In this document: piece after piece, positions 1 through 64,000 of the stretch
Numbering within the stretch: position 1 is the stretch's first letter
How the letters are laid out: each line of letters begins with the position of its first letter
Source of the DNA: Pseudomonadota bacterium
Lineage (GTDB): Bacteria > Pseudomonadota > Alphaproteobacteria > Rhizobiales > Xanthobacteraceae
Assembly: GCA_018240595.1 (NCBI GenBank)
Contig: JAFEFL010000063.1
Span: 172,701 to 236,700, forward strand
Reading direction: 5' to 3'
DNA: 64,000 nucleotides
Notes under the pieces: model-generated
Told to the model about the DNA's origin: nothing
Database searches by the model: none
The model's input: the letters and a program-made list of their open reading frames with translations, nothing else
Made by a program: the position numbers and the translations under genes

Positions 1-857
1 GCAATGTCGGTGCCCTGACGGATCGGCGCATAGAAGTCGGCCACCGACGCCGAGCGCGTGAAGCGCGGATCGACGACGATCAGCTTAGCGCCGCGATTGG
101 CTTTCGCCTCCGTGACCCATTTGAAGCCGCACGGGTGGGCTTCCGCCGCGTTGCCGCCCATGATGACGACAAGGTCGGTGTTCTTGATGTCCGTCCAAGA
201 GTTGGTCATCGCACCGCGACCGAATGTTGGGGCCAGACTGGCCACCGTCGGTCCGTGTCAGACTCTCGCTTGGTTGTCGAACGCCAGCATGCCGGCCGAG
301 CGGACCACTTTATAAGTGGCCCAGGCCGTTTCATTGGTGGTCGCGGACGCCGCCAGGAAGCCCGTGGTCAGCCACCGGTTGACGGTGACACCGTCGGAAT
401 TCTTGGCGATGAAATTCTTGTCGCGATCGTCTTTCATCAACCGCGCAACACGATCAAGCGCCTGATCCCAGGACACGCGCTCGAACTTGTCCGAGCCCGG
501 CTTGCGGATCTGCGGATACAACGTGCGCGTCTTGGCGTGAACGATGTCGAGGAGGCCGGCGCCCTTCGGGCACAACGTGCCGCGATTTGTCGGGTGGTCC
601 GGATCGCCTTCGATGTGAACGATGTCGGCCTTTTCGCCCTTCTTCAGATCGCCCTTGGAATACATGATGATTCCGCAGGCGACCGAGCAATATGTGCAGG
701 TGTTGCGGGTCTCGGTCAGGTTCGCGAGCTTCCAAGGCCGAATGGAACTCGCAAAGGCTTCTTCAATGTCTCCGAAGCCAAGCGCGCCGAGCGTTGTACC
801 GGCAATACCCACGCTGACGCCCTTCATGAACTGGCGCCGCGAGAGTTCCATATTCAT
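1..857 (-). CDS. fdnG: Formate dehydrogenase-N type alpha subunit, selenocysteine-containing (5' part; runs off window start)
   Basis: Tat signal SRRQFMK; Fe-S motif CTYCSVACG; the ORF-track stop at 258-260 is TGA in the context NQARV-U-HGPTVASLAPTFGRGAMTN, and the frame stays open to base 1 (…GGNAAEAHPCGFKW…VVDPRFTRSASVAD…). Confidence 0.95.
218..260 (-). promoter_or_regulatory. Bacterial SECIS element immediately 3' of the Sec UGA
   Basis: mRNA reads UGA CAC GGA CCG ACG GUG GCC AGU CUG GCC CCA ACA UUC GGU C: lower stem GACCGA/UCGGUC and upper stem GGCC(A)/(U)GGCC, the position and layout known for fdnG/fdhF SECIS. Confidence 0.8.
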
Positions 858-1321
858 CGTTCTTGCCCTCCTCGAGAGCTTTGCCCCTGCCAGGGGACAG
901 GCGCGACAACGCTCCTCCGAACGTGTCGCGGCGCGCCGAATACGCGCAGGGAGAAGGCTATTTTTGAAGGATTACAAAGTCAAACCGCGTGCCAATATGT
1001 CACAGCCGTTTGATCGATTGCCGCATTGCAAAACAGTCGATGTGATTTCTCGCAGTTAAATCGTCTGCGAAACGTTTTGTCATAGTCATCTTCTATCGGA
1101 GTTTACGCGGACATTACGACAGTATCGCTGTCGCGCACCATGATGGCAAAATGCGCATCACATTTTTCGCCGCAATATCCTATTACCCAGGCGTTGGCTC
1201 TTTGGCCGATTGACCTTGTACCAATCGCGAGAGCACTATCCACAGCGTGGTGTCACACGCTGCTCCCGGGTCTCGGGGCGTCAAGGGTATTCGGCCCACC
1301 TCCACTCTCATCGGCGCGACG

Positions 1322-1873
1322 ATGGTCGCGGCCGCGCTGTTGCTGCTTGCGGGGCGAACTTGCGCGGCTGACCTGGGGCCCTGGACGGAAGCGTCGCCTC
1401 CGACTTTCACCCTTCCGGCGTTTGGCACTTCGCACGAGCGCTCTGTTGCTCTGGCACAACAGACCGGCGACGCAGTTCTCGTTCACTTCTTCGCGAGTTG
1501 GTGCGAGCCGTGCCGAGATGAACTGCCGGCGCTCGAGCGCCTCGCCAGGCGTGGCGGTCCCGGTGTGAAAGTCGTCGCCATTGCTGTCGCCGATATCGAT
1601 GCGCCGTTGCGGCGGCTGATCGATGCGGCCGGGGCAACTTTTCCGGTGCTGATGGACCGCGATCGCGCGGTCGCCCGCGCCTGGTCCATCTCTACCTTGC
1701 CGTCCACCGTCGTTCTCAATGCAAAGCGCGAACCCAGGCTGATCGCCGAGGGTGATGTCGCCTGGGACACGGTCGACCCGAAGCAGCTGATCGAGCACCT
1801 CTCGTCAGCGCACCGAAACGCCCACACCCAACAAAGTCTTGTTATTCAGGGAGGATCGCAGAATGTACCTTGA
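1322..1873 (+). CDS. TlpA-family thiol:disulfide oxidoreductase (exported or anchored); start uncertain (alternative GTG at 1247)
   Basis: HFFASWCEPCRDELP thioredoxin-like CxxC motif; hydrophobic N-terminus; LPSTVV cis-Pro loop. Confidence 0.85.
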   Translation: MVAAALLLLAGRTCAADLGPWTEASPPTFTLPAFGTSHERSVALAQQTGDAVLVHFFASWCEPCRDELPALERLARRGGPGVKVVAIAVADIDAPLRRLIDAAGATFPVLMDRDRAVARAWSISTLPSTVVLNAKREPRLIAEGDVAWDTVDPKQLIEHLSSAHRNAHTQQSLVIQGGSQNVP

Positions 1874-2966
1874 TCGTCGCACACTGCTAAAAGCTGGTGC
1901 CGCCGTCACCTTGACGGCAGGACTGCCGCGTTTCGCCGCCGCTGCAGGCGCTTTCAACCCGGTTCCGGGGAACTGGCGCACCTTCGAGATCGTCACCAGG
2001 CTCGAAATCGCCAAACCCGACGGGAAGGTCAAAGCCTGGATCCCGGTGCCGGCGGTCAATGAAGACGGCTGGTTCAAATCGCTCGGCAGCGAATGGACCA
2101 CCAACGGCGGCGCGGCGCTGACGCGTGACACGAAATACGGCGCCGAATTCGTCCAGGCCGAATGGAAGGACGGCGAAACCGCCCCGGTCATCCAGGTCAC
2201 CAGTCGGGTTTCGACGCGCGACCGCGCCGTCGATCTGAGCAAGCCCGGCACCGTCCCCGATCTCTCGGCCGCCGACCGCAAACATTACACCGAAGGCACC
2301 GACCTCATCCCGGTGGACGGCATCGTCAAGCAGACGGCCGACAAGATCACCGCCGGCGCCAAGACCGATCTCGACAAGGCCCGCGCGATCTATGAGTGGG
2401 TGGTCGAAAACACCGCGCGCGATCCGAAGACGCGCGGTTGCGGCATCGGCGACATCGCGGCGATGCTCAAGACTGGCAACCTGTCAGGCAAGTGCGCCGA
2501 CCTTAACGCGCTCTATGTCGGCCTGGCGCGCGCCAGCGGCCTCCCGGCCCGCGATGTCTATGGCATTCGTGTCGCGCCGTCACAGTTCGGCTACAAGAGC
2601 CTCGGTGCCGGCTCGGCCAACATCACCAAGGCGCAACATTGCCGTGCCGAGACCTTCATCGCCGGCCACGGCTGGATCGCTTCCGACCCCGCCGATGTGC
2701 GCAAGGTGATGCTCGAGGAGCCGCCCGGCAACCTGACGCTCGACAATCCGAAGGTCGCCGACGCGCGCAGGACCTTGCTCGGGGCCTGGGAAGGCAACTG
2801 GCTCGCCTACAACTTCGCGCACGACATCGCCCTGCCCGGCTCGAACGGGCCGAAACTCGGGTTCCTGATGTATCCGCAAGCGGAATGCGGGGCGAACCGG
2901 CTCGACTGCCTCGATCCGGACACGTTCAAGTACACGATCACCGCGAAGGAAGTGACCGCCGCGTGA
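1863..2966 (+). CDS. Tat-exported transglutaminase-like (papain-fold Cys-His-Asp) protein
   Basis: GGAGGA RBS; signal MYLDRRTLLK…AAAA; GKCADLNAL (Cys), QHCRAE (His), SDPAD (Asp). Confidence 0.88.
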   Translation: MYLDRRTLLKAGAAVTLTAGLPRFAAAAGAFNPVPGNWRTFEIVTRLEIAKPDGKVKAWIPVPAVNEDGWFKSLGSEWTTNGGAALTRDTKYGAEFVQAEWKDGETAPVIQVTSRVSTRDRAVDLSKPGTVPDLSAADRKHYTEGTDLIPVDGIVKQTADKITAGAKTDLDKARAIYEWVVENTARDPKTRGCGIGDIAAMLKTGNLSGKCADLNALYVGLARASGLPARDVYGIRVAPSQFGYKSLGAGSANITKAQHCRAETFIAGHGWIASDPADVRKVMLEEPPGNLTLDNPKVADARRTLLGAWEGNWLAYNFAHDIALPGSNGPKLGFLMYPQAECGANRLDCLDPDTFKYTITAKEVTAA

Positions 2967-3089
2967 TTCTCGTCGACAGCAGATGGCGGACGCCACGGCG
3001 ATGGCGTCCGCTTCAGCGTGCCGCAGCCCATCATGGAACTTGTGGGACGCCTTGCGCATTGGCCGTGGTCCTCTTCACGGGAGACGGCC

Positions 3090-3398
3090 ATGCGAACGGT
3101 CATATTGGTAGCGGCGGCGTCACTGGCGCTTATGTCGATGGCGCTGGCGCAAAGCGGTTCAGGCGGCAGCGGCGACGAGCCGCAAAACAAGGGCTCGACC
3201 GGCTGGACAGGCGCCCACCCGGAGACCGGCGGCGCCACATCGGACAAGGGCACGCAAGGCACGCCGAAGGACGCCACCACCGGGCAGGCTGTGCAGGTGC
3301 ACGACGACGCTTTGGCCAAGACGCAGCCTTTGACAGCAACCGGCGAAGATCTCAAGGGTCCGCCCAAGCAGTTTGCGCCCAGCAAGACTCCGGAGTAG
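3090..3398 (+). CDS. Small exported Gly/Thr-rich hypothetical protein
   Basis: GGAG RBS; Sec-type signal MRTVILVAAASLALMSMALA; low-complexity mature part ending TGEDLKGPPKQFAPSKTPE. Confidence 0.75.
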   Translation: MRTVILVAAASLALMSMALAQSGSGGSGDEPQNKGSTGWTGAHPETGGATSDKGTQGTPKDATTGQAVQVHDDALAKTQPLTATGEDLKGPPKQFAPSKTPE

Positions 3399-3435
3399 CC
3401 GGAACGCGCCACCGGCCCGCCGGTCCGCTACCGCG

Positions 3436-3672
3436 ATGACCGCGCCGGCCCAGACCGTGCTCGACTTGCGCGGATTGCGCTGCCCGCAACCAGTGCTGCG
3501 CGCCAAGAAAGCGCTGCGCACCCTGTCGGCCGGTGACGCGCTGGTGCTCGAATGCACCGATCCGCTGACCGTCATCGACGTCCCTCATTTCTGCAACCAG
3601 ACGGGAAACCGCCTCGCCGCGCAGACGCGCGCGGACGGGCTTTACGTCTTCACCATCGTGAAACAAAGCTGA
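3436..3672 (+). CDS. TusA/SirA-family sulfur(selenium) carrier protein
   Basis: [13 protein letters not shown] CPxP motif; 78 aa; directly upstream of selD. Confidence 0.9.
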
Positions 3673-3694
3673 CGCGGTACGGGAGAGAGAGAGA

Positions 3695-4759
3695 ATGAAC
3701 ATCCAGACGCCGATCAGACTGAGCCACCTCTCCCACGGCGGCGGTTGCGGCTGCAAGCTGGCGCCGTCGGTGCTGCAGCAGTTGCTGTCCAGCCATCCGA
3801 CCGTGTCGCCCTACAAGCAACTGCTGGTCGGCGTCGAAACCGGCGACGACGCCGCGGTGTGGGAGCTCGATCCCGGCAACGCCAACGGCGTCTGCATCAT
3901 CGCCACCACCGACTTCTTCATGCCGATGGTCGATGACGCGCGCGACTTCGGCCGCATCGCCGCCACCAACGCGATCTCCGATGTCTATGCCATGGGCGGC
4001 ACGCCGATCTTCGCGCTCGCCATTCTCGGCATGCCGGTCGACAAGATACCGCCGGAGATGGTTCGCCAGATACTCGAAGGCGGCCAGTCGGTGTGCGACA
4101 GCGCCGGGATTCCGATCGCCGGCGGCCATTCCATCGATTCGCCAGAGCCGATCTACGGCCTCGCCGTCATCGGCACGGGGAGGAAAAGCGACATCCGCCG
4201 CAACGCCGACGCCAAGGCGGGCGATGCGCTGATCCTGACCAAGGCGCTGGGTGTCGGCATCTATTCGGCGGCGTTCAAGAAGAGCGCCCTGTCGCGCGCG
4301 GCCTATGACGAGTTCATCGCCACGACGACACTGCTCAACCGCGTCGGCGCCAAACTCGCCAAGGACGACGCTGTGCATGCCATGACCGACGTCACCGGCT
4401 TCGGACTGCTCGGCCATGCGCTGGAGATGGCGCGCGGCTCGGGCAAGACCGTGACGGTGGAGGCCAGCGCGCTGCCGTATCTCAAGGACGCCGCGGCGCT
4501 GGCGCAGCAGGGCTTCGTCACCGGCGCCTCGGGGCGCAACTGGAAGAGCTACGAGGCCGGCGTCGTGCTGCCGGACGGCACGCCGGACTGGCAGCGCCAG
4601 TTGCTGTGCGATCCGCAAACTTCCGGCGGCCTGCTGGTGTCCTGCGCGGCCGACAAGGCCGTCGCCGTTCTCGCGACGATCCAGACGGCCGGCTATCCGG
4701 CCGCCTGCATCATCGGCCGCGTCGACGACGGCAAGCCGCAAGTCGTCGTCAAGGCATGA
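3695..4759 (+). CDS. selD: Selenide, water dikinase (Cys form)
   Basis: SHGGGCGCK active-site motif; [47 protein letters not shown] motifs. Confidence 0.97.
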
Positions 4760-4774
4760 TCCGCACTTCGCCGG

Positions 4775-6169
4775 TCAAAGACTTGCGGCCACCTCATCGA
4801 CCGCGCCCTTGGCGGCGGCGACGATTTTGTCCGCTTCCTCGCGCGTCAGGCAGAGCGGCGGCGCAAAGCCCATGATGTCGCCCTGCGGCATGGCGCGGGC
4901 GATGACGCCGCGCTCGAGCAGCGCCGCGACGATGCGCGGGCCGACCTTGTCCTGCGCGTCGAAGAACACACGGTCGTCGCGGTCGCGCACGAATTCGACG
5001 GCGGCGAGCAGTCCCTCGCCGCGCACGTCGCCGACGTTGCGGTGCTTGTCGAACGCCGCCTTGAGCGCCTGCTTGAAATAGCCGCCGACCTCGCGGGCAT
5101 TATTGACCAGCTCGAGATCGTCGATCACGCCGAGATTGGCGACGCCGGCGGCGGCGCACAACGGATGCGACGAATAGGTCCAGCCGTGGCCGATGGCGCC
5201 GAATTCGTCGGAGCCCTTTTCGAGGATGCGCCACACCTTCTCCGACACGATGACGCCGGACAGCGGCGCGTAGGCGGAAGTCAGGCCCTTGGCGATGGTG
5301 ATCAGGTCCGGCTCGATGCCGTAGTGATCGGAGCCGAACATGCTGCCGAGGCGGCCGAAGCCGGTGATGACTTCGTCGGCAATGAGGAGAATGTCGTACT
5401 TCCTCAGAACCGCCTGGATCTTCGGCCAGTAGCCGGCCGGCGGCGGCACGATGCCGCCGGTTCCGAGCACCGGCTCGCCGATGAAGGCGGCGATGGTGTC
5501 CGGCCCTTCGGCGAGGATCATCTCCTCGAGCTTGTCGGCACAGAATTGCGAGAACTGCTCTTCGCTCTGCGAGCGGTCGGCGCGGCGGAAGTAATACGGC
5601 GCCTCAGTGTGCAGCACCGGCGCCTTCGGCAGATCGAACAGATTGTGGAAAGCGGCGAGCCCGGTCAGGCTGCCGGTCATGACGCCCGAGCCGTGATAGC
5701 CGCGCCAGCGCGAGATGATCTTCTTCTTTTGCGGGCGCTTGAGGACGTTGTTGACGTACCAGACCAGCTTGATGTTGGTCTCGTTGGCGTCGGAGCCGGA
5801 CAGGCCGAAGAACACACGGCTCATGTTTTTCGGCGCGCGGTCGATGATCATCTTGGCGAGCCGGATCGACGGCTCGCTGCCGTGGCCGACATAGGCGTGA
5901 TAATACGACAGTTGCGCCGCCTGCGCGGCGATGGCGTCCGTGATCTCGCGGCGGCCATAGCCGACATTGACGCAATAGAGTCCGGCGAAGGCGTCGAGGC
6001 TGCGCTTGCCCTCGCGATCGACGATATAAACGCCCTCGCCGCCGGCGACGATGCGGTTCGGCGTTTCGCCGCGCGCGTGCTGCGCCATGTGCGTCGAGGG
6101 GTGGAAGAAGTGGTCGCGATCCCAGGCCGTCAATTCGTTGCCGGAGGCTTGTGCGGTTCTGTTCAGCAT
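4775..6169 (-). CDS. doeD: Class III PLP aminotransferase, diaminobutyrate transaminase of ectoine catabolism (Atf/DoeD)
   Basis: LDAFAGLYCVNVGYGR, IADEVITGFGRLG, TIAKGLTS motifs; last gene of the eut/ehu operon. Confidence 0.85.
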   Translation of the reverse strand: MLNRTAQASGNELTAWDRDHFFHPSTHMAQHARGETPNRIVAGGEGVYIVDREGKRSLDAFAGLYCVNVGYGRREITDAIAAQAAQLSYYHAYVGHGSEPSIRLAKMIIDRAPKNMSRVFFGLSGSDANETNIKLVWYVNNVLKRPQKKKIISRWRGYHGSGVMTGSLTGLAAFHNLFDLPKAPVLHTEAPYYFRRADRSQSEEQFSQFCADKLEEMILAEGPDTIAAFIGEPVLGTGGIVPPPAGYWPKIQAVLRKYDILLIADEVITGFGRLGSMFGSDHYGIEPDLITIAKGLTSAYAPLSGVIVSEKVWRILEKGSDEFGAIGHGWTYSSHPLCAAAGVANLGVIDDLELVNNAREVGGYFKQALKAAFDKHRNVGDVRGEGLLAAVEFVRDRDDRVFFDAQDKVGPRIVAALLERGVIARAMPQGDIMGFAPPLCLTREEADKIVAAAKGAVDEVAASL

Positions 6170-6199
6170 GGGTGAAATCCTTTCAGCAGTTCGTCGAAA

Positions 6200-7726
6200 T
6201 CAGTTGAGGTCGAGGCAGACGCATTTGAGATCGGTGAAGGCCTCGAGGCCGTGGCGCGAGCCTTCGCGGCCGAGGCCGGACTGCTTCATGCCGCCGAATG
6301 GCGTCGGCGCGCCGGTCATCTTGACGCGGTTGACCGCGACCATGCCGTAGTCGAGGGCGCGGCTCAGGCGCAACGCGCGGCCGCCGTCCTTGGTCACGAC
6401 ATAGGCGATGAGGCCGTATTTGGTGTCGTTCGCGCGCCGCACCACTTCTTCTTCGGTATCAAAGACAGTAACGGCGGCGACCGGGGCGAAGCTCTCTTCT
6501 TGCATGATCGCGGCATCGTCGGGCACGTCGGCGAGCAAGGTCGGCGGCACGAACAGCGGCCCGGGTACGGCATCGCCGCCGGCGAGACGGCGCGCGCCCC
6601 TGCCCATGGCGTCATCGATCTGCGCCCGCGCCTTGGCGACGGCGCGCTCATGCATCAGCGGGCCGATGTTGGTGCCGGCATCGAGACCGGCGCCGACCTT
6701 GAGCGCGGCGATCCGCGCGGCGAATTTTCGGCAAAATTCGGGGTAGAGCGCGCGCTGCACGTAGATGCGGTTGGCGGCAAGGCAGTCCTGCCCCGAGGTC
6801 GCGAACTTGGCGTCCATGGCGATGGCGACGGCGCGGTCGAGATCGGCGTCGTCGAACACGATCAGCGGCGCGTGACCGCCGAGCTCCATCACCATGCGCT
6901 TGACCGTGGCGCCGCAGCGCGTCGCAATTTGGCGGCCGATTTCGGTCGAGCCGGTAAAGCTGACGATGCGCACGCGCGGATCGCTGCACAGCACGTCGGC
7001 GATCGGCGGCGCCTGCCCGGTGACGACGTTGAACACCCCGGCCGGCAATTCGGCACGCACCGCGAGCTCCGCCAGCGCCAGCGCCGACAAGGGCGTGTAG
7101 GACGAGGGATGCGCGACCACGGTGCAGCCGGCGGCGAGCGCGGCGGCGGCCTTGCGCGTCAGCATCGCGGCCGGGAAATTCCACGGCGTCAGCAGCGCGG
7201 CGACGCCGAGCGGCTCGCGTACCGTCAGCGTCTGCGCGCCATCGAGATGGCTTGTCGTGGTCTCGGCGCCGAGGCGCTTGCCTTCCTCGGCAAACCATTC
7301 GACGAAAGAGGCCGCGTAATCGATCTCGCCGCGCGCCTCGGCGAGCGGCTTGCCCTGCTCCAGCGTCATGATCAGCGCCAGATCCTCGCGCGCCTCCATG
7401 ATGAGGCCATACCAGGCCTTGAGCCGCGCCGCGCGCTGCTGCGGCAGCAGCGCCTTCCACACCGGGAAAGCGGCGGCGGCCGCATCGACGGCGGCGCGCG
7501 TCTCGGCAGCGCAGAGCAACGCGACGCGCGCCAGTTCGAGGCCGGTTGCCGGATCGCGCACCGCGAAGTCCGCGGCCGACGGCGCGGCCGTCCAGCGCCC
7601 GTCAATATAAGAGAGGTGCCGGAGCAGCCGCTGGTCGGCGAGCCGGCTCAACGCCGGATGCACGCGCGCGTGGCGGGCGAGCCGCTCGCGGTCGGGATGC
7701 ACCAAAGTCTGCGCCAGCGAATTCAT
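6200..7726 (-). CDS. doeC: NAD(P)-dependent semialdehyde dehydrogenase (Ssd/DoeC)
   Basis: TPWNFP, SFTGSTEIG, MELGGHAP, SGQDCLAANR catalytic Cys; ectoine cluster context. Confidence 0.85.
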   Translation of the reverse strand: MNSLAQTLVHPDRERLARHARVHPALSRLADQRLLRHLSYIDGRWTAAPSAADFAVRDPATGLELARVALLCAAETRAAVDAAAAAFPVWKALLPQQRAARLKAWYGLIMEAREDLALIMTLEQGKPLAEARGEIDYAASFVEWFAEEGKRLGAETTTSHLDGAQTLTVREPLGVAALLTPWNFPAAMLTRKAAAALAAGCTVVAHPSSYTPLSALALAELAVRAELPAGVFNVVTGQAPPIADVLCSDPRVRIVSFTGSTEIGRQIATRCGATVKRMVMELGGHAPLIVFDDADLDRAVAIAMDAKFATSGQDCLAANRIYVQRALYPEFCRKFAARIAALKVGAGLDAGTNIGPLMHERAVAKARAQIDDAMGRGARRLAGGDAVPGPLFVPPTLLADVPDDAAIMQEESFAPVAAVTVFDTEEEVVRRANDTKYGLIAYVVTKDGGRALRLSRALDYGMVAVNRVKMTGAPTPFGGMKQSGLGREGSRHGLEAFTDLKCVCLDLN

Positions 7727-7858
7727 GGCCTTCTCCACATCATCATGCCTGCCGGCACTATGGAGGCGATCGCCGCGACAACGTGACTGTTCTTGGCCGT
7801 TCCGCCGAATCTCTGTCGGAAGGCTGGCGGCCAAACCGATAGATTATCGGCGCGCGGT

Positions 7859-8623
7859 CTAACCAAGCACGGAGGCGAGGAACTCGCGCGTGCGCGGTTG
7901 CTCGGGCGACGAGAAGATGCGTTCCGGCTCGCCCTGCTCGACGATCTGGCCCTTGTCGAAGAAGCAGACGCGATCCGACACTTCCCGGGCGAAACGCATT
8001 TCGTGCGTCACCAGCAGCATCGTCAGGTCGTGCTCATGCGCCAGGCTGCGGATGACGCCGAGCACCTCGCCGACCAGTTGCGGATCGAGCGCCGAGGTCG
8101 GCTCGTCGAACAGCAGCACGCGCGGCCGCATGGCGAGCGCCCGCGCGATGGCGACACGCTGCTGCTGGCCGCCCGAGAGCTGCGAGGGGTAATGATCCTT
8201 CTTGTCGGCGAGCCCGACCATGTTCAGGAGATCGACGGCGCGGCATTCCGCCTCGTTACGCGACAGGCCGAGCACGCGGACCGGCGCCTCGATCACGTTA
8301 CGCAGCACGGTCATGTGCGGGAACAGATTGAAGCTCTGGAACACCATACCGACATGACTGCGAATCTGCCGCAGATGCTTCTCGCGCGCCTTGAACGGCC
8401 CGTGGCCGTCCGGCTCGTGGTACGGCATGCCGGCGAGCGTCAGCGTGCCTTCCTGGAACGGCTCCAGCGTCATGAGAATACGCAGCACCGTGGATTTGCC
8501 GGAGCCTGACGGGCCGATCAGCGTCACCTTCTCGCCCTGCTTTACCTCGAAATCGAAGTCCCGCAGCACGGTCAGCGCGCCGAACCGTTTGGTGACGTTG
8601 CTGAAGCGGATGATCGGGTTCAT
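7859..8623 (-). CDS. ehuA: Ectoine/hydroxyectoine ABC transporter ATPase
   Basis: [28 protein letters not shown]; overlaps ehuD stop (ATGA). Confidence 0.9.
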
Positions 8624-9312
8624 CGCAGTGCAATCCCTCTCTTCGGCAGGACACGTTCGATGACGTGGATCAAGGCCGAGCAGCCGAGCGTCAGGATCAG
8701 GAAGATCAGACCGACCAGCGACAGCGGCACCAGATATTCGAAGGTGCGGTCGCCGATCAGGTTGGCGAGGTTGAGCATGTCCACCACCGTGATCACCGAC
8801 AGCACCGGCGTATCCTTCAGCATCGACACTAGGTAATTGCCGAGCGCCGGCACGATGCGCGGGATCGCCTGCGGGATGACGACGTCGCGATAGGTCTGCG
8901 CCCGCGTCAGGTTGAGCGCGGTCGCCGCCTCCCACTGGCCGCGGCCGATAGCCTCGAGGCCGGCGCGATAGACCTCCGAGGTATAGGCGGAATATTGCAA
9001 GCCCAAGGCCAGCGCGCCGGTGAGGAACGCCGGCAGCACAATGCCGAACTGCGGCAACACGTAGAATAGGAAGAACAATTGAATGAGCAGCGGCGTGTCG
9101 CGCAGGAACTCGACGATCAGGCCGACCGGCCAGGTGATCAGCCGGCTCTTGGCGCGGCGCAGCAGCGCGAACACGAGGCCGACGCCCATAGCGATGGCAA
9201 AGCCGCAGACCGTGGCCTCCAGCGTGACGATGAGGCCGATGCCGAGAATTGGCAGAATCGAGATGGCATAGGCGAGCGGCGTCGAGGTGTCCCAGGCAAA
9301 GCCATACATCAT
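8620..9312 (-). CDS. ehuD: Ectoine ABC transporter permease
   Basis: Polar-amino-acid permease motifs [27 protein letters not shown]; ATGA overlap with ehuC. Confidence 0.88.
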
Positions 9313-9974
9313 GACGCGGCCCCCTTGGGAAAGGCCGCGCCGCGCCGCAGCTTGTTCTCCAGCCAGCGCATCGCCGCGGCGATGACCAGCGCCATGGCGA
9401 AATAGATCAGCAGCGTCAGCGTATAGATCGGCACGCTCTGCAAGGTGAGATTGCGCAGCGACTGCGCGTGGAAGCTTAGGTCGGCGATGGAGATGAAGGA
9501 CACCAGCGCGGTGTCTTTCAGGTTCTGGATGGCGAGGTTGCAGAACGACGGCATCATCTCGATGACCGCCTGCGGCAGGACGATGTGGATCATCGTATGA
9601 GCGCCGCTGAAATTGAGTGCCTTGGCCGCCTCGCGCTGCTGCTCGGACACCGAAACCAGCGCGCCGCGCACCACTTCCGCGCCATAGGCGCCGATGTTGA
9701 GCGCGAGGCCGAAAATGCCGGTGGCGATCGGGTCGAACGAGATGCCGATCAGCGGCAGCGCATAATACAGCCAGAACAGTTGCACCAGCAGCGAGGTGCC
9801 GCGGAAGATCTCGATATAGGTCAGCGCGATCGCCGACAGCAGGCGGCCGCCGGAGACGCGGGCGATGCCGGCGGCGAAGGCGAACACGGCGCCGAGCAGC
9901 GTCGAAGCAACCGCGATGAGCGCGGTCACTTCGGCGCCCTTGATCAGGTTCGGCAGCAGTTGCGTCCAGGTCAT
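9309..9974 (-). CDS. ehuC: Ectoine ABC transporter permease
   Basis: [31 protein letters not shown]. Confidence 0.88.
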
Positions 9975-10044
9975 CGGCGCCCCTGTCGATGGATCCGCAA
10001 TTCGCAAGCGCCGGCGGCCCGACGGCCACCGGCGCCGCGCCGTC

Positions 10045-10896
10045 TTACTTACCGGCGCAGAGATCCGACATCTTTTCCTTGCGCGCCGCCTCGACGCTTT
10101 CCTCGCTCAGGCCATGCGAGGTCAGGATCTTGGCGTATTCGTCGGTCTTCTTGAACTCGATCAGCGCCTTGTTGAAGGCGTCGTAGAGTTCCTTGTCCTC
10201 GGGGCGGAAGTCGAAGCCGCCATAGCTGCGCACCGACTTGCCCTTGATCACCGGATCGGTGAACGGCTTGGCCTGCTCGAGGCCGCTCTGACCGTGAACC
10301 AGCTTGGCAACCGTGAGTTCCGTCGCCGCATAGGCGTCGGCGCGGCCGGTCTGCACCGTGGACGGCGCGTCGGCGTTGGCCTGGATCATGACGAGCTGCG
10401 AATCCGGAATGCCGACGCCGTGAGCAAAGTCGAGCTGGTCGGCGCCGGACACGATCGCCATCTTCGCCGACTTGTCCTTCTTGATGTCCTCGAAGCTGTG
10501 CAGCTTCTTCGGGTTGCCGGCCTTGACCAGGAAGCCCTCGCCGTAGCTGGAATTCGGCTCGGTGAAGGTCACCTGCTTGCAGCGATCCGGCAGGATGTTC
10601 ATCTCGGCGGCGACGAAGTCGTAGCGCTTGGCCTTGAGGCCGGGGATGAGCGAGCCGAACGGCGTCACCGTCCAGTTGATCTCCTTGACGCCGAGCTTGT
10701 TGAGGACCGCGATGGCGACTTCGGGCCCGATGCCCTTGGCCTTGCCGTCCGCGTCCATGAAGCCGTAGGGCACTTCGTTGGCCGTCGCGGCGCGGATGTA
10801 GCCTTGAGACTGGATTTCCTTCAGCGTCGTCGCATTCGCCGTTCCGATTCCCGCGATCGCAATGGCGAGGATGCTGCAAGCTCCGATCAAACGCAT
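10045..10896 (-). CDS. ehuB: Ectoine/hydroxyectoine ABC substrate-binding protein
   Basis: Signal peptide; ANEVPYGF, FGSLIPGLKAKRYD, YGEGFLV SBP family 3 motifs typical of EhuB. Confidence 0.88.
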   Translation of the reverse strand: MRLIGACSILAIAIAGIGTANATTLKEIQSQGYIRAATANEVPYGFMDADGKAKGIGPEVAIAVLNKLGVKEINWTVTPFGSLIPGLKAKRYDFVAAEMNILPDRCKQVTFTEPNSSYGEGFLVKAGNPKKLHSFEDIKKDKSAKMAIVSGADQLDFAHGVGIPDSQLVMIQANADAPSTVQTGRADAYAATELTVAKLVHGQSGLEQAKPFTDPVIKGKSVRSYGGFDFRPEDKELYDAFNKALIEFKKTDEYAKILTSHGLSEESVEAARKEKMSDLCAGK

Positions 10897-10994
10897 CGAT
10901 ATGCTCCCTTGTTGAAAAACAGTCGCCCGTATCTTCCCTTCTTTGGCGCGCCGATCGTCACGAGCGAAGCCGCGATCATGCGCGCCACCGACAC

Positions 10995-11996
10995 TCAGTT
11001 TCCGACGGTCGCGATGACCGCCATGCAATCACCGGTCTTGATCAAGCCCGGGAAATGACGCGCCGCGACCACGCCATCCAGGGCGGCGCGGTGTTCGAAC
11101 GGCGCTCGGCCGGTCTGCCGGACCGGATGCACCAGCGCCACGATCTCGCCCTTGCGCACCGGATCGCCGAGATCCTTGACCTGCTCGACCAGCCCGTCCT
11201 CGAAAGAAAAACTGAAACAATCGTCCGACGGCATATCGAGCCATTGTGTCGGCCCGCGCTCGATATCGCCGGCGCAGATGCCGGCATGCTTGAGCACGTT
11301 GCGCACGCCGCGCTTGGCGATGGCGACGCTGCGCGCGGTCGCGGTGCCGCCGCCCGCGAGCTCGGTGGTCATGAACGTCTTGCCCATACTTTCCGCGGTG
11401 GTATCGAGCATGCCGACGGCATCGATCTCGCGCATGCGCATCGAATAGGGCGCAGCGAAAGCGGCGACGGCGGCAAAGCACGCTTCTTCCTGCTTCTTGT
11501 CGTCGAGATCGTGAGCCGCGGCGTAGGGCAGGAATTCGAGGGTGCGGCCGCCGGAGTGGAAGTCGAGCACGATATCGGCGAGCGGCAGCAGATGGCGCGT
11601 GACGTAGTCGGCGATCTTTTCGGTGATGCTGCCGTTCGGCCGGCCGGGAAAGCTGCGGTTGAGATTGCCGCGGTCGATCGGCGACGTCCGCGTTCCGGCG
11701 ACGAAGGCGGGATAGTTCAGCGCCGGCACGATGATGACGCGGCCGTTCACCTCCTCGGCGCGCAGGTTGCGCGCGAGATCGAACAGCGCCACCGGGCCTT
11801 CATACTCGTCGCCGTGATTGCCGCCTGTCAGCAGCGCCGTCGGGCCCCGGCCGCGGCGGATGACGGCGATCGGGATCATCACCGAGCCCCAGGCGCTGTC
11901 GTCGCGGCTGTGCGGCAAACGGAGGAAGCCGTGCTGCACGCCATCGGCATCGAAATCGACGGTCGGGGCGACGGGTGACGGCGGCAATATGGTCAT
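10995..11996 (-). CDS. eutE: N-alpha-acetyl-diaminobutyrate deacetylase (EutE/DoeB)
   Basis: C-terminal 333 aa of ORF 10995..13016: GNHGDEYEG, GNLNRSFPG, LDFHSGG, TTELAGGG (AstE/AspA family). Confidence 0.92.
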   Translation of the reverse strand: MTILPPSPVAPTVDFDADGVQHGFLRLPHSRDDSAWGSVMIPIAVIRRGRGPTALLTGGNHGDEYEGPVALFDLARNLRAEEVNGRVIIVPALNYPAFVAGTRTSPIDRGNLNRSFPGRPNGSITEKIADYVTRHLLPLADIVLDFHSGGRTLEFLPYAAAHDLDDKKQEEACFAAVAAFAAPYSMRMREIDAVGMLDTTAESMGKTFMTTELAGGGTATARSVAIAKRGVRNVLKHAGICAGDIERGPTQWLDMPSDDCFSFSFEDGLVEQVKDLGDPVRKGEIVALVHPVRQTGRAPFEHRAALDGVVAARHFPGLIKTGDCMAVIATVGN

Positions 11997-11998
11997 GG

Positions 11999-13174
11999 TC
12001 ACGCCTTGACGAAGAGTTGTCGCGGCACCTGCGCCAGACAATCGACGCCGGTGTCGGTGATGACGATGCTTTCGGTGATTTCGAGGCCCATCGTGTCCAG
12101 CCACAGGCCGCTCATGAAATGGAAGGTCATGCCGGGCTTGAGTTCGGTGCGGTCGCCGGGCCGCAGGCTCATGGTGCGCTCGCCCCAGTCCGGCGGATAA
12201 CTCAGGCCGATGGCGTAGCCGGTGCGGTTGTCCTTGATGAAGCCGTGCTTCTTGAGGACGGCGAAGAAGGCGTTGGCGATGTCCTGACAGGTGTTGCCCG
12301 GCTTGGCGGCGGCGAGCCCCGCTTCCATGCCTTCCAGCGTCGCCTTCTCGGCGTCGAGGAATTGCTGGTTCGGCTTGCCGAGGAACACGGTGCGCGACAG
12401 CGGACAGTGGTAGCGCTTGTAGACGCCGGCGATCTCGAAGAACGTGCCCTCGCCGGCGCGCATCGGCTTGTCGTCCCAGGTCAGGTGCGGCGCCGACGCA
12501 TCGGCGCCCGACGGCAACAGCGGCACCAACGCAGGATAGTCGCCGCCGAAGCCGTCGACGCCGCGGATACCGGCGTCGTAGATCTCGGCGACCAGATCGC
12601 ATTTGCGCATGCCCGGCTCGATCTTCTCGAGAATGCGCTGATGCATGGCGCCGACGATGCGGCCGGCCTTGCGCATGTAATCCAGTTCGGTCGGGCTCTT
12701 GACCGCGCGTTGCCAGTTCACCAGCGCGGTGGCGTCCTTGAAGGCGACGTTGGGCAGGTGCTTCTGCAACGAGGCGAAGGCCGCCGCCGAGAAGTAATAA
12801 TTGTCCATCTCGACGCCAATGGCGCCCTTGTCGAGCCGTCGCTCCTTGAGAACCTCGGCGAGAAAATCCATCGGATGGCGTTCGGTCGATTGCACGTAGT
12901 GATCGGCGTAACCGACGATGCTGCCTTCGCTCAGATAGGCCGTGCGCCGCGCGCCGTTGGCGTCCTGGCCGCGGCCGTACCACACCGGCTCGCCGCTCGG
13001 CGGCACGATGACGCATTGATGCACGTAGAACGACCAGCCGTCATAGCCGGTCAGCCAGTGCATGTTCGACGGATCGCTGACGATCAGCGTGTCGATGCCG
13101 GCGCGCTCCATCGCCGCCCGCGTCTTGGCCAGACGCGCATCGTATTCCTGGCGGGTGAAATTGAGCGCATTCAT
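11999..13174 (-). CDS. eutD: Ectoine hydrolase (EutD/DoeA), M24 family
   Basis: WLTGYDGWSFYVHQ, GADASAPHLTW, YPPDWGERTMSLR, GLEITES. Confidence 0.93.
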   Translation of the reverse strand: MNALNFTRQEYDARLAKTRAAMERAGIDTLIVSDPSNMHWLTGYDGWSFYVHQCVIVPPSGEPVWYGRGQDANGARRTAYLSEGSIVGYADHYVQSTERHPMDFLAEVLKERRLDKGAIGVEMDNYYFSAAAFASLQKHLPNVAFKDATALVNWQRAVKSPTELDYMRKAGRIVGAMHQRILEKIEPGMRKCDLVAEIYDAGIRGVDGFGGDYPALVPLLPSGADASAPHLTWDDKPMRAGEGTFFEIAGVYKRYHCPLSRTVFLGKPNQQFLDAEKATLEGMEAGLAAAKPGNTCQDIANAFFAVLKKHGFIKDNRTGYAIGLSYPPDWGERTMSLRPGDRTELKPGMTFHFMSGLWLDTMGLEITESIVITDTGVDCLAQVPRQLFVKA

Positions 13175-14190
13175 GAGGCCGTCCGTTCTTGCTGGGAAAT
13201 GTCGGTTTCGAAGAGCTGCCCGGCGCGCGCCGCGCGGGCGCGCTCGTTGGCGAGCACCGCGATGGCGGTGTCCTGGACGCCAGTGCCGGTGAGATCGCAG
13301 AAAGTGATGTCGGCGGCTTGGCGGCGAGCCGGCGCGCTGCCGGCGATCACTTCGCCCAATGTGGCGAAGCTGTCAGTGTCCTTGACGATGCCGGCGCGAA
13401 TGGCGTGATGGAGTTCGCCAAGTCGGCGGGTCTGCGCCAGACTGTCGGCGACATAGACCGCGCGCTTGAACAGCGCCGGATCGATTTCGTTCTTGTGTTC
13501 GCTGTCGGAGCCCATGGCGGTGACGTGCTGGCCGGCCTCGAGCCATTCGGCCTTGAGGATCGGCCGCTCTGCCGGCGTCGTGGTGACGACAACGTCAGCG
13601 CCGGAACAGGCGTCGGCCGCGGTTGCCACCGCATCGACCGGAAAGCCGAGTTCTTTGGTCAGCGTCGCCGCGGCCGCCTTGGCCTTCTGCACATCGCGGC
13701 CCCAGATGCGCGCGCGCTCGATCGGGCGCACCAAAGTGAGCGCCTGCAATTGCAACGCGGCCTGACGACCCGTGCCGAGGATCGCGGCGATACGGGCATC
13801 GTCGCGGGCGAGATGCCTGGCCGCGACGGCGCCGGCCGCCGCGGTACGGATATCGGTGAGGTAGCCGTTGTCGAGCAGCAGGGCCTCGACCATGCCGGTG
13901 CGCGCCGAGAGCAACATCATCAGGCCGCTGAGGCTCGGCAGGCCGAGCTTGGGATTGTCGAAGAAGCCGGATGACACCTTGAGCGCAAAGGATGTGAGCC
14001 CCGGCACATAGGCCGTCTTCACATCGACCTCGCCGCGTGCTTCGGCGACATCGAGGCGCAGGATTGGCGGCATCACGACGGGCTTGGTCGCCAGCGCCAG
14101 AAACGCCGCTTCGACGCAATCAACCGCCGAGGCATCGAGCCCGACGGCGCGGCGCAGTTCGGCTTCGGTGAGGATGAGCACTTCACTCAT
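13171..14190 (-). CDS. eutC: Ornithine-cyclodeaminase-family protein of ectoine catabolism
   Basis: SSGFFDNPKLGLPSLSGLM, LTDIRTAAAGAVAA, DLTGTGVQDTAIA. Confidence 0.9.
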   Translation of the reverse strand: MSEVLILTEAELRRAVGLDASAVDCVEAAFLALATKPVVMPPILRLDVAEARGEVDVKTAYVPGLTSFALKVSSGFFDNPKLGLPSLSGLMMLLSARTGMVEALLLDNGYLTDIRTAAAGAVAARHLARDDARIAAILGTGRQAALQLQALTLVRPIERARIWGRDVQKAKAAAATLTKELGFPVDAVATAADACSGADVVVTTTPAERPILKAEWLEAGQHVTAMGSDSEHKNEIDPALFKRAVYVADSLAQTRRLGELHHAIRAGIVKDTDSFATLGEVIAGSAPARRQAADITFCDLTGTGVQDTAIAVLANERARAARAGQLFETDISQQERTAS

Positions 14191-15188
14191 GCGGCGGCTC
14201 CGCCAATGATGCGGGCGTGCGCCTGCGGATCGATATTGCTGCCGGACAGGATCAGCACCGCCGGCCCCCGCGGCCGAATTTTGCCGGCGAGCAGCGCGCC
14301 GATGCCCACGGCGCCCGCGCCTTCGACGACTTCGCCTTCGACGTTGAACGCGTGACGGATACCGGCGGCGATCTCGTCTTCCGACAGCAGGACCGTTTTC
14401 GCCAAGAGCTCGCGGCACAGCTCGAAGGTGATGCGATTCTCGAGGCCGATGCCGCCGCCGAGCGAGTCGGCCAGACTCGCGACCTCCTCGACCGCGACCG
14501 GATGGCCGGCCTTGATGCTTTCATGCATCGCCGCGCCTTGCGCCATCGACACGCCGACGATGCGCGCCTTCGGCCGATGCGCCTTGACGGCGACGGCGAT
14601 GCCGGCGGCAAGCCCGCCGCCCGACAACGGCACGATGACCGTTTCGACATCGGGCAGATCCTCGGCGATTTCGGCGCCAATGGTGCCCTGCCCGGCAACG
14701 ACCGCGATATCGTCGAACGGCGGCACTTCGGCGAGGCCGTCGCGCTTTGCCAGCCGCGCGACCTCTTCCTGCGCATCGTCCTGCGAGCGGCCGACGATGT
14801 GCACCTCGGCGCCGAGCGCGCGGATCGCCTCGACCTTGTTGGCCGGCACCAGCGCCGACATGCAGACCACGGCGCGAATGCCTTCGGCGCCGGCGGCATG
14901 CGCCAGAGCGCGGCCGTGATTGCCGGTCGAGGCGGTGACGACACCGCGGCGACGCGCTTCGGCATCGAGGCAAAGAATGGCGTTGGTGGCGCCGCGCAGC
15001 TTGAAGGCGCCGGTGGTCTGACGGTTCTCGAGCTTGAGATGAACCGGGACGCCGGCAAGGTCGGACAGCGAGGCCGACGGCTTCAGCGCCGTGCGCAGCA
15101 CACGACCGGCGCTCCGTCCGCGCGCCGCGGCGACCGCCTCGAGGGTCCTGTCAAACAGGGTCGATTGTCTTGCGGATGCGCAAGCCAT
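14187..15188 (-). CDS. eutB: Threonine-dehydratase-like hydroxyectoine utilisation protein
   Basis: LKLENRQTTGAFKLRGA (PLP Lys), STGNHGRA, LSGGGL, DSLGGGIG. Confidence 0.9.
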   Translation of the reverse strand: MACASARQSTLFDRTLEAVAAARGRSAGRVLRTALKPSASLSDLAGVPVHLKLENRQTTGAFKLRGATNAILCLDAEARRRGVVTASTGNHGRALAHAAGAEGIRAVVCMSALVPANKVEAIRALGAEVHIVGRSQDDAQEEVARLAKRDGLAEVPPFDDIAVVAGQGTIGAEIAEDLPDVETVIVPLSGGGLAAGIAVAVKAHRPKARIVGVSMAQGAAMHESIKAGHPVAVEEVASLADSLGGGIGLENRITFELCRELLAKTVLLSEDEIAAGIRHAFNVEGEVVEGAGAVGIGALLAGKIRPRGPAVLILSGSNIDPQAHARIIGGAAA

Positions 15189-15322
15189 CGTCGCCGCCCG
15201 CTCTTGTGAAGCGCCGCGGAAGACCCGCGGCTCAAACCGAGACGAATGCGAACGACGCGCTCGCTCCATCGCCTCTGATCGCGGACATGTTCAGACGCGA
15301 GGCAGATCATGTCAATTTGAAT

Positions 15323-15338
15323 ATTGCATCATTACAAT
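15323..15338. promoter_or_regulatory. Putative EnuR operator upstream of eutB
   Basis: ATTGC-ATCATT-ACAAT, one mismatch to ATTGT-N6-ACAAT (EnuR-type consensus, recalled rather than looked up), in the AT-rich spacer between enuR and eutB. Confidence 0.6.
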
Positions 15339-15345
15339 TTTGAAA

Positions 15346-16743
15346 CTAGGCAATGGAACCGATGTCGAAAACCGGCGGCAATTGCTCGAAGATGTCGCGC
15401 ATAGTGTGCAGCGTGCCGCGCAAAGTGGCTTCCGACATGCGGCCGCCGAGACAAATGCGGATGCCGGAGACGCGGCCGCTGCCAGCAACAAACGGATCGG
15501 ACGGCGTCACCGCGATGTTGCGGTCCGACAAGGCCGCGACCAGCCCGGCTTCGGTCCACTGCTCCGGCACCTTGAGCCAGGCCGACAGCGCCACCGGGTT
15601 CGATCCGGCAAGGTGCGGCCCCAGCATCTCGCGCACGATGGCCTGACGCGCCTTGATCTCTGTGCGCTGAATGGCCAGCAGTTGCTCCGCCGTGCCGTCC
15701 TCGATCCAGCGCGTCGCGATCTCGGCCGGCAGATAGGTCGCGCTCCACGACGTCACGCGCAGCACGCTCGAGGCGCGAATGCTGAACTGCGACGGCACAA
15801 CGAGATAGCCGACGCGCAGCCCGGTGAGCACCGACTTGGTAAAACTCGTGGTGCAGAAGCCGAGTTCGGGAATGAGCGTCGTCATCGACGGCAGTTCGCT
15901 TTCGAGCAGCGGTTTGTAGACTTCGTCCTCGACGACGAAGATGCCGTGCTTGCGGGCGATGCCGGCGATGGCTTCACGGCGCTTTTCGCCGGCGACATGG
16001 CCGGTCGGGTTGGTCAGCGACGGCGTGATCACCAGCGCCTTGACCGGACCCGCCGCGCAGGCGGCTTCGAATGCATCCGGTAAAATGCCTTCTTTATCGG
16101 TCGCCAGGCCGCGCAGGCTGAAGCCGAGCACGCTGGCCACGCCGATGACGCCGTGATCGGTCAGGCTTTCGGTGAGCACGACGTCGCCCGGATGCACCAC
16201 CGAGGCGAGCGCCAGGAACAGTCCGTGCGCCGCGCCATTGGTGACGAGAATGCGATCGGCCGGCACGTTGATGGCGAGGCGACGCAGCCACAGCCGCGCC
16301 GCTTCACGGTGATTGTCGAGACCCGCGATCGGCCGGCACGGCCGCATGAACGGGCTGTTGTCGCCGCGCGACAGCGCCGCCATGACCTGACGCGACGCCT
16401 TTTCGTGCGCGTCGGTGTAGACGCAGCGCGCGATCGACAGGTCGACTGTCTCGCCCGGCGCGCGGTCGAGCATGAAGCGGCCGGCGCGGTCGGTGACGCG
16501 GTCGCGCACGAAGGTGCCGCGGCCGACCTCGCCGCGCAGATAACCGAGCCGCTCGGCCTCCTTGTAACTGAAGCTGACGGTCTGCACCGAGATGCCGAGC
16601 TCGTCGGCGAGGTCGCGGTGCGTCGGCATCTGCGAATTGGCGGCAAGGCGCCCCGCCTCGATGTCGGCGATGATCGCCTCGGTCAGCGCGTTGCGCTTCG
16701 TCGTGCCCCGCCGCGACAGCGATGCCGGCCGCCAACCGCTCAT
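15346..16743 (-). CDS. enuR: MocR/GabR-type PLP-binding GntR regulator of ectoine catabolism
   Basis: N-terminal GntR wHTH (MPTHRDLADELGISVQTV…GEVGRGTFV) plus aminotransferase domain (SFTKSVLTGLRVGY); sits at the head of the eut/ehu genes. Confidence 0.85.
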   Translation of the reverse strand: MSGWRPASLSRRGTTKRNALTEAIIADIEAGRLAANSQMPTHRDLADELGISVQTVSFSYKEAERLGYLRGEVGRGTFVRDRVTDRAGRFMLDRAPGETVDLSIARCVYTDAHEKASRQVMAALSRGDNSPFMRPCRPIAGLDNHREAARLWLRRLAINVPADRILVTNGAAHGLFLALASVVHPGDVVLTESLTDHGVIGVASVLGFSLRGLATDKEGILPDAFEAACAAGPVKALVITPSLTNPTGHVAGEKRREAIAGIARKHGIFVVEDEVYKPLLESELPSMTTLIPELGFCTTSFTKSVLTGLRVGYLVVPSQFSIRASSVLRVTSWSATYLPAEIATRWIEDGTAEQLLAIQRTEIKARQAIVREMLGPHLAGSNPVALSAWLKVPEQWTEAGLVAALSDRNIAVTPSDPFVAGSGRVSGIRICLGGRMSEATLRGTLHTMRDIFEQLPPVFDIGSIA

Positions 16744-16819
16744 GATCGAGCTCCCGTTTTGCGCCAAGCGATCTGGCAGCTTGCGCGCGAGCCGACTACA
16801 ATGTCACGACCCTGCCAGA

Positions 16820-16835
16820 ATTAGATCAATACAAT
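16820..16835. promoter_or_regulatory. Second possible EnuR-type site between divergent enuR and asnC
   Basis: ATTAG-ATCAAT-ACAAT; same 16-bp geometry as 15323-15338, two mismatches to consensus. Confidence 0.4.
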
Positions 16836-16856
16836 CGTCCGGGAGTGGCGGCAATC

Positions 16857-17333
16857 ATGAAGTTGGACAAGATCGACCTCGCCATCTTGTCGGTGCTGCA
16901 AGGCGACGGGCGGATCACCAAGCTCAAGCTGGCGGAGGCGGTGCATCTGTCGCCGGCGGCGTGCTGGGAGCGTCTGCGCCGCCTGGAAGAGGCCGGGGTG
17001 ATCTGCGGCTACAGCGCGACCATCGATCTCGACAAGATCGCGCGACGCGTCACGGTGCTGGTCGAGATCACCCTGAAGAGCCACCGCCAGACCGACTTCC
17101 AGTTGTTCGAGGCGGCGATCGCGCGCGATCCGGCGATCGTGTCGTGCCATGCTACCGGCGGTGGCATCGACTACATGCTCAAGATCGTCGTGCCCGACAT
17201 TGACGCCTATCAGAAGACCATCGACCGTCTGCTGGCGTCGGAGATCGGCATCGACCGGTACTTCACTTACGTCGTCACCAAGACCGTCAAAGCCAGTCCC
17301 GAACTGGCCTCGCTGGCGCGCGCCACGCCATAG
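16857..17333 (+). CDS. Lrp/AsnC-family regulator (DoeX-like)
   Basis: LDKIDLAILSVLQGDGR HTH; CHATGGGIDYMLK; IDRYFTYVVTKTVK; adjacent to the ectoine cluster. Confidence 0.88.
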   Translation: MKLDKIDLAILSVLQGDGRITKLKLAEAVHLSPAACWERLRRLEEAGVICGYSATIDLDKIARRVTVLVEITLKSHRQTDFQLFEAAIARDPAIVSCHATGGGIDYMLKIVVPDIDAYQKTIDRLLASEIGIDRYFTYVVTKTVKASPELASLARATP

Positions 17334-17450
17334 CTTTCCGGGCCCGAACCAGCGGTCGAAAATGGCCTTAAGCCACTGAATATTCTTATTTTTTGCTGTT
17401 AACCGCGCCCCGGTTCCGCTATGCTTTCAGCCGGTTTGTCGAGGGGCGCC

Positions 17451-18824
17451 ATGCAAAAAATTCCCGTGATTTCTTCGGCCCAGGAAGCCGTCGATTACGT
17501 CCGCCAGCGCGACCTGCCCTATGTGCGGGTCGGCCTGTTCGACGTCGATGGCATCTTCCGCGGCAAATACATCGGACGCGACAAGTTCGAGAGCTCGATC
17601 GACAAGGGCCTGGGCTTTTGCGACGTCGTTGTCGGCTGGGACAGCAACGACCAGCTCTACGACAACGCGAAGGTGACCGGCTGGCACACCGGCTATCCCG
17701 ACGCGGCGGTGCGCCTGCTGCCGGAAACGATGCGCCTGCTGCCGCTCGAGGACGACCTGCCGTTGTTCCTCTGCGAATTCGCCGACAAATGGGAAGGCGT
17801 TTGCCCGCGCGGCACGCTTCGCCGGGCGCTGGCCCGCGCCGCCGACATGGGCTTCAAGGTCAGCGCCGCCGCGGAGTTCGAGTTCTTCCTGTTCGAGGAA
17901 ACGCCGCATTCGGTGCGCGAGAAGAACTACCGCAACCTCAAGAACATCACGCCGGGCTTCTTCGGCTACTCGATGCTGCGCTCGTCGGTGCATGCCGACT
18001 TCTATCGCGAGCTGCTCGACCTGGCGCGCAACATGAATTTCGAGATCGAAGGCCTGCATACCGAGACCGGGCCCGGCGTGCTCGAGGCCGCGATCCGCGT
18101 CGATGAAGCGCTCGCCGCCGCCGACAAGGCATCGCTGTTCAAGACCTATACCAAGGTGCTGGCGCAGAAGCGCGGCTGGATGGCCTCGTTCATGGCCAAG
18201 TCGTCGCACGAATGGCCGGGACAATCCGGACACCTGCACACCTCATTGCAGGACCGCAAATCCGGCAAGGGCGTGTTTCGCGACGACGGCAAGCCGCACG
18301 GCATGTCCGACATCATGCGCTGGTTCGTCGGTGGCCAGCAGGCGCTGATGCCGGAATTGCTGGCGATGGTGGCGTGCACGGTCAACAGTTATACCCGGCT
18401 CATTCCCGGCTTCTGGGCGCCGACCGACTCCGCCTGGTCGGTGGACAACCGCACCACGGCGCTGCGCGTCATCGAGGGATCGGAGAAATCGCAGCGCGTC
18501 GAGTATCGCGTCGCGGCGGCCGACATCAATCCGTACATCGCCATGGCGGCGGCGATCGGCTCCGGCCTGTGGGGCATCGAGCATCGCATCGAACCCGGCG
18601 CGGCGCTGACCGGCAACGCCTATGAAGTGAAGCTGCCGGACGAGCGCGCGCTGCCGCGCACCTTGTGGGACGCCGCGCAACGCCTCAAGGCATCGCAGCC
18701 GGCCCGCGCGCTTTTCGGCGATGCCTTCGTCGAGCACTACGCGGCGTCGCGCGAGTGGGAAGAGCGCGAATTCCGCCGCGCCATCACCGACTGGGAAATG
18801 CAGCGCTACTTCGAAATCATCTGA
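17451..18824 (+). CDS. Glutamine-synthetase-family protein (probable gamma-glutamyl-amine ligase)
   Basis: EFEFFLF, HTETGPGVLEA, GQSGHLH, DNRTTALR, RVEYR motifs; lacks the context of a housekeeping glnA. Confidence 0.88.
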   Translation: MQKIPVISSAQEAVDYVRQRDLPYVRVGLFDVDGIFRGKYIGRDKFESSIDKGLGFCDVVVGWDSNDQLYDNAKVTGWHTGYPDAAVRLLPETMRLLPLEDDLPLFLCEFADKWEGVCPRGTLRRALARAADMGFKVSAAAEFEFFLFEETPHSVREKNYRNLKNITPGFFGYSMLRSSVHADFYRELLDLARNMNFEIEGLHTETGPGVLEAAIRVDEALAAADKASLFKTYTKVLAQKRGWMASFMAKSSHEWPGQSGHLHTSLQDRKSGKGVFRDDGKPHGMSDIMRWFVGGQQALMPELLAMVACTVNSYTRLIPGFWAPTDSAWSVDNRTTALRVIEGSEKSQRVEYRVAAADINPYIAMAAAIGSGLWGIEHRIEPGAALTGNAYEVKLPDERALPRTLWDAAQRLKASQPARALFGDAFVEHYAASREWEEREFRRAITDWEMQRYFEII

Positions 18825-18881
18825 GCCGCCGCGGCGCACGCACGCCTGGCTATTCCTTCTCTCCAGTTTCGGACCCGATCC

Positions 18882-20267
18882 ATGTCTGACGTTGTCTGCA
18901 TCTCTCCCATCGACGGCAGCGAAGTCGCGCGTCGTTCCTCCGCTAGCGGCGCCGCTATCGACACGGCGTTGCAGGCGGCCCGCCGCGCGCAAAAAGAGTG
19001 GGCGAAAGTGCCGCTCGCCACGCGCATGGAGAAGATGACCGCCTTCGTCGATGCCATGCTGGCGATGAATCAGGAGGTGGTGCCGGAAATCGCCTGGCAG
19101 ATGGGCCGCCCGGTGAAATGGGGAGGCGAGTTCCGGCCGTTCGAGGAGCGCGCGCGGCACATGATCGCGATCGCCCCGGATGCGCTCAAACCGCATGTTC
19201 CAAAGCCGATCGAGGGCTTTACCCGCTTCATCGACAAGACGCCGGCCGGCGTCGTCCTCGTCATCGCGCCGTGGAATTATCCGTATCTCACCGCGGTCAA
19301 CAGCGTCGTGCCGGCGCTGACCGCCGGCAATGCCGTGATCCTCAAGCACGCCGCGCAGACCATCCTGGTCGGCGAGCGCTTCGACAAGGCGATGCGCGCT
19401 GCCGACCTGCCGGCCGGGCTGTTCGCCAATCTGGTGCTGACGCATGACGACACCGCGCGCATCCTGTCGAGCGGCGCGGTCGACCACGCCAACTTCACCG
19501 GCTCGGTTGCCGGCGGACAGGCGATCGAGCGCGCGGCGGCCGGTACGTTCACGACGCTCGGCCTCGAACTCGGCGGCAAGGATCCAGCCTATGTGCGCGC
19601 CGACGCCAATCTCAAGCACGCCGTCGACAACCTGGTCGATGGCGCCTTCTTCAATTCCGGGCAATGCTGCTGCGGCATCGAGCGTATCTATGTGCATGAA
19701 TCGCTCTATGACGCCTTCGTCGCCGGCTTCGTCGAACTGACCAGGACCTACAAGCTCGGCAATCCGCTCGATGAGACGACCACGCTCGGGCCGATGGCGA
19801 CATTGCGCGGCGCCGAGGTCGTGCGCCGCCAGGTCAAGGACGCGCTCGCCAAGGGCGCGCGCAGCCATATCGATCCTAAGCTGTTCCCGGCTGATGACGG
19901 CCGCGGCACCTACCTCATGCCGCAGGTGCTGACCGAGGTCGATCACAGCATGGAGCTGATGACGGTCGAAAACTTCGGCCCCGTCGTCGGCATCATGAAG
20001 GTCGCCAGCGACGACGAAGCGATCCGGCTGATGAACGACAGCCCCTATGGCCTCACCGCGGCGATCTGGACCTCGGACGAGAAAGCCGCTTTGTCGATCG
20101 GCCGGCAGGTCGAGACCGGCACCGTGTTCATGAACCGCTGCGACTATCTCGATCCGGCGCTGGCCTGGACCGGCGTCAAGGACACCGGCCGCGGCGTCAG
20201 CCTGTCGGAGATCGGCTACGACATGCTCACGCGTGCCAAGAGCTATCACCTCAGGACCTTGTCCTGA
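18882..20267 (+). CDS. Aldehyde dehydrogenase
   Basis: APWNYP, FTGSVAGG, LELGGKDP, NSGQCCCGIER, ENFGP. Confidence 0.92.
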   Translation: MSDVVCISPIDGSEVARRSSASGAAIDTALQAARRAQKEWAKVPLATRMEKMTAFVDAMLAMNQEVVPEIAWQMGRPVKWGGEFRPFEERARHMIAIAPDALKPHVPKPIEGFTRFIDKTPAGVVLVIAPWNYPYLTAVNSVVPALTAGNAVILKHAAQTILVGERFDKAMRAADLPAGLFANLVLTHDDTARILSSGAVDHANFTGSVAGGQAIERAAAGTFTTLGLELGGKDPAYVRADANLKHAVDNLVDGAFFNSGQCCCGIERIYVHESLYDAFVAGFVELTRTYKLGNPLDETTTLGPMATLRGAEVVRRQVKDALAKGARSHIDPKLFPADDGRGTYLMPQVLTEVDHSMELMTVENFGPVVGIMKVASDDEAIRLMNDSPYGLTAAIWTSDEKAALSIGRQVETGTVFMNRCDYLDPALAWTGVKDTGRGVSLSEIGYDMLTRAKSYHLRTLS

Positions 20268-20308
20268 TCGCTTCGCTTAACTCCCCTCATCATTCGACAG
20301 AGTCCGCA

Positions 20309-21472
20309 ATGTCCACCTCCCCGACCGCCAACTGGAATTATCCGACGTCAGTGCGCTTCGGCGCCGGCCGCATCAAGGAACTGCCGCAGATCTGCAAGGA
20401 CCTCGGCTTCGCCAAGCCGTTGCTGGTGACCGATCCGTTCCTCGCCGCGCAGCCGATGACGCAGTCGGTCGTCACGGCGCTGCGCGATGCCGGACTCGGC
20501 GTTGGCGTGTTCTCCGACGTCAAGTCGAACCCGAACGATGCCAATGTCGAAGCCGGGCTCAAGGTGCTCAAAGCGGGCGGCCATGACAGCGTCATCGCCT
20601 TCGGCGGCGGCTCGGCGCTCGATGCCGGCAAGGTCATCGCCTTCATGGCCGGGCAGACGCGGCCGATGTGGGACTTCGAGGACATCGGGGACTGGTGGAC
20701 GCGCGCTGATCCCAAGGGCATCGCTCCGGTCATCGCCGTGCCGACCACCGCGGGCACCGGCTCGGAAGTCGGCCGCGCCGGTGTCATCACGCAGCAGGCG
20801 ACGCATTCGAAGAAGGTGATCTTCCATCCCGGCATGATGCCGAAGGTGACGGTCTGCGATGCCGAACTCACCGCCGGCATGCCGCCGAAGATCACCGCCG
20901 GCACCGGCATGGACGCGCTGGCGCATTGCCTCGAGGCCTATTGCTCGCCGTTCTATCATCCGATGGGCGACGGCATCGCCGTCGAAGGTGCGCGCCTCGC
21001 CAAGGAGTATCTGCCGCGCGCCTACGCGAACGGCAAGGATCTCGAAGCGCGCGCCCACATGATGTCGGCGGCGGCGATGGGTGCGACCGCGTTCCAGAAA
21101 GGCCTCGGTGCCATTCACGCGCTGTCCCATCCGATCGGCGCGCTATATGACACGCATCATGGCATGACCAACGCCGTGTTCATGCCCTACGTACTGGTGT
21201 TCAACCGCGCGGCGATCGACAGCAAGATCGCGCGGCTCGCCGCCTATCTTGGCCTGGCGCCGAACTTCGAGGCCTTCCTTGCCTGGGTCATGGATTTCCG
21301 CAAGACGCTCGGCGTGCCGCACACGCTGAAGGAATTCGGCGTCGATGAATCGAAATTCGATCTGGTGGCGAAGATGGCGCCGGACGATCCGACCGCCGGC
21401 GGCAATCCGGTGCCGTTGACCGAAGCGGCGGCGCGCGCGCTGCTCGACAAAGCCTATCGCGGCGAGGTCTGA
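20309..21472 (+). CDS. Iron-containing alcohol dehydrogenase
   Basis: FGGGSALDAGK, VPTTAGTGSE, GMDALAHCLE, HALSHP, HHG. Confidence 0.92.
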   Translation: MSTSPTANWNYPTSVRFGAGRIKELPQICKDLGFAKPLLVTDPFLAAQPMTQSVVTALRDAGLGVGVFSDVKSNPNDANVEAGLKVLKAGGHDSVIAFGGGSALDAGKVIAFMAGQTRPMWDFEDIGDWWTRADPKGIAPVIAVPTTAGTGSEVGRAGVITQQATHSKKVIFHPGMMPKVTVCDAELTAGMPPKITAGTGMDALAHCLEAYCSPFYHPMGDGIAVEGARLAKEYLPRAYANGKDLEARAHMMSAAAMGATAFQKGLGAIHALSHPIGALYDTHHGMTNAVFMPYVLVFNRAAIDSKIARLAAYLGLAPNFEAFLAWVMDFRKTLGVPHTLKEFGVDESKFDLVAKMAPDDPTAGGNPVPLTEAAARALLDKAYRGEV

Positions 21473-21479
21473 GACCTCG

Positions 21480-22298
21480 CTAGCGCTTGCTCTGCCGGCC
21501 GAACATCTGCGCCAGAGCGAGCAGCACGCTCGTGACCACGATCATGATCGTGGAAATCGCGGCGATGGTTGGGTCGATCTGATCGCGCAGCGCCGTGAAC
21601 ATGATGCGAGTCAGCGTCGAGTTGTCGCCGCCCGACACGAACAACGAGACGATCACTTCGTCGAACGACGTCAGGAACGACAGCACCGCCGCGGTTAGGA
21701 TCGCGAACTTGATCTGCGGCACCACCACCATGAAGAACGCGGAAACGCGCGAGGCGCCGAGGCTGCGGGCGACGCGCTCCTGATTCATGTCGAAACTCTT
21801 CAACGCCGACGTCACGATCATGATGACGACCGGAATCGCCAGAATGCTGTGCGCCAGCACGACGCCGATCAGCGAATTCACCATCTTGAGCCGGACATAG
21901 GCATAGAAGATGGCGGTGCCGACGAGGATGACCGGGATGACGATCGGCGTGATCAGAAGCAGCGACACCAACCGCGCCGTTGCCAGCTCCGCGTTGTACA
22001 AACCGTAGGCAGCGACCGTCCCGAGTGGCGTCGCGACGACGACGGTAACCGCCGCGGCCTTGAACGATGTCGCGGTCGCATGCATCCACGACCGTGACTG
22101 GAAATAGGCCTCATACCAGCGCAGCGACAAATGCCGCGGCGGAAACTCGAGATATTGCGACTCCGAGAACGACATCGGAATGACGATGAGCGTCGGCACG
22201 ATGAGGAAGGCGAACACGGCGGCGGCCAGCAAATAGAGCCAAAGCCGCGCGCCGTGGGTGATCTGCGTATCGCTGGCGGGTTTGCCGAGCCACGTCAT
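21480..22298 (-). CDS. ABC permease, PotC-like
   Basis: LIVPTLIVIPMSFS, EAA-like loop SLGASRVSAF, FLTSFDEVIVSLF. Confidence 0.88.
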   Translation of the reverse strand: MTWLGKPASDTQITHGARLWLYLLAAAVFAFLIVPTLIVIPMSFSESQYLEFPPRHLSLRWYEAYFQSRSWMHATATSFKAAAVTVVVATPLGTVAAYGLYNAELATARLVSLLLITPIVIPVILVGTAIFYAYVRLKMVNSLIGVVLAHSILAIPVVIMIVTSALKSFDMNQERVARSLGASRVSAFFMVVVPQIKFAILTAAVLSFLTSFDEVIVSLFVSGGDNSTLTRIMFTALRDQIDPTIAAISTIMIVVTSVLLALAQMFGRQSKR

Positions 22299-22300
22299 GA

Positions 22301-23206
22301 TCAGTGCCCAACACCGGTAACCGACAGGCCTTTCGTCAGCCGCGAAGCGATGCCCAGCAGGATGAGCGTCGACAACAGCAGCACCGCGCCCAGCGCGCTG
22401 GCCGACCCCCAGTTGAGGAACGTGTCGATGTCGGTGGCGATGCGGCTCGACACCATGATGACGCGGCCGCCGCCGAGGACTTCCGGCGTGACGTAGAAGC
22501 CGAGGCAGAGAATGAACACGACCAGCGCGCCTGCCGTCAGCCCCGGCAGCGACAATGGCAGGAACACGCGCCAGAAGCTTTGCACCGGGCTGGCGCCGAG
22601 ATTGGCTGCGGCCTGTACCAGCGTGCGGTCGATCGTCCGCATGCTGCCGTAGAGCGGCAGCACGATGAAGGGCAGCATGATGTGGACCATGCCGATCAAC
22701 GTGCCGGTCAGATTGTTGACCAGCGGCAACGGCTCCGACCACAGGCCAAGCTGCATGCCCCAGCTGTTGACCAGACCGGTGCGCTGCAACAGCACCAGCC
22801 ACGCATAGGTGCGCACCAGAAGCGACGTCCAGAACGGCAGCAGCACCAGGATCATGCACAGATTGGCGGCGCGCTGCGACAATTGCGACATGAAATACGC
22901 CAGCGGATAGCCGAGCACTGCGCAGATGCCGGTGGTGAGGATGCTGACCTTGAACGTCGTCCAGAAGATCCGCGCATAGGACGGCTGCTCGACAAGTCGC
23001 TGATAGTTGATCAGCGTCGCCGCGCCAGCGTCGGTGTAGAACGATAGATAGAATAGCCAGGCGATCGGCACGAGAAGGCACACGGCGACGAGCAGCAAGG
23101 CCGGCGCCGCAAGCGACAGCATGAGCCAGCGTTCGATGAGCCGGTCCTTGCGCAAGGCGGCGGCATGATCGTCGCCGAGAGGAGGAGATGCCGTCGACGC
23201 GTCCAT
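22301..23206 (-). CDS. ABC permease, PotB-like
   Basis: LLPFWTSLLVRTYAW, AAANLGASP, FYVTPEVLGG. Confidence 0.9.
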   Translation of the reverse strand: MDASTASPPLGDDHAAALRKDRLIERWLMLSLAAPALLLVAVCLLVPIAWLFYLSFYTDAGAATLINYQRLVEQPSYARIFWTTFKVSILTTGICAVLGYPLAYFMSQLSQRAANLCMILVLLPFWTSLLVRTYAWLVLLQRTGLVNSWGMQLGLWSEPLPLVNNLTGTLIGMVHIMLPFIVLPLYGSMRTIDRTLVQAAANLGASPVQSFWRVFLPLSLPGLTAGALVVFILCLGFYVTPEVLGGGRVIMVSSRIATDIDTFLNWGSASALGAVLLLSTLILLGIASRLTKGLSVTGVGH

Positions 23207-23213
23207 GGCCGGC

Positions 23214-24293
23214 TCACCTTGCGTCCGGCAACAGCGTCGTGTCGGCGACGGACAGGCCGAGCGTGATCGGGCCGCCGTCCGCCGGCACAGATCCGAGCCC
23301 TGCGGCGCTGGCCGGCACGCGCAGCGTGATGGCGTCGCCGCCGCCGAGATCGATCTCGATGCGCAGCGTATCGCCCTGAAACACCCGGCTGACGATGCGG
23401 CCGCTGAAGCGATTCATGCCGTCGGACGGGGCGCCGCCGATGATCTGCACCTGCTCGGGCCGAATCATCAATTGGCAGCGGCCGTCGCGCGGCGCCGCAG
23501 CGCCGGTCTGGATGACGGTGTCGCGGTAGCGGCAGACGCCGCCGCTCACCGTGACATTGAGGAAGGCGGACTCGCCGATGAACTCGGCGACGAAGCGGTT
23601 GTTCGGCCTGGCGTAGATGTTGCGCGGCGTGTCGAGTTGCGCCAGCGTGCCCTTGTTGATCACGGCGATGCGGTCGGACATCGTCAGCGCCTCGCGCTGG
23701 TCGTGCGTCACGTAGATCGTCGTGGTGCCGAGCTTCTCATGCAGGCGGCGCAATTCGAGCTGCATCAGTTCGCGCAGTTGCTTGTCGAGCGCCGACAGTG
23801 GCTCGTCCATCAGGATGATGCGCGGCTCGAACACGAGAGCGCGGGCGAGCGCGACACGCTGGCGCTGGCCGCCGGACAATTCGTGGATGCCGCGCGCACC
23901 ATAGCCGCCGAGTTGCACCATCTCGAGCGCCGCTTCGACGCGCCTGGCGGTGTCGGCGGCGTTTACTTTGCGCAGCCGCAGGGGAAAGGCGATGTTGCCC
24001 GCGACGTTCATGTGCGGAAACAGCGCGTAGTTCTGGAACACCATGCCGAGGTCGCGCTTCTGCGGCGCGAGGCGGATGACTTCCCGGGAGCCGAACAGGA
24101 TGCTGCCGGAATCCGGCCGGGTGAAACCGGCGAGCACCATCAGCAGCGTCGTCTTGCCGGAGCCGGACGGGCCAAGCAGCGTCAGAAATTCTCCGGCCTG
24201 AACGTGCAGATCGACCCGATCGAGCACGGCAACGGCGCCGTAGGATTTGCTGACCTGCCGGACATGAATGTCGAGTGCCGATGCGGATGCCAT
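23214..24293 (-). CDS. ABC ATPase, PotA-like
   Basis: GPSGSGKTT, LSGGQRQR, MDEPLSALD, YVTHDQREA, C-terminal TOBE region. Confidence 0.92.
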   Translation of the reverse strand: MASASALDIHVRQVSKSYGAVAVLDRVDLHVQAGEFLTLLGPSGSGKTTLLMVLAGFTRPDSGSILFGSREVIRLAPQKRDLGMVFQNYALFPHMNVAGNIAFPLRLRKVNAADTARRVEAALEMVQLGGYGARGIHELSGGQRQRVALARALVFEPRIILMDEPLSALDKQLRELMQLELRRLHEKLGTTTIYVTHDQREALTMSDRIAVINKGTLAQLDTPRNIYARPNNRFVAEFIGESAFLNVTVSGGVCRYRDTVIQTGAAAPRDGRCQLMIRPEQVQIIGGAPSDGMNRFSGRIVSRVFQGDTLRIEIDLGGGDAITLRVPASAAGLGSVPADGGPITLGLSVADTTLLPDAR

Positions 24294-24329
24294 AGAGAGC
24301 GCGACTGCCGTCTGTTCTCGGGAGCGGCC

Positions 24330-24358
24330 GGCCGGGGCACCGTGAAGATGCCCCGGCC
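24330..24358. terminator. 10-bp hairpin between SBP and ATPase genes (partial terminator or mRNA stabiliser)
   Basis: GGCCGGGGCA-N9-TGCCCCGGCC just 3' of the SBP stop. Confidence 0.55.
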
Positions 24359-24365
24359 TGCCCTG

Positions 24366-25421
24366 TTACTCGGTTAGCATATTCTGATAGGCGGCGGCCG
24401 CCTTCTCTTCGTTCTTGATGTACCAATCAAGATCGATCGTGAGTTCGTCCTTCACGTTGTCGGGATGCGACGGCAGCTTCTTGGCATAGGAAGGCTCGAT
24501 GGCGCCGATCTCGTAGGCTTTCTTGTTGGTCGGCCCGTAGGTGATGTACTTGGTGAACTCCGCCTGGTACTGCGGCTTGGAGATCTCGGCCAGGAACTTC
24601 ATCGCCAGATCCTTGTGCGGCGCGCCCTTCGGGATGGCGTAGCAGTCATAGTCGAGCAGCGCCTGGTTGAAGGTATAGGCGACCTTGCCGCCGTCCTTGG
24701 CGACCACATCGAAACGGCCGTTCCAGCCGGTGATCATATCGACTTCGCCGTCCTTCATGAGCTGGGCATGCTGCGCGCCCGACGACCACCAGACGCTGAT
24801 GTTGGGCTTGAGCTCCTTGATCTTCTTGATCGCGCGCTCGATGCCACCCGGCGACGACAGAACCTCGTAGACCTTGTTCGGCGGCACACCGTCGGCCATC
24901 AGCGCCGGCTCGAGCGCGCCGGCGACACCCTTGCGGTACGACCGCTTGCCGGGGAATTTCTTGACGTCCCAGAAGTCGGCCCAGGATTTCGGATGATTGT
25001 CGCCGTAGGTCTTGGTGTTCCAGGCCATCACCGTCGAGAACACATCGCCGCCGACGCAATAGTCCTGGGCGGTGTTCGGCACGAAGTTCGAACGGTCGAT
25101 GACATTGTAATCGAGCTTCTCAAGGAAACCGCCGGCGCCGGCGCGCGCCGCGCTGCCCGAGCCGCTGGCCACGACGTCCCAGGTCACGGCGCCGGCCTTC
25201 ACCTTGACCACCGCATCGGAAATGCTGGTGTAGGTCTCTTCCTTGATCTTGATGCCGAGCGCCTTGGCCGCCGGCTGGAACAGCGCCTTGCTCTGCGCCT
25301 CCTGATAGGAGCCGCCGAAGGAAACGACGGTCAGCTCCTGCGCGCCGGCCGCCGCGGCGAACAGGCCGGCAGTGAAGACGGCCAATGAAGCGATGCCTAG
25401 TCTGGATCGATTGCTCGTCAT
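24366..25421 (-). CDS. ABC substrate-binding protein, PotD/PotF-like family
   Basis: Signal peptide; LTVVSFGGSYQEAQ, WADFWDVKKFPGKR, WNGR. Confidence 0.88.
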   Translation of the reverse strand: MTSNRSRLGIASLAVFTAGLFAAAAGAQELTVVSFGGSYQEAQSKALFQPAAKALGIKIKEETYTSISDAVVKVKAGAVTWDVVASGSGSAARAGAGGFLEKLDYNVIDRSNFVPNTAQDYCVGGDVFSTVMAWNTKTYGDNHPKSWADFWDVKKFPGKRSYRKGVAGALEPALMADGVPPNKVYEVLSSPGGIERAIKKIKELKPNISVWWSSGAQHAQLMKDGEVDMITGWNGRFDVVAKDGGKVAYTFNQALLDYDCYAIPKGAPHKDLAMKFLAEISKPQYQAEFTKYITYGPTNKKAYEIGAIEPSYAKKLPSHPDNVKDELTIDLDWYIKNEEKAAAAYQNMLTE

Positions 25422-25609
25422 TACGTGCTCCTCACCCTGGACATGATTGTCAGCCCGGGTTTTCAGGGGCGACCGTTGCTTGATTGGTCTTATCGCCGAC
25501 CCTAAACCCATACCGTATCGGTCCTTATTCCCTGCCGACGCAGAAGAGCCAATCTGGAAATAGGAGGGGTCCACTCCCCGGCCGGATGCCGGCGCGGGAC
25601 CGTCATGTT

Positions 25610-26905
25610 TCACCCGTTTCGGTCGCGCCAGCGATAGTACAGAACCGACGGCGCCAAAAACCAAGGGTTGCCGGTGTAAAATGGCCGCGTCTGGAACGAT
25701 AAGTCATCGAACGCGGTGCGGCCCTCGCCGAGCCCCAGCACCTTCTGGCCGAGCCGCATGCCGCAATAGCTCGCCATGCCGACCCCGGACCCACAATAGC
25801 CCATGGCGTAATACAGGCCGTCGCGCCGGCCGATATGCATGAGTTCGTCGAAGGTGTAGGCGATAAAGCCGCACCAGGAATGGCTGATCTTCGTCGCCGC
25901 CAGTTGCGGGAAAATGCCGACCATGTCGGCGTGCAGCTTGGGACCGCTGAGCTTCGGATCGGTCTCGCTCAGCGACACGCGGCCGCCGAACAGGATGCGG
26001 CGGCGATCCGGCGAGGCGCGATAGTAGTACACGACCTTGCGGGTATCGCTGACGATACGGTTCTGCGGAATCAGTTCATCGACCAGCGCGCGGTCAAGCA
26101 TCTCCGTGGCGATGACGTAGCTGCCGATGGGAATGACGCGCCGCTGCAGCCACGGCGTCAGACCGCCGGTGTAACCGTTGGTGGCAACGACAACGTCGCG
26201 CGCATCGACAGTGCCGCGCGGCGTCTTGACGATAAAACGCTCGCCATCGCGGTCGATCGACAGCGCCGGGCAATGGGCGACGATCTCGGCGCCGGCGGAC
26301 ATGGCGAGGTCGAGCAGGCCCTGATGATAACGCGCCGGGTCGATCGAGGCATGCTGCTCGTACACCGCGCCGCCGAAATAACCGTCGGACCCGATCTCGC
26401 GGCGCTGCTCGCTGCGCGGCACCATGTGCGCGGCGACCTCGAGGCCCTTGGGCTGGTGCTTCACCGCTGCCGCCAGCTCCTCGTATTGCTTGGCATTGTG
26501 CGCGGCATGAAAGCGGCCGACGACGCCGAAATCGCAATCCAGACCATTGTCTCGGACAAAGTCGGCCATGAAGCTCAAGGAGTTGCGGCCCTCCTTGAGG
26601 ATATCGAAGGCACGTCGCGGGCCGTGCCGGCGCGCCAGTGCATCGTAAGACGGCTTGATGCTGGTGGAGATCTGGCCGCCGTTGCGTGTGCTGCAGCCGA
26701 AACCGGCCGCCTCGGCGTCGATCACCACCGTATGCCGGCCGCCGCGCGCCGTCTGAATCGCCGCGTGCAGGCCGGTGTAACCGGAGCCGATGACCAGCAC
26801 GTCGGCGCGCGCCGGCGGCGACTTGCCTGCAAGGTCGGGCCGCGGCACATGGTCCCACCAATACGGCGCCGGTTTAAAGTCATCGCTGAAGAGTGCTGCG
26901 CTCAC
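25610..26905 (-). CDS. FAD-dependent oxidoreductase (DadA/PuuB-like)
   Basis: GTG start; YWW; DVLVIGSGYTGL Rossmann motif; STRNGG; GYCGSGV. Confidence 0.88.
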   Translation of the reverse strand: MSAALFSDDFKPAPYWWDHVPRPDLAGKSPPARADVLVIGSGYTGLHAAIQTARGGRHTVVIDAEAAGFGCSTRNGGQISTSIKPSYDALARRHGPRRAFDILKEGRNSLSFMADFVRDNGLDCDFGVVGRFHAAHNAKQYEELAAAVKHQPKGLEVAAHMVPRSEQRREIGSDGYFGGAVYEQHASIDPARYHQGLLDLAMSAGAEIVAHCPALSIDRDGERFIVKTPRGTVDARDVVVATNGYTGGLTPWLQRRVIPIGSYVIATEMLDRALVDELIPQNRIVSDTRKVVYYYRASPDRRRILFGGRVSLSETDPKLSGPKLHADMVGIFPQLAATKISHSWCGFIAYTFDELMHIGRRDGLYYAMGYCGSGVGMASYCGMRLGQKVLGLGEGRTAFDDLSFQTRPFYTGNPWFLAPSVLYYRWRDRNG

Positions 26906-26925
26906 GTGACCGGCCTCGCTTGTCG

Positions 26926-28419
26926 TCAAATGCGTGCGACGACGCTTTTCAGTTTGCAATAGCTGCGCAGGCCCGCCATGCCTTTTTCGCGGCCGAAACC
27001 CGATTTCCGGTTGCCGCCGAAGGGCACTTCGATACCACCCGCGAACCATTCATTGATGAACACTTGCCCGGCATCGACATCGCGGGCAAAGCGCAACGCC
27101 TGGGTGATATTCTTCGAATAGATGCCGGCGACCAGGGCATAAGGCGTCGCATTCGCGGCGATGAGCGCCTCGTCGGGGCCGTCGACGACCTGCACTGTCA
27201 GCACCGGCCCGAAGATTTCCTCCTGGACAAGAGGATCGGCCGTGCCGCGCGCTTCGATGATCGTCGGCTCGTAGAACCAGCCATCGGCGGTTGCCTCGGA
27301 TTTTGCGATCGCGGCACCGGTATACACACAATTGCCCGCAGCAACGGCGCGCCGAACATGACCATCAATCGTTTCGAGTTGCCGCAGCGAATTGACCGGG
27401 CCGAGATCGGGATTGGTCAGACCATGGCCGATCCGCAATTTCTTCACCCGCGCCGTGAGCCGGCTCATGAAGTCGACGGCAATGGAGCAATCGAGGATAA
27501 GGCGCGAGCCCGCCGAGCAGATCTGGCCGGCATTCTCGTAGATCGCCTCCATCACACCGTTGATGGCGACGTCCATGTCGCAGTCGGCGAGTACGACCAG
27601 CGGCGACTTGCCGCCCAATTCGAGCACCAGCCGGGTCACATGATCCGCGGCGGCGCACATGACGCGCTTGCCGGTCTCGACTGAGCCGGTGAAGGTGATG
27701 TGGTCGATGCCCGGATGGGCAACCAGCGGCGCCCCGGCCTGGGCGCCCGTCCCGGTGACCACGTTCAGCACGCCCTCGGGCAGGCCAGCCTTGTGGAGCA
27801 GTTCTGCCAGCATCAGGGCGGTGAACGGTGTCTGCTCGGCCGGCTTCGCCACGACCGTGCAGCCAGCCGCCAAGGCGGGCGCAATGCCGCGGGCGGCGGT
27901 CGATAAAGGGTAATTCCACGGAATCACCTGGGCGGCGACGCCGATCGGCTCCTCGGTGGTGAAACCGACATAGTTGCGGCCGAGCGGCAGGCTGTCGCCG
28001 TGCAGCTTGTCGGCGGCGCCGGCGTAATATTCGAAGGCGCGGGCCACGCCGCGTAGATCGCCTTCGGCCTCGGTGAGGCGCTTGCCGCTATCGAGACTTT
28101 CGACCACCGTAAAGCGATGGGCGCGCTCGCGCAGCAGCGCAGCGGCCCTCCCCAGGATGCGGCCGCGCTCGGCCGGTCCCATCTGCCGCCATGGGCCCTG
28201 CAGCGCCGATCTTGCCGCCGCAACCGCGGCATCGACATCTGCCGCGTCACCGGCCGCGAAACTGGCGAAGGCCCGGCCACGACCAGGATCGAAGCTCTCC
28301 ATCATCTGGCCAGCCATTGGCGCGACGAAACGGCCTTCGATGAAGTGCCCTTGCGGCAGCCCCTTCAGCCTGCCGGTTGTCAGGACTTCCGCGACCAATG
28401 CGTCGGCCGCGCCGCTCAT
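26926..28419 (-). CDS. Aldehyde dehydrogenase
   Basis: [40 protein letters not shown]. Confidence 0.92.
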
Positions 28420-29519
28420 GGCCGCTCGCTCGCTTTGTAGTCGGCGGTTTCCAGCCAGGCCGGGTTGATCTCGATGCCCCATCCCGGACCGCTGGGAATG
28501 TCGACCATGCCATTCCTGGCGCGCAACGGATTGCGCAGCAGGCCTCGCTCCCATGGGTAGTAGTCCTCACCCTCGATGGAGAACTCGACATAGGGCCCGG
28601 CATTGGGGAGCGCGCCCATAATGTGCAATGTGAACGTGGTGACCAGGGATTGATTGGCCGAATGCGGCGTCATCGGCAGGCCCGCCGCCGCGGCCCAGCG
28701 CGCCACCTTCAGCATGCGCGACACGCCACCGAGATAACAGACGTCCGGCTGGACCACATCGACGACCTTGTTGTCGATGATGTAGCGCCACAAGGTCAGG
28801 TCGCAATCCTGTTCGCCGCCGGTGACGTCGAGGCTCAGCGCCGCCCGGACCTCCGCCGTCCACTTGTGCTCCCAATAGGGGCACGGTTCCTCGAAATGAA
28901 CGACGCCGTAATCCTGCAACATGCCGCCGACTTCGATCGCCTTGGCCGGCGTGTAGGCGCTGTTGCCATCGACCAGCAGCCGCGCCTTGTCGCCAAGCGC
29001 CGCGCGCACCTGCGGCACGATGGCGTCGGTGCGCCCCGGCCATTCGTCGACGTCATGGCCGCATTCCTTGCCGACGCGAAACTTGAAGGCGGTGTAGCCG
29101 AATTCGCCCTGCAGGCGCTTGAGCCGTTCGGCCTCGGCTTCCGGCGTAATCTCGCCGCGCTTCATGCTCGAGGCGTAGACCGGGAACGGACGCGGCGTGC
29201 CGCCGAGCAGTTCGCAGACGCTCTTCTTTTCGATCCGCCCACGCAAATCCCACAGCGCGGTGTCGAGACCGGTGAGAGCGCGAAAGAGATACGATCCCGG
29301 AAACTTGTGCTCGCGCTCGGGGATGGTTTCGACAAGCCCGTCAATGTCGAAGGCATCAGCCCCCAGCGACCAGGGCGCGATCTGCCGATGGAAGACCGCC
29401 GCGGTGATATCGGCATTGTAGGGCGAGAATTGCCCCCAGCCCTGCGCACCACTCTCCGTCGTCACGCGGACGAAGCCAATGTAATTGTTGGAGAAGGTCT
29501 CGAGCTTCGTAATCTTCAT
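28416..29519 (-). CDS. Mandelate racemase/muconate-lactonizing enzyme family (enolase superfamily), substrate unknown
   Basis: [36 protein letters not shown] motifs. Confidence 0.88.
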
Positions 29520-29709
29520 CGGCTTCGTCACCTGATGGCACCGCGGAGCGGCGGCGCAAGCGCGCCAGCGCTCATCGTCCGCCCTTCCGCCTGTTTTTTA
29601 GAGTTGAAATGGCCTGCTCTTAAGGTCCATTCTGGTGGAATAAGAAGGCCACTCCGCCCGCGGCGGCAAAGCTGGCCCGATCGTCCAACAAGCGATGTGG
29701 GGAGTCTGA

Positions 29710-31212
29710 GTGGTCAAGCGGGCGGGAGGCGCGTTACTTCAGTCGATCGCCATCGATCGCGAGGCCGCGCACGGCCTGAGCGTCCAGATTTGCGCGCACC
29801 TGCGCGAGTTCATCCTGTCCGGCGCGCTCAAGGCGGGCGGTCGGCTGCCCTCGACCCGCACCCTGGCCAACGAACTCAAGGTCGCCCGCGCCACCATCGT
29901 CGAGTGCTTCGACCAGTTGGCCGCCGAAGGGCTGATCGAGTCGCGCGTCGGCGCCGGCACCTATGTCAGCGAAGCGCTCAAGCATGAGCGGCTGCCGGTG
30001 GTAACGCAAAAGCCCGTGGTGTCGGAAAAGAGTGCACGGCTGGCGCAATCGATGGCCTCCGCGACCAGCCGGTTCGTGCCGCGGCTGGTGCATGAGCCGC
30101 GCGCTTTCACCACCGCCATTCCCGCCTACGACGCCTTTCCGATGGCGCAATGGGCGCGGCTCTCCGGCAAGCACTGGCGCGAGGCGCGCAAGGACGTGCT
30201 CGGTTACCCCGACCCGCACGGTCACGACCTGCTGCGCAAGGCCATCGCCGATCATCTGCGTATCAACCGCGGCATCCGCTGCGACTGGCAGCAGATCTTC
30301 ATCGTCGCCGGCGCGCAGCAGGCCTTCCAGCTCATCGCCTCGACCCTGATCGATCCCGGCGACAAGGTCTGGTTCGAGGATCCCGGCGCCATTGGCGCAC
30401 GCAACAGCTTCGTCGTTTCCGGCGCCGACCTGGTGCCGGTCCGCGTCGATGACGACGGCCTCGACGTCGATGACGGCCTGCGCAAGGCGCCCGATTTCCG
30501 GCTCGCCTTCGTGACGCCGTCGCATCAGCAGCCGCTCGGCGTGAGCATGGCGCTGGAACGCCGCGTCGCCCTGCTCGGCGCCGCGGAGCAGCGCGGCGCC
30601 TGGATCATCGAGGACGACTGGGACGGCGAGTTCTGCTTCTCCGGCATGCCGATGCCGCCCTTGCAGAGCATGGATCAGGGCGGCCGCGTTATCTATGTCG
30701 GCTCGTTCTCGAAATCGCTTTTTCCGTCGCTGCGGCTCGGTTTCATCCTGGCGCCGCCGGCGCTGACCGAGCATTTTCAGACCAGCCTCGAAGCCTTCCT
30801 GCCCGGCGTGCCGACGGCGATCCAGGCGATCGTCGCCGACTTCATCGTCGAAGGCCATTTCGCCACGCATATCCGCCGCATGCGCAAGGTCTATCACGAG
30901 CGCTACCAGGCGCTGTTTCAGGGCGTTCGGCAGCATCTTGGCGATTATCTCGACATCAGGCCGACCGCCACCGGCATGCACACGGTGGCCTATCTGGCGC
31001 CGGGTCTGAATGCCGAAATGATCGCCAAACGCGCGGCCGAACGCGGCCTGACGCTGACGCCGATCGGCCGCTTCTGCATCGCGCCGAACGATCGCCAGGG
31101 CTTCGCCCTCGGCTTCAGCGGCTTCTCGACCGCGCAGATCGAGACGGCGATCCGGTCGCTCAAGGATGTCTTCGTCGATCTTGTGCCCGCGGTCCGTGCC
31201 AAATCGGCATGA
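29710..31212 (+). CDS. MocR/GabR-type PLP-dependent GntR regulator
   Basis: RLPSTRTLANELKVARATI…GAGTYV; IIEDDWDGEF; GSFSKSLFPSLRLG; divergent from the enolase-family gene. Confidence 0.92.
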   Translation: MVKRAGGALLQSIAIDREAAHGLSVQICAHLREFILSGALKAGGRLPSTRTLANELKVARATIVECFDQLAAEGLIESRVGAGTYVSEALKHERLPVVTQKPVVSEKSARLAQSMASATSRFVPRLVHEPRAFTTAIPAYDAFPMAQWARLSGKHWREARKDVLGYPDPHGHDLLRKAIADHLRINRGIRCDWQQIFIVAGAQQAFQLIASTLIDPGDKVWFEDPGAIGARNSFVVSGADLVPVRVDDDGLDVDDGLRKAPDFRLAFVTPSHQQPLGVSMALERRVALLGAAEQRGAWIIEDDWDGEFCFSGMPMPPLQSMDQGGRVIYVGSFSKSLFPSLRLGFILAPPALTEHFQTSLEAFLPGVPTAIQAIVADFIVEGHFATHIRRMRKVYHERYQALFQGVRQHLGDYLDIRPTATGMHTVAYLAPGLNAEMIAKRAAERGLTLTPIGRFCIAPNDRQGFALGFSGFSTAQIETAIRSLKDVFVDLVPAVRAKSA

Positions 31213-31324
31213 GCTTGGGCCGGCATGACCAGTACCGGCCATTGGTCCGACGCTAAGGCGAGAATGGACCTCTGCAGCCGCCGCCGGCCTGCCTAAAGTC
31301 GCGCACGCGACGGAGGACTGCCGC

Positions 31325-32935
31325 TTGGATTCGTTCGACACCATCATCATCGGCGCCGGCTCGGCCGGGTGCGTTATCGCCGGCGAACTGGCGGCCGCCG
31401 GCACGCGGAAGATCCTGGTGCTCGAGGCCGGCCCGCGCGACCGCAATCCGTGGCTGTATCTGCCGATCGGCTACGGCAAGATGTTCTACAATCCCGCCGT
31501 CAACTGGATGTACGAATCCGAGCCGGTGCCCGAGCTCGCCAACCGGCGCATCTATCAGCCGCGCGGCAAGGTCGTCGGCGGCTCGAGCGCCATCAATGCG
31601 ATGGTCTATTCGCGTGGCCAGGCCGAGGACTATGACGGCTGGGAGGCGCTGGGCAACCGCGGCTGGGGCTGGTCCGACGTGCTGCGGCTCTATCGCCACA
31701 TCGAGGATCACGACCTCGGCGCCTCACCATGGCACGGCGCGGGCGGCCCGCTGCATGTCACCGACATTGCTAGCACCGCGCATCCGCTCACGGCAGAGTT
31801 CATCAAGGCCGGCACCGAAGCCGGACTTGCTTTCAATCCGGATCTCAACGGCGCGACGACCGAAGGCGTAGGCACCTATCAGATCACGACGCGGCACGGC
31901 ATCCGCGAATCCGCGGCGCGCGCCTTCCTGCGCCCGGCTGGGCGCAGCGGCCGGGTGCGCGTCGAAGCCGAAACATTAGTGACGCGCATCCTGTTCGACG
32001 GCCGCCGCGCGGTTGGCGTCGAATGCCGCCAGCACGGCGAGGTGAAGCGCTATGGCGCCAATGCCGAGATCATCCTGTGTGGCGGTGCGATCAATTCGCC
32101 GCAGATCCTGCAGCTGTCCGGCGTCGGTCCGGGCGCGCTGCTGGCGCATCATGGCATCGCGGTGGTGGCCGACAGCCCCGCCGTCGGCCGGCATTTCCAA
32201 GATCACCTCTGTTACGATCACGTCTACAAATCGACGCGGCCGAGCCTGAACGATGATCTGCTGCCGCTCTCTGGCAAACTGCGCGTCGGATTGTCGTATT
32301 TGTTGGGCCGGCGCGGCCCGCTGTCGCTGAGCGTCAATCAGGGCGGCGGCTTCTATCGCTCGCGCCCTGGATTGGAGCGGCCGGATATCCAGCTCTACTT
32401 CTCGCCGCTCAGCTATACCAAGGCGCCGCCGCGCGTGCGCGCGCTGATGAAGCCCGACCCGTTCTCCGGTTTCTCGACCAGCGTGTCGCCGTGCCAGCCG
32501 AAGAGCCGCGGCCATGTCGCCATCCGCTCGGCCGATCCGACGGACGCGCCGCAGATCGTGCCGAACTATCTGTCGCATCCCGACGATGTCGACACGCTGC
32601 TCGCCGGCGCGCGCTTCCTCTGCGCGCTGGCGCAAACGCCGACCTTCAACGATCTCATCGAGGAAGAACTGGAGCCCGGCGCCGGCCGGCATTGCGACGC
32701 CGAGCTGCTCGACGACATCCGCCGGCGCGCTTATTCCGTCTTTCACCCCAGTGGCACCTGCCGCATGGGCACCGACCCGGCCAGCTGCGTCGTCGATCCC
32801 ACGCTGCAGGTCTACGGTGTCACCAACCTGCGCATTGCCGATGCTTCCATCTTTCCGACGATCCCGTCGGGCAACACGAATGCCCCGGCCATGATGGTTG
32901 GCGCCAAGGCCGCCGAACTGATCGCCAATGGCTGA
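31325..32935 (+). CDS. GMC oxidoreductase (choline-dehydrogenase-like)
   Basis: GGAGGA RBS + TTG; IIGAGSAGCV, RGKVVGGSSAINAM, FHPSGTCRMG, SGNTNAP. Confidence 0.9.
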   Translation: MDSFDTIIIGAGSAGCVIAGELAAAGTRKILVLEAGPRDRNPWLYLPIGYGKMFYNPAVNWMYESEPVPELANRRIYQPRGKVVGGSSAINAMVYSRGQAEDYDGWEALGNRGWGWSDVLRLYRHIEDHDLGASPWHGAGGPLHVTDIASTAHPLTAEFIKAGTEAGLAFNPDLNGATTEGVGTYQITTRHGIRESAARAFLRPAGRSGRVRVEAETLVTRILFDGRRAVGVECRQHGEVKRYGANAEIILCGGAINSPQILQLSGVGPGALLAHHGIAVVADSPAVGRHFQDHLCYDHVYKSTRPSLNDDLLPLSGKLRVGLSYLLGRRGPLSLSVNQGGGFYRSRPGLERPDIQLYFSPLSYTKAPPRVRALMKPDPFSGFSTSVSPCQPKSRGHVAIRSADPTDAPQIVPNYLSHPDDVDTLLAGARFLCALAQTPTFNDLIEEELEPGAGRHCDAELLDDIRRRAYSVFHPSGTCRMGTDPASCVVDPTLQVYGVTNLRIADASIFPTIPSGNTNAPAMMVGAKAAELIANG

Positions 32936-33228
32936 GCGAACGCGGTCGCGCGGAGGCCGCGATGCGGCTGGTGGCGGACGCAGCCATCATCGAACCCATC
33001 TCCAAACCCGATTTCCCTACTAGAAAAAAGGAACAGGGATCTCGCCGCAAATGACCGCTGAAGGTCACAATGGCGAGTTGAATAGGCAGCAAATGCAGTT
33101 GCTTACGATGCCACTCCCTAGTCGATAGAACAGGGAAGTTCTCGAGCCATTCTCAGGAATTCAACTGCGGTATCGGGCATTAACGTCAGCTCGACGGCGC
33201 CTTAGGACATACTGCAGTTTGAGCAGCC

Positions 33229-34686
33229 CTATGAGACATTGCCGCGTTTGACGACGCCCGGTTTCACCCAATCAGGGATAGGACTGGTGTGTTTTCTTCC
33301 TTGTGTCATTTCGCGCCATTCCGCGCGCGCGGCATTCAACAATTCAGGAGATCGCGCAAGCGCCAGACCGGTCGCCGCCAGCGCCTTTGCCGCGTGAAGC
33401 ATCGCCTTATGGGCAGCGCCGCTCCGGCCCTGTGCCACCACCTGCCAGGTGTGGGGATTGGTGCCGATCGCCCAGGCCGGCGCCCAGCATTGCGCCGTCG
33501 GCGTCACCCAACTGACGTCACCGACATCGGTTGACCCGGCGCGAAAATGTGACTTGCCTTCGAAAACTCGCAATCCACGGTGCAGGACGTCCGAGCCGTC
33601 CTTCTTCACGGCGCAAAAAACATCGTCCTTGATCTGATAAAGGCGGATACTGCTGCTGATCGCCTCTTCAGTGAACGTCGCCTGGATCGCGCGAGCGGCC
33701 GCGACATCTGCGTCATCGAAGGGGACCGGGCCTAGCGCCACCATGACCTCATGCATCGCGGTTTCGAGTGTCAGGTTCGGCAGCAGATTGGTGGCCGCCG
33801 TGTCGAAGACTGCTTCCACCTCGGTCTCGGTCATCATCGCGGCGCCGCGCGCGACCTTCTCGACCCGCGCCGCCAAAGCCAAGGCCTGCTGCATTTCCGG
33901 CGCCCGGATCATGTACATTACTTCCGCATGGGCCTGCACGACGTTCGGCGCCCGCCCGCCGGCGTCGGTGATGGCATAGTGGACCCTGCAGTCCACGGGC
34001 ATGTGCTCGCGCAGGAAATTGACACCTACATTCATCAGTTCGACGGCGTCGAGCGCGGACCGTCCGAGATGCGCCGCATTCGATGCGTGCGCGGCAACAC
34101 CTTTGAAACGATAGAGGTGCTGCACGATGGCAAGATTGGTGGTGGAGCGGACGGCGTTGAACGGCGCCGGATGCCACGTCAAGGCCGCGTCGACATCGTC
34201 GAACAGCCCCGCGCGCACCAGGAATGTCTTTCCCGAGCCGCCCTCCTCGGCGGGGCAGCCGTAATAACGCGTCGTGCCCGCAAGACCGCTATCGGCGAGA
34301 TAGCGCGCGAGCGTCGTTGCCGCCAACAGCGAACCGACACCCAGCAGATTGTGCCCGCACCCGTGCCCACTACCTCCCGGTGCCGCCGGCAGACGCTCGG
34401 CCACGCCCGCTTTCTGGCTCATGCCCGCGAGAGCGTCGAACTCGCCGAGGAAGGCGATGATCGGACTGCCGTGCCCCGCCTCGGCAACGAAAGCGGTCTC
34501 CATCCCGGCCACGCCTCGCCTGACATCGAAGCCGCTCAGCTCCAGCCGCTCCGCCAGTAACGCGCTCGAGTGATGCTCCTCGAATTTTAGCTCGGCTAAA
34601 TCCCAGATCCTGTCGCTTAGGCGTGCATATTCCGCGCCATCCCTCTCGATGGCCGACGCGATGGCGGAAATCTCGATTTGATCCAT
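33229..34686 (-). CDS. M20 amidohydrolase, AbgB-like
   Basis: GEFDAL, GHGCGHNLLG, CPAEEGGSGK, LTWHP, GSTDVGDVSW. Confidence 0.9.
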   Translation of the reverse strand: MDQIEISAIASAIERDGAEYARLSDRIWDLAELKFEEHHSSALLAERLELSGFDVRRGVAGMETAFVAEAGHGSPIIAFLGEFDALAGMSQKAGVAERLPAAPGGSGHGCGHNLLGVGSLLAATTLARYLADSGLAGTTRYYGCPAEEGGSGKTFLVRAGLFDDVDAALTWHPAPFNAVRSTTNLAIVQHLYRFKGVAAHASNAAHLGRSALDAVELMNVGVNFLREHMPVDCRVHYAITDAGGRAPNVVQAHAEVMYMIRAPEMQQALALAARVEKVARGAAMMTETEVEAVFDTAATNLLPNLTLETAMHEVMVALGPVPFDDADVAAARAIQATFTEEAISSSIRLYQIKDDVFCAVKKDGSDVLHRGLRVFEGKSHFRAGSTDVGDVSWVTPTAQCWAPAWAIGTNPHTWQVVAQGRSGAAHKAMLHAAKALAATGLALARSPELLNAARAEWREMTQGRKHTSPIPDWVKPGVVKRGNVS

Positions 34687-34779
34687 TGGTCTATGGCCGG
34701 ACATTGCGCCCGCAAGGACGGGCGGTTGCAGGCCACGGCGGCACGAACCGCCGCGGTCGATTGCGCGGGACTACGCGCC

Positions 34780-36324
34780 TCACGGCGTGAGCGACACTTC
34801 CCAGAGCCTGGCATTGCCCTCCCAAACGGGGTCGCCGACGAGCTTGCTCGTCGAGGCCCAGACGATCGACATATCGTAGAGAAAGACGCCAGGCATTTCC
34901 TTCAGCATCAGCTCGTGGAACTGGTCGAAGATCGCCTGCCGCTTGGCAGGATCCGCCTCCTCGATGGCGGCGTTCATGAGTGCGATCGCTTTCGGATCGT
35001 CCCACATCAGCGACGCGTTCTTGTTCTTGTCGCCGACGAAGAACTCATACAACAGAGCCGGGTCGAGACGCGGCGCGATGGTCTGCGATATGATCTGATA
35101 TTTACCGGAACGGCGGCGATCCACCTGCGTCGCGAAATCGAGCACCTCGATTTTGACGTTCAAACCAGCCTGCTGCATCATCGCCTGGGCAATCACTGCC
35201 ATCTGGAAGCTCGGCAGATTACTGCGCTTGTTGGCGATGATCGTGATCGGCTCGCTCTTGTAGCCAGCCGCCGCGAGTTCCTTCTTGGCCGCGGCGATGT
35301 CGTAGGGCAGCCGACGCTTCTGCACGTCGTCGTAATAGCTCGAGCGCTGCGGGATCGCCGAACCGTTCGGCTCGCCGGTGCCGTTGGACGCCGCTGCCGT
35401 CAGTTGCGGCAGGTCGAGCGACATGGCGATCGCGCGCCGCACGCCCGGCTTGGACAACACCGGATCGCGGGTCTGCATGTAAAGAAGGTTCTTGCCGCTG
35501 CTGTGACCGACGATCACGCGGATCTTCTTGTTTCGTTTCAGCTCGGTGATCAGATCCGACGGAACTTCGGCGAGATCGAGAACGCCCGACTCGAGACCCG
35601 CTTTTACCGTCGCCGCGTCCGGGATATCCATGAATTTGATGCCGTCAACGAGCGGACGCTTGGAGCCCACCGCGCCATCCGGCTTGCCGTCATTATCGGG
35701 CGAGACATAACCGTCGAACTTCGCCAGCCTGACGTACTGACCTTTCTTCCATTCCGCCCATTTGAACGGGCCGGTGCCGATAGGCTCCTTGAAGGTGCCG
35801 TCGGCCGCGACCGAATCCGGTGAAATGATGCCGCTGAAGCCACATTCTGCCCGCGCCATCAGCGCCAGAAAGATGCCCGACGGCTTCTCAAGCGACATCG
35901 TGACGGTATCGCTCCCGACCGCCTTGACATCGGTGATGTGGACCGCGCCCTTGCCGTTGAAGTCCCGCAGACACGTCCATTTTGTCGCCGGGTCGAGATA
36001 GCGACGCCAGTTCCAGACCACGTCGTCGGCTGTCAGCACCTTGCCATTGTGGAAGTGGACGCCCTGACGCAGGTGGAAGGTATAGGTGCGCCGGTCGCTA
36101 GACAGGTCTACGCTCTTGGCCAGCAGCGGCTTGACCTGGCCGCCGGCGGTGTAACCAACCAAACCTTCGACGATATGCAGCATCACATGATCAGTGGTGC
36201 CGTCGCGGTTGACGCCCGGGATGTTGCTGCGCAGGTCCTGGCTTTGCGCCACGACGAGATCGCGGGCGCAGGCGGTGCCCGTAAGCGCCAGCGAGGCGAT
36301 GCCCGCGATGAGGATCGTCTTCAT
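34780..36324 (-). CDS. Peptide/nickel-type ABC substrate-binding protein (family 5)
   Basis: Signal peptide; YTFHLRQGVHFHNG; PIGTGPFK. Confidence 0.9.
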   Translation of the reverse strand: MKTILIAGIASLALTGTACARDLVVAQSQDLRSNIPGVNRDGTTDHVMLHIVEGLVGYTAGGQVKPLLAKSVDLSSDRRTYTFHLRQGVHFHNGKVLTADDVVWNWRRYLDPATKWTCLRDFNGKGAVHITDVKAVGSDTVTMSLEKPSGIFLALMARAECGFSGIISPDSVAADGTFKEPIGTGPFKWAEWKKGQYVRLAKFDGYVSPDNDGKPDGAVGSKRPLVDGIKFMDIPDAATVKAGLESGVLDLAEVPSDLITELKRNKKIRVIVGHSSGKNLLYMQTRDPVLSKPGVRRAIAMSLDLPQLTAAASNGTGEPNGSAIPQRSSYYDDVQKRRLPYDIAAAKKELAAAGYKSEPITIIANKRSNLPSFQMAVIAQAMMQQAGLNVKIEVLDFATQVDRRRSGKYQIISQTIAPRLDPALLYEFFVGDKNKNASLMWDDPKAIALMNAAIEEADPAKRQAIFDQFHELMLKEMPGVFLYDMSIVWASTSKLVGDPVWEGNARLWEVSLTP

Positions 36325-36346
36325 GCCCTTCCTCTCCTGTACTTTG

Positions 36347-37192
36347 TCAGAATGAATCCCAACAGGCGCGGGCAATCCGGCCCATCGTCTCAAGCGCCAC
36401 CGTGTAGCCAGGCGTGCCGTCCGGCATGACCTGCGGCACGTCGTCGGTGTAGACGGCGATGATATAAAGCGGGGCGTTGTCGCGATAGACGATGCCCGCA
36501 TCCATCCGGCCGCGCTTGCCGGTGCCACTCTTGTGCGCCACCAGCGTGCCGAAGGGCAGCCGCGAAGGCAACGCGTAGCGCAGGATCTGGCTCTTCAGCG
36601 TCCGCAGCGCATAGTCACAGTGAGTCGGCGAGCAGCCGAGTCTCTCGGCGACGGCAGGATCGTCCTGCGCGTCGAGGATGGCCTGGAGCAGCCGCACCTG
36701 ATCGGCTGCGGTCGTCGTTGTGACGTCCGCCAGCCTGTGATCAGGCGGCAGCGCGATCGGCGGAATAAGGAAGCGGTGATGCGTTCCCGTGAGGCCGATC
36801 GATCGACAATAGGCGTTCACCTCGTCAAGCGTCAGGCGCTCGAACACCATTTTGGTGCAGACATTGTCGCTGAGGACCATCATGCCGGTGATGGCGTCGC
36901 GCAACGAGATGACAATGCCGGGAGTGAGGTAGCGAAACATTCCGCTCGCGACCTCCTCCGCCAGCCTGCGCTCATAGACGATCTTTTCCTCGAGATCGAT
37001 TTGGCCGCGCAGGGCCGCATTCAGTGCGGCCATCATGATCGACGTCTTGCGGGTGCTCGCCGACGGCGTCTCCTCGTCCGCGCCACGGGCAAAGGTCTCG
37101 CCGGTCACGAGATTGCGGATCATGTAGCGCGTCACGAAAGGCTGTGCGTCGCAGATCGCTTCGAGCTGCGCCGGCAGCGCTTTCGCGTTCAT
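36347..37192 (-). CDS. Cytoplasmic serine hydrolase with class A beta-lactamase fold
   Basis: SxxK (ASTRK), SDN (VLSDNV), KSG (HKSGT); no signal peptide; omega-loop Glu equivalent not seen. Confidence 0.85.
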   Translation of the reverse strand: MNAKALPAQLEAICDAQPFVTRYMIRNLVTGETFARGADEETPSASTRKTSIMMAALNAALRGQIDLEEKIVYERRLAEEVASGMFRYLTPGIVISLRDAITGMMVLSDNVCTKMVFERLTLDEVNAYCRSIGLTGTHHRFLIPPIALPPDHRLADVTTTTAADQVRLLQAILDAQDDPAVAERLGCSPTHCDYALRTLKSQILRYALPSRLPFGTLVAHKSGTGKRGRMDAGIVYRDNAPLYIIAVYTDDVPQVMPDGTPGYTVALETMGRIARACWDSF

Positions 37193-37205
37193 AAATCCCT
37201 TCACG

Positions 37206-38834
37206 TCAATTCTCCAGGCGCCATTTGAGTCTCACGCCGCCCTTGTCGTTCTGCTCAAGGACCGGAATCGCCGACAGAAGCTGGCGCGTATAGGGCTCCT
37301 TCGGACTGTCAAAGATCGTGTCGCGATCGCCCTCCTCGATGACGCGGCCGTCCTGCATCACGACGACGCGGTCGGCTACCTGCTCGACGACGCCGAGGTC
37401 GTGGCTGATGAACAGACAGGAGAAGCCGTAGCGCTTCTGCAGGCGGGAAAAGAGGTCGAGGATCTGCGCCCTGACGGTGACGTCGAGCGCCGAGACGGGT
37501 TCGTCGGCAATCAGGAATTTGGGACGCCGTACGATAGCCCGAGCGATGGCCACGCGCTGGCGCTGGCCGCCGGACAGTTCGTGCGGATAGCGGCTGACGT
37601 AGGTGGCCTCAATGCCGACTTCCTGGAGGGTTTCGGACGCACGCGCTCTCTTTGCTTGCGCATCGAGCGCCGGCTCCAGGCGCAGCGCCTCTTCCACCAG
37701 CGCAAGTGTCGTCATGCGCGGGTCGAGCGAAGAGTACGGATCCTGGAACACCATCTGACAATTCAGCCGGTATTGCTGCCAGTCGGCATCGCGGGAGCGC
37801 CCCTGGAAAAGGATGGCTCCCTCGCGTTGTGCTACCAGACCGGCGATCGTGCGCCCGAGCGTCGTCTTTCCGGAGCCCGAGCCGCCCACAAGGGCGACGA
37901 CTTCGCCCTCACGGATGTCAATGCTGATGGCATTGAGCGCGCGCTTGCGCTTCGTCTTCCTGAAGGGGGAGCGGCGTGTAGCGTATTCGACGCTCAGCTC
38001 GCGCACCGAGACAATCGTCTTCGCCGACGGTCCGAAGCTGCGGTTCTGGCGGCGAAACGGCAGCGACGATAAGAGCTTCATTGTGTAAGGATGCCGCGGC
38101 GCCTCCAGGATTCTCTCGGTCGTCCCTGCCTCCACCGCGACGCCCTTCTCCATCACCAAGATGCGGTTGGTGTAACGGGCGACCATCGGCAGGTCGTGGC
38201 TGATGAGCAGGACTGCGGTGCCCTCGGCCCGCGTCAGGTCGACCATCAGCCCCATCACCTCACGCTGAACGACGGCATCCAGCGCGGTCGTCGGCTCGTC
38301 TGCGATGAGCAGCGCCGGCTTCAGCAGCATGACCGACGCGAGCATGATGCGCTGGCGCATGCCGCCGGAGAACTCATGCGGATAGGCCGCCAGGGCGTTT
38401 TCGACGTCGCGGATGCCGACCCGCCCCAGCATGTCGAGGATGCGCGACTTCCGCTCCGCCGCGCTCAGGCGCGTGTGTACGATGAGCCCTTCCTCAAGCT
38501 GACGGCCGACGGTCATCGACGGGTTCAGCGATGTCATCGGCTCCTGGAAGACGACGCCGATTTCCGCGCCGCGCAGAGCGCGAAGATCGGCGTTGCCCAT
38601 CGTCAACACGTCGCGCCCCTTGTAGACGACGCTTCCGCCGGCGATCGAGATGGCGGGTGGCAACAGCGACACGATGGCGCGAGTCGCCAGCGTCTTGCCC
38701 GATCCACTCTCGCCGACAATGCCGAATATCTCGCCTGGCGCGACGTCAAAGCTAACTTTGTCGACGACGGTCGCGCCCGTACTGCCGATCTTGAGCGATA
38801 GGTCACGCACCTCGATGAGTCGGTCCCTGGTCAT
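37206..38834 (-). CDS. Fused double-ATPase of peptide ABC transporter
   Basis: Two Walker A motifs (GESGSGKT, GGSGSGKT) and two signature motifs (FSGGMRQR, LSGGQRQR). Confidence 0.92.
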   Translation of the reverse strand: MTRDRLIEVRDLSLKIGSTGATVVDKVSFDVAPGEIFGIVGESGSGKTLATRAIVSLLPPAISIAGGSVVYKGRDVLTMGNADLRALRGAEIGVVFQEPMTSLNPSMTVGRQLEEGLIVHTRLSAAERKSRILDMLGRVGIRDVENALAAYPHEFSGGMRQRIMLASVMLLKPALLIADEPTTALDAVVQREVMGLMVDLTRAEGTAVLLISHDLPMVARYTNRILVMEKGVAVEAGTTERILEAPRHPYTMKLLSSLPFRRQNRSFGPSAKTIVSVRELSVEYATRRSPFRKTKRKRALNAISIDIREGEVVALVGGSGSGKTTLGRTIAGLVAQREGAILFQGRSRDADWQQYRLNCQMVFQDPYSSLDPRMTTLALVEEALRLEPALDAQAKRARASETLQEVGIEATYVSRYPHELSGGQRQRVAIARAIVRRPKFLIADEPVSALDVTVRAQILDLFSRLQKRYGFSCLFISHDLGVVEQVADRVVVMQDGRVIEEGDRDTIFDSPKEPYTRQLLSAIPVLEQNDKGGVRLKWRLEN

Positions 38835-39649
38835 CGTGTGCCCCGCATACGCGGATCGAGCCGATCGCGGAGCGCGTCGCCCAAGAGGTTGATGCCAAGC
38901 AGCGTCAGCGCGATACACAGACCTGGGAATAGGCCGAGCCACACGGCTTGTTCGATGAACGGCCGGCCGGCCGCCAGCATGTTGCCCCAGGTCGGTGCCG
39001 GCGGCGGCACGCCGAGCCCTAGGAAACTCAGCGCGCTTTCCGACAGGATCGCCCAGCCGAACATCGACGTCGCCAAAACCGTGATCGGCGCGAGGCAGTT
39101 CGGCAGGATGTGACGCAACAAGGTATAAAGCGCGCCGTTACCCATGACGCGCGAGGCTTCGACGAACTCCCGTTCGCGCAAGGAAAGGACGACGACGCGC
39201 ACCACGCGCGCCATCGACGGCGTATACGCAATGCCGAGGGCGAAGATGATGCCATATTCATTGGCGCCGAATACGGCGAGGAGCCCCAGCGCGAGCAGTA
39301 TGCCGGGAAAAGCAAGTAACGTATTGTTGAGCGCAACGACGACTCGATCAATCCAGCCGCGCGAATAGCCGCCAAGCAATCCGATCGCGGTGCCGCAGGC
39401 CGTGGCAAAACCGACGGTCAGAGTGCCGATCCAGATGCTGGCGCGCGCCCCCACCATGATGCGGCTGAGAACGTCGCGGCCGAATTCGTCGGTGCCGAGC
39501 AGATGATCGACGCTGGGCGGCGCAAGCCGCGCGGTGAAACTCAGCGCCATCGGGTCATAGGGGGTCCAGAACAGCCCCACCAGCGCGATCACAAGCAACA
39601 CCGCTATGAGAAAGGCGCCAATCATGGCATTGAGGCCGGGCATTTTCAT
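38831..39649 (-). CDS. Peptide ABC permease (DppC-like)
   Basis: HLLGTDEFGRDVLSRI; HILPN; ESALSFLGLG. Confidence 0.92.
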   Translation of the reverse strand: MKMPGLNAMIGAFLIAVLLVIALVGLFWTPYDPMALSFTARLAPPSVDHLLGTDEFGRDVLSRIMVGARASIWIGTLTVGFATACGTAIGLLGGYSRGWIDRVVVALNNTLLAFPGILLALGLLAVFGANEYGIIFALGIAYTPSMARVVRVVVLSLREREFVEASRVMGNGALYTLLRHILPNCLAPITVLATSMFGWAILSESALSFLGLGVPPPAPTWGNMLAAGRPFIEQAVWLGLFPGLCIALTLLGINLLGDALRDRLDPRMRGTR

Positions 39650-40590
39650 TCGGCGACCACGCGCGGGTCGAAGATCGGATACAGCAGATCGACGAAGAGA
39701 TTGATGACGACGTAGCTGACCGCCACCAGAAGCAGGCAGCCCTGAATGACCGGGTAGTCACGAGCCAGAATGCTGTCGACCATCAGCCGGCCGAGCCCGG
39801 GCACGGTGAACACCGTCTCAATCACCGCGATGCCGCCAAGCAGATGGCCGAGGATCAAACCGATCATCGTCCAGGTCGGGCCGAAGGCGTTGCGGAAGAC
39901 GTGTTTCCACAGCACGGCGGCTTCGGACAATCCCTTCGCCCGCGCATGCGTTACATAATCGAGCCGCAGGACTTCGAGGGTCGAGGCGCGCGACATGCGG
40001 ATCAGCGCGCCGGTTTCATGAATTACCAACGTCATGACCGGCAGCACAAGATAGATGAGCCCGGCCGCGATATTGTCACGGATCGATACGTAGCCGAGGA
40101 CCGGAAGCCAACCGAGCTTCAAACCGAACAGCAGCAGAAGAAGAAGGCCGAGCCAGAAGGTCGGAATCGACAGCAGTACAGTCGCCGATCCGACTAGGAC
40201 GAGGTCGGCCAGACTGTTCTGGCGCCAGGCGGCGATGACGCCGGCAGGCACGGCAAGGCAACCCGCCAGGGCGACCGCCAGAACCACAATCTGCGCGCTG
40301 ACCAGGAAGCGCTCCGTGACAAGCGCGAACACAGGCTCGCCGTTGACGATAGACCGGCCGAAATCGCCGCGCAGGACGTTTCCGGTCCAGATCACGAATT
40401 GCTGGACGATCGATTTGTCGAGGCCGAGATCGACACGCAGCGCCGCAATCTGATCGGGCTGGGCGATGTCACCCAGCATCAGCGCAGCCGGATCGCCCGG
40501 GATTAGGCGGACCAACGAGAATACGGCAATCGACACCAGCACCAATGTCGGCACCGCCATCACCAGGCGATTCAGGGTAAATCTCAGCAT
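39646..40590 (-). CDS. Peptide ABC permease (DppB-like)
   Basis: LIPGDPA; ARAKGLSE; VIETVFTVPGLGRL; RDYPVIQG. Confidence 0.92.
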   Translation of the reverse strand: MLRFTLNRLVMAVPTLVLVSIAVFSLVRLIPGDPAALMLGDIAQPDQIAALRVDLGLDKSIVQQFVIWTGNVLRGDFGRSIVNGEPVFALVTERFLVSAQIVVLAVALAGCLAVPAGVIAAWRQNSLADLVLVGSATVLLSIPTFWLGLLLLLLFGLKLGWLPVLGYVSIRDNIAAGLIYLVLPVMTLVIHETGALIRMSRASTLEVLRLDYVTHARAKGLSEAAVLWKHVFRNAFGPTWTMIGLILGHLLGGIAVIETVFTVPGLGRLMVDSILARDYPVIQGCLLLVAVSYVVINLFVDLLYPIFDPRVVAE

Positions 40591-40666
40591 CGCTTGCCCA
40601 TTGATCGATATGCGTGCCGATCGAGCCTTCGGTCGCCCACATCCGTTCTATGACAGTTCCGTTATT

Positions 40667-40686
40667 ATCGCGCAATATTATGCGAT
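40667..40686. promoter_or_regulatory. Possible LysR-type box upstream of the peptide-ABC operon
   Basis: ATCGC-N10-GCGAT inverted repeat containing T-N11-A in an AT-rich spacer. Confidence 0.35.
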
Positions 40687-40785
40687 TTTGTCATTGACCA
40701 ATGCGAGATGGTCAACGGCGGCGGTTTAGCCGGGAGCACTGGCCACCGACCGGATCACACTGCGCGCCACCGGGGCCGGGCTGCT

Positions 40786-41688
40786 TTACGATTTTTGCGT
40801 TTCGGCCAGCTGCCGTTTGAAGGCTTCGGTCAGACCGACGGCGGCAAGGGACAGCGGAATGCCGTTCGGCCGCGCAAGGCCGAATGTCTGCACGACGCGC
40901 GGAGCGAACCGCCGGTGCACGATCGGCAAGTGACGGTAGAGATTGGCGTAGAAGCTGCTGATGATTGCGACTCCCAACCCCTTGGCAACATAGGCGCAGG
41001 CCGAACTGTTGGTATGCGTCTCTATCTTGATCAGTTGTTTAACGCCGGCGCGCTTGAAGGACTGGTCGAGCTGCATCCGGTGCGGCTTTTGTCGGCCAAT
41101 CAGGATAAGCGGCACGTCGCGCAGATGTTTCGCCGTGACCTCCTTTTCGGCCGCCAGAGGATGGCGTTTCGGAATTACGCACACGCTTTCGCCGGTGACC
41201 ACCTGCTCGATCTCGATGCCGGGACCAATGTCGCCGTCGATACGCAGGAAACCGAAGTCGATGACGCGCTGCTCGATGAGCCTGGCAATCGTCGCCGTCG
41301 ATTCGAAGAACGTTTCGATCCGAACCCCTGGAAAACGTTTCACGTAGTCCGACATCATCGCCGGGGCAAAGTTCTCCCACAGACTGCCTGGCAAACCGAT
41401 GCGAACGACGTCCGGGCCGGTTGCGCCGCTGCGAAGGTCCTCGACGCGCCCGTTCATCCTTTCCACCGCCAGCAGTATGTTCTCGGCGTCGCGGGCGAGG
41501 AGCCTCGCTTCAGGGGTCGCAATCAGCCTACCCTTCTCCCGGGAAAAGAGTGACAAACCGATGTCGCTCTCCAGGTGCTGCAGCATTCGGCTGATCCCGG
41601 ACTGACTGACGCCTAGAGCTTTCGCGGCTGCAATGGTGGAACCCGTCGCCAGAAGCGTGCGCAGGACTTCCAGCTGTTTGGTGTTCAT
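40786..41688 (-). CDS. LysR-family transcriptional regulator
   Basis: MNTKQLEVLR…STIAAAKALGVSQSGISRML…LFSREKGRLIATPEA. Confidence 0.93.
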   Translation of the reverse strand: MNTKQLEVLRTLLATGSTIAAAKALGVSQSGISRMLQHLESDIGLSLFSREKGRLIATPEARLLARDAENILLAVERMNGRVEDLRSGATGPDVVRIGLPGSLWENFAPAMMSDYVKRFPGVRIETFFESTATIARLIEQRVIDFGFLRIDGDIGPGIEIEQVVTGESVCVIPKRHPLAAEKEVTAKHLRDVPLILIGRQKPHRMQLDQSFKRAGVKQLIKIETHTNSSACAYVAKGLGVAIISSFYANLYRHLPIVHRRFAPRVVQTFGLARPNGIPLSLAAVGLTEAFKRQLAETQKS

Positions 41689-42228
41689 CAGTAGCTCCGC
41701 TTCTCCACGCTAGATCAGCTCAGTGACCAAGCTTATGCCGATTGAGATTCAATCTCCGCCTCACGAGTGCAACAAGTGCGCCAAGTTATTGCACCGCAAG
41801 AATTCTAGTGAAAGGCGGCGTCGGCTTTATCGGATCGCAACTCCGCGATCTTCTCCTTACCTATTACGCTCTCATACCTGCATAGACTGTTTCCTCACGG
41901 GCTCCAGACGGACTTTATTTCGAAGAGATGCCCAGTTAGGTCGCGCACGCCTTATTCGCTGAGACCGCGTAATATCCATAATGGAGTATTTTGCCTCCTA
42001 TGGGGAATTCTGACCTAATACCGCCAGTTCTGAATTTTCCTTGGCTCAAAATGGCCCAACGCGGAGTGTCGCTTGCGGGAAGCTCGGCTTCGGGTCATTG
42101 AGCGCCGCTCCGTCTCTTCCATGTGCCCGCGGAGACTTTCCGGATGCGGCTAGGTCCGCGGAAAGCGGGCGTTTCGCTCCGACCCGGGAAATCTCTGACT
42201 TGAGATGTGTTGACATGAGAGGAATGCG

Positions 42229-42304
42229 TGGTGGGCCCGGCAGGACTCGAACCTGCAACCAGACCGTTATGAGCGGTCGGCTCTAACCATTGAGCTACGG
42301 GCCC
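42229..42304 (-). tRNA. tRNA-Ile2 (anticodon CAU, lysidine type) with encoded CCA
   Basis: Reverse complement GGGCCCGTAGCTCAATGGTTAGAGCCGACCGCTCATAACGGTCTGGTTGCAGGTTCGAGTCCTGCCGGGCCCACCA; cloverleaf; paired G1-C72 excludes fMet; Ile2 versus elongator Met assigned by resemblance only. Confidence 0.9.
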
Positions 42305-42534
42305 GTCGCCGCCGGCAATCGCCCGCGGGAAACGCACTCATGTAACAAAGCGTGGCCCCCCCACGCAAATGCCGCGGCCCGCAGCGCGCCGCGGATCGGG
42401 GTCGGCGTCTCGCGACGTGCCCCGGTGGCCATGACCTGGAAATGACTCGCTGCTGTGTGGCGCGTCGCGCACGCCCCATGAAATTTCGAGTCGCAAGGCT
42501 TTGGCGTTTTCCCCGACTCAGTTATGCACAAGCA

Positions 42535-43299
42535 ATGCTGCCGATCTTTCGAATCATTTCAGTGGGCGGCGTATCCCTCGCCATTTCAATTCTCGCCCTG
42601 GCGCTCATTCCGCCGGGCGGCACGCATTTGCTGCTGACACCACGCGAGATCGCCGCGCGAGGGGTCATGATCGAGCGCGGTCAGCATCCGGAATGGCGGC
42701 AATTCATGATCCAGGCGGCGCTGCGCCGCGCCGATGAGCTCGAACGGCTGCGCAGCCTCCCCTCAGCCGCGGTGCAACTGCCGGAGGCCGCGGCGCCGGC
42801 CGAGGACAAGGCCACAGCGGCCGAATCGGCGAAGGAAGAACAGACCGCCGGTTTGCAATCCGCAGCCCAGCCGGCCACGACCGGAGAAGTCACGGGCTCA
42901 ATCAACAACGCGAACAACGACAATCCGGGCGCCACCATCCCGATCGATATCGGCGAAGCGTCATCGACCGAGTTGCCGGTCGAGCCCGCCGAGGAACGAC
43001 CGCCGGTCAGCGGTGTGCGGGACTCGCGCGTGCCGGAGCCGGATGTCGCAGCGCCTCCGAGCGTCCCGGCGGTCGAGACGCGGGAGTCCGTTCTGCCGCC
43101 GGCCAAGCCGAAGATCCGGGTGATGCAGCGCCGCCCGCGTCACAAGAGTGTGCGGCCCGCTCCGCAGGCGGCGGCCAAGCCTCAGGTGCCACCGCCGTTC
43201 AGCCTGATCGCGGCGATCTTCAGCAGCCTCAGCCGTCCCGAGACCTCGGCGGCGCCTAACCAGCAGACGGCGGCCAATGGCCCCGGCAGCGCGCGGTAG
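42535..43299 (+). CDS. Hypothetical membrane-anchored Pro/Ala-rich protein
   Basis: N-terminal TM segment, EHPEWRQF-like block, long low-complexity tail. Confidence 0.7.
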   Translation: MLPIFRIISVGGVSLAISILALALIPPGGTHLLLTPREIAARGVMIERGQHPEWRQFMIQAALRRADELERLRSLPSAAVQLPEAAAPAEDKATAAESAKEEQTAGLQSAAQPATTGEVTGSINNANNDNPGATIPIDIGEASSTELPVEPAEERPPVSGVRDSRVPEPDVAAPPSVPAVETRESVLPPAKPKIRVMQRRPRHKSVRPAPQAAAKPQVPPPFSLIAAIFSSLSRPETSAAPNQQTAANGPGSAR

Positions 43300-43369
43300 C
43301 GGCGCGCGACGATCGGCGCATCGAATCCTGAATTAAAGACAATAGGCGCCGGCGTGCGCCGCTGTGGTC

Positions 43370-44005
43370 TCAGTGCGAACTGACGAGGGCCGCGTCGCCG
43401 GTGTCGACGCGATCGGCGCGCGCCTCGCTCGGGCCGGGCTCGTCGTCGTCTTTGACCGCCTGGCCCGTAGTCGCATCGGCCGCGGCCAAGCTCGCTGTCG
43501 TTTCGGCATGGGCGGCGATCGCAGCCTCCTTGCCGGGCGACAAGGCCGCGGTGGTCTCCGCGGTCGGCATCGCCATGCCCTTGCGCTTGGCGACATAGTA
43601 ATAGCCGCCGGCATAGTAGCGCACGGCGCGGTCGATATTGCCGCTGGCCGCCCGATAAGCACCGGCGAGGTACTTGACCGCATAAGTCATGTTCGTGTCG
43701 GCATCGAGCAGGCCGGCAGCCGTACCTTGATAGCCCATCGCCCGCGCCGTTCCGAGACGGATCTGCATCAGGCCGTAATTGCCCTTGCTGATGACGCGCG
43801 GATTGCCGCGGCTTTCACGATGAATCACACGGCGCACGAGCGCTTCCGGCACATTGTGCGCGGCGGCGTGCTTGGCGATCAGCGCGTCGAGACCATTGCC
43901 ATTGCCATCGATGTTCTTGCTGCGGCTTTGCGCCATCACCGACGTCGTCGTGAAGGCGGCGAGGATGAGCAGAGCGAACGAAAATCGGTGGCAAACGCTG
44001 CGCAT
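43370..44005 (-). CDS. Lytic transglycosylase (SLT domain) protein
   Basis: Signal peptide; VIHRESRGNP catalytic Glu; YGLMQI; YLAGAY. Confidence 0.88.
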   Translation of the reverse strand: MRSVCHRFSFALLILAAFTTTSVMAQSRSKNIDGNGNGLDALIAKHAAAHNVPEALVRRVIHRESRGNPRVISKGNYGLMQIRLGTARAMGYQGTAAGLLDADTNMTYAVKYLAGAYRAASGNIDRAVRYYAGGYYYVAKRKGMAMPTAETTAALSPGKEAAIAAHAETTASLAAADATTGQAVKDDDEPGPSEARADRVDTGDAALVSSH

Positions 44006-44096
44006 GACCTCGTCTCCGTTGTTGTTGGGGGAAGGCGCCTTTTGGCCACGGACTCGGGCAACTTTGTGGCCGGATTCCACGCCTTCGGGCATGTCT

Positions 44097-44110
44097 TTGA
44101 TCCAGATCAA
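44097..44110. promoter_or_regulatory. Perfect FNR/FixK box
   Basis: TTGAT-CCAG-ATCAA, centred about 65 bp upstream of the ATG at 44169. Confidence 0.75.
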
Positions 44111-44168
44111 GGGGAAAAAGGGGCGATTTGCCTAGTTTCGCGACAAATGGAACCGGGGGAGTCGCTCA

Positions 44169-44276
44169 ATGCCGACAGATTCGTTGGTCGTCACCGTGGG
44201 GGTCGTCGTGGCGTTTGCCATATTTGCCATCGTTCTGGCGTGGGCCGACCACAGAACGCGCAAAACCGGGATTTGA
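44169..44276 (+). CDS. 35-aa single-pass membrane protein (below ORF-track cutoff)
   Basis: GGGGGAG RBS; MPTDSLVVTVGVVVAFAIFAIVLAWADHRTRKTGI*; one TM helix followed by a basic tail. Confidence 0.65.
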   Translation: MPTDSLVVTVGVVVAFAIFAIVLAWADHRTRKTGI

Positions 44277-44395
44277 TCCGCGCGCCGGCCTCGATTTCTT
44301 AGTGGTTGGCTGAATCCGCAAATCCGGCTAATTCCGGCTCCTGACCCTCGCGCGAACAGCGCTCATCGAGTCAGGTTGCGGAGGCGCTGCGCCGT

Positions 44396-45655
44396 ATGCG
44401 GAAAAGTCTGCGTCCGATCGCGTCGCTGCTGCTCGGCATCGGGTTTCTGCTGTCAGGCAACGGGCTTCTGTTCACGCTGCTGCCGCTGCGCGGCACCGCG
44501 GAGCATTTCGGCGCCTTCGCGCTGGGCCTGATCGGTTCATCCTATTATGTCGGCTTTGTCGCGGGCTGCATCCTCGCGCCCTTCGTGGTGCAGAGCGCCG
44601 GCCACATCCGTGCCTTCTCAGCGTTGGTCGCGCTCGCGGTGGCCGCCTCGCTCGCCTACGAACTCGCGCCGCATCCGCAGACATGGGCGGCGCTGCGCCT
44701 CATCAACGGCTTTTGCCTCGCCGGCATTTACCTGGTGGTGGAAAGCTGGCTCAACAGCGGCACTAACAACGAGACGCGCGGTCTCGTGATGTCGACCTAC
44801 GTCGTCGTGAACTACGGCGCCTTCACCATCGGCCAATCGCTAGTGACTTTGTATCCGATCACAGCCGCCGGCGATTTCATGATCGCGGCCATGCTTGGCG
44901 CGCTCGGCATCATTCCCGTGGCGCTGACCCGGTCGGCGCAGCCGGCGCCGATCAAGGTCGTACGCTTCCGCCCGGTGCAGCTTTATCGCGCCGCGCCGGT
45001 GGGTTTGGTCGCGAGTTCGATGATCGGCGTGGTCAGCGGCTCGTTCTGGAGTCTCGGCGCGATCTCGGCCGCCGGCAGCGGCCTCGATGTCGGCCATGTC
45101 GCGATGTTCATGAGCGCCGCGACCTTGGCGGGTGCCGTCAGCCAGTGGCCCGTCGGGCGCCTGTCGGACCGCGTCGACCGGCGCATGGTGCTGTTGGCCT
45201 TGCTGGTCAGCGCATCGGTGGTCGGATTTCTGTTGTGGCTGACGGCCGCGAGCGGCCCGCTTCTGCTCGTGTTCGGGCTGCTGTTCGGCGGGCTGGCGCT
45301 GCCAACCTATTCGCTCGCCGCCGCGCACGCCTACGACCGAACGCCGGCGAGCGAAACCGTGCCGACGGCGGCCACCATCCTGCTGGTCAACGCCGCGGGC
45401 GCCGTGATTGGCCCGCTGATCGCCTCGGCGATCATGGGCGCGCTCGATCCGCGTGCGCTGTTCCTGTTCACCGCGGCCACGCATGCGCTGCTCGCGGTCT
45501 ACGTGTTCTATCGCACCAAGGTGAAAACTTCGGCGGCGGCCGACGCGAAGGTCGGCTTCGGCATGGCCGCCAGCACGCCGATGACGACGATGCGCGCCGC
45601 GGAAGCTGAAGACGAAAAAAGCGACGCGCCGCCGAGCGAGCCCGTCGCCAAATAA
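44396..45655 (+). CDS. MFS transporter
   Basis: About 12 hydrophobic segments; GHIRAF, VESWLN, GRLSDRVDRR motifs. Confidence 0.9.
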   Translation: MRKSLRPIASLLLGIGFLLSGNGLLFTLLPLRGTAEHFGAFALGLIGSSYYVGFVAGCILAPFVVQSAGHIRAFSALVALAVAASLAYELAPHPQTWAALRLINGFCLAGIYLVVESWLNSGTNNETRGLVMSTYVVVNYGAFTIGQSLVTLYPITAAGDFMIAAMLGALGIIPVALTRSAQPAPIKVVRFRPVQLYRAAPVGLVASSMIGVVSGSFWSLGAISAAGSGLDVGHVAMFMSAATLAGAVSQWPVGRLSDRVDRRMVLLALLVSASVVGFLLWLTAASGPLLLVFGLLFGGLALPTYSLAAAHAYDRTPASETVPTAATILLVNAAGAVIGPLIASAIMGALDPRALFLFTAATHALLAVYVFYRTKVKTSAAADAKVGFGMAASTPMTTMRAAEAEDEKSDAPPSEPVAK

Positions 45656-45657
45656 AA

Positions 45658-45689
45658 ATGCCGGACGGACCGCGAGGTCCATCCGGCAT
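45658..45689. terminator. Hairpin terminator between convergent genes
   Basis: ATGCCGGA-C-GGACC-GCGA-GGTCC-A-TCCGGCAT with an A-run on the left flank. Confidence 0.7.
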
Positions 45690-45709
45690 CTTCAACGCGT
45701 CAAACTTGC

Positions 45710-45883
45710 TCAGACGTCCGCGAACGGATACTTGCGGCGGGCATCCTGGGTCTGCTGCAGCGCCTCGGCGAGGACTTCGCAGAACATCGAAAAGTAGCGG
45801 GCGAAGCCACCGCCGGCCTGCGCGACAGCCGTCCAGTCGCTGGCGGTGTCGAGGGTCTTGGTATCAGCAACGGTCATCGTCAT
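45710..45883 (-). CDS. Small hypothetical protein (57 aa)
   Basis: AAAGGA RBS; amphipathic FARYFSMFCEVLAEA…RRKYPF. Confidence 0.6.
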   Translation of the reverse strand: MTMTVADTKTLDTASDWTAVAQAGGGFARYFSMFCEVLAEALQQTQDARRKYPFADV

Positions 45884-45896
45884 TCGTCCTTTGGAA

Positions 45897-46130
45897 TTAC
45901 AGACGAGCCGACGACGACAGGAAGCGGCGCTCGATCTCGCGCTCGGCCTCGTCGGTGAACTTGCCGCCGGTCTCGGTGATGTAGCGGGCGACATCGCGCT
46001 CGGCCTGGCGCATACGCGCGGCCATCAGCGTGTCGAGCATGCGGGCGACGAAACCGCGCTTGCGGGTCGTCTTGGCCGGCGCATAAGTGGCGGCAAAGGC
46101 CGCTTCGACGGAAGACGGGGTGTAAGACAT
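45897..46130 (-). CDS. Small Arg-rich hypothetical protein (77 aa)
   Basis: GGAGAG RBS; RGFVARMLDTLMAARMRQAERDVARY helix. Confidence 0.7.
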   Translation of the reverse strand: MSYTPSSVEAAFAATYAPAKTTRKRGFVARMLDTLMAARMRQAERDVARYITETGGKFTDEAEREIERRFLSSSARL

Positions 46131-46541
46131 GGTATCTCTCCAATTCCGCCCCGCATCGTCCATGGTGCAGAGCATCAAAACCTTGTTGCAATGCAATATA
46201 GTCCGATACCGAAGTTGAGCTAGGTGCACTGCAACATGAGACGCATGCGATTTGTGCATGCACTACGAAACGGCATTCAGGAAGATTCAGGCCACTCGAC
46301 GCTAGGAATAGCCACTTCCGAGGCCAGTTTTGCCATCCGGCGCGTTTCTTTAGTGAAAAGTTAACGAAACGGCCCTTCCCGCTGCCTTGGATATAGGCCA
46401 CAAGTGCATAGCTATTACTCGGGTGGCCCAGATGCGGCCGCCGAACCATCGGAAATCAGGCGCTTCGCCCCCGAATCGACCCGGGACCACGTTGGCTGTA
46501 ACTACAGCCCGCGGCGACTCCCCCCTCGCAAGGAATGAATC

Positions 46542-46796
46542 ATGGCCAAAAAGCCCGGCACCAACCCCAAGGGCGAATTCGTCCTGTTCGATGTCCAGTA
46601 CGAAGACGGCTCGCAGCGCTCCAACCGTCGGGTTCCCGCCGAACTGCTGAGCGGCCTGGAAAAGGATGAGCCGGCGCTCGGCTTCCTGATCGAGCAGGAC
46701 CGCGACATTGCCGAGAAATCCGGACGCAGCCCGCTCGCCATCAAGTCGATTTCGCGGGTTGGCGCCAAGCCGAAGAAAGTCATGAACGTCAAATGA
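46542..46796 (+). CDS. Conserved-looking hypothetical protein (84 aa)
   Basis: AAGGA RBS; LFDVQYEDGSQRSNRRVP; host-like codon usage. Confidence 0.75.
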   Translation: MAKKPGTNPKGEFVLFDVQYEDGSQRSNRRVPAELLSGLEKDEPALGFLIEQDRDIAEKSGRSPLAIKSISRVGAKPKKVMNVK

Positions 46797-46881
46797 CGGC
46801 TGCGAGATGATGGCCATCACATCGGAGGCACGGATTTAGCGCTTCAATGGCTAGGTTCGCCTTGAACCGTGAGGTCCCGCC

Positions 46882-47820
46882 ATGCGCCGCATTGCCGCCA
46901 GATTTCTTGCCGCTGCCGTCCTTCTGTCCTTCCTTACAGCCAGCTTCGCCAACGCCCAGGACCGCGATATCGCCGGCGCGCGCGATTATCCGGGCATCGG
47001 CCGCTTCGGCGGCAGCGTCATCACCGGCTATGAGGCCAAGGACTTCGACGCGGTGAAGCTGCAGGCCGCGCCGTTCAAGGACGGCAAGCCGACCGATGCG
47101 CGAACCATCGAAGGCCGCGTCACCCGCATCGCCTATCGCACCGGGCCTGGGCCCTCGATCCTCGAAGTGTCGCGCAACTTCGAGAACCAGCTCAGCAAGG
47201 CCGGCTTCGAACCGCTGCTCGCCTGCAACACCGACGACTGCGGCGGCATTCCCTTCACCGAGAAGATCGACGTGCTGCCGGTCCCCGCCATGTGGGTCGA
47301 CGGCTTCGATTTCCGCTACGTCGCCGCACACAAGCGTGACGGCAACGCCGACATCTACGCGACGGTGGTGACCAGCAAGAACAACGACAACATCACCGCG
47401 CAAGTCGTCGTCGCGGTGGTTGGCGCGATGGACAACAAGATGGTCGATGCGGCGGCGATGGCCAAGGGCCTCGGCGACAAGGGCCACATCGCGCTCTACG
47501 GCATCTATTTCGACACCGACAAGGCGACCATCAAGCCGGAGAGCGCACCGACGCTCGGCGAAATGGCGAAGCTGCTCAACGGTCAGCCCGCGCTCAATGT
47601 CTATATCGTCGGCCACACCGACAACCAGGGCAGCTACGAGCACAATATGACGCTGTCCCGGCAACGCGCAGAGGCGGTCGCTGCTGCTCTGGCGGGGAGC
47701 TACAAGATCGCGCGCGGGCGGATGAAAACCGCGGGTCTCGGCTTTCTCGCGCCCGTCGGCTCCAATGCCACCGAGGAAGGCCGCGCCCTCAACCGCCGCG
47801 TGGAACTGGTGGAACCCTGA
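46882..47820 (+). CDS. Exported OmpA-family peptidoglycan-binding protein with N-terminal periplasmic domain
   Basis: Signal peptide; IYFDTDKA, IVGHTDNQG, LSRQRAEAV, NRRVELV. Confidence 0.9.
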   Translation: MRRIAARFLAAAVLLSFLTASFANAQDRDIAGARDYPGIGRFGGSVITGYEAKDFDAVKLQAAPFKDGKPTDARTIEGRVTRIAYRTGPGPSILEVSRNFENQLSKAGFEPLLACNTDDCGGIPFTEKIDVLPVPAMWVDGFDFRYVAAHKRDGNADIYATVVTSKNNDNITAQVVVAVVGAMDNKMVDAAAMAKGLGDKGHIALYGIYFDTDKATIKPESAPTLGEMAKLLNGQPALNVYIVGHTDNQGSYEHNMTLSRQRAEAVAAALAGSYKIARGRMKTAGLGFLAPVGSNATEEGRALNRRVELVEP

Positions 47821-47928
47821 TCAACAAACGTTGCAGAGGTATCGCGCGATAGCAGCGGGAGTCAGCTATGAAACATCCGGGGCGCCGATGACGTTGCCTG
47901 AGCGGATGGCGAAGCGTAATTTGAAAAA

Positions 47929-48231
47929 ATGAAAGCGTTGCGCCTTCCCCTGCTCCGCCTGCTGGCGATCAATCTTGCGATCGGCATCATCGCCGCCATC
48001 GTCATGATCGGCGGACTGATGTGGCTGAACCCGGCACACTTGCGCGACCTGATCCTGGCCGACCGGGGCGGGGCCGCGGCGTTCGCGCTGCTGCTGTTCG
48101 GCCTGATCGTCACCTTCGGCAGCGTCGCCATGGGCACCGCCATCATGGCCTTGGGCCGCAAACCGAAACCGCCGGCACCCGGCGGCGGTAAAGCGTCCCC
48201 GGTTCTCGTCCGCGCGGCGGCCCGCCGCTAG
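47929..48231 (+). CDS. Hypothetical membrane protein (2 TM)
   Basis: Two hydrophobic helices; basic Pro-rich tail. Confidence 0.7.
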   Translation: MKALRLPLLRLLAINLAIGIIAAIVMIGGLMWLNPAHLRDLILADRGGAAAFALLLFGLIVTFGSVAMGTAIMALGRKPKPPAPGGGKASPVLVRAAARR

Positions 48232-49040
48232 TTGGGATTGGCCCCGAGCTTCTCGGCGAACAGCACGATGGTCTTGCGGTAGATCTCCGAGCGGTTCCAC
48301 TCGCGCATCACCTGGAAATTCTCCGAGCCCTCGGCGAAGCGCTGGCCGGTGCGCCAGCCATTGACGCGGAGCAAGTTCGCCGTCGAGGCCAGCACGTCCG
48401 GCACCGAGTGGCGCAGATCGACATGGCCGTTGCCGTCGTAATCGACGCCGTACTTGATGTAGCTCGACGGCAGGAACTGGGTCTGCCCGATCTCGCCGGC
48501 GAAGGCGCCCTTCAGATCGGACAGCGGCAGGTCGCCGCGGTTGAGGATCTGCAGCGCCGCGATCAATTCGCCCTGGAACAGCTCGGTACGCCGGCAGTCA
48601 TGGGCCAGCGTCGCCAGCGTGCGCACGACGGGCAGCTTGCCCATGTCGCCGCCGCCATTGTCGGTCTCCAGCGTCCACACCGCCATCAGGATCTCTTTCG
48701 GCACGCCGAACTGCCGCTCGATGCGCGACAGCAACTGCGCGTGTTTCTGCATCAGCGCCGTGGCGCGTTTGATGCGGGCGGGGATGACGCGGGTGCGCGC
48801 GTACTCCTCGAAGCTCTTGCGGAAGGTGTAACGCTGGCGCTTGTCGAAGGCGAGGACCTCCGGGTCGATCGACAGGCCGGCGAAAGCCTGGCTGATCACC
48901 TGCGACGACACGCCGGCGGCGCGCGCCTCACCGCCCATCTGCTGCAGGAAGCCGTTGAAGTCGCCGCCGCACTTGGCGGCCTGGGCGGAGGAGGCGAACA
49001 GCGAGGTCAGGAGAAGCGCGACGGCGAGGTGTTTTTTCAT
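48228..49040 (-). CDS. Lytic murein transglycosylase (MltB/SLT_2 family)
   Basis: Signal peptide; VWTLETDNG, GAFAGEIGQTQFLPSSY, DYDGNGHVDL. Confidence 0.9.
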   Translation of the reverse strand: MKKHLAVALLLTSLFASSAQAAKCGGDFNGFLQQMGGEARAAGVSSQVISQAFAGLSIDPEVLAFDKRQRYTFRKSFEEYARTRVIPARIKRATALMQKHAQLLSRIERQFGVPKEILMAVWTLETDNGGGDMGKLPVVRTLATLAHDCRRTELFQGELIAALQILNRGDLPLSDLKGAFAGEIGQTQFLPSSYIKYGVDYDGNGHVDLRHSVPDVLASTANLLRVNGWRTGQRFAEGSENFQVMREWNRSEIYRKTIVLFAEKLGANPN

Positions 49041-49057
49041 GGCGTTATCCAGCACAC

Positions 49058-49128
49058 CCGTTCGTTCCCGCGCAAGCGGGAACCCATCTTTTGAGAGACT
49101 GGGTCCCCGCTTTCGCGGGGACGAACGG
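49058..49128. repeat. Inverted REP-like doublet
   Basis: CCGTTCGTTCCCGCGCAAGCGGGAACCCA-N13-TGGGTCCCCGCTTTCGCGGGGACGAACGG; the two halves are near reverse complements, each a hairpin. Confidence 0.85.
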
Positions 49129-49157
49129 AGAATAAGCGATGGCCGTCGAGACCTCCC

Positions 49158-50360
49158 TCACGCCGGCACCGTCTGTGCCAGATAGTCGATCGCCGCAGCG
49201 CCGCCGCCGGAACCGTGCGGCAGCTTGAGCGCCTTCATGCCGATCTCCACCGCGCTCAGGGTGCCGAGCACCATCGGCGCGTTGACATGGCCCATATGGG
49301 CGATGCGGAAGCCGCGGCCCTCGGTCTTGCCGAGGGCGCGGCCGAGCACGACGCCGCACTTGTTCTGGCAGTAATCGACCAAAGCCTGCGCGCTCTCGCC
49401 GCCGCGGGTGATCACCGGCGTCACCGTGTCGCAACGCTCGGACGCCTCGCTGACGTTGAAGTCGAAAGTCTGGCCCTCCGACCACACCGCCACGGCGCGG
49501 CGCGTCGCCTCGGCCAGCGCGCGATGCCGCGCGAACACGTTGTCCTGGCCTTCGCTGAAGATGAGATCGAACGCGGCGCGCAGGCCGAACAGCAACGGCT
49601 CCGGCGGCGTGCCGCAATATTTCTGGTAGTGCACCGGCCCGTCGCGGAAGGTCCAGTCCCAATAGGGCGTGCGCATGTTCGCCTTCTTGTGCGCCTCCCG
49701 GGCCCGGGGGCCGGCGGCGGCGAAGCCGAGACCCGGCGGCGTCATCAGCCCTTTCTGCGAACCGGACATCGAGACATCGACGCCCCACTTGTCCATCTCG
49801 AACGGCACGCAGCCGAGCGAGGCCACCGTGTCGACGCAGAACAGCGCGTCGTGGCCGGCGGCGCGGATCGCCTCGCCGATCGCCTTGATGTCGTTGATGA
49901 CGCCCGAGGCGGTGTCGATCTGCGCCACCAGGATGGCCTTGATCTCGCCCTTGGTGTCGGCGCGCAGCCGCTTCTCGACCTGGTCCGGCTGCACGGCGCG
50001 GCGGAAATCGCCGGGCAGGATCTCGACCTCGGCGCCGAGCATCTTGGCCGCCTCGCCCCAGCCGATGGCGAAACGGCCGCTTTCCAGCACCAGCACCTTG
50101 TCGCCACGCGACAGCACATTGGTGAGCGCCGCTTCCCAGGCGCCGTGACCGTTGGCGGCGTAGATGTAGCAGCGGCCCTCGGTGGCGAAGATGCGCTTCA
50201 GATCGCGCAGCAGCGAATCCGTGAGCGCGACCATCGGCCCGGTGTAGATGTCGAGCATCGGCCGGTGCATCGCCTGCAGCACGGCATCGGGAACGTTGGT
50301 CGGGCCCGGAATGGCGAGGAATTCGCGGCCGGCGGCGACGGACGAGACTGGTTCGGACAT
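49158..50360 (-). CDS. Class V PLP aminotransferase (serine/alanine:glyoxylate family)
   Basis: LAIPGPTNVP, DTVASLG, SGSQKGLMTPPG, FRIAHMG. Confidence 0.92.
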   Translation of the reverse strand: MSEPVSSVAAGREFLAIPGPTNVPDAVLQAMHRPMLDIYTGPMVALTDSLLRDLKRIFATEGRCYIYAANGHGAWEAALTNVLSRGDKVLVLESGRFAIGWGEAAKMLGAEVEILPGDFRRAVQPDQVEKRLRADTKGEIKAILVAQIDTASGVINDIKAIGEAIRAAGHDALFCVDTVASLGCVPFEMDKWGVDVSMSGSQKGLMTPPGLGFAAAGPRAREAHKKANMRTPYWDWTFRDGPVHYQKYCGTPPEPLLFGLRAAFDLIFSEGQDNVFARHRALAEATRRAVAVWSEGQTFDFNVSEASERCDTVTPVITRGGESAQALVDYCQNKCGVVLGRALGKTEGRGFRIAHMGHVNAPMVLGTLSAVEIGMKALKLPHGSGGGAAAIDYLAQTVPA

Positions 50361-50442
50361 GCGGGGAAGAAACCTTCTGCGGAAGGCCGCTCCCTAGCAT
50401 GATTTGCCTGGCCCGGTTGATCACGATTCTTGATCGATTCCA

Positions 50443-50820
50443 TCAGCGTTTCGGCAGCTCCGGCGCGGCGGGGGCGGCGGCGGCCGTCTCGGCGGCGCGG
50501 CGCTCGTGGAACGCACGGGCAGCCTGCATGTCGTCGAGCAGGCGGCGCCTCATCCGGGCATCGCGCCGCGCGGCGATCTGCGGCGGCACGTCGTCCTCCG
50601 GCGGCAGCGGCGGCGCCGCGGCGCATTCGATATCCGGCGCGAAGCAGCGCCGGGAGCGCCGGCACATGGCGTGCTCGCAACCCTGCCACCAGCGCTGCTG
50701 ATCCGCGATGAGCCGCATGATCTTGCGCGCGAGGCGCAGGCGCTGCGTGTCGATATCCTGCGGCTTCGTATCGTCGTTATCGTCCCGGTCGGGACGCCGG
50801 CTGTCGCTCATGCGCGGCAT
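50443..50820 (-). CDS. Small hypothetical protein with C-x4-C-x5-C-x6-C motif
   Basis: GGAG RBS 8 nt before ATG; WWQGCEHAMCRRSRRCFAPDIEC; 125 aa. Confidence 0.65.
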   Translation of the reverse strand: MPRMSDSRRPDRDDNDDTKPQDIDTQRLRLARKIMRLIADQQRWWQGCEHAMCRRSRRCFAPDIECAAAPPLPPEDDVPPQIAARRDARMRRRLLDDMQAARAFHERRAAETAAAAPAAPELPKR

Positions 50821-50833
50821 GATGCTGTCTCCA

Positions 50834-50894
50834 TGGCTTGGCAGATTGGCTTGGCTAAATGGCTTGGCGCGTTGGCTTGACGAGATGGATTGGC
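50834..50894. repeat. Five direct repeats with 13-bp period (TGGCTTGGC-N4)
   Basis: 9-mers start at 50834, 50847, 50860 (TGGCTTGGC), 50873 (TGGCTTGAC) and 50886 (TGGATTGGC). Confidence 0.9.
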
Positions 50895-50913
50895 GAAGCG
50901 AGAGCGGGCGAAA

Positions 50914-51440
50914 GGCGCCTGCGTGATGGTGAAGAAGGCGGCCGGCCCTGAAAACGGGCGCGCGGCCTCACCCGTGTTGTTTGAGCGGCGCCGGGTACGC
51001 CGTCGTCGGAGGTCTTGGGCCTTGCCCTCACTTCGTCTCCACGCGGAGAAAAGTGCGAGGGCGCGGAGCGCCGTGAAACGCGGAGGTTTGCGAGACCTCC
51101 TGAGCGGCCGGCGCGGCCGCCCGAGACGCTGGCGAGGCGTCTTCTCTCCGCTTGCGATCGCGGAGAGGCGCCTCACGGCGCTCCACGTTGTGGCGATTTC
51201 TGTCCGCGGGGCCGTAGCTTCCGGATGACGGCTGCGATCGGCGCCCCTCGCGGGACGACGACCTCCGGCGGGCTTTCGCCCGCCTTCACCGGCACCGCGT
51301 CCAGCCCACTGAAGGGCGGGGGTTCGTAGTAACCCCGGACGGCTGCCCGCGGCCTCCCGGAGGCGGGGTTACGAGCCCCGCCCGCAGGCGCCACACCCTG
51401 CCCCACGTTCAGCGAGCGTCTGCAGAACGCCCCTCGCCTG
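50914..51440. ncRNA. Candidate large structured non-coding RNA or non-autonomous element (strand unresolved)
   Basis: Nested helices 50914-23/51383-92, 50985-94/51289-98, 51007-14/51260-67, 51065-76/51173-84 and 51314-37/51364-83, plus at least 8 local hairpins; no credible ORF. Confidence 0.6.
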
Positions 51441-51456
51441 GGACAAGGCGATTTGC

Positions 51457-51506
51457 AAGGTATAGAAGCCTAGGATGGAAGTCAAGGGGCTAAATTAGAC
51501 CCTTGA
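51457..51506 (-). promoter_or_regulatory. Sigma70-like promoter with overlapping palindrome, pointing into the structured element
   Basis: Minus strand TTGACT-N17-TACCTT (51485-80, 51462-57); palindrome TCAAGGG-G-CTAA-A-TTAG-A-CCCTTGA at 51482-51506. Confidence 0.5.
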
Positions 51507-51552
51507 GCGTTCGATAGCCCGAGACACTTTTCCAAAGTTCGACGCGCCCAAA

Positions 51553-51639
51553 CCGTCATGGCCGGGCTTGGCCCGGCCATCCATGTCTAGAGTCCGTGCG
51601 AAGAAAGTTCTGGATCCCCGCTTTCGCGGGGATGAGCGG
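51553..51639. repeat. Inverted doublet of two different REP-like units
   Basis: CCGTCATGGCCGGGCTTGGCCCGGCCATCCA … TGGATCCCCGCTTTCGCGGGGATGAGCGG. Confidence 0.85.
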
Positions 51640-51647
51640 AGAATGGA

Positions 51648-51896
51648 TCACGCCTCGTTCAGCGATGCGCCGCGGGCGCTCATCGTGTCCTGGCCCTTGC
51701 GCGTCAGCATGAACTTGGCGCCGAGCGCCGCCATATCCTGGTGCGAACAGGTGACGTAGTCGCGCGCGATCAGCGAGGCGACGCGTTCCGCCCGCTCCGG
51801 CTTGTCCTCGTCATGCGCATATTCGCCGATGTCGGCGAGCAGCGCGATGTCGTCGTTGTCGAGATCGTCGCCGGTCGGAACGGGGTTGTCGGACAT
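51648..51896 (-). CDS. Small hypothetical protein (82 aa)
   Basis: GGGAGG RBS; acidic N-terminus; wHTH-like LIARDYV…FMLTRKG ending. Confidence 0.6.
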   Translation of the reverse strand: MSDNPVPTGDDLDNDDIALLADIGEYAHDEDKPERAERVASLIARDYVTCSHQDMAALGAKFMLTRKGQDTMSARGASLNEA

Positions 51897-51954
51897 GGAT
51901 GCGGCCTCCCTCCGGGGATAACGGAGGCGGCGGCGCGTGGTTCCGGGGCGCTTT

Positions 51955-52197
51955 CACCTCTCCCAGCCGAAGTCGGATATATCCGACTTCGACCATCTAA
52001 TAATGCTGAACTCGGGTAAACCCGAGTTCAGGTGGGAGAGGTCGGCTCGCCACTAGCGCGTTTACGCGCGTCTTCGACGCGCTATGGCGAGCCGGGTGAG
52101 GGGTTACAAACTCTCGGGCTCACTTGCCCCCTCACCCCAACCCTCTCCCCCATGCTCGCCGGACGGCGAGCGTCCGCTCGCCTATGGGGAGAGGGAG
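51955..52197. repeat. Composite nested palindromic repeat
   Basis: Four 10-bp stems (ACCTCTCCCA/TGGGAGAGGT, CGGCTCGCCA/TGGCGAGCCG, GGGTGAGGGG/CCCCTCACCC, CCCTCTCCCC/GGGGAGAGGG); three loops carry further palindromic inserts. Confidence 0.88.
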
Positions 52198-52215
52198 CGC
52201 GCCGAGTACGCGGCG

Positions 52216-52602
52216 CTACGCCGCCGGGATCGGACGCGGCCGGCCGTTGTCGTCGATGGCGACGAAGGTGAAGTGCGCGTCGGTCACCTTCTCGTGGTGC
52301 CGCGTCTGGAAGCGACGCGCCCAGGCCTCGACGTGGATCTTCATCGAGGTGCGGCCGATCGAGTCGACATGGGTGTAGACCTCGAGCACGTCGCCCACCT
52401 TGACCGGGCGGATGAACTTCATGGCGTCGACCGCGATGGTGACGACGCGGCCGTGCGCGCGCTCGATGGCGGCGATGCCGCCGGCCTGGTCCATGCGCGA
52501 CAGCACCCAGCCGCCGAAGATGTCGCCATTGGCGTTGGTGTCCGCCGGCATGGCGCTGATGCGCACCGTGAGATGGCCGCGCGGGGCGGTGTCGTCGGTC
52601 AT
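52216..52602 (-). CDS. Acyl-CoA thioesterase (YciA-like hotdog fold)
   Basis: AMPADTNANGDIFGGWVLSRMDQAG, PVKVGDV, GRTSM, FTFVAIDDNGRPR. Confidence 0.92.
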   Translation of the reverse strand: MTDDTAPRGHLTVRISAMPADTNANGDIFGGWVLSRMDQAGGIAAIERAHGRVVTIAVDAMKFIRPVKVGDVLEVYTHVDSIGRTSMKIHVEAWARRFQTRHHEKVTDAHFTFVAIDDNGRPRPIPAA

Positions 52603-52754
52603 GTCGCTGTCCTTGAAAATCGCAGAGTCCGGGCGCGGCGAGAAAAGCCCGGGCGCCGCGCCGATGCAAGGCAGCCGCGCCGGGCCGCGGTTGCCCCTCT
52701 GGCGCGCCACGCCTTTTGATTGTATTGTTGATGAATACAACCAGGAGACCGGAC

Positions 52755-53183
52755 ATGCCAGCAGCGCCGCGTGCCGCCCTCAGCCTCACCCTTCTCTGCC
52801 TCGCCGCGATGCCGGCGGCGGCCGAGGACCCGCGCAACGTCGCGGTCATCGCCTTCGTGGCGGCGGCCGACCATCCGCCGATGCCGGCCGGGCTGCAGCT
52901 CGTCTGCATGCCGGTGTCGGGCCAGGGCGCGCCGAACAGCGACACCTGCCCGGTGGTGAAGTATCAGGGCATCAGCACCTGGGCCTACAGCTTCGCCGAC
53001 AACCGCGTCGCGCTGGCGCTCGTCTCCTACGACGCCGACAACAAGGTGGTGCGCAATGTCGAGAAAAGCGGCGCGCGCTATCTGTTCGACGCCACCTCGA
53101 GCGAGCGCGGCCAGACCGTGACCTTCGTCGGCCAGGCCGAGCAGTGGATCACGGTGCCGTGGAGCGAACTCGGGGCGCCGTAG
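52755..53183 (+). CDS. Exported hypothetical beta-rich protein
   Basis: AGGAG RBS; signal peptide ending AAA; two Cys; WAYSFADNR…SGARY…VPWSEL. Confidence 0.75.
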   Translation: MPAAPRAALSLTLLCLAAMPAAAEDPRNVAVIAFVAAADHPPMPAGLQLVCMPVSGQGAPNSDTCPVVKYQGISTWAYSFADNRVALALVSYDADNKVVRNVEKSGARYLFDATSSERGQTVTFVGQAEQWITVPWSELGAP

Positions 53184-53277
53184 CGGAGCGCCGCCTCACG
53201 CAACCGTGTAACTTCGTGTGCTGCCGGCGCCGCCGACGGCTGTTAGATCAGGGCCATCGCCTTCGAGAGGATGAGCC

Positions 53278-53973
53278 ATGATCAACCGCCCTGCCCTGCT
53301 GCTGTCGCTGGCGCTCGCCGCTTTTCCCTATTGCGCGCAGGCCGAAACCGCGACCGTCATTCCGCCGCCGGCGCATGACGCGGCGGCGTCCGGCGGCGGC
53401 CTTCAGACCGCGGTGCTGGCCGGCGGCTGCTTCTGGGGCGTGCAGGCGGTGTTCCAGCACGTCAAGGGCGTCACCAGCGCCGTGTCCGGCTATGCCGGCG
53501 GCGCGCAGAAGGACGCCGTCTATCAGACCGTGTCCTCCGGCACGACCGGCCACGCCGAGAGCGTGAAGGTGACCTTCGATCCGAAGCAGATCTCCTACGG
53601 CAAGATCCTGCAGATCTATTTCTCGGTGGCGCACGACCCGACGCAGCTCGACCGCCAGGGTCCGGACGAGGGCCCGCAATATCGCTCGGAGATTTTCCCG
53701 CAGAACGAGGCACAGGCCAAGGAAGCGAAGGACTACATCGCGCAGCTGGACGCCGCCAAGGCGTTCAAGCGGCCGATCGTCACCAGGACGTCGACGATGA
53801 ACCAGGCGTTCTATCCGGCGGAGGCCTATCACCAGGATTACGCGACCTTGCATCCCGGCAACCCGTACATCGCCATCAACGACGCGCCGAAGGTGCGCAA
53901 CCTGCAGAAGATGTTCACGGCGGAATGGCGCGACAAGCCGGTGCTGGTCAGGGAGGCGACGAGCGGGAATTAG
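53278..53973 (+). CDS. msrA: Peptide methionine sulfoxide reductase A, exported
   Basis: AGGCFWG, SGYAGG, TGHAESV, FYPAEAYHQDY; N-terminal signal peptide. Confidence 0.93.
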   Translation: MINRPALLLSLALAAFPYCAQAETATVIPPPAHDAAASGGGLQTAVLAGGCFWGVQAVFQHVKGVTSAVSGYAGGAQKDAVYQTVSSGTTGHAESVKVTFDPKQISYGKILQIYFSVAHDPTQLDRQGPDEGPQYRSEIFPQNEAQAKEAKDYIAQLDAAKAFKRPIVTRTSTMNQAFYPAEAYHQDYATLHPGNPYIAINDAPKVRNLQKMFTAEWRDKPVLVREATSGN

Positions 53974-54043
53974 GCGTCACGCGAACGCACGCACGCCGCG
54001 CATCTCGCCCGATGCGCGGCGTCTGGCGGCTGGCGCAAAGGGA

Positions 54044-54613
54044 TCACGCCGCACGGCGCTGATGCTTGCCCTCCCTGACCTCCTCGATGATCTTCTTTGA
54101 AAAGGCCTCGAGGTCGCCGGGATTGCGCGAGGTGATGACGCCGTTGTCGGTGACGACCTCGCTGTCCTCCCATTGCGCGCCGGCGTTCATCACGTCGGTC
54201 CTGATCGAGTGATAGGAGGTCATCTTCTTGCCCTTGGCGATGCCGGTTTCGACCAGCAGCCACGGCGCATGACACACCGCCGCCACCGTCTTGCCGGCGT
54301 CGTAGAATGACTTGATCAGCGCCAGCGCGTCCTTGTTGACGCGCAGCAGGTCGGGATTGATCTGGCCGCCGGGCAGCACGATGGCGTCATAGTCCGAGGC
54401 GCGCGCCTCCGACAAAGCGCGATCGACCTTCACCGCGCGGCCCCAGTCCTTCTTGTCCCAGCCCTTGATCTCGCCCTGTTCCGGCGAGACGACGTCGACC
54501 TGCGCGCCGGCGCTTTTCAGCCGGTCGCGCGGCACTTCGAGTTCCGATTGCTCGAAGCCGTTGGTGGCGAGAATGAGAATGCGCTTGCCGTCGAGCGGGC
54601 CTGCCATGGCCAT
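54044..54613 (-). CDS. PfpI/DJ-1 family protein
   Basis: AGGAG RBS; GFEQSEL, LPGGQINPD, AAVCHAPW nucleophile elbow, TSRNPGD. Confidence 0.92.
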   Translation of the reverse strand: MAMAGPLDGKRILILATNGFEQSELEVPRDRLKSAGAQVDVVSPEQGEIKGWDKKDWGRAVKVDRALSEARASDYDAIVLPGGQINPDLLRVNKDALALIKSFYDAGKTVAAVCHAPWLLVETGIAKGKKMTSYHSIRTDVMNAGAQWEDSEVVTDNGVITSRNPGDLEAFSKKIIEEVREGKHQRRAA

Positions 54614-54682
54614 GTCTCCTTGTTTGTGGGGTTGTGGAGGACAACGGACAAGGCGCGCGGAGGTTTCGTGACGCGGCCGGCC

Positions 54683-54979
54683 TTATTCTTCCGCCGTCAG
54701 CTTGCGCCGCACGCCCCATTCGGCCAGCAGAGCCTTGAGTTCATCGGCCACAAAGAAGCGCGCGCTGTCGCGGTCATAGCCGTCCGCCAGCAGCGCGTCG
54801 TAATCGGTCAACGTATGGCGGGCATAGGCGACCAGCGACAGCCAGGCTGCGTTCTCGGGCGTGGCGACGGAAAGGCCCGGACTGTCCATGGCGTGATCGA
54901 TCACCGCGGCGAACTCGAAGGCCGGCAGTCGCGGCGCGAGATGGCGCAAGGCGGCGGCGATGGCGGAGCGGGTGGGCAT
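54683..54979 (-). CDS. DUF2293-like small protein
   Basis: AWLSLVAYARHTLTDYDALLADGYDRDSARFFV pattern. Confidence 0.75.
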   Translation of the reverse strand: MPTRSAIAAALRHLAPRLPAFEFAAVIDHAMDSPGLSVATPENAAWLSLVAYARHTLTDYDALLADGYDRDSARFFVADELKALLAEWGVRRKLTAEE

Positions 54980-54997
54980 GGAGACACTATAACAAGC

Positions 54998-55024
54998 AAA
55001 CGGCGGGCTTATGGCCCGCCGTTT
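54998..55024 (-). terminator. Intrinsic terminator downstream of rpoD
   Basis: AAACGGCGGGC-N5-GCCCGCCGTTT followed by a T-rich tract on the minus strand. Confidence 0.75.
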
Positions 55025-55037
55025 CATTTCCATGACG

Positions 55038-55084
55038 GTCCCGGTTCTGCGCAGCGGCGTTTCACGCCGCAGCGCGCCCGGGAC
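55038..55084. repeat. REP-like palindrome (different family) after rpoD
   Basis: GTCCCGG…GCGGCGT-TTC-ACGCCGC…CCGGGAC. Confidence 0.65.
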
Positions 55085-55091
55085 AAGGGCG

Positions 55092-57221
<2,130 letters not shown>

Positions 57222-57374
57222 CTGCTTCTCCTGGACCTTCCCAGCCATCGCGTACTCCGCCTGCCCTAATCGACTAACTCTCAAACCCGGCATCCCCGGC
57301 GCGGATGCCAAAAAAGGGCCGCCGCCGGGGAAAAGGCAGGGCCCGAATCAGACCGCAGTGTCGTCGGCGGCGGC

Positions 57375-57390
57375 TTAAGCCCCGATTAAC
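57375..57390. promoter_or_regulatory. CtrA-binding consensus upstream of rpoD
   Basis: TTAA-GCCCCGA-TTAAC, an exact TTAA-N7-TTAAC match. Confidence 0.7.
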
Positions 57391-57543
57391 CGAATAAAAC
57401 CAACGGGAAACGGTCTGGCTTCCCCGCCGGCTGAACCCGTCTGTCCCCAAGTCCCCGCCCTAGTCCGTGACTCGGCCTGTCGTTCCGGTCAAGCCAAAAG
57501 GCTCGAAAAATCGCTCATTTTAGAGCGTTCTCGAAGGCGTCTC

Positions 57544-59538
57544 TCAGAGCGTTTTGGCGCCCCGGCCGGAGGAAGCGCCGAAGCCTTCGATCAGCGCTTC
57601 GGTACCGTCCATGCGGGACAGCCGGTCTTTGACGTCGCGGAGCCGCAAATAATTCGCCTCGCTGGCGTCCTGGCCCAAGGCCAATTCGGCATCCTTGAGC
57701 TCCTTAAGTAGGGAATGCCACTGCCGATGCAAGGCGACAAGCTGTTGCCACGTCACCAAAACATCGTCCGGCGCGGCATCCGGCCGGACGCCCCAGACCG
57801 AGGCCGTCGTCACCGCGGCAAAGACCCGCTCCAGCGTGTCGGACAGGCCCCGGCTGGCCAGATCGGCCCGCAGGGTGTCCGGTTCGAGGCCGGCGGCGTG
57901 GTCGACCGAATGGGCGGCGATGTCGATCAGGGCTGCTTTGAGCTTTTCCGCCTCGCCGTGGCGGAACTCCAGCGAGGCCAGTTCCTCGAGGTGATCGTGC
58001 AGCAGCCAGGGGTAATTGATGGTGGCCTGCAGGATCAGCGCCTCGCGCGTCGGCACCGCGGTGCGGTGACCGCGATGCACCGGGCTCGCCGCCATCTGCT
58101 GGCTCATGACGACATAGGGACCGCCGGCGCCGCCGGGACCACGCTGGCCGACGATGCGCGGCTGCCACTTGCCGGAGCGGCCGCCAATGCCGCCGAATTG
58201 CCCGCCGCCGCCGAACGATCCGCGCTGCCCGCCGAAATGGCCGCGCGCGACAAACCCCGGCGGCTGCGCCGGGGCGAAGAAGGCGCGCAGCCGTTCGCCG
58301 AAATCCTGCCGGTAGTATTTGCGCACGGCCTCGTCGGCGATCTGCTGGGTGACCTCGTTGATCCGCGCTTCCAGCGCCGCGCGCCGCTCCGGCGTATCGA
58401 ACGAGTGGCCCTCGGTCTCGCGCGCCCACAGCATCTGCGCCAGCGGCTTGGCCGCGTTGATGACATCGCGGATGGCGTCGGCGCCGGCCGAACGCAACAG
58501 ATCGTCCGGATCCTGGCCCTCCGGCAGCAACGCAAAGGACAGGCTCTTGCCGGGCTTGAGCCGCGGCATCGCCAGATCGACGGCGCGATAGGCGGCGCGC
58601 ACGCCGGCCTTGTCGCCGTCGAAGCAGAGGATCGGCTCGTCCGCCATTTTCCAGAGCAGCGTGATCTGATCCTCGGTCAGCGCCGTGCCGAGCGGCGCCA
58701 CCGCGGCGGCATAACCGGCCGTCACCATGGCGATGACGTCGACATAGCCCTCGACCACCACCACGGGCGCGCCGTCATGCGCGGCCTGGCGCGCGGCGGC
58801 GATGTTGTAGAGCGTGTGGCCCTTGTGAAAGAGCGGCGTCTCCGGCGAGTTGAGATACTTTGCCGGAACGTCCTTCTCCAGCGCGCGGCCGCCGAAGGCG
58901 ATGACGCGGCCGCGGATATCGGTGATCGGAAACATCACACGGTCGCGGAAGCGGTCGAACGGCACCGGAATGTCGTCGCCGGCGATCAAGAGCCCGGCCT
59001 CGACCATGTCGGCGGTGGAAATGCCGTGCGAGCCGAGATGCTCCTTCAGCGCGTAGCGGTCGTTCGGCGAATAGCCGAGGCGGAATTTGACCTGCGTCGC
59101 GGCATCGAGACCGCGATCGGCGAGATAGCCGCGCGCCTTGGCGCCGAGACGCGACGACAACGTGGTCTCGAAGAATTTCGCCGCGATCTCCATGACGTCG
59201 TGCAGCGTCTTGCGCCTGGCGTCACGGCGCTGGTCGTCCTCCGACACCTTGGGCAGCGGCATGCCGGCCATCTGCGCCAGCTGTTCGACGGCTTCGGGGA
59301 ACGACACGCCCTCGGTCATCATGACGAAGTCGAAGATCGAGCCGTTCTTGCCGGAGGAGAAATCGAACCAGGCTTCCTTCTGGTCATTGACGAAGAAGGA
59401 CGGCGTCTTCTCCTTGTTGAACGGCGACAGGCCTTTGTACTCGCGGCCGGAGCGGACGAGCTTCACCCGGCGCCCGACCACTTCCGACACCGGAAGGCGG
59501 GATTTCAGCTCTTCGAGGAACTGGGGCGTGAAGCGCAT
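57544..59538 (-). CDS. dnaG: DNA primase
   Basis: GLSPFNKEKTPSF zinc-finger region (alpha-type), FRDRVMFPI, KYLNSPET, VEGYVDV, CFDGDKAG, GQDPDD. Confidence 0.97.
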   Translation of the reverse strand: MRFTPQFLEELKSRLPVSEVVGRRVKLVRSGREYKGLSPFNKEKTPSFFVNDQKEAWFDFSSGKNGSIFDFVMMTEGVSFPEAVEQLAQMAGMPLPKVSEDDQRRDARRKTLHDVMEIAAKFFETTLSSRLGAKARGYLADRGLDAATQVKFRLGYSPNDRYALKEHLGSHGISTADMVEAGLLIAGDDIPVPFDRFRDRVMFPITDIRGRVIAFGGRALEKDVPAKYLNSPETPLFHKGHTLYNIAAARQAAHDGAPVVVVEGYVDVIAMVTAGYAAAVAPLGTALTEDQITLLWKMADEPILCFDGDKAGVRAAYRAVDLAMPRLKPGKSLSFALLPEGQDPDDLLRSAGADAIRDVINAAKPLAQMLWARETEGHSFDTPERRAALEARINEVTQQIADEAVRKYYRQDFGERLRAFFAPAQPPGFVARGHFGGQRGSFGGGGQFGGIGGRSGKWQPRIVGQRGPGGAGGPYVVMSQQMAASPVHRGHRTAVPTREALILQATINYPWLLHDHLEELASLEFRHGEAEKLKAALIDIAAHSVDHAAGLEPDTLRADLASRGLSDTLERVFAAVTTASVWGVRPDAAPDDVLVTWQQLVALHRQWHSLLKELKDAELALGQDASEANYLRLRDVKDRLSRMDGTEALIEGFGASSGRGAKTL

Positions 59539-59644
59539 GGACGCGGGTGTACCGATTCGAACCTCCCTTAATATAGGGAGTCCGGGCGGGAGTTTCCGGA
59601 ACCTGCGCGGCGGCCAGGAAAGGCCGGAGTTTGCGAGGGTTTTC

Positions 59645-62212
59645 CTAGTTATGCACAGGGTGCCGGGTTTTCCGGCGACGCCAGTGCCTCCCCGGCGTCA
59701 TCGCCAGGCGCTTGAGAATTTCCGCCGCGACCAGGTAGCCGGCGACCAGCGCGGCGATGGCGAGCCAGAGCAGACCCGGCACCGGCACGAAGCCGAACGG
59801 CGCGCCGAGCGGCGTCAGCACAAAGGCGAAGGCCGCAAGGAGCGCGGCGAGCGAGGTCAGCGTCAGCGCCGCGCGCGGCCGCGCCTGCCACAGCGGCAGC
59901 GCGGTGCGGATGGCGAAGATCACCAGGATCTGCGTCATCATCGACTCGATGAACCAGGCGGTGCGGAAAGTGTCGGCGCCGGCGTGAAAGCCTTTCAGCA
60001 GCAGCACGAAGATGGCGAGATCGAACAGCGACGACAGCGGCCCCATGATCAGCGTGAACCGCATCAGCTCCGACATTTCCCAGCCGTGCGGCTTGCGAAT
60101 GTCGCGCGGCTCGGCGCGGTCGAAGGGAATGCCGACTTCGGACAGATCGTAGAGCAGGTTGTTGAGCAGCACCTGAATCGGCGTCAGCGGCAGGAACGGG
60201 ATGAACAGCGACGCCGCCGCCATCGACAGCATGTTGCCGAAGTTCGACGACGTGCCCATGCGCAGATACTTCATGATGTTGCTGTAGGTGCGCCTCCCCT
60301 CCTCGACGCCGTCGGCGACGACGCCGAGATCGGGATCGAGCAGGATGAGGTCGGCGGCGGCGCGGGCGACGTCGGCGGCGGTATCCACGGCAAGTCCGGC
60401 ATCGGCGGCATGAATCGCCGGTGCGTCGTTGATGCCGTCGCCGATGAAGCCGACGGTGTGGCCGCGGGCCTGCAGCGCGCGAATAATGCGCGTCTTCTGG
60501 TCCGGCGATACGCGGGCAAACAGATCGGTGTGCAGAACGCGGGCTGCTAGCGCGGCATCGCTGAGTTCGGCGATCTGCGCGCCGGTGAGCGAACCGCGCA
60601 GCGGGATGCCGAGCGTCTGCATCAGATGCCGCACCGCGGCCTCGGCATCGCCGGAGATGATCTTGACGCGAACGCCCTGCTTCTCGAGCCGGGCGATCGC
60701 CGCGGCGGCGGACGCCTTCGGCGGATCGTCGAACACGCAGAGCCCGGCGAACACCAATTCGCTCTCGTCGGCGGCAGTGATCTTGTCAGCGGCGAAGTGG
60801 CGCCAGGCGACGCCGAGACAGCGGCGGCCCTGCCCGATCTGGGCGTCGTGCAGTTTCAAGAGCGCCGCGCGGCCGGCATCGTCGAGCGGCTGCACGCCGC
60901 CATCGCCAGACTCGCGCGCAGTCGCGGCGGCGATGATCGCTTCCGGCGCGCCCTTGATGACCAGCAGGCGCATGCCATCGCGCTCGACCAGCACGGAAAC
61001 GCGGCGGCGTTCGAAATCGAACGGGATATCGGCGATGCGCCGCCAACCGCTTAGCGCAACGCCTGTCGCCGCGGCGATGATCGCATCATCGAGCGGCGTG
61101 CGGATGCCGGTCTCGAAATGGCTGTTGAGCGCCGCGAGCTCGAGGACGCGCGCGCATGGCGTGCCGTCGCTGCCGGAATGGGCGATCAGGGACATGCGCG
61201 CTTCGGTCAAAGTGCCGGTCTTGTCGGTACACAGCACGTCCATGGTGCCGAGGTCGTGGATCGCGGCGAGCCGCTTCACCACCACCTTGCGCTTGGCCAT
61301 GCGCTGCGCGCCGCGCGACAAGGTCACGGTCATGATCATCGGGAGGAGTTCGGGCGTCAGGCCGACGGCGAGCGCGGCGGCGAACAGGAAGGAATCGAGC
61401 ACGGCGCGGCCGAAGGCGAGATGCGCCAAAAGCACGAACAGGACGAGGAACCCGGTGATGCGCACGATCAGCACGCCGAAGGCGTGCAGGCCGCGCTCGA
61501 AGGCGGTCGGCGGCGGCTCGGTCTCGAGCGCGGCGGCGATGGCGCCGAAGCGCGTCTGCGCGCCGGTCGCCGTGACCAGCATGGTCGCCTCGCCGCTGAC
61601 CAAGGCCGTGCCGGAAAACAGCGCGCTGAAGGCTTCGGCCGGCGCTTCCGCCGCGCAGGCGCCGGCGCGCTTCGCCACCGGGTAAGGCTCGCCGGTGAGC
61701 AGCGACTCGTTGGCATGCGCGTCGCGCGCCTCGAGCACGATGCCGTCGGCCGGCACCAGGTTGCCGGCTTCGAGCTGAACGATGTCGCCGGGCACGACGT
61801 CCTCGACGGCGAGCAGCGCGACGCCGCCATCGCGGCGCACGGCAACATGCACGGCGACCGAACGTTTGAGCGCCTCGACCACATTCTCGGCGCGCTCCTG
61901 CTGCACGATCTCCAGTGTGATCGAGACGACCAGAATGACGTTGATGATGGCGAAGCTCGCCCAGTCGCCGGTCAGGCCGGAGACCGCCGCGGCGGCAATC
62001 AGGATCGCGACCAGCGGATCGGCGAAACGCCGCGCGATGCGCACGATCAGGCGGCGGCGATGGCTGTCGCCGATGAGGTTGCGGCCAAAGGCGGCGCGGC
62101 GGCGCGCCGCTTCATCCTGCGTCAGCCCGGCCGGCGTCGCGGCGAGTTGCGCCAGCACGTCGGTCGCCGGCAGCGACCAGAAGCGTTCGGGCAAGGGCGT
62201 TGGCTCGGGCAC
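59645..62212 (-). CDS. mgtA: Mg2+-translocating P-type ATPase (MgtA-like); GTG start at 62212 preferred over ATG at 62248
   Basis: PELLP, CTDKTGT, KGAPE, DPPK, GDGINDAP, SNFGNM; GAGG RBS before the GTG. Confidence 0.9.
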   Translation of the reverse strand: MPEPTPLPERFWSLPATDVLAQLAATPAGLTQDEAARRRAAFGRNLIGDSHRRRLIVRIARRFADPLVAILIAAAAVSGLTGDWASFAIINVILVVSITLEIVQQERAENVVEALKRSVAVHVAVRRDGGVALLAVEDVVPGDIVQLEAGNLVPADGIVLEARDAHANESLLTGEPYPVAKRAGACAAEAPAEAFSALFSGTALVSGEATMLVTATGAQTRFGAIAAALETEPPPTAFERGLHAFGVLIVRITGFLVLFVLLAHLAFGRAVLDSFLFAAALAVGLTPELLPMIMTVTLSRGAQRMAKRKVVVKRLAAIHDLGTMDVLCTDKTGTLTEARMSLIAHSGSDGTPCARVLELAALNSHFETGIRTPLDDAIIAAATGVALSGWRRIADIPFDFERRRVSVLVERDGMRLLVIKGAPEAIIAAATARESGDGGVQPLDDAGRAALLKLHDAQIGQGRRCLGVAWRHFAADKITAADESELVFAGLCVFDDPPKASAAAAIARLEKQGVRVKIISGDAEAAVRHLMQTLGIPLRGSLTGAQIAELSDAALAARVLHTDLFARVSPDQKTRIIRALQARGHTVGFIGDGINDAPAIHAADAGLAVDTAADVARAAADLILLDPDLGVVADGVEEGRRTYSNIMKYLRMGTSSNFGNMLSMAAASLFIPFLPLTPIQVLLNNLLYDLSEVGIPFDRAEPRDIRKPHGWEMSELMRFTLIMGPLSSLFDLAIFVLLLKGFHAGADTFRTAWFIESMMTQILVIFAIRTALPLWQARPRAALTLTSLAALLAAFAFVLTPLGAPFGFVPVPGLLWLAIAALVAGYLVAAEILKRLAMTPGRHWRRRKTRHPVHN

Positions 62213-62271
62213 GCGGCGCCTCGGGATGGCTGAACGATCAGCGATCATCCGTTGAGACGGGCGCCGCGGCT

Positions 62272-62285
62272 TTGATGGGGGTCAA
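62272..62285. promoter_or_regulatory. FNR/FixK-type box upstream of mgtA
   Basis: TTGAT-GGGG-GTCAA (TTGA-N6-TCAA). Confidence 0.6.
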
Positions 62286-62304
62286 GCCGGAACGTGTCGG
62301 GCCG

Positions 62305-62437
62305 CCGTCATGGCCCGCGCAGGCGGGCCATCCAGCGCCCCCCGCAAACGTCATCGCCCGCGAAAGCGGGCGATCCGGCAATTGAAGGAAGCTTGAATAC
62401 GAAGAGCTGGATCCCCGCTTTCGCGGGGGATGACCGG
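62305..62437. repeat. Cluster of three REP-like hairpins
   Basis: GTCATGGCCCGCGCAGGCGGGCCATCC, GTCATCGCCCGCGAAAGCGGGCGATCC and inverted TGGATCCCCGCTTTCGCGGGGGATGACCGG. Confidence 0.85.
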
Positions 62438-62479
62438 AGTATGTTGGCGGGGATGGTCGAACAGCGCAGGCGTCAGAAA

Positions 62480-62929
62480 TCAGGACAACTTCGCCTTCAC
62501 CATCCCGCTCGCCTTGCCGAAGTCCATCTGGCCGGCGTACTTGCCGCGCAGGATGCCGATGACCTTGCCCATGTCCTTCATGCCGGCGGCGCCGGTTTCC
62601 GCGATGGCGGCATCGATCGCGGCGGCGACTTCGGCGTCCGACATCTGCTTGGGCAGATAGGCCGAGATCACGGCGATCTCTTCCTCCTCCTGCTTCACCA
62701 GATCGGCGCGGTTGCCCTTCTTGTACATCTCGACCGATTCCTGACGCTGCTTGATCATCTTCTGCAGGATCGAGAGCACGGCCGCGTCGTCGAGCGCCTT
62801 GCCGGTGGTGCGCGCCTCGATGTCGGCGTTCTTCAGGGTCGAGTTGACCATGCGCAAGGTCGAGACGGCGCGCTCGTTCTTGGCCTTCATCGCCTCGGTC
62901 AACGCCTTGTTGATGTCGTCGCGGATCAT
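62480..62929 (-). CDS. GatB/YqeY domain protein
   Basis: AMKAKNE…LRMV, KMIKQRQES, YLPKQMS, KDMGKVIG. Confidence 0.92.
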   Translation of the reverse strand: MIRDDINKALTEAMKAKNERAVSTLRMVNSTLKNADIEARTTGKALDDAAVLSILQKMIKQRQESVEMYKKGNRADLVKQEEEEIAVISAYLPKQMSDAEVAAAIDAAIAETGAAGMKDMGKVIGILRGKYAGQMDFGKASGMVKAKLS

Positions 62930-62946
62930 GGTCTTTTCCCTTTGAG

Positions 62947-64000
62947 TCACTTGACCGGCTGGTGGCCCTGGTTCTCGCCGAAGGCTTCCTCGCGGTAGAG
63001 GCCGAGCGAATGCATGACCGGCAAATCGTTAAAGCAGAACAAACAGGCGTCCTCGCTGGCCGAAGAATTGCCGTGTTCGTGGAACGCCCAGGACGGCACG
63101 CAGAAGATGTCGCGCTTCTTCCAGTCGAGCCGCTTGCCGCCGATGATCGAATAGCCCTCGCCCTTGGCGCATTGATAGATCGACGAGCCCGTATGACGAT
63201 GCGCCCGGGTCTTCTCGCCGGGCCGCAGCATCTGCATCGAGGCGCCGATGGTCTGCATCACCGGGCCGCCGGTGAGCGGATTGACGTAGTTCATCAGCAC
63301 GCCGTCGAAGGGCGAGCCGTCGGTCGCCTTGGCGAATTTGGTGAGCGACTCGTAAGTCGGCTCCCACTCGTATTTGAGGAGCGGCGAATAAGGCTTCTGC
63401 CAGTCCTGCAACGCCGGCTGCAGGCCGGGGGCGCCCCAGGTCAGCGTCGCGTCGTCGACGGCGTAAGTCACGGGCTGCTTCAGATCGGGATGCACCTTGT
63501 AGAAGTTGGCCTCCAGCGCATTGACCAGCGGAATATCGAGGCCGTCCTGCCAGATGCAGTCGGTGCCGGAAGCCTCGACGCCGTGCTCGTGCCATGAGCC
63601 GTTCGGCGTCAATACAAAATCATTCTCGCCGAGCGTCATCTTGTGGCCGTCGACCACGGTGTAGGCGCCCTTGCCTTCCATGATGAAGCGCAAGGCCGAG
63701 GCCGAGTGCTGGTGCGCGCTCGCCGTCTCGCCGGCCTTCATCACCTGCAGCCCGGAATAAAGCCAGCCGACCGCGGCGGCATGATCGCGCCGGCCGGGAT
63801 TGTTGAGATAGATGACGCGGCGGCCGGCCTTTTCCGGCGCCACCAACTCAAGCGAGCGCAGCACCGGCTCGCGCAGGTCCTGGTAGCGCCAGAGAACCGG
63901 CACCGAGTCGGATTTCGGCTCCCAGGGCTCGATCTTGTTGGCCACGGTCCACAGCGCCGCGGCCTCGAATTTCTCGAGGTCGTTGTAGTAGGCGACCAGG
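62947..64000 (-). CDS. Bicupin dioxygenase, gentisate 1,2-dioxygenase-like (5' end outside window)
   Basis: AHQHSASALRF and WHEH in cupin 1; AHRHTGSSIY and DIFCVPSWAFHEH in cupin 2; frame open to the window end. Confidence 0.85.
   Translation of the reverse strand, partial: LVAYYNDLEKFEAAALWTVANKIEPWEPKSDSVPVLWRYQDLREPVLRSLELVAPEKAGRRVIYLNNPGRRDHAAAVGWLYSGLQVMKAGETASAHQHSASALRFIMEGKGAYTVVDGHKMTLGENDFVLTPNGSWHEHGVEASGTDCIWQDGLDIPLVNALEANFYKVHPDLKQPVTYAVDDATLTWGAPGLQPALQDWQKPYSPLLKYEWEPTYESLTKFAKATDGSPFDGVLMNYVNPLTGGPVMQTIGASMQMLRPGEKTRAHRHTGSSIYQCAKGEGYSIIGGKRLDWKKRDIFCVPSWAFHEHGNSSASEDACLFCFNDLPVMHSLGLYREEAFGENQGHQPVK

Follow-up and report, generated by a model that had tools for sequence, protein, structure and literature searches.

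A conserved importer cassette with a leaderless class A beta-lactamase-fold hydrolase and an AbgB-like amidohydrolase: a possible scavenging unit for a small peptide-like amide

Introduction

Class A beta-lactamases are thought to have arisen from peptidases resembling PBPs, and the term 'missing link' has been applied to PBP-A. We have analysed a window, i.e., a stretch of 64,000 nucleotides from a Pseudomonadota bacterium (GCA_018240595.1, JAFEFL010000063.1:172701-236700), in which a gene for a hydrolase of the class A fold lies among the genes of a peptide-type ABC importer. This raises the question of whether such an enzyme serves antibiotic resistance or nutrition. In the literature, we have found nothing on the hydrolase family or the cassette. 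Our analysis argues against resistance, and we see about an even chance that the cassette is a self-contained, LysR-controlled scavenging unit, which would import and digest a small peptide-like amide.

Results

Layout of the locus

The cassette consists of seven genes, all on the minus strand. The bounds given in a preliminary description of this DNA (33229-41688) are exactly the ORF ends, that is, the stop of the M20 gene at 33229 and the start of the LysR gene at 41688. The features are as follows.

42229..42304, minus strand: tRNA with CAT anticodon, context outside the operon (ARAGORN; Rfam tRNA, 70.4 bits)
40786..41688, minus strand: LysR-family transcriptional regulator, 300 aa (Pfam HTH_1 and LysR_substrate)
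40648..40704, minus strand: conserved block in the LysR-permease intergenic region, candidate promoter/operator (alignment)
39646..40590, minus strand: DppB-type ABC permease, 314 aa (BPD_transp_1 and BPD_transp_1_N)
38831..39649, minus strand: DppC-type ABC permease, 272 aa (BPD_transp_1 and OppC_N)
37206..38834, minus strand: fused DppD-DppF-type double ATPase, start ATG at 38834, 542 aa (ABC_tran and oligo_HPY, two each)
36347..37192, minus strand: cytoplasmic serine hydrolase with the class A beta-lactamase fold, 281 aa (Pfam Beta-lactamase2, motifs)
34780..36324, minus strand: family-5 solute-binding protein (SBP), 514 aa, Sec signal peptide, periplasmic (SBP_bac_5, 281.6 bits)
33229..34704, minus strand: AbgB-like M20D amidohydrolase, 491 aa, without signal peptide (TIGR01891, M20_dimer, identity to AbgB)

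The two permease genes overlap by 4 nt, and so do the DppC-type permease and ATPase genes (ATGA start/stop). The hydrolase gene, whose ATG at 37192 is preceded by an AAGGGA ribosome-binding site, does lie between the ATPase and SBP genes as described before. Since it is wedged there with gaps of 13 nt (ATPase side) and 22 nt (SBP side), the hydrolase should be made in step with the importer. The fused ATPase has the same length as its R. johnstonii counterpart. Scans for promoters and terminators gave nothing above chance level, and the tRNA was the sole Rfam match, with no riboswitch or other family.

The LysR gene lies upstream of the importer genes and is transcribed in the same direction. 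Its product shows 65-72% identity across the sampled Rhizobiaceae loci, and its best NCBIfam match, PRK11013, is under the cut-off of that model (150 bits). When the LysR-permease intergenic regions of the window and six Rhizobiaceae loci are aligned, the block at 40648..40704 is the only strongly conserved stretch. It contains an invariant GCATAATATTGCG at 40671-40683, flanked by ATGA...CATAG, and we take it as the putative LysR site.

Conservation and genomic setting of the cassette

The same seven genes in the same order were found in 81 of the 82 related loci from Rhizobiaceae, at 65-88% identity, and the flanks differ between records (R. johnstonii pRL11 versus a Shinella plasmid). Conservation of the neighbourhood, on which the preliminary description had made its reading depend, is thus observed, and the comparison supports the view that the seven genes function together. 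In Rhizobiaceae the cassette is frequently plasmid-borne, and it is also present in R. johnstonii 3841; it was not found in three congeners of the source genome. In a quick tree, the window copy forms its own branch together with one metagenome protein, in a polytomy with the Rhizobiaceae clades, and this tree indicates no donor.

Homology to one of the congeners (G048) picks up again at 42221, and the tRNA is the boundary of the variable segment which holds the cassette. The end of the tRNA was not found repeated directly on the opposite side of the cassette, and hence there is no support for a classical island of the integrase type.

On the other hand, the hydrolase also has distant relatives (36-50% identity) within a cytoplasmic clade that carries STRK as motif 1. 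At the 41 metagenome loci of such distant members no AbgB neighbour was found, and Dpp-type or ABC parts occur in about 9 of them. Hydantoinase A/B-type (oxoprolinase-type) genes also adjoin distant members, at different loci outside the cassette. Because the neighbours of the distant members are quite different and belong to other catabolic contexts, the function of the whole clade is not fixed. Accordingly, the expectation that the hydrolase keeps its partners holds for the orthologous group and fails for the distant clade.

Sequence features of the hydrolase

Pfam PF13354 (Beta-lactamase2) matches the hydrolase over profile positions 3-214 of 214 and, at 172 bits, well above its cut-off of 22. 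NCBIfam NF033103 (bla_class_A) requires 200 bits, and the hydrolase falls far short of this with 65.6. The SxxK, SDN and KSG motifs reported earlier are all retained, as S46-T-R-K49, S108-D-N110 and K221-S-G223. We have aligned the window hydrolase with 82 orthologues, and the catalytic set (S46, R48, K49, S108, D109, N110, K221 and G223) is invariant in all 83 sequences. S46, R48, K49, D109, K221 and G223 are invariant too across 33 diverse clade members. Overall, the catalytic residues are evidently under constraint. The KSG form of motif 3 is the window version, and 73 of the 83 sequences have KGG instead. In class A enzymes and PBPs, beta-lactams and D-Ala-D-Ala are bound at their terminal carboxylate by the Ser/Thr hydroxyl of this motif; since the KGG sequences lack this hydroxyl, the classical DD-carboxypeptidase reading is weakened.

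The omega-loop segment quoted in the preliminary description, HHRFLIPPIALPPDHRLAD, corresponds to residues 138-156. In an hhalign profile alignment to the true class A enzyme of the same genome (motif RIEPELN), I143 stands opposite Glu166 and A147 opposite Asn170; in a phmmer comparison with PBP-A, the register of the loop is shifted by three residues relative to the profile alignment. As Asp, Glu and Asn are all absent from residues 138-150, the absence of Glu166 and Asn170 equivalents is independent of the alignment register, so that alignment and composition agree with what had been claimed. Across the 33 diverse clade members, no conserved acidic column was found in the omega loop. The D151-H152 pair is invariant among the orthologues and might act as an unrecognised deacylation base.

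In the AF2 model (pLDDT 97), the first helix of the fold begins at residue 3, and a leader sequence is absent in all of the 33 diverse family members. Both observations bear out the earlier statement that the hydrolase has no signal peptide.

On another contig, the genome also encodes a true class A enzyme, which scores 312.8 bits with NF033103 and carries a twin-arginine (Tat) leader, STFK, SDN, RIEPELN and KTG. We have therefore rejected the cassette hydrolase as a resistance beta-lactamase: it is leaderless, lacks Glu166 and Asn170 and scores below the cut-off, and a separate exported enzyme exists elsewhere in the genome, in line with the non-resistance role suggested before. One Shinella record of the cassette hydrolase is labelled with the GO term 'beta-lactam antibiotic catabolic process'.

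With regard to class membership, the hydrolase therefore has the three motifs of class A enzymes and lacks the Glu166/Asn170 pair, the export signal and the score. It shares a glutamate-less class A fold with the PBP-A-type DD-peptidases and lacks their extracytoplasmic location. The nearest solved relatives are PBP-A (E 6e-12), 4ewf and BlaB by sequence, and 4ewf, PBP-A and BlaB by fold (TM about 0.8). Clusters in the ESM Atlas are labelled merely 'serine hydrolase' or 'beta-lactamase'.

The importer and the amidohydrolase

The importer is of the Dpp/Opp type (PepT), with an exported SBP_bac_5 protein, two BPD_transp_1 permeases and an oligo_HPY-tailed ATPase. The Sec leader of the SBP is MKTILIAGIASLALTGTACA. 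Among solved structures, the SBP is closest to AgaA (6e-40) and AapF (3e-36), whose ligands we take to be agropinic acid, a lactam, and HEHEAA, respectively, i.e., small non-standard amides and not ordinary peptides.

The M20D amidohydrolase is 49% identical to E. coli AbgB over 476 aligned residues (full length, E 4e-159) and reaches 252 bits with TIGR01891 against a cut-off of 153.75, so that the label 'AbgB-like' in the preliminary description is justified. HmrA and Xaa-Arg dipeptidase are the most closely related proteins of solved structure. AbgB hydrolyses an N-aroyl-glutamate amide, and in E. coli it acts jointly with AbgA. No AbgA orthologue was found in the cassette or the genome, whose most AbgA-like protein shares 30% identity with it and is encoded outside the cassette.

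Discussion

Based on the above analyses, we propose the following pathway for the scavenging unit. The periplasmic family-5 SBP would capture a small peptide-like amide, which would be imported through the Dpp-type permeases and the fused ATPase. In the cytoplasm, the hydrolase would form an acyl-enzyme on Ser46 and so break a single amide (or ester) bond, with Lys49, Ser108 and Lys221 as the proton relay. As it has no Glu166-type general base, we propose that it acts like a PBP-A-type peptidase and not like a beta-lactamase. The AbgB-like M20D metalloenzyme would then split the leftover N-acyl-amino-acid or dipeptide-like product into ordinary metabolites; we infer this order of the two hydrolytic steps. 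The first bond cut is most likely one that resists ordinary L-peptidases, e.g., at a C-terminal D-amino acid, and the substrate possibly contains a D-amino acid. M20D enzymes are mostly L-specific, and hence a D-amino-acid product of the first step would need another route. The preliminary description had also suggested import and two-step hydrolysis in a catabolic role, with a D-amino-acid peptide, an acyl-amino acid, a beta-lactam-like natural product or a xenobiotic as candidate substrates; of this proposal, the joint function of the genes and the non-resistance part are supported.

A broader reading, which we regard as tentative and rather doubtful, is that the STRK clade comprises catabolic amidases for imported compounds, and that the cassette is the first complete PBP-A-like nutritional pathway, for a D-amino-acid peptide or a lactam ring. 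In that case, D151/H152 or R48 might replace Glu166 as the deacylation base.

Other functions should be weighed as well. The cassette could import and break down or detoxify a peptide-like beta-lactam natural product, e.g., of the tabtoxin or monobactam type; once it is in the cytoplasm, the hydrolase would open its ring, and the AbgB-like enzyme would strip off an acyl or aminoacyl side chain. Producers of such compounds inhabit soil and rhizosphere, the cassette is found in soil and rhizosphere genera, and both the peptide-type importer and the class A fold with its full acylation set (S46, K49, S108-D-N and K221) would fit. However, we consider this improbable in view of the low NCBIfam class A score (65.6 against 200 bits), the loss of the motif 3 Ser/Thr in most orthologues, and the missing Glu166 and Asn170, a lack which in PBP-A leaves the penicilloyl enzyme to be deacylated very slowly (PMC11189452). 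Equally improbable is a hydrolase that opens a non-beta lactam (opine-like, gamma or delta) or a diketopiperazine, after which the AbgB-like enzyme would split the linear product. Two hydrolases suit ring opening and subsequent splitting, the best solved relative of the SBP is AgaA with its presumed lactam ligand, and hydantoinase A/B-type genes adjoin the distant clade members. Nevertheless, the match to AgaA amounts to just 140 bits, so the two proteins are not orthologues, the hydantoinase genes belong to loci other than the cassette, and we know of no lactamase-fold enzyme characterised for gamma/delta lactam or diketopiperazine rings.

Serine acyl-enzyme hydrolases of this superfamily often take esters or thioesters, and PBP-A-type enzymes are usually assayed on thioesters. 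The hydrolase might thus be an esterase or thioesterase for an imported ester-linked conjugate, and the motif 3 hydroxyl lost in most orthologues would also point to an atypical substrate. Since both the transporter and the AbgB-like enzyme belong to the peptide/amide type, and no lipase or esterase family match was found, we give little credit to this idea. The slimmest chance falls to a regulatory, BlaB-like role, in which the hydrolase would produce, degrade or sense the LysR effector and would not be catabolic. In both sequence and fold, BlaB (2wuq) indeed ranks with the nearest solved relatives, its partner is of the LysR type, and the cassette is headed by a LysR gene. In contrast, three genes separate the hydrolase gene from LysR, the hydrolase is co-produced with the importer, and every catalytic residue is invariant.

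If the scavenging function is correct, a cytoplasmic, nutrient-import-linked hydrolase would represent a third lifestyle for the class A fold. The strictly conserved seven-gene unit, present in the well-studied R. johnstonii 3841, offers a clean genetic handle. Once the substrate is known, a protein that is widely annotated as 'serine hydrolase' and a stand-alone AbgB homologue would each gain a function, and this would help annotation pipelines not to label such genes as resistance determinants. If the substrate is ordinary, the cassette is one more accessory catabolic operon.

Comparison with known systems

The hydrolase has the same fold as the class A beta-lactamases TEM, SHV and PenL (TM 0.75-0.84) and retains their acylation residues Ser70, Lys73, Ser130, Asn132 and Lys234, but differs from them in having no Glu166, Asn170 or export signal. 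PBP-A (Tll2115 of Thermosynechococcus elongatus, PDB 2j7v) is its best solved relative by sequence, at about 24% identity, and, with a TM of about 0.82, the second by fold behind 4ewf. The two share the class A fold, the SxxK, SDN and KTG-type motifs, a hydrophobic residue at the Glu166 position and D-x-G after motif 3. PBP-A is a DD-carboxypeptidase with an N-terminal membrane anchor that acts on peptidoglycan outside the cytoplasm, and when the glutamate is added to PBP-A, a natural beta-lactamase still surpasses it by five orders of magnitude (PMC11189452). In contrast, the cassette hydrolase is leaderless and encoded in an importer operon, and the Arg within motif 1 (STRK), invariant in its clade, is a further difference from PBP-A.

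BlaB of Streptomyces cacaoi (PDB 2wuq) is a neighbour by sequence and fold, with the sequence match limited to the N-terminal half (residues 7-142). This class A-like protein of the cytoplasm side is not known to act as a beta-lactamase and pairs with a LysR regulator. Its role is regulatory and it has no transporter or AbgB partner, unlike the cassette hydrolase.

At the level of the whole unit, the E. coli abgR-abgA-abgB-abgT locus for p-aminobenzoyl-glutamate use likewise combines a LysR regulator, an importer and an AbgB-type M20D hydrolase. The cassette differs in that it lacks AbgA, has an ABC importer in place of AbgT and contains the additional serine hydrolase, and the two LysR proteins are only distantly related (24% over 131 residues). 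The cassette may also resemble the E. coli ddpXABCDF and B. subtilis dpp operons, which pair a Dpp-type importer with a cytoplasmic D-peptide enzyme, although their peptidases, a VanX-type zinc enzyme and an M55 D-aminopeptidase, have folds unrelated to the cassette hydrolase.

Gene content and conservation of the cassette

The window contains at 33229-41688, all on the minus strand, seven ORFs that are arranged head to tail. They were assigned from Pfam and NCBIfam matches, and three start codons (those of the ATPase, the hydrolase, and the binding protein) were revised by reading the gene junctions. On this basis, the coordinates and gene order in the preliminary description are right.

Genes of the cassette, in order of transcription
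41688-40786, minus strand: LysR-family regulator (Pfam/NCBIfam)
40590-39646, minus strand: DppB-type permease (Pfam/NCBIfam)
39649-38831, minus strand: DppC-type permease (Pfam/NCBIfam)
ATG at 38834, minus strand: fused double ATPase (ABC_tran and oligo_HPY, two stretches of each)
ATG at 37192, minus strand: hydrolase, Beta-lactamase2, PF13354 (Pfam/NCBIfam)
ATG at 36324, minus strand: SBP_bac_5 binding protein (Pfam/NCBIfam)
Stop end of the 33229-41688 cassette, minus strand: M20D amidohydrolase (TIGR01891, 252 bits; cut-off 153.75)

The ATPase start overlaps the stop of permease C as ATGA. The hydrolase start has the ribosome-binding site AAGGGA ahead of it, with the ATPase stop 13 nt upstream, and the binding protein, which carries the Sec leader MKTILIAGIASLALTGTACA, begins 22 nt past the hydrolase stop.

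Close relatives of the hydrolase number in the hundreds; their labels go no further than 'serine hydrolase' or 'class A beta-lactamase-related serine hydrolase', and nearly all of them belong to Rhizobium, Sinorhizobium/Ensifer, Shinella, Agrobacterium, and Neorhizobium. It is carried by 87 plasmid records. The identical seven genes, in the same order, are found on pRL11 of R. johnstonii 3841 (RL_RS32195 to RL_RS32165) and on a Shinella plasmid where the flanks differ from those on pRL11. In a tblastn census, all seven genes are collinear and 65–88% identical to those of the window in 81 of 82 loci; that is, orthologous hydrolases do keep their cassette partners, the point on which a check of neighbourhood conservation had been proposed.

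We have aligned the hydrolase with 82 orthologues. All 83 sequences share the loop segment HRFLIPP.A..PDH and the catalytic motifs without change, while motif 3 reads KGG in 73 of them and KSG in only 10, including that of the window. In beta-lactamases and PBPs, the motif 3 hydroxyl binds the substrate carboxylate; most orthologues therefore do not have this hydroxyl, a loss that argues for an atypical substrate. At the DNA level, a 57-nt block (40648-40704) upstream of the first permease gene, with the invariant GCATAATATTGCG, is all that is conserved of the LysR-permease spacer across seven aligned loci. We infer that it may comprise a regulated promoter and a LysR site.

Classification of the hydrolase

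The 281-aa hydrolase carries the motifs S46-T-R-K49, S108-D-N110, and K221-S-G223. Its PF13354 score is 172 bits, whereas it reaches only 65.6 bits with the NCBI class A beta-lactamase model, for which the cut-off is 200 bits. An AF2 model built with 33 diverse relatives as input has a mean pLDDT of 97. Among solved folds, the closest to it are 4ewf (a structural-genomics entry), PBP-A of Thermosynechococcus (2j7v, 2j9o; TM ~0.8), and BlaB of Streptomyces cacaoi (2wuq; TM ~0.8), and ordinary class A enzymes rank after these. A sequence-only PDB search gives the same three neighbours with PBP-A at the top (E 6e-12).

Residues were numbered against the genuine class A beta-lactamase of the same genome. 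In the profile alignment to that enzyme, I143 lies opposite Glu166 and A147 opposite Asn170, while phmmer against PBP-A shifts the omega-loop register by three residues. Since no Asp, Glu, or Asn occurs among residues 138-150 (HHRFLIPPIALPP), the absence of Glu166 and Asn170 stands whichever register is taken. Across 33 clade members at 28–73% identity, S46, R48, K49, D109, K221, and G223 are invariant, and we have found neither a conserved acidic column in the omega-loop segment nor a leader peptide in any member. The loss of both residues and the lack of a signal peptide, as claimed in the preliminary description, are thus borne out. The hydrolase therefore belongs to the class A superfamily as a PBP-A-like protein of the cytoplasm, and it is not a beta-lactamase.

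PBP-A is a DD-carboxypeptidase, and its absent omega-loop glutamate has been named the key difference from beta-lactamases; restoring this glutamate gave only a 90-fold gain, and the enzyme stays five orders of magnitude short of a natural beta-lactamase (PMC11189452).

The true class A beta-lactamase of this genome lies on another contig (C23:9238-10002, locus L089:1321-2280, plus strand). This 319-aa enzyme reaches 312.8 bits with NF033103, has a twin-arginine leader, and carries STFK, SDN, RIEPELN, and KTG as its motifs.

Partner proteins

The M20 protein is 49% identical to E. coli AbgB over 476 residues (E 4e-159), so calling it AbgB-like was accurate. Among solved structures, it comes closest to HmrA and Xaa-Arg dipeptidase. 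No AbgA orthologue is present in the cassette, and the best AbgA-like match of the genome is a generic M20D protein at 30% identity. The genome has one more AbgB-like M20D paralogue on another contig (C74:221225-222601), which shares 52% identity with the cassette protein.

For the binding protein, the top solved relatives are AgaA (6e-40) and AapF (3e-36), followed by GsiB/YliB, DppA, OppA, MppA, and NikA. We take the AgaA ligand to be agropinic acid and that of AapF an ethanolamine-derived acetamide, both small non-peptide amides. The matches to AgaA and AapF are too weak for orthology.

Genomic setting and the wider clade

In a phylum sample of 400 genomes, orthologues occur in only one other family of the same order (3/15), and the named loci from the genome collection are all (80/80) from Rhizobiaceae or unclassified 'Rhizobiales bacterium' isolates. 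In a quick tree, the window's copy and a 92% identical metagenome protein form a separate branch among Rhizobiaceae clades. No DNA match to the cassette was found in three congeners. In the best-assembled of them (G048), the left flank (up to 32935) matches at 86% identity and the right flank (from 42221) at 78%, with the two flanks ~60 kb apart. The right match begins at a tRNA with CAT anticodon (42229-42304) that bounds the cassette. The G+C of the cassette segment, which is flanked by 32936-33228 and 41689-42228, is slightly below its surroundings, and neither an integrase nor a direct repeat of the tRNA end was seen. Overall, the cassette is accessory in this genome and was probably gained by transfer; its setting is a variable tRNA-side segment and at most a putative island.

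Neighbouring features in the window
28416-32935, left of the cassette: enolase-superfamily (MR/MLE) gene, MocR-type GntR/aminotransferase regulator, GMC oxidoreductase
42352-43299, plus strand: 315-aa ORF just past the tRNA, no Pfam match
43370-44110, minus strand: SLT-domain lytic transglycosylase gene, on the strand opposite to the 315-aa ORF

The left neighbours are conserved in G048 (86% DNA identity over 28416-32935) and so lie outside the cassette.

A representative search with the hydrolase (E up to 1e-30) returned 59 clusters. Among 41 metagenome loci with hydrolases 36–50% identical to that of the window, none has an AbgB homologue and ~9 have Dpp-type or ABC parts; the recurring neighbours are hydantoinase A and B, DHDPS-family and PLP enzymes, and an SBP_5. 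The window's own GTDB family provided one homologue, at 40% identity, in 1 of 150 genomes (L092, G099:C1:17000-36999, at 9630-10505). It adjoins AtuA-like and DUF4387 genes, an ABC system of the amino-acid type, and genes for a D-2-hydroxyacid dehydrogenase and a GntR/FCD regulator; this catabolic context is quite unlike that of the cassette. Given these varied neighbours, the STRK clade (cytoplasmic relatives with the same motif 1) seems to comprise cytoplasmic hydrolases with catabolic roles and varied substrates, and the tie to a Dpp importer and AbgB is specific to the window's orthologous group. By distant clade members, hydantoinase A/B (oxoprolinase-type), DHDPS-family, and PLP enzymes are seen at L105, L124, L126, L131, and L161, and a tungsten-type aldehyde:ferredoxin oxidoreductase adjoins one such member once.

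Proposed function

The binding protein would capture a small peptide-like amide, and the importer would carry it into the cell. There the serine hydrolase would cleave one bond, with Ser46 forming the acyl-enzyme, and the leftover N-acyl-amino-acid-like product would then be cut by the AbgB-like enzyme. The cassette has no further catabolic genes, which implies that the products would be common metabolites. By analogy with PBP-A, a D-amino acid at the first bond is possible, if less likely than not.

Several rivals should be weighed against this scheme. The substrate might be a natural product of the peptide-like beta-lactam kind, or it might be a cyclic dipeptide or a lactam other than a beta-lactam; the hydrolase might act on an ester; a BlaB-like regulatory role of the hydrolase is a further alternative. 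As for the earlier claim of a catabolic rather than resistance function, the part against resistance is favoured by the classification of the hydrolase and by the separate true enzyme. The general scheme, catabolic import with two-step hydrolysis and not resistance, is about as likely as not.

The main value of the cassette is that its function is directly testable, owing to the strict synteny and the occurrence in a model Rhizobium. The family is already in Pfam and has a generic NCBI name, and peptidases encoded within importer operons have been described before; in the literature searched, no description was found of an operon whose embedded hydrolase is a cytoplasmic enzyme of the class A fold and is paired with a stand-alone AbgB. 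The ddp operon of E. coli and the dpp operon of B. subtilis combine an importer with an embedded peptidase under a D-amino-acid logic. The cassette would follow the same logic, but the peptidases are unrelated.

Follow-up and report, generated by a model that had tools for sequence, protein, structure and literature searches.

A small arginine-rich four-cysteine protein family encoded behind a large structured RNA in Pseudolabrys-like bacteria

Large bacterial non-coding RNAs of unknown function are rare, and experiments on such RNAs usually start best from a dedicated protein encoded next to them. In Bacillota, the OLE RNA is large, abundant and structured and is adjoined by the small protein gene oapA, which encodes a membrane protein, accompanies nearly every ole gene and belongs to a family restricted to that context. 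The ssrS gene of Gammaproteobacteria, which specifies the stable 6S RNA, is followed by the read-through protein gene ygfA, with no obligate functional tie between the two. In autoregulatory ribosomal-protein leaders, too, the gene of a small basic protein is preceded by a structured RNA, and helices compete near the Shine-Dalgarno (SD) sequence; in those systems it is the protein that is deeply conserved and not the leader RNA. On the protein side, zinc knuckles and ribbons (retroviral nucleocapsid CCHC, ribosomal Cys4 proteins) are small, basic, Cys-rich modules flanked by arginines. Finally, the small terminases (TerS) of gene transfer agents (GTAs) and phages contact the large terminase (TerL) through a short helix; in the RcGTA protein gp1 the C-terminal helix binds the TerL ATPase domain (PMC6854486).

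Here we analyse a 64,000-nucleotide stretch of a Xanthobacteraceae contig (the window), in which an ORF of 125 codons with an ATG start (50443..50820, (−)) follows a structured RNA of ~0.4-0.5 kb (about 50951-51452, (−)). The locus resembles each of these systems in part. It shares with OLE/oapA a large, abundant structured RNA and an adjoining small protein gene whose family is restricted to that context, but the ORF accompanies only ~10% of the RNA loci, and its product, a soluble and basic protein, is unrelated to the OLE partner in sequence and fold. The order of a stable RNA gene and a downstream protein gene recalls ssrS-ygfA; ygfA, however, represents a widespread enzyme family found elsewhere too, whereas the Cys4 family occurs nowhere else, and the RNA is multi-branched, without the 6S-type rod or an Rfam match. 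In contrast to the ribosomal-protein leaders, the RNA is an autonomous gene, far more conserved and widespread than the protein. The cysteine spacing C-x4-C-x5-C-x6-C contains neither CxxC nor CCHC and finds no match in Pfam, PDB or Foldseek. As for the terminases, the Cys4 family has a short helix in common with TerL-adjacent proteins of ~250 aa, with which the comparison was made; in the Cys4 protein this helix is N-terminal and followed by the Cys knuckle, and the gene lies away from any terminase.

The 125-aa ORF is a real and presumably translated gene. Its GC content at codon positions 1/2/3 is 0.75/0.56/0.90, and the third-position value is like that of the neighbouring aminotransferase, SLT, OmpA-like and MsrA genes (GC3 0.85-0.92), while no frame bias is seen in the 630 nt 5′ of the ORF or in overlapping plus-strand ORFs. 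An SD sequence, GGAG (50829..50832, (−)), lies 8 nt 5′ of the ATG, and an SD (GGAG, AGGAG or GGAGG) with an ATG 40-77 codons ahead of the conserved Trp is kept in 20 of 21 family loci, which bears out the good ribosome-binding site noted in an earlier sequence-only reading of this DNA. Codon-position GC, the 111 matches of an exhaustive search, the Trp, Cys and Pro residues invariant in a 39-sequence alignment, the conserved SD and ATG, and the dN/dS among relatives of 0.37-0.8 thus all set the ORF apart from a chance frame. The same dN/dS values mean that the protein is fast-evolving or weakly constrained outside its fixed core. The syntenic Pseudolabrys orthologue (L005:6001-6342, P0124) shares only 35% identity with the window protein, and its third Cys is replaced by Ser, whereas the RNA flanking it is 87% identical to that of the window, which suggests that the ORF evolves fast or is beginning to decay.

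The protein would consist of four parts, namely a variable N-terminal tail, an acidic stretch with a conserved amphipathic helix, an Arg-rich four-Cys knuckle and a long C-terminal helix. The acidic stretch and helix (DNDDTKPQDIDTQRLRLARKI...) occupy codons 14-42 (50695..50781, (−)) and match the helix of the TerL-adjacent proteins. The knuckle W-x2-C-x4-C-RRxRx-C-xAPx3-C (codons 45-66, 50623..50688, (−)) is the invariant family core. In the window protein it reads RWWQGC-EHAM-C-RRSRR-C-FAPDIE-C, with W45, C48, C53, C59 and C66, so that the previously described motif W-W-x-x-C-x4-C-RRSRR-C-x6-C is confirmed as C48-x4-C53-x5-C59-x6-C66. An AlphaFold2 model (pLDDT 85.5, pTM 0.50) places helices at residues 23-41, 51-56 and 80-115; Foldseek finds nothing similar to it in PDB or BFVD.

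Searching 5.8 billion proteins by word index recovered nothing but the query, and an exact-sequence look-up of contigs with the ORF gave no match. HMMER, run exhaustively against 1.84 billion cluster representatives, gave 111 matches at E<=1e-3; one of them is a spurious repeat protein, and the ~110 relatives measure 76-237 aa, nearly all of them 76-180 aa. In an alignment of 39 sequences W45, C48, C53, C59, P62 and C66 are invariant, so that a lack of conservation of the cysteines, named earlier as a refutation, is not seen, and the consensus is DDxxPxDIDxFRxxLARRI...WRxCxExxCRRxRxCxAPxIxCSNAPPxPP. The exact spacing W-x2-C-x4-C-x5-C-x6-C is found in 117 of the 124 family sequences collected. 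The second Cys is followed by Arg at position +2 in 116 of 117 members and by Arg or Lys at +1 and +4 in ~108-109 of 117, and the median pI of the family is ~10. The family, which the sequence-only reading did not recognise, is matched by nothing in Pfam, NCBIfam, PHROGs, PADLOC, PDB sequences and Foldseek. All source names of its members are 'hypothetical protein', the ORF is absent from IMG/VR, and our literature search found no description of either the Cys4 protein or the upstream RNA. The named records are all metagenome-assembled genomes (MAGs) of Pseudolabrys, Xanthobacteraceae, Hyphomicrobiales or 'uncultured Alphaproteobacteria', and the family does not extend beyond Pseudolabrys-like Hyphomicrobiales from soil.

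Most likely the four cysteines coordinate a metal, which would be Zn or perhaps the iron of an Fe-S cluster. The zinc-binding domain proposed earlier holds up in that the Arg-rich Cys knuckle is the family core; the assignment to zinc itself stays inferential, and the spacing is not that of a CxxC zinc ribbon. Zinc ribbons and treble clefs carry two CxxC or CxxH pairs ~10-30 residues apart, whereas 117 of 124 sequences have C-x4-C-x5-C-x6-C, and there is no zinc-ribbon match in Pfam. The spacings of Wbl (C-x(n)-C-x2-C-x5-C) and Rrf2 proteins (C-x5-C-x5-C plus His/Cys) also differ, again with no Pfam match. Judged by its composition, the Arg-rich basic knuckle probably binds nucleic acid.

The element upstream of the ORF is a genuine structured RNA absent from Rfam 15. 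It is marked by strong covariation, a conserved promoter and abundance in metatranscriptomes, and its conserved 3′ end at ~50951 lies 130 nt before the ATG, so that the original description of the ORF as immediately downstream of a structured element is accurate. Folding and alignment define an RNA body (51055..51437, (−); GCGAGGGGC ... GCCCUCGC) enclosed by the closing helix P1, in which GCGAGGGGC at 51437-51429 pairs with GCCCUCGC at 51062-55. The 640 nt 5′ of the ORF fold with z = -5.2, and the most conserved core (51188..51395, (−)) scores 158 bits with covariance model R1. Of 105 predicted pairs, 31 show compensatory changes in a MAFFT-based alignment of 7 RNA sequences. This agrees with a 94-sequence alignment fitted to the covariance model, in which 96.9% of cells are paired compared to 38-50% with the partners slid, 41 of 60 pairs have changed on both sides and none of 500 shuffles reaches the observed values. 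Identity to the window RNA is 86.6% in L004-L006 and 73-74% in L008 and L010-L013, all 5′ of a family ORF.

A degenerate pattern built from the invariant RNA columns matched at least 120 metagenome contigs, and a covariance model of the 196-position core confirms 114 RNA loci among the matches listed, with 38-193 bits. The core model also matches, weakly (28 bits, E 2e-5), a site at L157:8584-8743 (+), on the opposite strand of an OmpA-family gene. Rfam 15 contains no relevant match to the window RNA even at E<=10, with everything below any gathering threshold, ten further RNA loci have no Rfam match either, and ARAGORN detects no tmRNA in the upstream region. RNase P, tmRNA, 6S RNA and the cobalamin and glycine riboswitches were rejected by eye as identities, and none was matched in Rfam or by ARAGORN. 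The RNA is also absent from PLSDB plasmids and IMG/VR, and is itself a candidate for a new class of large non-coding RNA.

The upstream RNA is abundant and strongly expressed. Positions 51177-51435 are covered in four metatranscriptomes, with a depth of 400-500 in one biofilm library, and one soil RNA run contains a near-identical contig over 50977-51238. The promoter-like site CTTGAC...TATACC (51459..51486, (−)) is conserved 5′ of the RNA in unrelated loci, with the consensus CTTGAC...TATA(Y)(Y)CC. Just 5′ of it an 82-aa acidic ORF (51648-51896, (−)) has a gene-like GC3 of 0.88 and belongs to no Pfam or PADLOC family. A REP-like palindromic element (51522-51662, translating as ...PRFRGDERR...) reaches a depth in the thousands in metagenomes of soil and sediment, and further REP-like copies are found near 49100 and at related loci. 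The conserved RNA ends in a hairpin, CGGGUG/CGCCCG followed by UUUU (50951..50974, (−)), which as read from the sequence is terminator-like. A scan of the minus strand for consensus promoters and terminators returned nothing, the hairpin at 50974-50951 being under its threshold. In the RNA runs examined the RNA is covered and the ORF is not, and the coverage of isolate RNA runs is too shallow to define transcript ends. Co-transcription of the ORF with the RNA from a promoter at ~51460, as first proposed, is plausible, but the hairpin with its UUUU lies between the two and the RNA runs stop short of the ORF.

The linkage between the two genes is one-way, with the ORF found only behind the RNA and the RNA mostly (~90% of sampled loci) without the ORF. 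Seventeen distinct family loci have the ORF directly behind the RNA core (the window, L004/5/6/L085, L008, L010-L013, L159/160, L058, L061, L078, L086, L092, L115, L127, L141 and L149). All family genes with readable upstream DNA sit behind the RNA, its 3′ remnant or, in L158, its last ~20 nt, which answers the question whether homologues consistently follow the same element. In L001-3 and L007 the ORF is intact and only the 3′ 100-190 nt of the RNA are left, with differing deletion end points and a divergent DUF1330 gene adjoining the remnants; a REP-like copy replaces the RNA 5′ core in L001. Together with L158, whose ORF is also intact, three lineages (L001, L007, L158) have lost the 5′ core and kept the ORF. 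The possibility that homologues occur independently of the element, named earlier as a refutation, is thus realised only in that these ORFs outlive the 5′ core; none with readable upstream DNA is found away from the RNA or its remnant. Loss of both is seen as well. L157 is closely related to the window, and in L157:4690-5000 AT-rich DNA takes the place of the RNA and the first ~25-40 ORF codons. A sediment-metagenome contig (run X1) joins 50453 to 51334, an 880-nt deletion that takes out the ORF along with most of the RNA.

The organism of the window is probably Pseudolabrys-like: its gene order, RNA, ORF, class-V aminotransferase and SLT_2, is repeated in L005 (a Pseudolabrys sp. MAG), where the DNA of the RNA core and of the beginning of the aminotransferase gene is 81-87% identical. 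Other neighbours vary among family loci (aminotransferase, cyclase, SLT, thioesterase, CSD). In a neighbour-joining tree of RNA cores the RNAs that carry the ORF are dispersed, so that the RNA-ORF pair seems to be old and repeatedly lost. Among the matches listed, the family ORF is present at 6 of 62 metagenome RNA loci with at least 900 nt downstream and at 10 of 114 model-confirmed RNA loci, and the remaining loci contain no cryptic Cys motif. Of 53 ORF-less RNA loci, also among the matches listed, 25 are followed most closely by a same-strand gene and 20 by a convergent one, and no gene was detected downstream of the other 8; the same-strand genes include groES, gshA, msrA, prfC and genes for ABC binding proteins, MBL-fold proteins and SDR. 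The RNA is thus not, as a riboswitch or cis-acting leader would be, always the 5′ UTR of a same-strand gene (25 of 53 among the matches listed). The ~90% of sampled loci without the ORF and the convergent neighbours indicate that the RNA is an autonomous gene, and the idea of a dedicated leader or partner of the ORF has to be given up. As the RNA functions without the ORF in ~90% of sampled loci, any partnership would be accessory. Conversely, the position of every family member found, 3′ of the RNA or of what is left of it, makes the protein a candidate for an accessory partner of this RNA or for a passenger regulated by it.

The 3′ region of the RNA contains several elements that may bear on expression of the ORF. 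The P1 3′ strand (CCCUCGC) can pair either with its 5′ strand or with a downstream copy of that strand (GUGAGGG), forming an alternative hairpin at about 51025..51060 (−). Both pairings covary, and variable positions of the middle strand are matched by both partners, e.g. in L037, L089, L093, L084, L111 and L152. A script test of the two helices is crude (median helix 7 compared to 6 in shuffles), and the proposed switch is therefore based on the individual covarying examples. Competition of a closing helix with a second helix, as in the expression platforms of riboswitches, is thus present, and suggests a conformational switch. Further 3′, a conserved ACGGCGUACCCGGCGCCG hairpin (50986..51003, (−)), present in ORF-less RNA loci too, has a loop ACCCG that can pair with a downstream CGGGU in a pseudoknot-like manner. 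The conserved SD context CCGGAGA sits 3′ of a UCCGG-containing hairpin, which may possibly sequester the SD. By contrast, a 13-nt tandem repeat (GCCAAGCC + 5 nt; ~4-5 copies at 50834..50897 (−), in the 5′ UTR) is specific to the window; its absence from the syntenic Pseudolabrys locus, and also from other related loci, puts it outside the conserved module.

We tentatively favour a model in which expression of the ORF is coupled to the RNA gene and the protein acts as an accessory partner or autoregulator. The ORF would be expressed from transcripts reading through, or starting inside, the 3′ region of the RNA gene. Toggling of this region between P1 and the alternative hairpin could couple protein output to synthesis or folding of the RNA. 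The protein would then bind nucleic acid via its CRRxRxC knuckle, the likeliest target being the same RNA or its 3′ region, and would serve as an accessory RNP subunit or feedback regulator. A dependence of ORF expression on the RNA 3′ region would fit the fact that L001 and L007 have kept this region, and also the conserved hairpin and SD context; co-transcription and recognition of the RNA itself by the protein are conjecture. Several observations count against the coupled model, namely the many RNA loci that do without the ORF, the intact ORFs without the RNA 5′ core in L001, L007 and L158, the Ser at the third Cys in L005, the weak constraint outside the core that dN/dS indicates, the lack of RNA-seq coverage of the ORF, and the hairpin with UUUU between RNA and ORF. 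If the coupled model is true, the Cys4 proteins represent a new small-protein fold and family without a relative in any curated library, encoded nowhere but 3′ of a large, strongly covarying, uncatalogued and highly expressed bacterial RNA. The protein would then provide a direct route to the study of this RNA in Pseudolabrys-like soil bacteria.

A rather less probable, still serious alternative is that the protein is a regulated passenger, for which the 3′ switch of the RNA is merely a leader or promoter while the protein has an unrelated job, e.g. in Zn- or Fe-S-based redox function or metal stress. Survival of the ORF with the RNA 3′ part alone fits this, as do the competition between P1 and the alternative hairpin, the possible SD-sequestering hairpin and the varied genes, including gshA, msrA and groES, that ORF-less RNAs precede. 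Fe-S regulators have ligand loops with closely spaced cysteines, and the close Cys spacings of the family recall them. However, a generic leader leaves unexplained why the family occurs nowhere else, the RNA is no leader in at least 20 of the 53 ORF-less loci, and the conserved RRxR of the knuckle and the basicity of the protein point to binding of a polyanion.

The N-terminal helix provides a second, independent hypothesis, a terminase-interacting modulator that would act on a GTA or prophage packaging motor through a TerS-type helix; we regard this as unlikely. Loci were retrieved with the peptide pattern P[AD]D[IM]D[EKA]FR[NR], derived from the Cys4 family, which gave 23 loci (L014-L036). 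Alignments A1 and A2 had proved too diverse for locus retrieval, whereas a four-sequence alignment worked, although its second peptide pattern drew a different family. Most of L014-L036 encode a readable protein of 230-305 aa, with a few short fragments or mis-extended frames, and the C-termini of these ~250-aa proteins are invariant (...PADIDEFRxxLARRIxxFV). In L017 the gene (3416-4144) abuts a large terminase (~4140-5378) with Terminase_6N and 6C domains, and L034 has the same arrangement. Profile-profile comparison of the two families gives a probability of 97.6% and an E value of 4e-12 over 29 columns, for a second set that was selected by the motif. The TerL-adjacent family has more than 600 members, all unannotated, and Pfam, NCBIfam and PHROG give it no support as TerS; by gene position alone it is likely to be the small-terminase analogue of a GTA or prophage in Pseudolabrys-like bacteria.

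The helix match, a genuine resemblance, and the presence of both families in Pseudolabrys speak for such a modulator. On the other hand, the TerS-like set was fetched by that very motif, which introduces ascertainment bias, and the TerS identity of its members derives from gene position. The helix is C-terminal in the TerL-adjacent proteins and N-terminal in the Cys4 protein. Small-terminase genes lie directly 5′ of the large terminase, yet no Cys4 locus contains a terminase nearby, and neither the Cys4 family nor the RNA occurs in IMG/VR. Less probable again is a combination of both ideas, in which the Cys4 protein would be an adaptor, docked by its helix on a GTA or prophage TerL and binding the abundant RNA, or some other nucleic acid, with its metal knuckle. 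Such an adaptor would link a new housekeeping-like non-coding RNA to the way in which a DNA-packaging motor is controlled or selects its cargo.

The suggestion that the ORF encodes a toxin neutralised by the upstream RNA, as in type III toxin-antitoxin systems, recommends itself by the order of RNA and ORF and by the short tandem repeat in the window, but is very improbable, because the 13-nt repeats are window-specific and no conserved tandem-repeat antitoxin exists, the RNA is large, single-copy, structured and mostly without the ORF, intact ORFs exist that lack the RNA core, and neither PADLOC nor Pfam shows a ToxN/AbiQ/CptN-type match or PADLOC any other. Equally improbable is an untranslated chance ORF within GC-rich DNA, a view that could draw on the word-indexed search and the transcript data without ORF coverage, but is opposed by the gene-like GC3, the SD and ATG kept across loci, dN/dS below 1 and Trp, Cys and Pro residues held in 117 of 124 relatives. 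Elsewhere the window contains a tRNA-Met gene (42229-42304, (−)) and a SECIS_3 selenocysteine insertion element (85 bits; 205-263, (−)).

Follow-up and report, generated by a model that had tools for sequence, protein, structure and literature searches.

The locus and its tandem array

The window (the whole 64,000-nucleotide stretch of DNA that was analysed) carries on its minus strand a large structured RNA, a short tandem array and a small gene encoding a protein with four invariant cysteines, referred to here as the Cys protein. The features are given below in the order in which they are met on that strand.

51457..51485, minus strand: candidate promoter of the RNA (TTGACT, about 17 nt, TACCTT), read from the sequence
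50946..51452, minus strand: body of a conserved multi-copy structured RNA, about 500 nt, GC-rich, belonging to no Rfam family
50951..50976, minus strand: last hairpin of the 3' module of the RNA, CACGGGUGAGGCCGCGCGCCCG, followed by UUUU; 7 bp, -11.9 kcal/mol, z=0.06
50895..50945, minus strand: G-poor, C-rich upstream flank CCGCCTTCTTCACCATCACGCAGGCGCCTTTCGCCCGCTCTCGCTTC, which together with the array forms a C>G tract of ~110 nt
50834..50894, minus strand: tandem array with five units of 13 nt; each unit has a 9-nt core GCCAAGCCA and a pyrimidine-rich spacer of 4 nt
50886-50894, minus strand: core of unit 1, GCCAATCCA-TCTC, promoter-proximal
50873-50881, minus strand: core of unit 2, GTCAAGCCA-ACGC, next after unit 1
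50860-50868, minus strand: core of unit 3, GCCAAGCCA-TTTA
50847-50855, minus strand: core of unit 4, GCCAAGCCA-ATCT
50834-50842, minus strand: core of unit 5, GCCAAGCCA-T, then GGAG; RBS-proximal
50829..50832, minus strand: Shine-Dalgarno sequence GGAG, one base past the last core and 8 nt ahead of the ATG (50820-50818)
50808..50822, minus strand: start-codon hairpin UCAUGC-CGC-GCAUGA with the ATG in its stem; -8.8 kcal/mol, z=-0.5, ordinary against shuffles
50443..50820, minus strand: Cys-protein gene, 125 aa, Arg-rich, W-x2-C-x4-C-R-x-R-x-C-x2-P-x3-C

A search for the 9-mer GCCAAGCCA with at most one mismatch returned five cores in 50834-50894 (minus strand), set at an exact 13-nt period with zero indels; three of the cores are perfect and two carry one mismatch each. 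TRF reported the array at period 13 (score 50) and at period 26 (score 75). The five 13-nt-period repeats described in the initial annotation are therefore real, and the place assigned to them was also correct, i.e. they lie downstream of a large, conserved and structured RNA and ahead of the RBS of the Cys gene, with the copy nearest the gene abutting the GGAG. The two imperfect cores are the promoter-proximal ones, farthest from the RBS, in agreement with the proposed decay of the repeats towards the structured element.

Mismatches against the column majority are concentrated in the spacers (11 of 20 cells) and rare in the cores (2 of 45; Fisher p=1e-5), a contrast that has p=5e-4 when only the four true spacers are counted and for which the chosen frame is the best of 13 possible rotations. 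Spacer columns 11-13 are mutationally saturated and the 13-nt register is still undisturbed; 13 of the 16 spacer bases are pyrimidines and one is a G. The array can thus be described, as had been proposed, as a conserved core with free spacers. No further exact copy of GCCAAGCCA is present in the window outside the array, and a search of the 4.9-Mb genome with a two-unit array pattern found nothing comparable elsewhere, returning just one chance match with two mismatches. Neither a second non-coding array nor a complementary partner was found elsewhere in the genome. Outside the array the 9-mer clusters in coding sequence only, as Ala-Lys-Pro repeats (GCC-AAG-CCx), at about 28.5 kb of contig C11 and about 8.6 kb of contig C23. 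These coding clusters (G000:C11:28480-28680 and G000:C23:8560-8720) include AKPDEAKPDE and KPVAKPATKPVAKP, and the proteins that contain them are of histone-H1-like or PAKKA-type low complexity, with no relation to the non-coding array.

Logan contigs from sediment-metagenome DNA runs match 50790-50881 and 50895-50950 with zero differences and cover four of the units, which argues against an assembly artefact; these runs may be the source samples of the genome assembly. No contig or joint with a variant copy number was found among the Logan contigs; in four DNA runs, at a depth of 2-5x, the contigs end within the array or at its edge.

The four cysteines of the Cys protein are invariant in a protein family that carries no annotation. 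The protein has no match in Pfam, PADLOC or NCBIfam, and a word-index protein search returned the query alone. Its AF2 model (pLDDT 81) consists of a helix, a Cys knuckle and a long helix, and comparison of the model with the PDB gave no fold match. By profile search, 59 of the 228 species of the genus have the protein; across the family it was found in 49 of 401 sampled genomes, which represent 19 of 62 genera. The neighbouring genes code for an aminotransferase, a thioesterase and a transglycosylase, and none of them is a gene for replication, partition or regulation.

The array, the leader and the upstream RNA have no Rfam family match, either at the gathering threshold or at E<=5. Elsewhere in the window, Rfam matches at the gathering threshold were a bacterial SECIS element (SECIS_3, 205-263, minus strand, 85 bits) and a tRNA gene (42232-42304). 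The RNA has 16 matches in this genome at ~90% identity, several of them at contig ends and some of them fragments. Many contigs start or stop inside a copy (G000 contigs C40, C42, C45, C54, C11, which ends in one, C49, C43 and C74), so the RNA family is a major cause of breaks in the assembly and the 16 matches are a lower bound on its copy number.

The candidate promoter at 51457..51485 is the sole promoter-like signal upstream of the array and the gene, and a strict sigma-70 scan made no call there. A similar TTGAC...ATATTCCTAT context is found upstream of the RNA at other loci. (T)ATATTCCTAT forms direct repeats on or next to the TTGAC -35 box at L016 (at most 3 copies), L015, L019 and L020, and in the window at about 51457-51500; their position suggests that they may be an operator for a dedicated regulator. 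At the other end of the RNA, the hairpin at 50976-50951 with its UUUU is at best a weak intrinsic terminator, and the terminator scan made no call for it. The stretch from the RNA to the Cys gene gave no call for a sigma-70-like promoter or an intrinsic terminator, so the gene probably depends on read-through. A contig from a soil RNA run matches 50977-51238 of an RNA copy with 98% identity and covers the RNA body only; no RNA run was found with the array or the Cys ORF. One further run was matched by the orthologue from genome G009, at low depth and with the run type not given.

Leaders of homologous loci

The leaders of about 85 homologous loci were compared in a common orientation. A basal design is common to the different genera: a terminal GC-rich hairpin (CCGGCGC...GCGCGCGG) is followed by a G-poor linker of ~18-20 nt and GGAGA, with the ATG about 7 nt further on. 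In this design the hairpin lies 30-45 nt ahead of the ATG. Over the leaders read, the distance has a minimum of about 30 nt, roughly as far upstream as a bound 30S subunit extends, and a median of 42 nt. The linker has the consensus AACGAUCACCCAUGCC, ~18 nt, directly 5' of the GGAGA RBS (e.g. L035, L036, L044 and L133), at loci whose proteins are just 30-45% identical, and 19 of 48 linkers contain CAUG, where 4.3 would be expected. The element may be a binding site, a pairing partner or an upstream AUG. The window keeps a mere remnant of this element, CCATGGAGA at 50828-50836. A family-wide YCAAG motif, hinted at by the window, L010, L012 and L134, was considered and dropped, since k-mer enrichment over the 48 linkers gave basal AACGAU...CCAUGYCC words instead.

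The linker of the window, at 138 nt, is the longest among the well-defined linkers. Three orthologous loci (L011, L124 and L032) have the same variant of the RNA 3' module as the window (GGGUGAGGCCGCGCGCCC) together with its AGGAGAC RBS, and encode proteins 35-45% identical to its Cys protein. In these loci the linker is ~33 nt long and has no array; one CAACCGAU-like element stands in the position of the window's last unit. They also keep the last hairpin of the RNA and lack the U run, having UCAUGAA instead; the weak terminator may have arisen together with the leader expansion in the window's lineage. Most of the about 85 family loci have no array, and the six other RNA copies of this genome whose downstream sequence was read have neither a Cys gene nor an array behind them. 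The initial annotation had named absence of the repeats from other copies of the element as a finding that would speak against its reading, and the array is absent both from these six copies and from the three orthologues with the same 3' module. The comparison gives good support to the array being a lineage-specific expansion of ~85 nt, in which 13 nt just 5' of the RBS were amplified to five copies. Its absence from other RNA copies and orthologues, together with the unrelated nature of the repeats found elsewhere, points to a lineage-specific amplification and not to a conserved module.

In about ten other lineages of the genus, different tandem repeats with units of 9-17 nt occupy the same position, at roughly ten times the background frequency. 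With TRF scores of at least 40 and periods of 9-17, repeats were detected in 8 of 53 well-defined leaders, against a background of 1.4-1.5% (binomial p=1e-6), and with scores of at least 50 in 4 of 53, against 0.2-0.3%. For these counts the leader windows were 103 nt long and ended at the ATG, and the background was taken from the SD-preceded ORF starts of this genome and from random windows. The expanded leaders are as follows (unit length in nt x number of copies).

L007: 16 x 3.1 and 12 x 3.2, CAAGTGTTCCCATGAA and CATGAACACGAA
L010: 12 x 3.2 and 14 x 2.4, CTCAAGCT core
L017/L117: 13 x 1.9, CCCCATGCTCAAA
L092: 12 x 2, CATGTCCAATCA
L105: 10 x 2.8, CTTTCACAAT
L109: 17 x 3.1, CACGTCTCCTCACCAAA
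L121: 10 x 2.3, CCCCCTCTTG
L134: 9 x 2.8, CCAAGTCTC

All of the unit sequences differ, which indicates independent expansion events, and in the expanded leaders the array mostly reaches the RBS. The pattern of conserved core and free spacer is found in the window's array alone. All linkers are G-poor, with a mean G content of 0.19 and C content of 0.39, compared with 0.32 and 0.33 for the genome. In absolute terms the other expanded leaders have little structure as well, and relative to shuffles their z values range from -1.45 to +1.43. At L007 (G024:C44, about 495-585) each 12-nt CATGAACACGAA repeat contains an AUG in frame with the Cys ORF (MNTN-MNTT-MNTN...), so that judging by its reading frame, translation of this array could give an N-terminal extension, or the array could be a source of alternative starts.

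The recurrence of unrelated repeats of varied period at this spot, with most family members, including the three orthologues that share the window's 3' module, doing without any, is what would be seen if the array were a neutral by-product, i.e. if it were merely tolerated in an unconstrained, low-complexity and heavily transcribed place prone to replication slippage. Arrays such as those of L007 and L017 are indeed near-perfect, like young duplications. However, saturated spacers beside near-intact cores with zero indels (p=1e-5) are unexpected for decaying 13-nt copies, and the tract folds worse than 98% of its own shuffles. We judge a purely neutral origin to be improbable. The view taken in the initial annotation, that the repeats are binding sites and not the outcome of simple slippage, is borne out in one part, in that the constraint on the cores goes beyond neutral decay, but not in the other, as there is no conserved module and the units at other loci are unrelated, with periods of 9-17 nt.

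Composition and predicted structure of the leader

On the RNA strand the C/G ratio of 78-nt windows is 2.2-2.8 across about 50950-50833. The maximum of 2.77, at 50941-50864, falls in the top 0.03% of the genome's 78-nt windows, both strands included. The array with the SD (73 nt) has a minimum free energy of -7.6 kcal/mol (z=+1.88); of 200 dinucleotide shuffles, 196 reached an equal or lower energy. For the 125-nt leader this was the case for 189 of 200 shuffles. That the array lies below 98% of its own shuffles suggests selection against structure. When the whole transcript was folded, the mean unpaired probability was 0.61 in the array compared with 0.30 in the RNA body. Pairing of the array with the RNA body was rejected as a candidate, the RNAduplex energy being no better than that of 43% of shuffled arrays. 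The tract contains no in-frame ATG, GTG or TTG start of the Cys gene and is probably untranslated, being almost certainly the 5' untranslated region of that gene. Its description as long, strand-asymmetric, structure-avoiding, G-poor and C-rich is well supported.

Another RNA copy of this genome, L022 (G000:C11:~76357-76678 plus ~200 nt downstream), also has a C-rich, G-poor leader (78-nt C/G 2.45). This leader contains CCATCCATCCATCC and lies ahead of a 47-aa hydrophobic ORF, MVIGVAHLQPIVALLAGILILIMPRLLNFIVAAYLIVIGLIGLGIFR, making L022 a second pairing of the RNA with a small gene in this genome, with a different passenger gene.

A conserved core at fixed spacing in direct repeats is typical of cooperative DNA binders, and a place between a promoter-driven RNA and a gene would suit a roadblock. 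The array could accordingly be a DNA-level operator, whose protein sites stall RNA polymerase between the RNA and Cys genes, or an iteron- or centromere-like element. The period speaks against this: 13 bp is not a multiple of the helical repeat of DNA, so the five sites would be out of phase with the helix and would wind around it. The neighbours of the array are metabolic genes, so that neither the replication or partition genes nor the helix phasing looked for in an iteron or centromere was found, and the strand-asymmetric depletion of G and the avoidance of structure are properties of RNA and not of duplex DNA. Action at the DNA level is in our estimation very improbable.

The predicted lack of structure also bears on the loose resemblance to type III toxin-antitoxin loci mentioned in the initial annotation, according to which the repeats would be processed to small antitoxin RNAs that neutralise the Cys protein. 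The repeats of known systems of this type (ToxIN, CptIN and TenpIN) are about 34-40 nt long, folded into pseudoknots and cut to unit length. The window shares with these systems tandem non-coding repeats upstream of a small gene, probably on one transcript, and this loose order of promoter, repeats and small gene is the sole point in favour. Its units differ in being about three times shorter, at 13 nt, and predicted to be unstructured (z=+1.88). Furthermore, the Cys protein matches no ToxN, AbiQ, CptN, TenpN or other defence family; there is no toxin of an endoribonuclease family; no terminator intervenes between repeats and gene; a 500-nt structured RNA lies between promoter and repeats; and most family members have no repeats. 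The resemblance therefore breaks down for protein family, for unit size and structure and for the terminator, and we give a toxin-antitoxin function next to no credence.

Candidate roles of the array

The explanation that we favour, which we would put at somewhat short of an even chance, is that the array is a lineage-specific expansion of the leader that acts as a single-stranded RNA platform, rut-like for the loading of Rho and/or serving as a standby site for ribosomes. The tract would be transcribed, and Rho or ribosomes would act on it. The basal state, seen in many genera, is the ~500-nt RNA with its hairpin, the short G-poor linker, the GGAGA RBS and the Cys gene. In the window's lineage the 13 nt at the RBS were amplified to five copies, and the array with its C-rich flank forms a probably untranslated tract of ~110 nt that is predicted to be nearly free of structure and has C-rich anchors every 13 nt. 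This platform would decide the fate of transcripts reading through from the strongly expressed RNA gene. If Rho loads on the tract, transcription would terminate and a stand-alone RNA would result; 30S subunits would compete by using the tract as a standby site, in which case the Cys protein would be translated. A basal linker of 20 nt is not long enough for Rho, so that the gene and the abundant RNA would be expressed together, whereas on a naked tract of 110 nt Rho could uncouple the gene from the RNA, acting against 30S standby.

The rule for rut sites used by RhoTermPredict is a C/G ratio above 1 over 78 nt with C residues spaced every 11-13 nt (PMC6407284), and primary sites for Rho consist of YC-rich anchors joined by segments that vary in length and sequence (PMC12350095). 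The tract exceeds this C/G ratio (2.2-2.8 over ~78 nt) and has regularly spaced C residues, CC dinucleotides recurring at the exact 13-nt period in the five units. It is also predicted to be unstructured and, having no in-frame start, free of ribosomes. The conserved C-rich cores and free pyrimidine-rich spacers match the pattern of Rho anchors and linkers. A Rho gene is encoded in the genome (PF07497, 121.6 bits). The tract therefore resembles rut sites and Rho-dependent leader attenuators in being a probably untranslated stretch of ~80-110 nt that is C-rich, G-poor and structure-free, with anchors every 11-13 nt and free linkers (PMC6407284, PMC12350095), and its 5'-leader position is, as in such attenuators, one that permits competition with translation. 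A possible likeness to standby sites and C/A-rich enhancer tails lies in a predicted single-stranded tract 5' of the RBS, behind a very stable RNA structure and ahead of a start codon held in a small hairpin.

Several observations count against the platform. Rho needs YC dinucleotides only, and natural rut sites are not built of a precisely repeated 9-nt core, so that the retention of the full core, including its purines AAG, beside saturated spacers is left unexplained. The linkers of most family members, including the short linkers of the orthologues, are too short to use a Rho mechanism, and any role of Rho would have to be specific to the lineage. Relative to their shuffles, the other expanded leaders do not show a uniform lack of structure. 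As for standby, the basal linker of ~30 nt already spans the 30S footprint, the extra ~85 nt are not obviously needed, and the start-codon hairpin that would give a standby site its use is weak and ordinary.

Rho as a general terminator of all RNA copies was considered and set aside, being inconsistent with the sequence downstream of the other copies in the genome, where the maximum C/G is 1.3-2.45 and no consistent C>G tract is present.

The preservation of the cores beside saturated spacers leaves room for repeated sequence-specific sites, i.e. the five cores at 13-nt spacing may be bound by an oligomeric RNA-binding protein (the Arg-rich Cys protein is one candidate) that represses or activates translation in the manner of TRAP or HutP. 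Kept cores, saturated spacers and a spacing without indels are the signature of selection on both motif and register; the last site adjoins the RBS; and the tract, being predicted single-stranded, would be accessible. The AACGAUCACCCAUGCC element at the same RBS-adjacent place family-wide is a possible single-copy ancestral site, and the Cys protein is basic, with a Cys knuckle and no known fold, which makes a nucleic-acid-binding role possible. Leaders of the TRAP, HutP and CsrA type likewise have a short core repeated in register at fixed spacing, with free spacers, in single-stranded RNA next to the RBS. Unlike those of TRAP and HutP, the array has no known cognate protein, and while their sites are conserved with the regulator, the window's motif and array are absent from the orthologues. 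The core motif is moreover not common to other family members, whose leaders repeat unrelated sequences of 9-17 nt, no family or fold match supports RNA binding by the Cys protein, and no further non-coding cluster of the motif, such as would mark a regulon, is present in the genome. We regard specific docking sites for some such protein as rather unlikely. A still less likely version is the most specific one, in which the cores dock an oligomeric RNA-binding protein, most attractively the Cys protein itself, in a TRAP-like autoregulatory switch that would have evolved by tandem amplification of one ancestral site and would gate translation or termination where the RNAs of this new large structured family have their 3' end.

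Leaders with short tandem repeats are known, as are rut sites and standby sites; a rut-like tract made by exact 13-nt amplification, and recurring in other forms behind a new large RNA, would be an unusual variant of them. Taken alone the array is a local curiosity. What gives it importance is its position at a hypervariable joint of a unit that is otherwise conserved and consists of a new RNA and an unannotated four-Cys gene, and the independent expansions of the linker in about ten lineages represent a natural experiment on the tuning of the coupling between a non-coding RNA and its passenger gene. If the platform for Rho or ribosome standby is correct, the amplification of a C-rich unit of 12-13 nt would be a simple evolutionary route to a near-ideal rut site; if the cores are instead specific binding sites, they would provide a handle for finding the partner of an orphan RNA-protein pair.

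Follow-up and report, generated by a model that had tools for sequence, protein, structure and literature searches.

The minus strand of the window (the whole 64,000-nucleotide stretch of Xanthobacteraceae DNA analysed here) very probably contains, from ca. 50950 to 51452, an independently transcribed gene for a highly structured non-coding RNA of about 500 nt belonging to a family outside Rfam. The first-pass annotation had proposed an undescribed large structured functional RNA at 50914-51440, and this proposal was borne out by strong covariation, by the lack of a match in Rfam and by the presence of copies in metatranscriptomes, although the true unit is the one given above, with a promoter motif reaching 51486. 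All along the family the same architecture is found, consisting of a 5' hairpin, a near-invariant core of about 210 nt, an 18-bp helix with a copy-specific hairpin cluster, and a 3' domain.

Covariation, strand and coding potential

For the comparison of helices, a set of about 30 homologues was drawn from genomes and metagenomes. An alignment of 18 sequences gave 88 consensus pairs, 96.9% paired, with double changes in 27 of them; for the core, 22 sequences fitted to its covariance model gave 56 pairs, 96.4% paired, with double changes in 19; none of 500 shuffles equalled either result. Slid controls were 40-47% paired for the 18-sequence alignment, and 39-49% over both alignments as against the 96-97% observed. 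The core was scored by covariance model R1 with 188.8 bits (E = 1e-52). Judged from these alignments, there is a strong case that compensatory substitutions go beyond the phylogenetic background, as would be expected of a structured non-coding RNA in general. With regard to folding energy, the z value of the full region against dinucleotide shuffles was -4.49 for the plus and -4.85 for the minus strand, values that 0 of 100 shuffles attained, and the four-hairpin domain by itself folded with -87.5 kcal/mol (z = -8.24).

The paired columns contain 160 G-U or U-G cells as against 9 A-C or C-A cells. This excess implies selection on one RNA strand rather than on strand-symmetric DNA palindromes, and it places the RNA on the minus strand of the window, a point that the first-pass annotation had left open. 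As the annotation had also noted, no credible protein is encoded: the ORF check of the region yielded no credible ORF spanning it, and a coding role for the ORFs of 77-122 aa lying over it was rejected, the homologues carrying indels of 1-2 nt and compensatory substitutions in helices.

Domains of the RNA and candidate transcription signals

The features of the window copy are collected in Table 1. In the core, several helices meet in a junction whose nucleotides are conserved; it also has the GNRA-capped H9 and a YUCGYAR loop, the latter present on H4 in every copy. Compensation is well illustrated by one H4 pair (GC in 11 sequences, UA in 7, AU in 3) and by a pair of the H5/H6 helices (columns 150/303 of A1; CG in 10, UA in 8). 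The latter pair is still compensated in the copy L100, where H9 reads GGUGGC-GGGA-GCCGCC. The strands of H5/H6 are 51340-52 with 51204-14, and 51335-39 with 51220-24. Besides the GAAA of H9, the GNRA loops GCAA and GCGA cap other hairpins. The local fold of the 5' hairpin domain has -28.8 kcal/mol (z = -2.6).

Table 1. Predicted features of the RNA gene and its flanks (window coordinates)
Feature	Position	Strand	Basis or remarks
-35-like hexamer CTTGAC	51481..51486	-	Precedes the first conserved residues of the RNA by about 36 nt
CCTAGG palindrome in the promoter spacer	51470..51475		Alignment of copies
-10-like element (C)TATACC	51459..51465	-	TATAcc, TATATA or TTATTA at the same position among copies
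Predicted RNA gene, ~500 nt	50950..51452	-	Extent is the block conserved among homologues; putative ends
5' hairpin domain, H1 (UGUCCC/GGGGCA) around H2	51399..51445	-	Double changes in 4 of 4 H1 pairs
Conserved core, H4-H10 inside H3 (GUGGC 51394-90 / GCCAC 51194-90)	51190..51394	-	Covariance model, 22 sequences
H4 hairpin, conserved 7-nt loop CUCGUAA	51356..51388	-	Compensatory changes in 5 of 12 pairs
H5/H6 long-range helices around H7, H8, H9 and H10	51204..51352	-	Covarying
H9 hairpin GGCGGGC-GAAA-GCCCGCC, GNRA tetraloop	51267..51284	-	99-100% paired, G-C/G-U alternation
H11, 18 bp (51064-81/51168-85), closing the variable peripheral domain	51064..51185	-	Double changes in 5 pairs
3' domain hairpin 3a (GCCCUCGCAC.../...GUGAGGGC)	51024..51062	-	z = -3.33; by inspection
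3' domain hairpin 3b (GGCG-UACCCGG-CGCC)	50985..51001	-	Stem alternates GGCG/CGCC and GGCC/GGCC among copies
Terminator-like hairpin CGGGUGAGGCCGCGCGCCCG, followed by UUUU	50951..50975	-	Equivalent hairpin and U-rich tail close the conservation in other copies

The content of the variable domain differs among paralogues, and the domain is absent from one relative. In the window copy it holds four hairpins, three of them with (C/A)UCGC(A/C)A loops, so that, together with H4, loops of the (C/A)UCG(U/C)(A/C)A type amount to four; by inspection of the alignments, the number of YUCGYAR-type loops ranges from about 1 to 4 per copy. The stem of hairpin 3a reads CCCUCGG/CCGAGGG, CCCCGAG/CUCGGGG or CCUCCGG/CCGGAGG elsewhere, variants that look compensatory by inspection. 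Two ideas concerning the loops were dropped, namely kissing of the H4 loop with the H7 loop, for which covariation was not seen, and mimicry of a tRNA anticodon by CUCGUAA, because the U/C variation would change its identity.

The helices listed in the first-pass annotation do exist in the window sequence, among them P1, a 10-bp inverted repeat without mismatch, as well as P3 and the helices of 12 and ca. 20 bp, and several of them belong to the family fold. The 12-bp helix was recovered, together with the four hairpins it closes, in the longer form of H11, the GCGGGC-TTTC-GCCCGC hairpin is H9 with its GAAA loop, the long hairpin at 51024-62 corresponds on inspection to 3a, and the hairpin at 51410-40 forms part of the 5' hairpin domain. 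The fully nested P1/P2/P3 frame, in contrast, is not the family fold. The partner strands of P1 (50914-23/51383-92) and P3 are complementary in the window copy only (in 0 of 9 other copies), and the left arm of P1 falls past the terminator-like hairpin. Neither the irregular hairpin at 51202-56 nor the ~20-bp helix is compatible with the covarying helices H5/H6 and the hairpins H4 and H7. As for P2, the complementarity of 50985-94 to the J8/9 segment 51289-98 has counterparts, differing in sequence, in most copies, and its left arm is overlapped by hairpin 3b. P2 may be retained, as a pseudoknot rather than as the nested helix originally drawn.

CTTGAC or variants of it with one mismatch are found at a fixed distance in nearly all full copies, and the spacer palindrome takes the form TCCTA-N0-5-TAGGA in other copies. 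The CTTGAC / TATAnn motif is a putative promoter, judged from its conservation; a simple sigma-70 scan with a spacer of 16-18 nt misses it because the spacer of the window copy is only 15 nt. Transcription would start about 7 nt downstream of the conserved CTTGAC-N15-17-TATAnn and would end at a weak intrinsic terminator ahead of the next gene. The terminator-like hairpin is indeed weak (z = 0.09, four U), and it escapes a strict terminator scan. From the promoter motif (51459-51486) and this hairpin we infer that the RNA begins near 51452 and ends near 50950.

Expression, hosts and genomic context

Copies of the family appear in metatranscriptome assemblies. A soil metatranscriptome contig of 263 nt covers 50977-51238 with 4 differences, the flanking ORFs being without contigs; further RNA-Seq contigs lie over 51258-51450, no metatranscriptome contig extends to the left of about 50959, and a 431-nt RNA-Seq contig is co-extensive with the copy L049. 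Words of the family were found in more than 20 RNA runs; some runs marked 'RNA?' evidently contain DNA. Coverage by the RNA-Seq contigs, which are unstranded, is confined to the RNA and spares its flanks; their ends could be assembly branch points, and DNA carry-over is possible. Several contig ends (Logan contigs) coincide with points at which paralogues diverge, as at L049:1212/1213, and 'metatranscriptomic WGS' runs also cover the promoter and so probably contain DNA. For both reasons the ends of these contigs were rejected as transcript ends and no transcription start site is claimed from them. In runs containing DNA, the collapse of multiple copies could mimic high expression.

The family is hosted by Xanthobacteraceae of soil and sediment that are related to Pseudolabrys and Undibacter, and sequences of Xanthobacteraceae relatives have been encountered in many metagenomes from soil, sediment, sludge and rhizosphere. 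Homologues were obtained at 3 loci from genome contigs and about 27 from metagenome contigs, in addition to syntenic loci. The first pattern used on genome contigs demanded the GCCCGCC variant of H9 and returned 37 chance matches and 3 true loci, so that the range among GTDB genomes is underestimated. Several diverged paralogues occur in one MAG (L007 and L020) and in one assembly (OFIS01, five contigs of which bear copies), and they occupy orthologous chromosomal sites across organisms, the same type of paralogue being found at the same locus in different assemblies (aminotransferase, panC, DUF1013/ispH and HigBA loci). Neither blastn nor the covariance model detected a second copy in the 64-kb window, where only REP-like repeats were found, and collections of plasmids, phages and viruses rendered no copy. 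Genuine REP-like repeats adjoin copies of the family.

The order at the aminotransferase locus, in the window as well as in L044, L046, L060, L065, L095 and L100, is the RNA, then on the same strand an ORF for a small Cys protein (125 aa in the window), or its homologue, and then the aminotransferase. Only for the paralogue of this locus is the downstream ORF constant, and a small co-directional ORF is always present there. A word-indexed search with the Cys ORF returned itself alone, while tblastn on the family loci revealed diverged homologues; nucleotide identity in the RNA is 75-82%, compared with an amino-acid identity of 31-43% in the adjacent Cys ORF. Elsewhere the downstream genes are unrelated to one another: czcD, an acyl-CoA dehydrogenase gene and a desaturase gene are found downstream of paralogues having the same core, and for about half of the copies the next gene is convergent (panC, LysE or DUF1013, for example). 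Some loci have decayed to a 5' remnant, and relatives without the RNA body and the Cys ORF retain the aminotransferase. The polymorphism in presence and absence that had been predicted does exist: L049 carries the RNA at the GGT-czcD site, which is empty in Undibacter mobilis and a Rhodopseudomonas MAG; a comparison of the filled and empty sites, which is blurred by REPs, gave no target-site duplication.

Relation to known RNAs and possible function

The family is new to Rfam. At gathering thresholds, no model of Rfam 15 matched the region or any of nine other loci; the models included those for RNase P, tmRNA, SRP, 6S, group I and II introns and riboswitches as well as OLE, ROOL, GOLLD, raiA and HEARO. 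In permissive mode (E up to 10) the region gave chance matches only, the best being scr5239 with 28.1 bits as against a gathering threshold of 64, and L049 gave none. ARAGORN found 0 genes for tRNA or tmRNA, including the two-piece alphaproteobacterial tmRNA, in 50000-52500, and searches of the literature by sequence, taxon or motif returned no description of the family.

In its general features the RNA resembles OLE, ROOL, GOLLD and raiA, which are likewise stand-alone, lineage-restricted RNAs of several hundred nt with many covarying helices, GNRA tetraloops, conserved junction nucleotides, variable peripheral hairpins and a context uninformative on function. It differs from them in its host, a member of the Alphaproteobacteria (Xanthobacteraceae), and in its several diverged chromosomal paralogues at conserved sites. 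ROOL and GOLLD are found in prophages or tRNA clusters and OLE is linked to oapA; here, neither a prophage or tRNA-cluster context nor linked partner genes are seen. With CsrB/RsmX-Z, 6S and Ms1 the RNA shares a promoter and terminator of its own (candidates here), a trans-acting mode (proposed here), several paralogues per genome and a recurring loop motif. However, this motif is YUCGYAR and not the GGA-loop repeats of CsrB/RsmX-Z, the number of motif hairpins is not conserved among copies, there is no open-promoter bubble as in 6S, the junction architecture is much more complex than in CsrB, 6S or Ms1, and the Rfam models of 6S and CsrB type do not match. HEARO/omega RNAs and the IS110 bridge RNA likewise combine a constant structured scaffold with a variable segment and are present several times per genome, but the variable part of our RNA is a folded hairpin cluster instead of a single-stranded guide; neither the gene lists nor the Pfam labels of the loci with listed ORFs contain an IscB, TnpB or IS110 gene beside a copy, and the HEARO model does not match.

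We tentatively propose that the RNA acts in trans, as a folded RNA or as the core of a ribonucleoprotein. By analogy, the precisely folded core would bind a conserved cellular partner, as a protein scaffold or decoy, or would form an RNA-only assembly, and the variable peripheral domain would tune or diversify this activity among paralogues. An unlikely reading is that the family constitutes a new large-RNA class with a catalytic or self-assembling core, in which the paralogue-specific hairpin domains would be interchangeable specificity modules of a chromosomal multi-paralogue machine. Abundant soil Alphaproteobacteria would then possess an RNA device built of a constant core and a variable module. 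Slightly less probable still is a ribozyme or a self-assembling RNA-only particle whose core is catalytic or oligomerising and is not a protein scaffold. The size of about 500 nt, the near-invariant junctions and loops between covarying helices, the GNRA tetraloops and the possible long-range pseudoknot would fit it, although no Rfam ribozyme or ornate-RNA model is similar and the phage or mobile context of ROOL and GOLLD is missing; homo-oligomers have been demonstrated for GOLLD, ROOL and OLE (PMC12286853).

That the RNA could be a long leader was contemplated in the first-pass annotation. As a cis-acting leader or riboswitch it would be the long 5' UTR of the operon of the Cys ORF and the aminotransferase, with terminator read-through controlled by a ligand or a protein, and the window locus would suit this: the core is junction-rich, conserved and aptamer-like, a terminator-like hairpin ends the RNA just upstream of the Cys ORF, and the co-directional gene order kept there may allow a local cis effect through read-through. 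The RNA is, however, far larger than known aptamers, with some 250 nt of variable structure between core and terminator, no Rfam riboswitch matches it, a constant, co-directional and functionally related gene is not found across the copies, and the aminotransferase persists in relatives that have lost the RNA, all of which makes this reading very unlikely. Even more improbable is a non-autonomous mobile element, perhaps with the Cys ORF as cargo, or a group of REP/MITE-type palindromes whose hairpins operate at the DNA level. Such a reading would account for a multi-copy, intergenic and hairpin-rich family with filled and empty sites, truncated remnants, flanking REP-like repeats and folding z values similar on both strands, properties that recall REP/BIME, RIME, ERIC and Correia (MITE-like) sequences. 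In contrast to these, the RNA is about 500 nt long, shows the strand asymmetry of an RNA, has candidate promoter and terminator signals, and is represented by old, diverged paralogues at orthologous sites instead of many near-identical copies. Moreover, the window holds a single copy, P1 is unique to it, the remnants retain the 5' end, unlike the truncation of retroelements, and on inspection the limits of the family (AGAAAATA...CTTGAC on the 5' side, hairpin and U-rich tail on the 3' side) showed no conserved terminal inverted repeats or target duplication. From the lack of copies in the plasmid and phage collections and from the differing, often convergent neighbours we conclude that the RNA is very probably neither a leader nor a MITE. 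Chance folding of functionless GC-rich spacer DNA has a practically nil probability: at a genomic G+C content of ca. 68% long helices are frequent, and P1 and P3 are indeed copy-specific coincidences, but z values of about -4.5 to -8, a conservation above that of the neighbouring ORF and the extensive covariation already refute it.

The large (>400 nt) bacterial non-coding RNAs with complex folds known to us fall into only about a dozen classes, and each large class of which we are aware (RNase P, tmRNA, group I/II introns, OLE, ROOL, GOLLD) revealed unusual biochemistry. The structural alignment, the assigned strand, the candidate promoter and terminator signals and the decayed loci, which are natural "knock-outs", are ready at hand, and it is unusual, and provides a testable handle, that a near-invariant core is joined to peripheral domains specific to each paralogue. 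Rfam-based annotation misses, in these genomes, a conserved gene of about 500 nt with copies in metatranscriptomes, and the family would add one class of large RNA, in Xanthobacteraceae relatives.

Conservation and strand of the fold

The predicted ~500-nt RNA lies in an interval between two minus-strand ORFs (50821-51647). As the first-pass annotation, made from the sequence alone, would lead one to expect, a 527-nt stretch of this region has a more stable fold than dinucleotide-shuffled sequence on either strand (plus, -300.2 vs -268.1 ± 7.2 kcal/mol, z = -4.49; minus, -304.4 vs -266.3 ± 7.9 kcal/mol, z = -4.85), and its four-hairpin segment by itself gives z = -8.24; the z-scores of the two strands are too alike to decide the strand of the RNA. 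Also in agreement with that annotation, the region reached the gathering score of no Rfam 15 family, and what matched at E up to 10 was due to chance. ARAGORN found nothing in it, and the window holds no second copy of the RNA, only the REP-like repeats at 51553-51645 being recurrent. The sole gathering-level Rfam matches in the window are a SECIS_3 element and a tRNA gene.

Eighteen full copies were aligned in the minus-strand sense, and the RNAalifold consensus comprised 88 pairs, with 96.9% of cells paired and changes on both sides in 27 pairs. None of 500 column shuffles matched the observed value on any of five measures, and sliding the partners by 1-3 columns lowered pairing to 40-47%. 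When 22 copies, the divergent L100 among them, were aligned with a model, pairing was 96.4% and 19 of 56 pairs were doubly changed, so that the compensatory changes sought by the first-pass annotation are found in both alignments. Paired columns contain 160 G-U/U-G cells vs only 9 A-C/C-A cells, and therefore the RNA is encoded on the minus strand. Together these results show that the paralogues of this family share an RNA fold, which is conserved, covarying and strand-specific.

Architecture and flanking signals

Core junctions and loops are nearly invariant across copies. The inverted repeats described earlier are all present in the window, and several correspond to family helices: the 12-bp helix belongs to H11 and the four hairpins it closes are confirmed too, GCGGGC-TTTC-GCCCGC is H9, the long hairpin is 3a, and the hairpin at 51410-40 is H2. 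The enclosing helices P1 (50914-23/51383-92) and P3 (51007-14/51260-67), on the other hand, have a complementary partner in the window copy only (0/9 other copies); the left arm of P1 falls beyond the terminal hairpin and the 5' arm of P3 is taken by the covarying H10. The proposed irregular hairpin clashes with H5/H6, and in place of the supposed 20-bp helix there are two local hairpins, H4 and H7, each with compensatory changes. P2 (50985-94/51289-98) joins the J8/9 segment to the 3b region, where most copies have complementary segments despite differing sequences (e.g. GGCGGCUUGCCG/CGGCAGGCCGCC in L025 and GGGUUCG/CGAACCC in L059); it may form a pseudoknot across H3/H5/H6, although the shuffle control is weak in this GC-rich context.

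Coordinates of the RNA and of neighbouring features (window positions unless a locus is named)
Feature	Position	Strand	Remarks
SECIS_3 element	205-263	-	Rfam, 85.4 bits
tRNA gene	42232-42304	-	Rfam gathering level
Cys ORF	50443-50820	-	125 aa; no Pfam match, no word-index homologues; W..C....C.....C; GC3 0.90
Tandem 13-nt units	50826-50897		4-5 units (TGGCTTGGCnnnn; GCCAAGCCA on minus strand)
5' hairpin domain H1/H2	51445-51399	-	
H3	51394-90 with 51194-90	-	closes ~205-nt core
H4 hairpin	within core	-	invariant-type 7-nt loop YUCGYAR
H5/H6 long-range helices	within core	-	enclose H7, H8, H9, H10
H9 hairpin	inside H5/H6	-	GAAA tetraloop
H10	inside H5/H6	-	variable
H11, 18 bp	51185-68 with 51081-64	-	closes copy-specific hairpin cluster
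Hairpin 3a	51062-24	-	
Purine-rich linker	between 3a and 3b (51002-51023 region)	-	GAAGGGGAAG-like, in 3' domain of most copies
Hairpin 3b	51001-50985	-	
Terminal hairpin, then UUUU	50975-50951	-	
12-bp palindrome	51482-51506		TCAAGGGGCTAA / TTAGACCCTTGA
REP-like palindromic repeats	51553-51588, 51601-51645, 49099-49133, 62407-62428		catggccgggcttggcccggccatg; ggatccccgctttcgcggggatgagcgg
82-aa ORF	51648-51896	-	no Pfam match
HigBA-like pair	L059, L063, L090		upstream of RNA copy
BrnT/BrnA-like pair	L025 1613-2117		upstream of RNA copy
DUF4160 + DUF2442 pair	L094 324-849; L095 1-468		upstream of RNA copy

Complementarity between the linker and UUCCCUC, the 5' flank and arm of hairpin 3a, suggests that an alternative pairing or triplex could form. 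Past the terminal hairpin most non-window-type copies (L041, L049, L007, L059, L075, L086 and others) share CTGTTTGA(A/C)AATTGAAT, a conservation that exceeds the needs of a plain terminator tail. In copy L054 (5042-5311) ~15 nt are inserted into the H4 hairpin and ~50 nt at H6/H7; the core model nevertheless gives this copy 138 bits.

The hexamer CTTGAC, exact or with one mismatch, lies ~36 nt before the first conserved RNA residues in all full copies; it is followed by a -10-like TATAnn and, in many copies, preceded by an A-rich stretch; the spacer holds the palindrome TCCTA-N0-5-TAGGA. A strict sigma-70 scan was negative on the window copy because its spacer is 15 nt, and a strict terminator scan did not call its 4-U terminal hairpin. 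Position and conservation nevertheless point to a putative promoter and terminator. The 12-bp palindrome of the table overlaps the -35 hexamer and was not seen in L065, the closest copy examined.

Distribution, transcription and genomic context

Logan metagenome contigs from many soil, sediment and sludge samples match ~50895-51400 at 90-99% identity, and the flanking ORFs are scarcely covered. Exact-pattern scanning found three true loci among species-representative genomes, of which one belongs to an uncultured alphaproteobacterial MAG and two to the single MAG OH_CBrB_365; a pattern scan of metagenome contigs added ~27. R1, a covariance model of the core, found a single copy in the window (188.8 bits); in the loci fetched it found 30 copies and two decayed remnants. 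One assembly, OFIS01, has copies on five contigs, and one metagenome has them on eight; none was found in PLSDB plasmids, INPHARED phages or IMG/VR contigs. Flanking proteins, 87-90% identical to Pseudolabrys MAG proteins, place the window organism as Pseudolabrys-like, and L049 near Undibacter mobilis (89% identity).

At least some transcription of the family is shown by RNA-Seq assemblies. A 263-nt contig from soil cDNA spans 50977-51238 with four differences, the flanking ORFs having no contigs; other metatranscriptomes cover 51258-51450, none of the contigs extending left of ~50959; and a 431-nt cold-seep contig is co-extensive with L049. Family words are present in >20 RNA runs; some runs marked 'RNA?' cover the promoter too and therefore probably contain DNA. 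These contigs are unstranded, and some of their ends are points of paralogue divergence.

In different assemblies a given paralogue type occupies the same locus, namely aminotransferase-SLT (window, L044, L046, L060, L065, L095, L100), panC (L007, L055), DUF1013/ispH (L025, L075, L091) and HigBA (L054, L059, L063, L090), which indicates that the paralogues are old and vertically inherited. Between organisms at the window locus the RNA is 75-82% identical, vs only 31-43% for the adjacent Cys protein. Loci can also decay: in four Pseudolabrys-type contigs the RNA is reduced to its first ~100 nt, and the Cys ORF has gone with the rest.

At the aminotransferase locus (L044, L046, L060, L065, L095) the RNA is invariably followed by a diverged homologue of the Cys ORF (31-43% identity); L093 and L094 have lost this ORF along with the body of the RNA. 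The tandem 13-nt units, absent from L065 and L095, are situated between the terminal hairpin and the Cys start codon and may be a regulator-binding array or a slippage product. REP-like repeats are very deeply covered in assemblies of metagenomes and metatranscriptomes, and similar clusters flank other copies. Small toxin-antitoxin-like gene pairs lie directly upstream of several copies, and HATPase_c_3 or HD-CE genes are inserted there in L093 and L105; the 5' flank looks like an insertion hot spot.

Possible function and relation to known RNAs

The genes beside the RNA vary among copies, and roughly half of those downstream are convergent, which excludes a general leader or riboswitch role and, with it, the long leader first proposed. 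The alternative that the stretch is the body of a mobile element agrees with a presence/absence difference of the kind that the first-pass annotation suggested looking for: the GGT-czcD spacer holds REPs plus the RNA in L049, whereas Undibacter mobilis and a Rhodopseudomonas MAG have it empty. However, no terminal inverted repeats or target duplications were seen by inspection at the family boundaries and the G-U signal is on one strand, which argues against a MITE/REP element. A stand-alone RNA acting in trans would be the preferred reading. Its invariant junctions and loops, GNRA-capped helices, possible pseudoknot and swappable peripheral domain are the signature of a defined tertiary fold, which could bind a conserved partner or act alone. 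We tentatively favour the view that it is a ribonucleoprotein scaffold or decoy, and regard a ribozyme or RNA-only assembly as rather improbable.

Among known RNAs, this one most resembles the few large 'ornate' orphan RNAs of bacteria, OLE, ROOL, GOLLD and raiA, of which GOLLD, ROOL and OLE are described as forming homo-oligomers (PMC12286853). The Rfam search placed the present RNA in none of them, and it differs in being alphaproteobacterial and chromosomal, in occurring as several diverged paralogues and in lacking any link with phages or partner genes. No description of it turned up in the literature covered, which was searched by sequence strings, taxa and motif terms. We rate it as a new family inside a known kind, which would be of high interest for RNA biologists.
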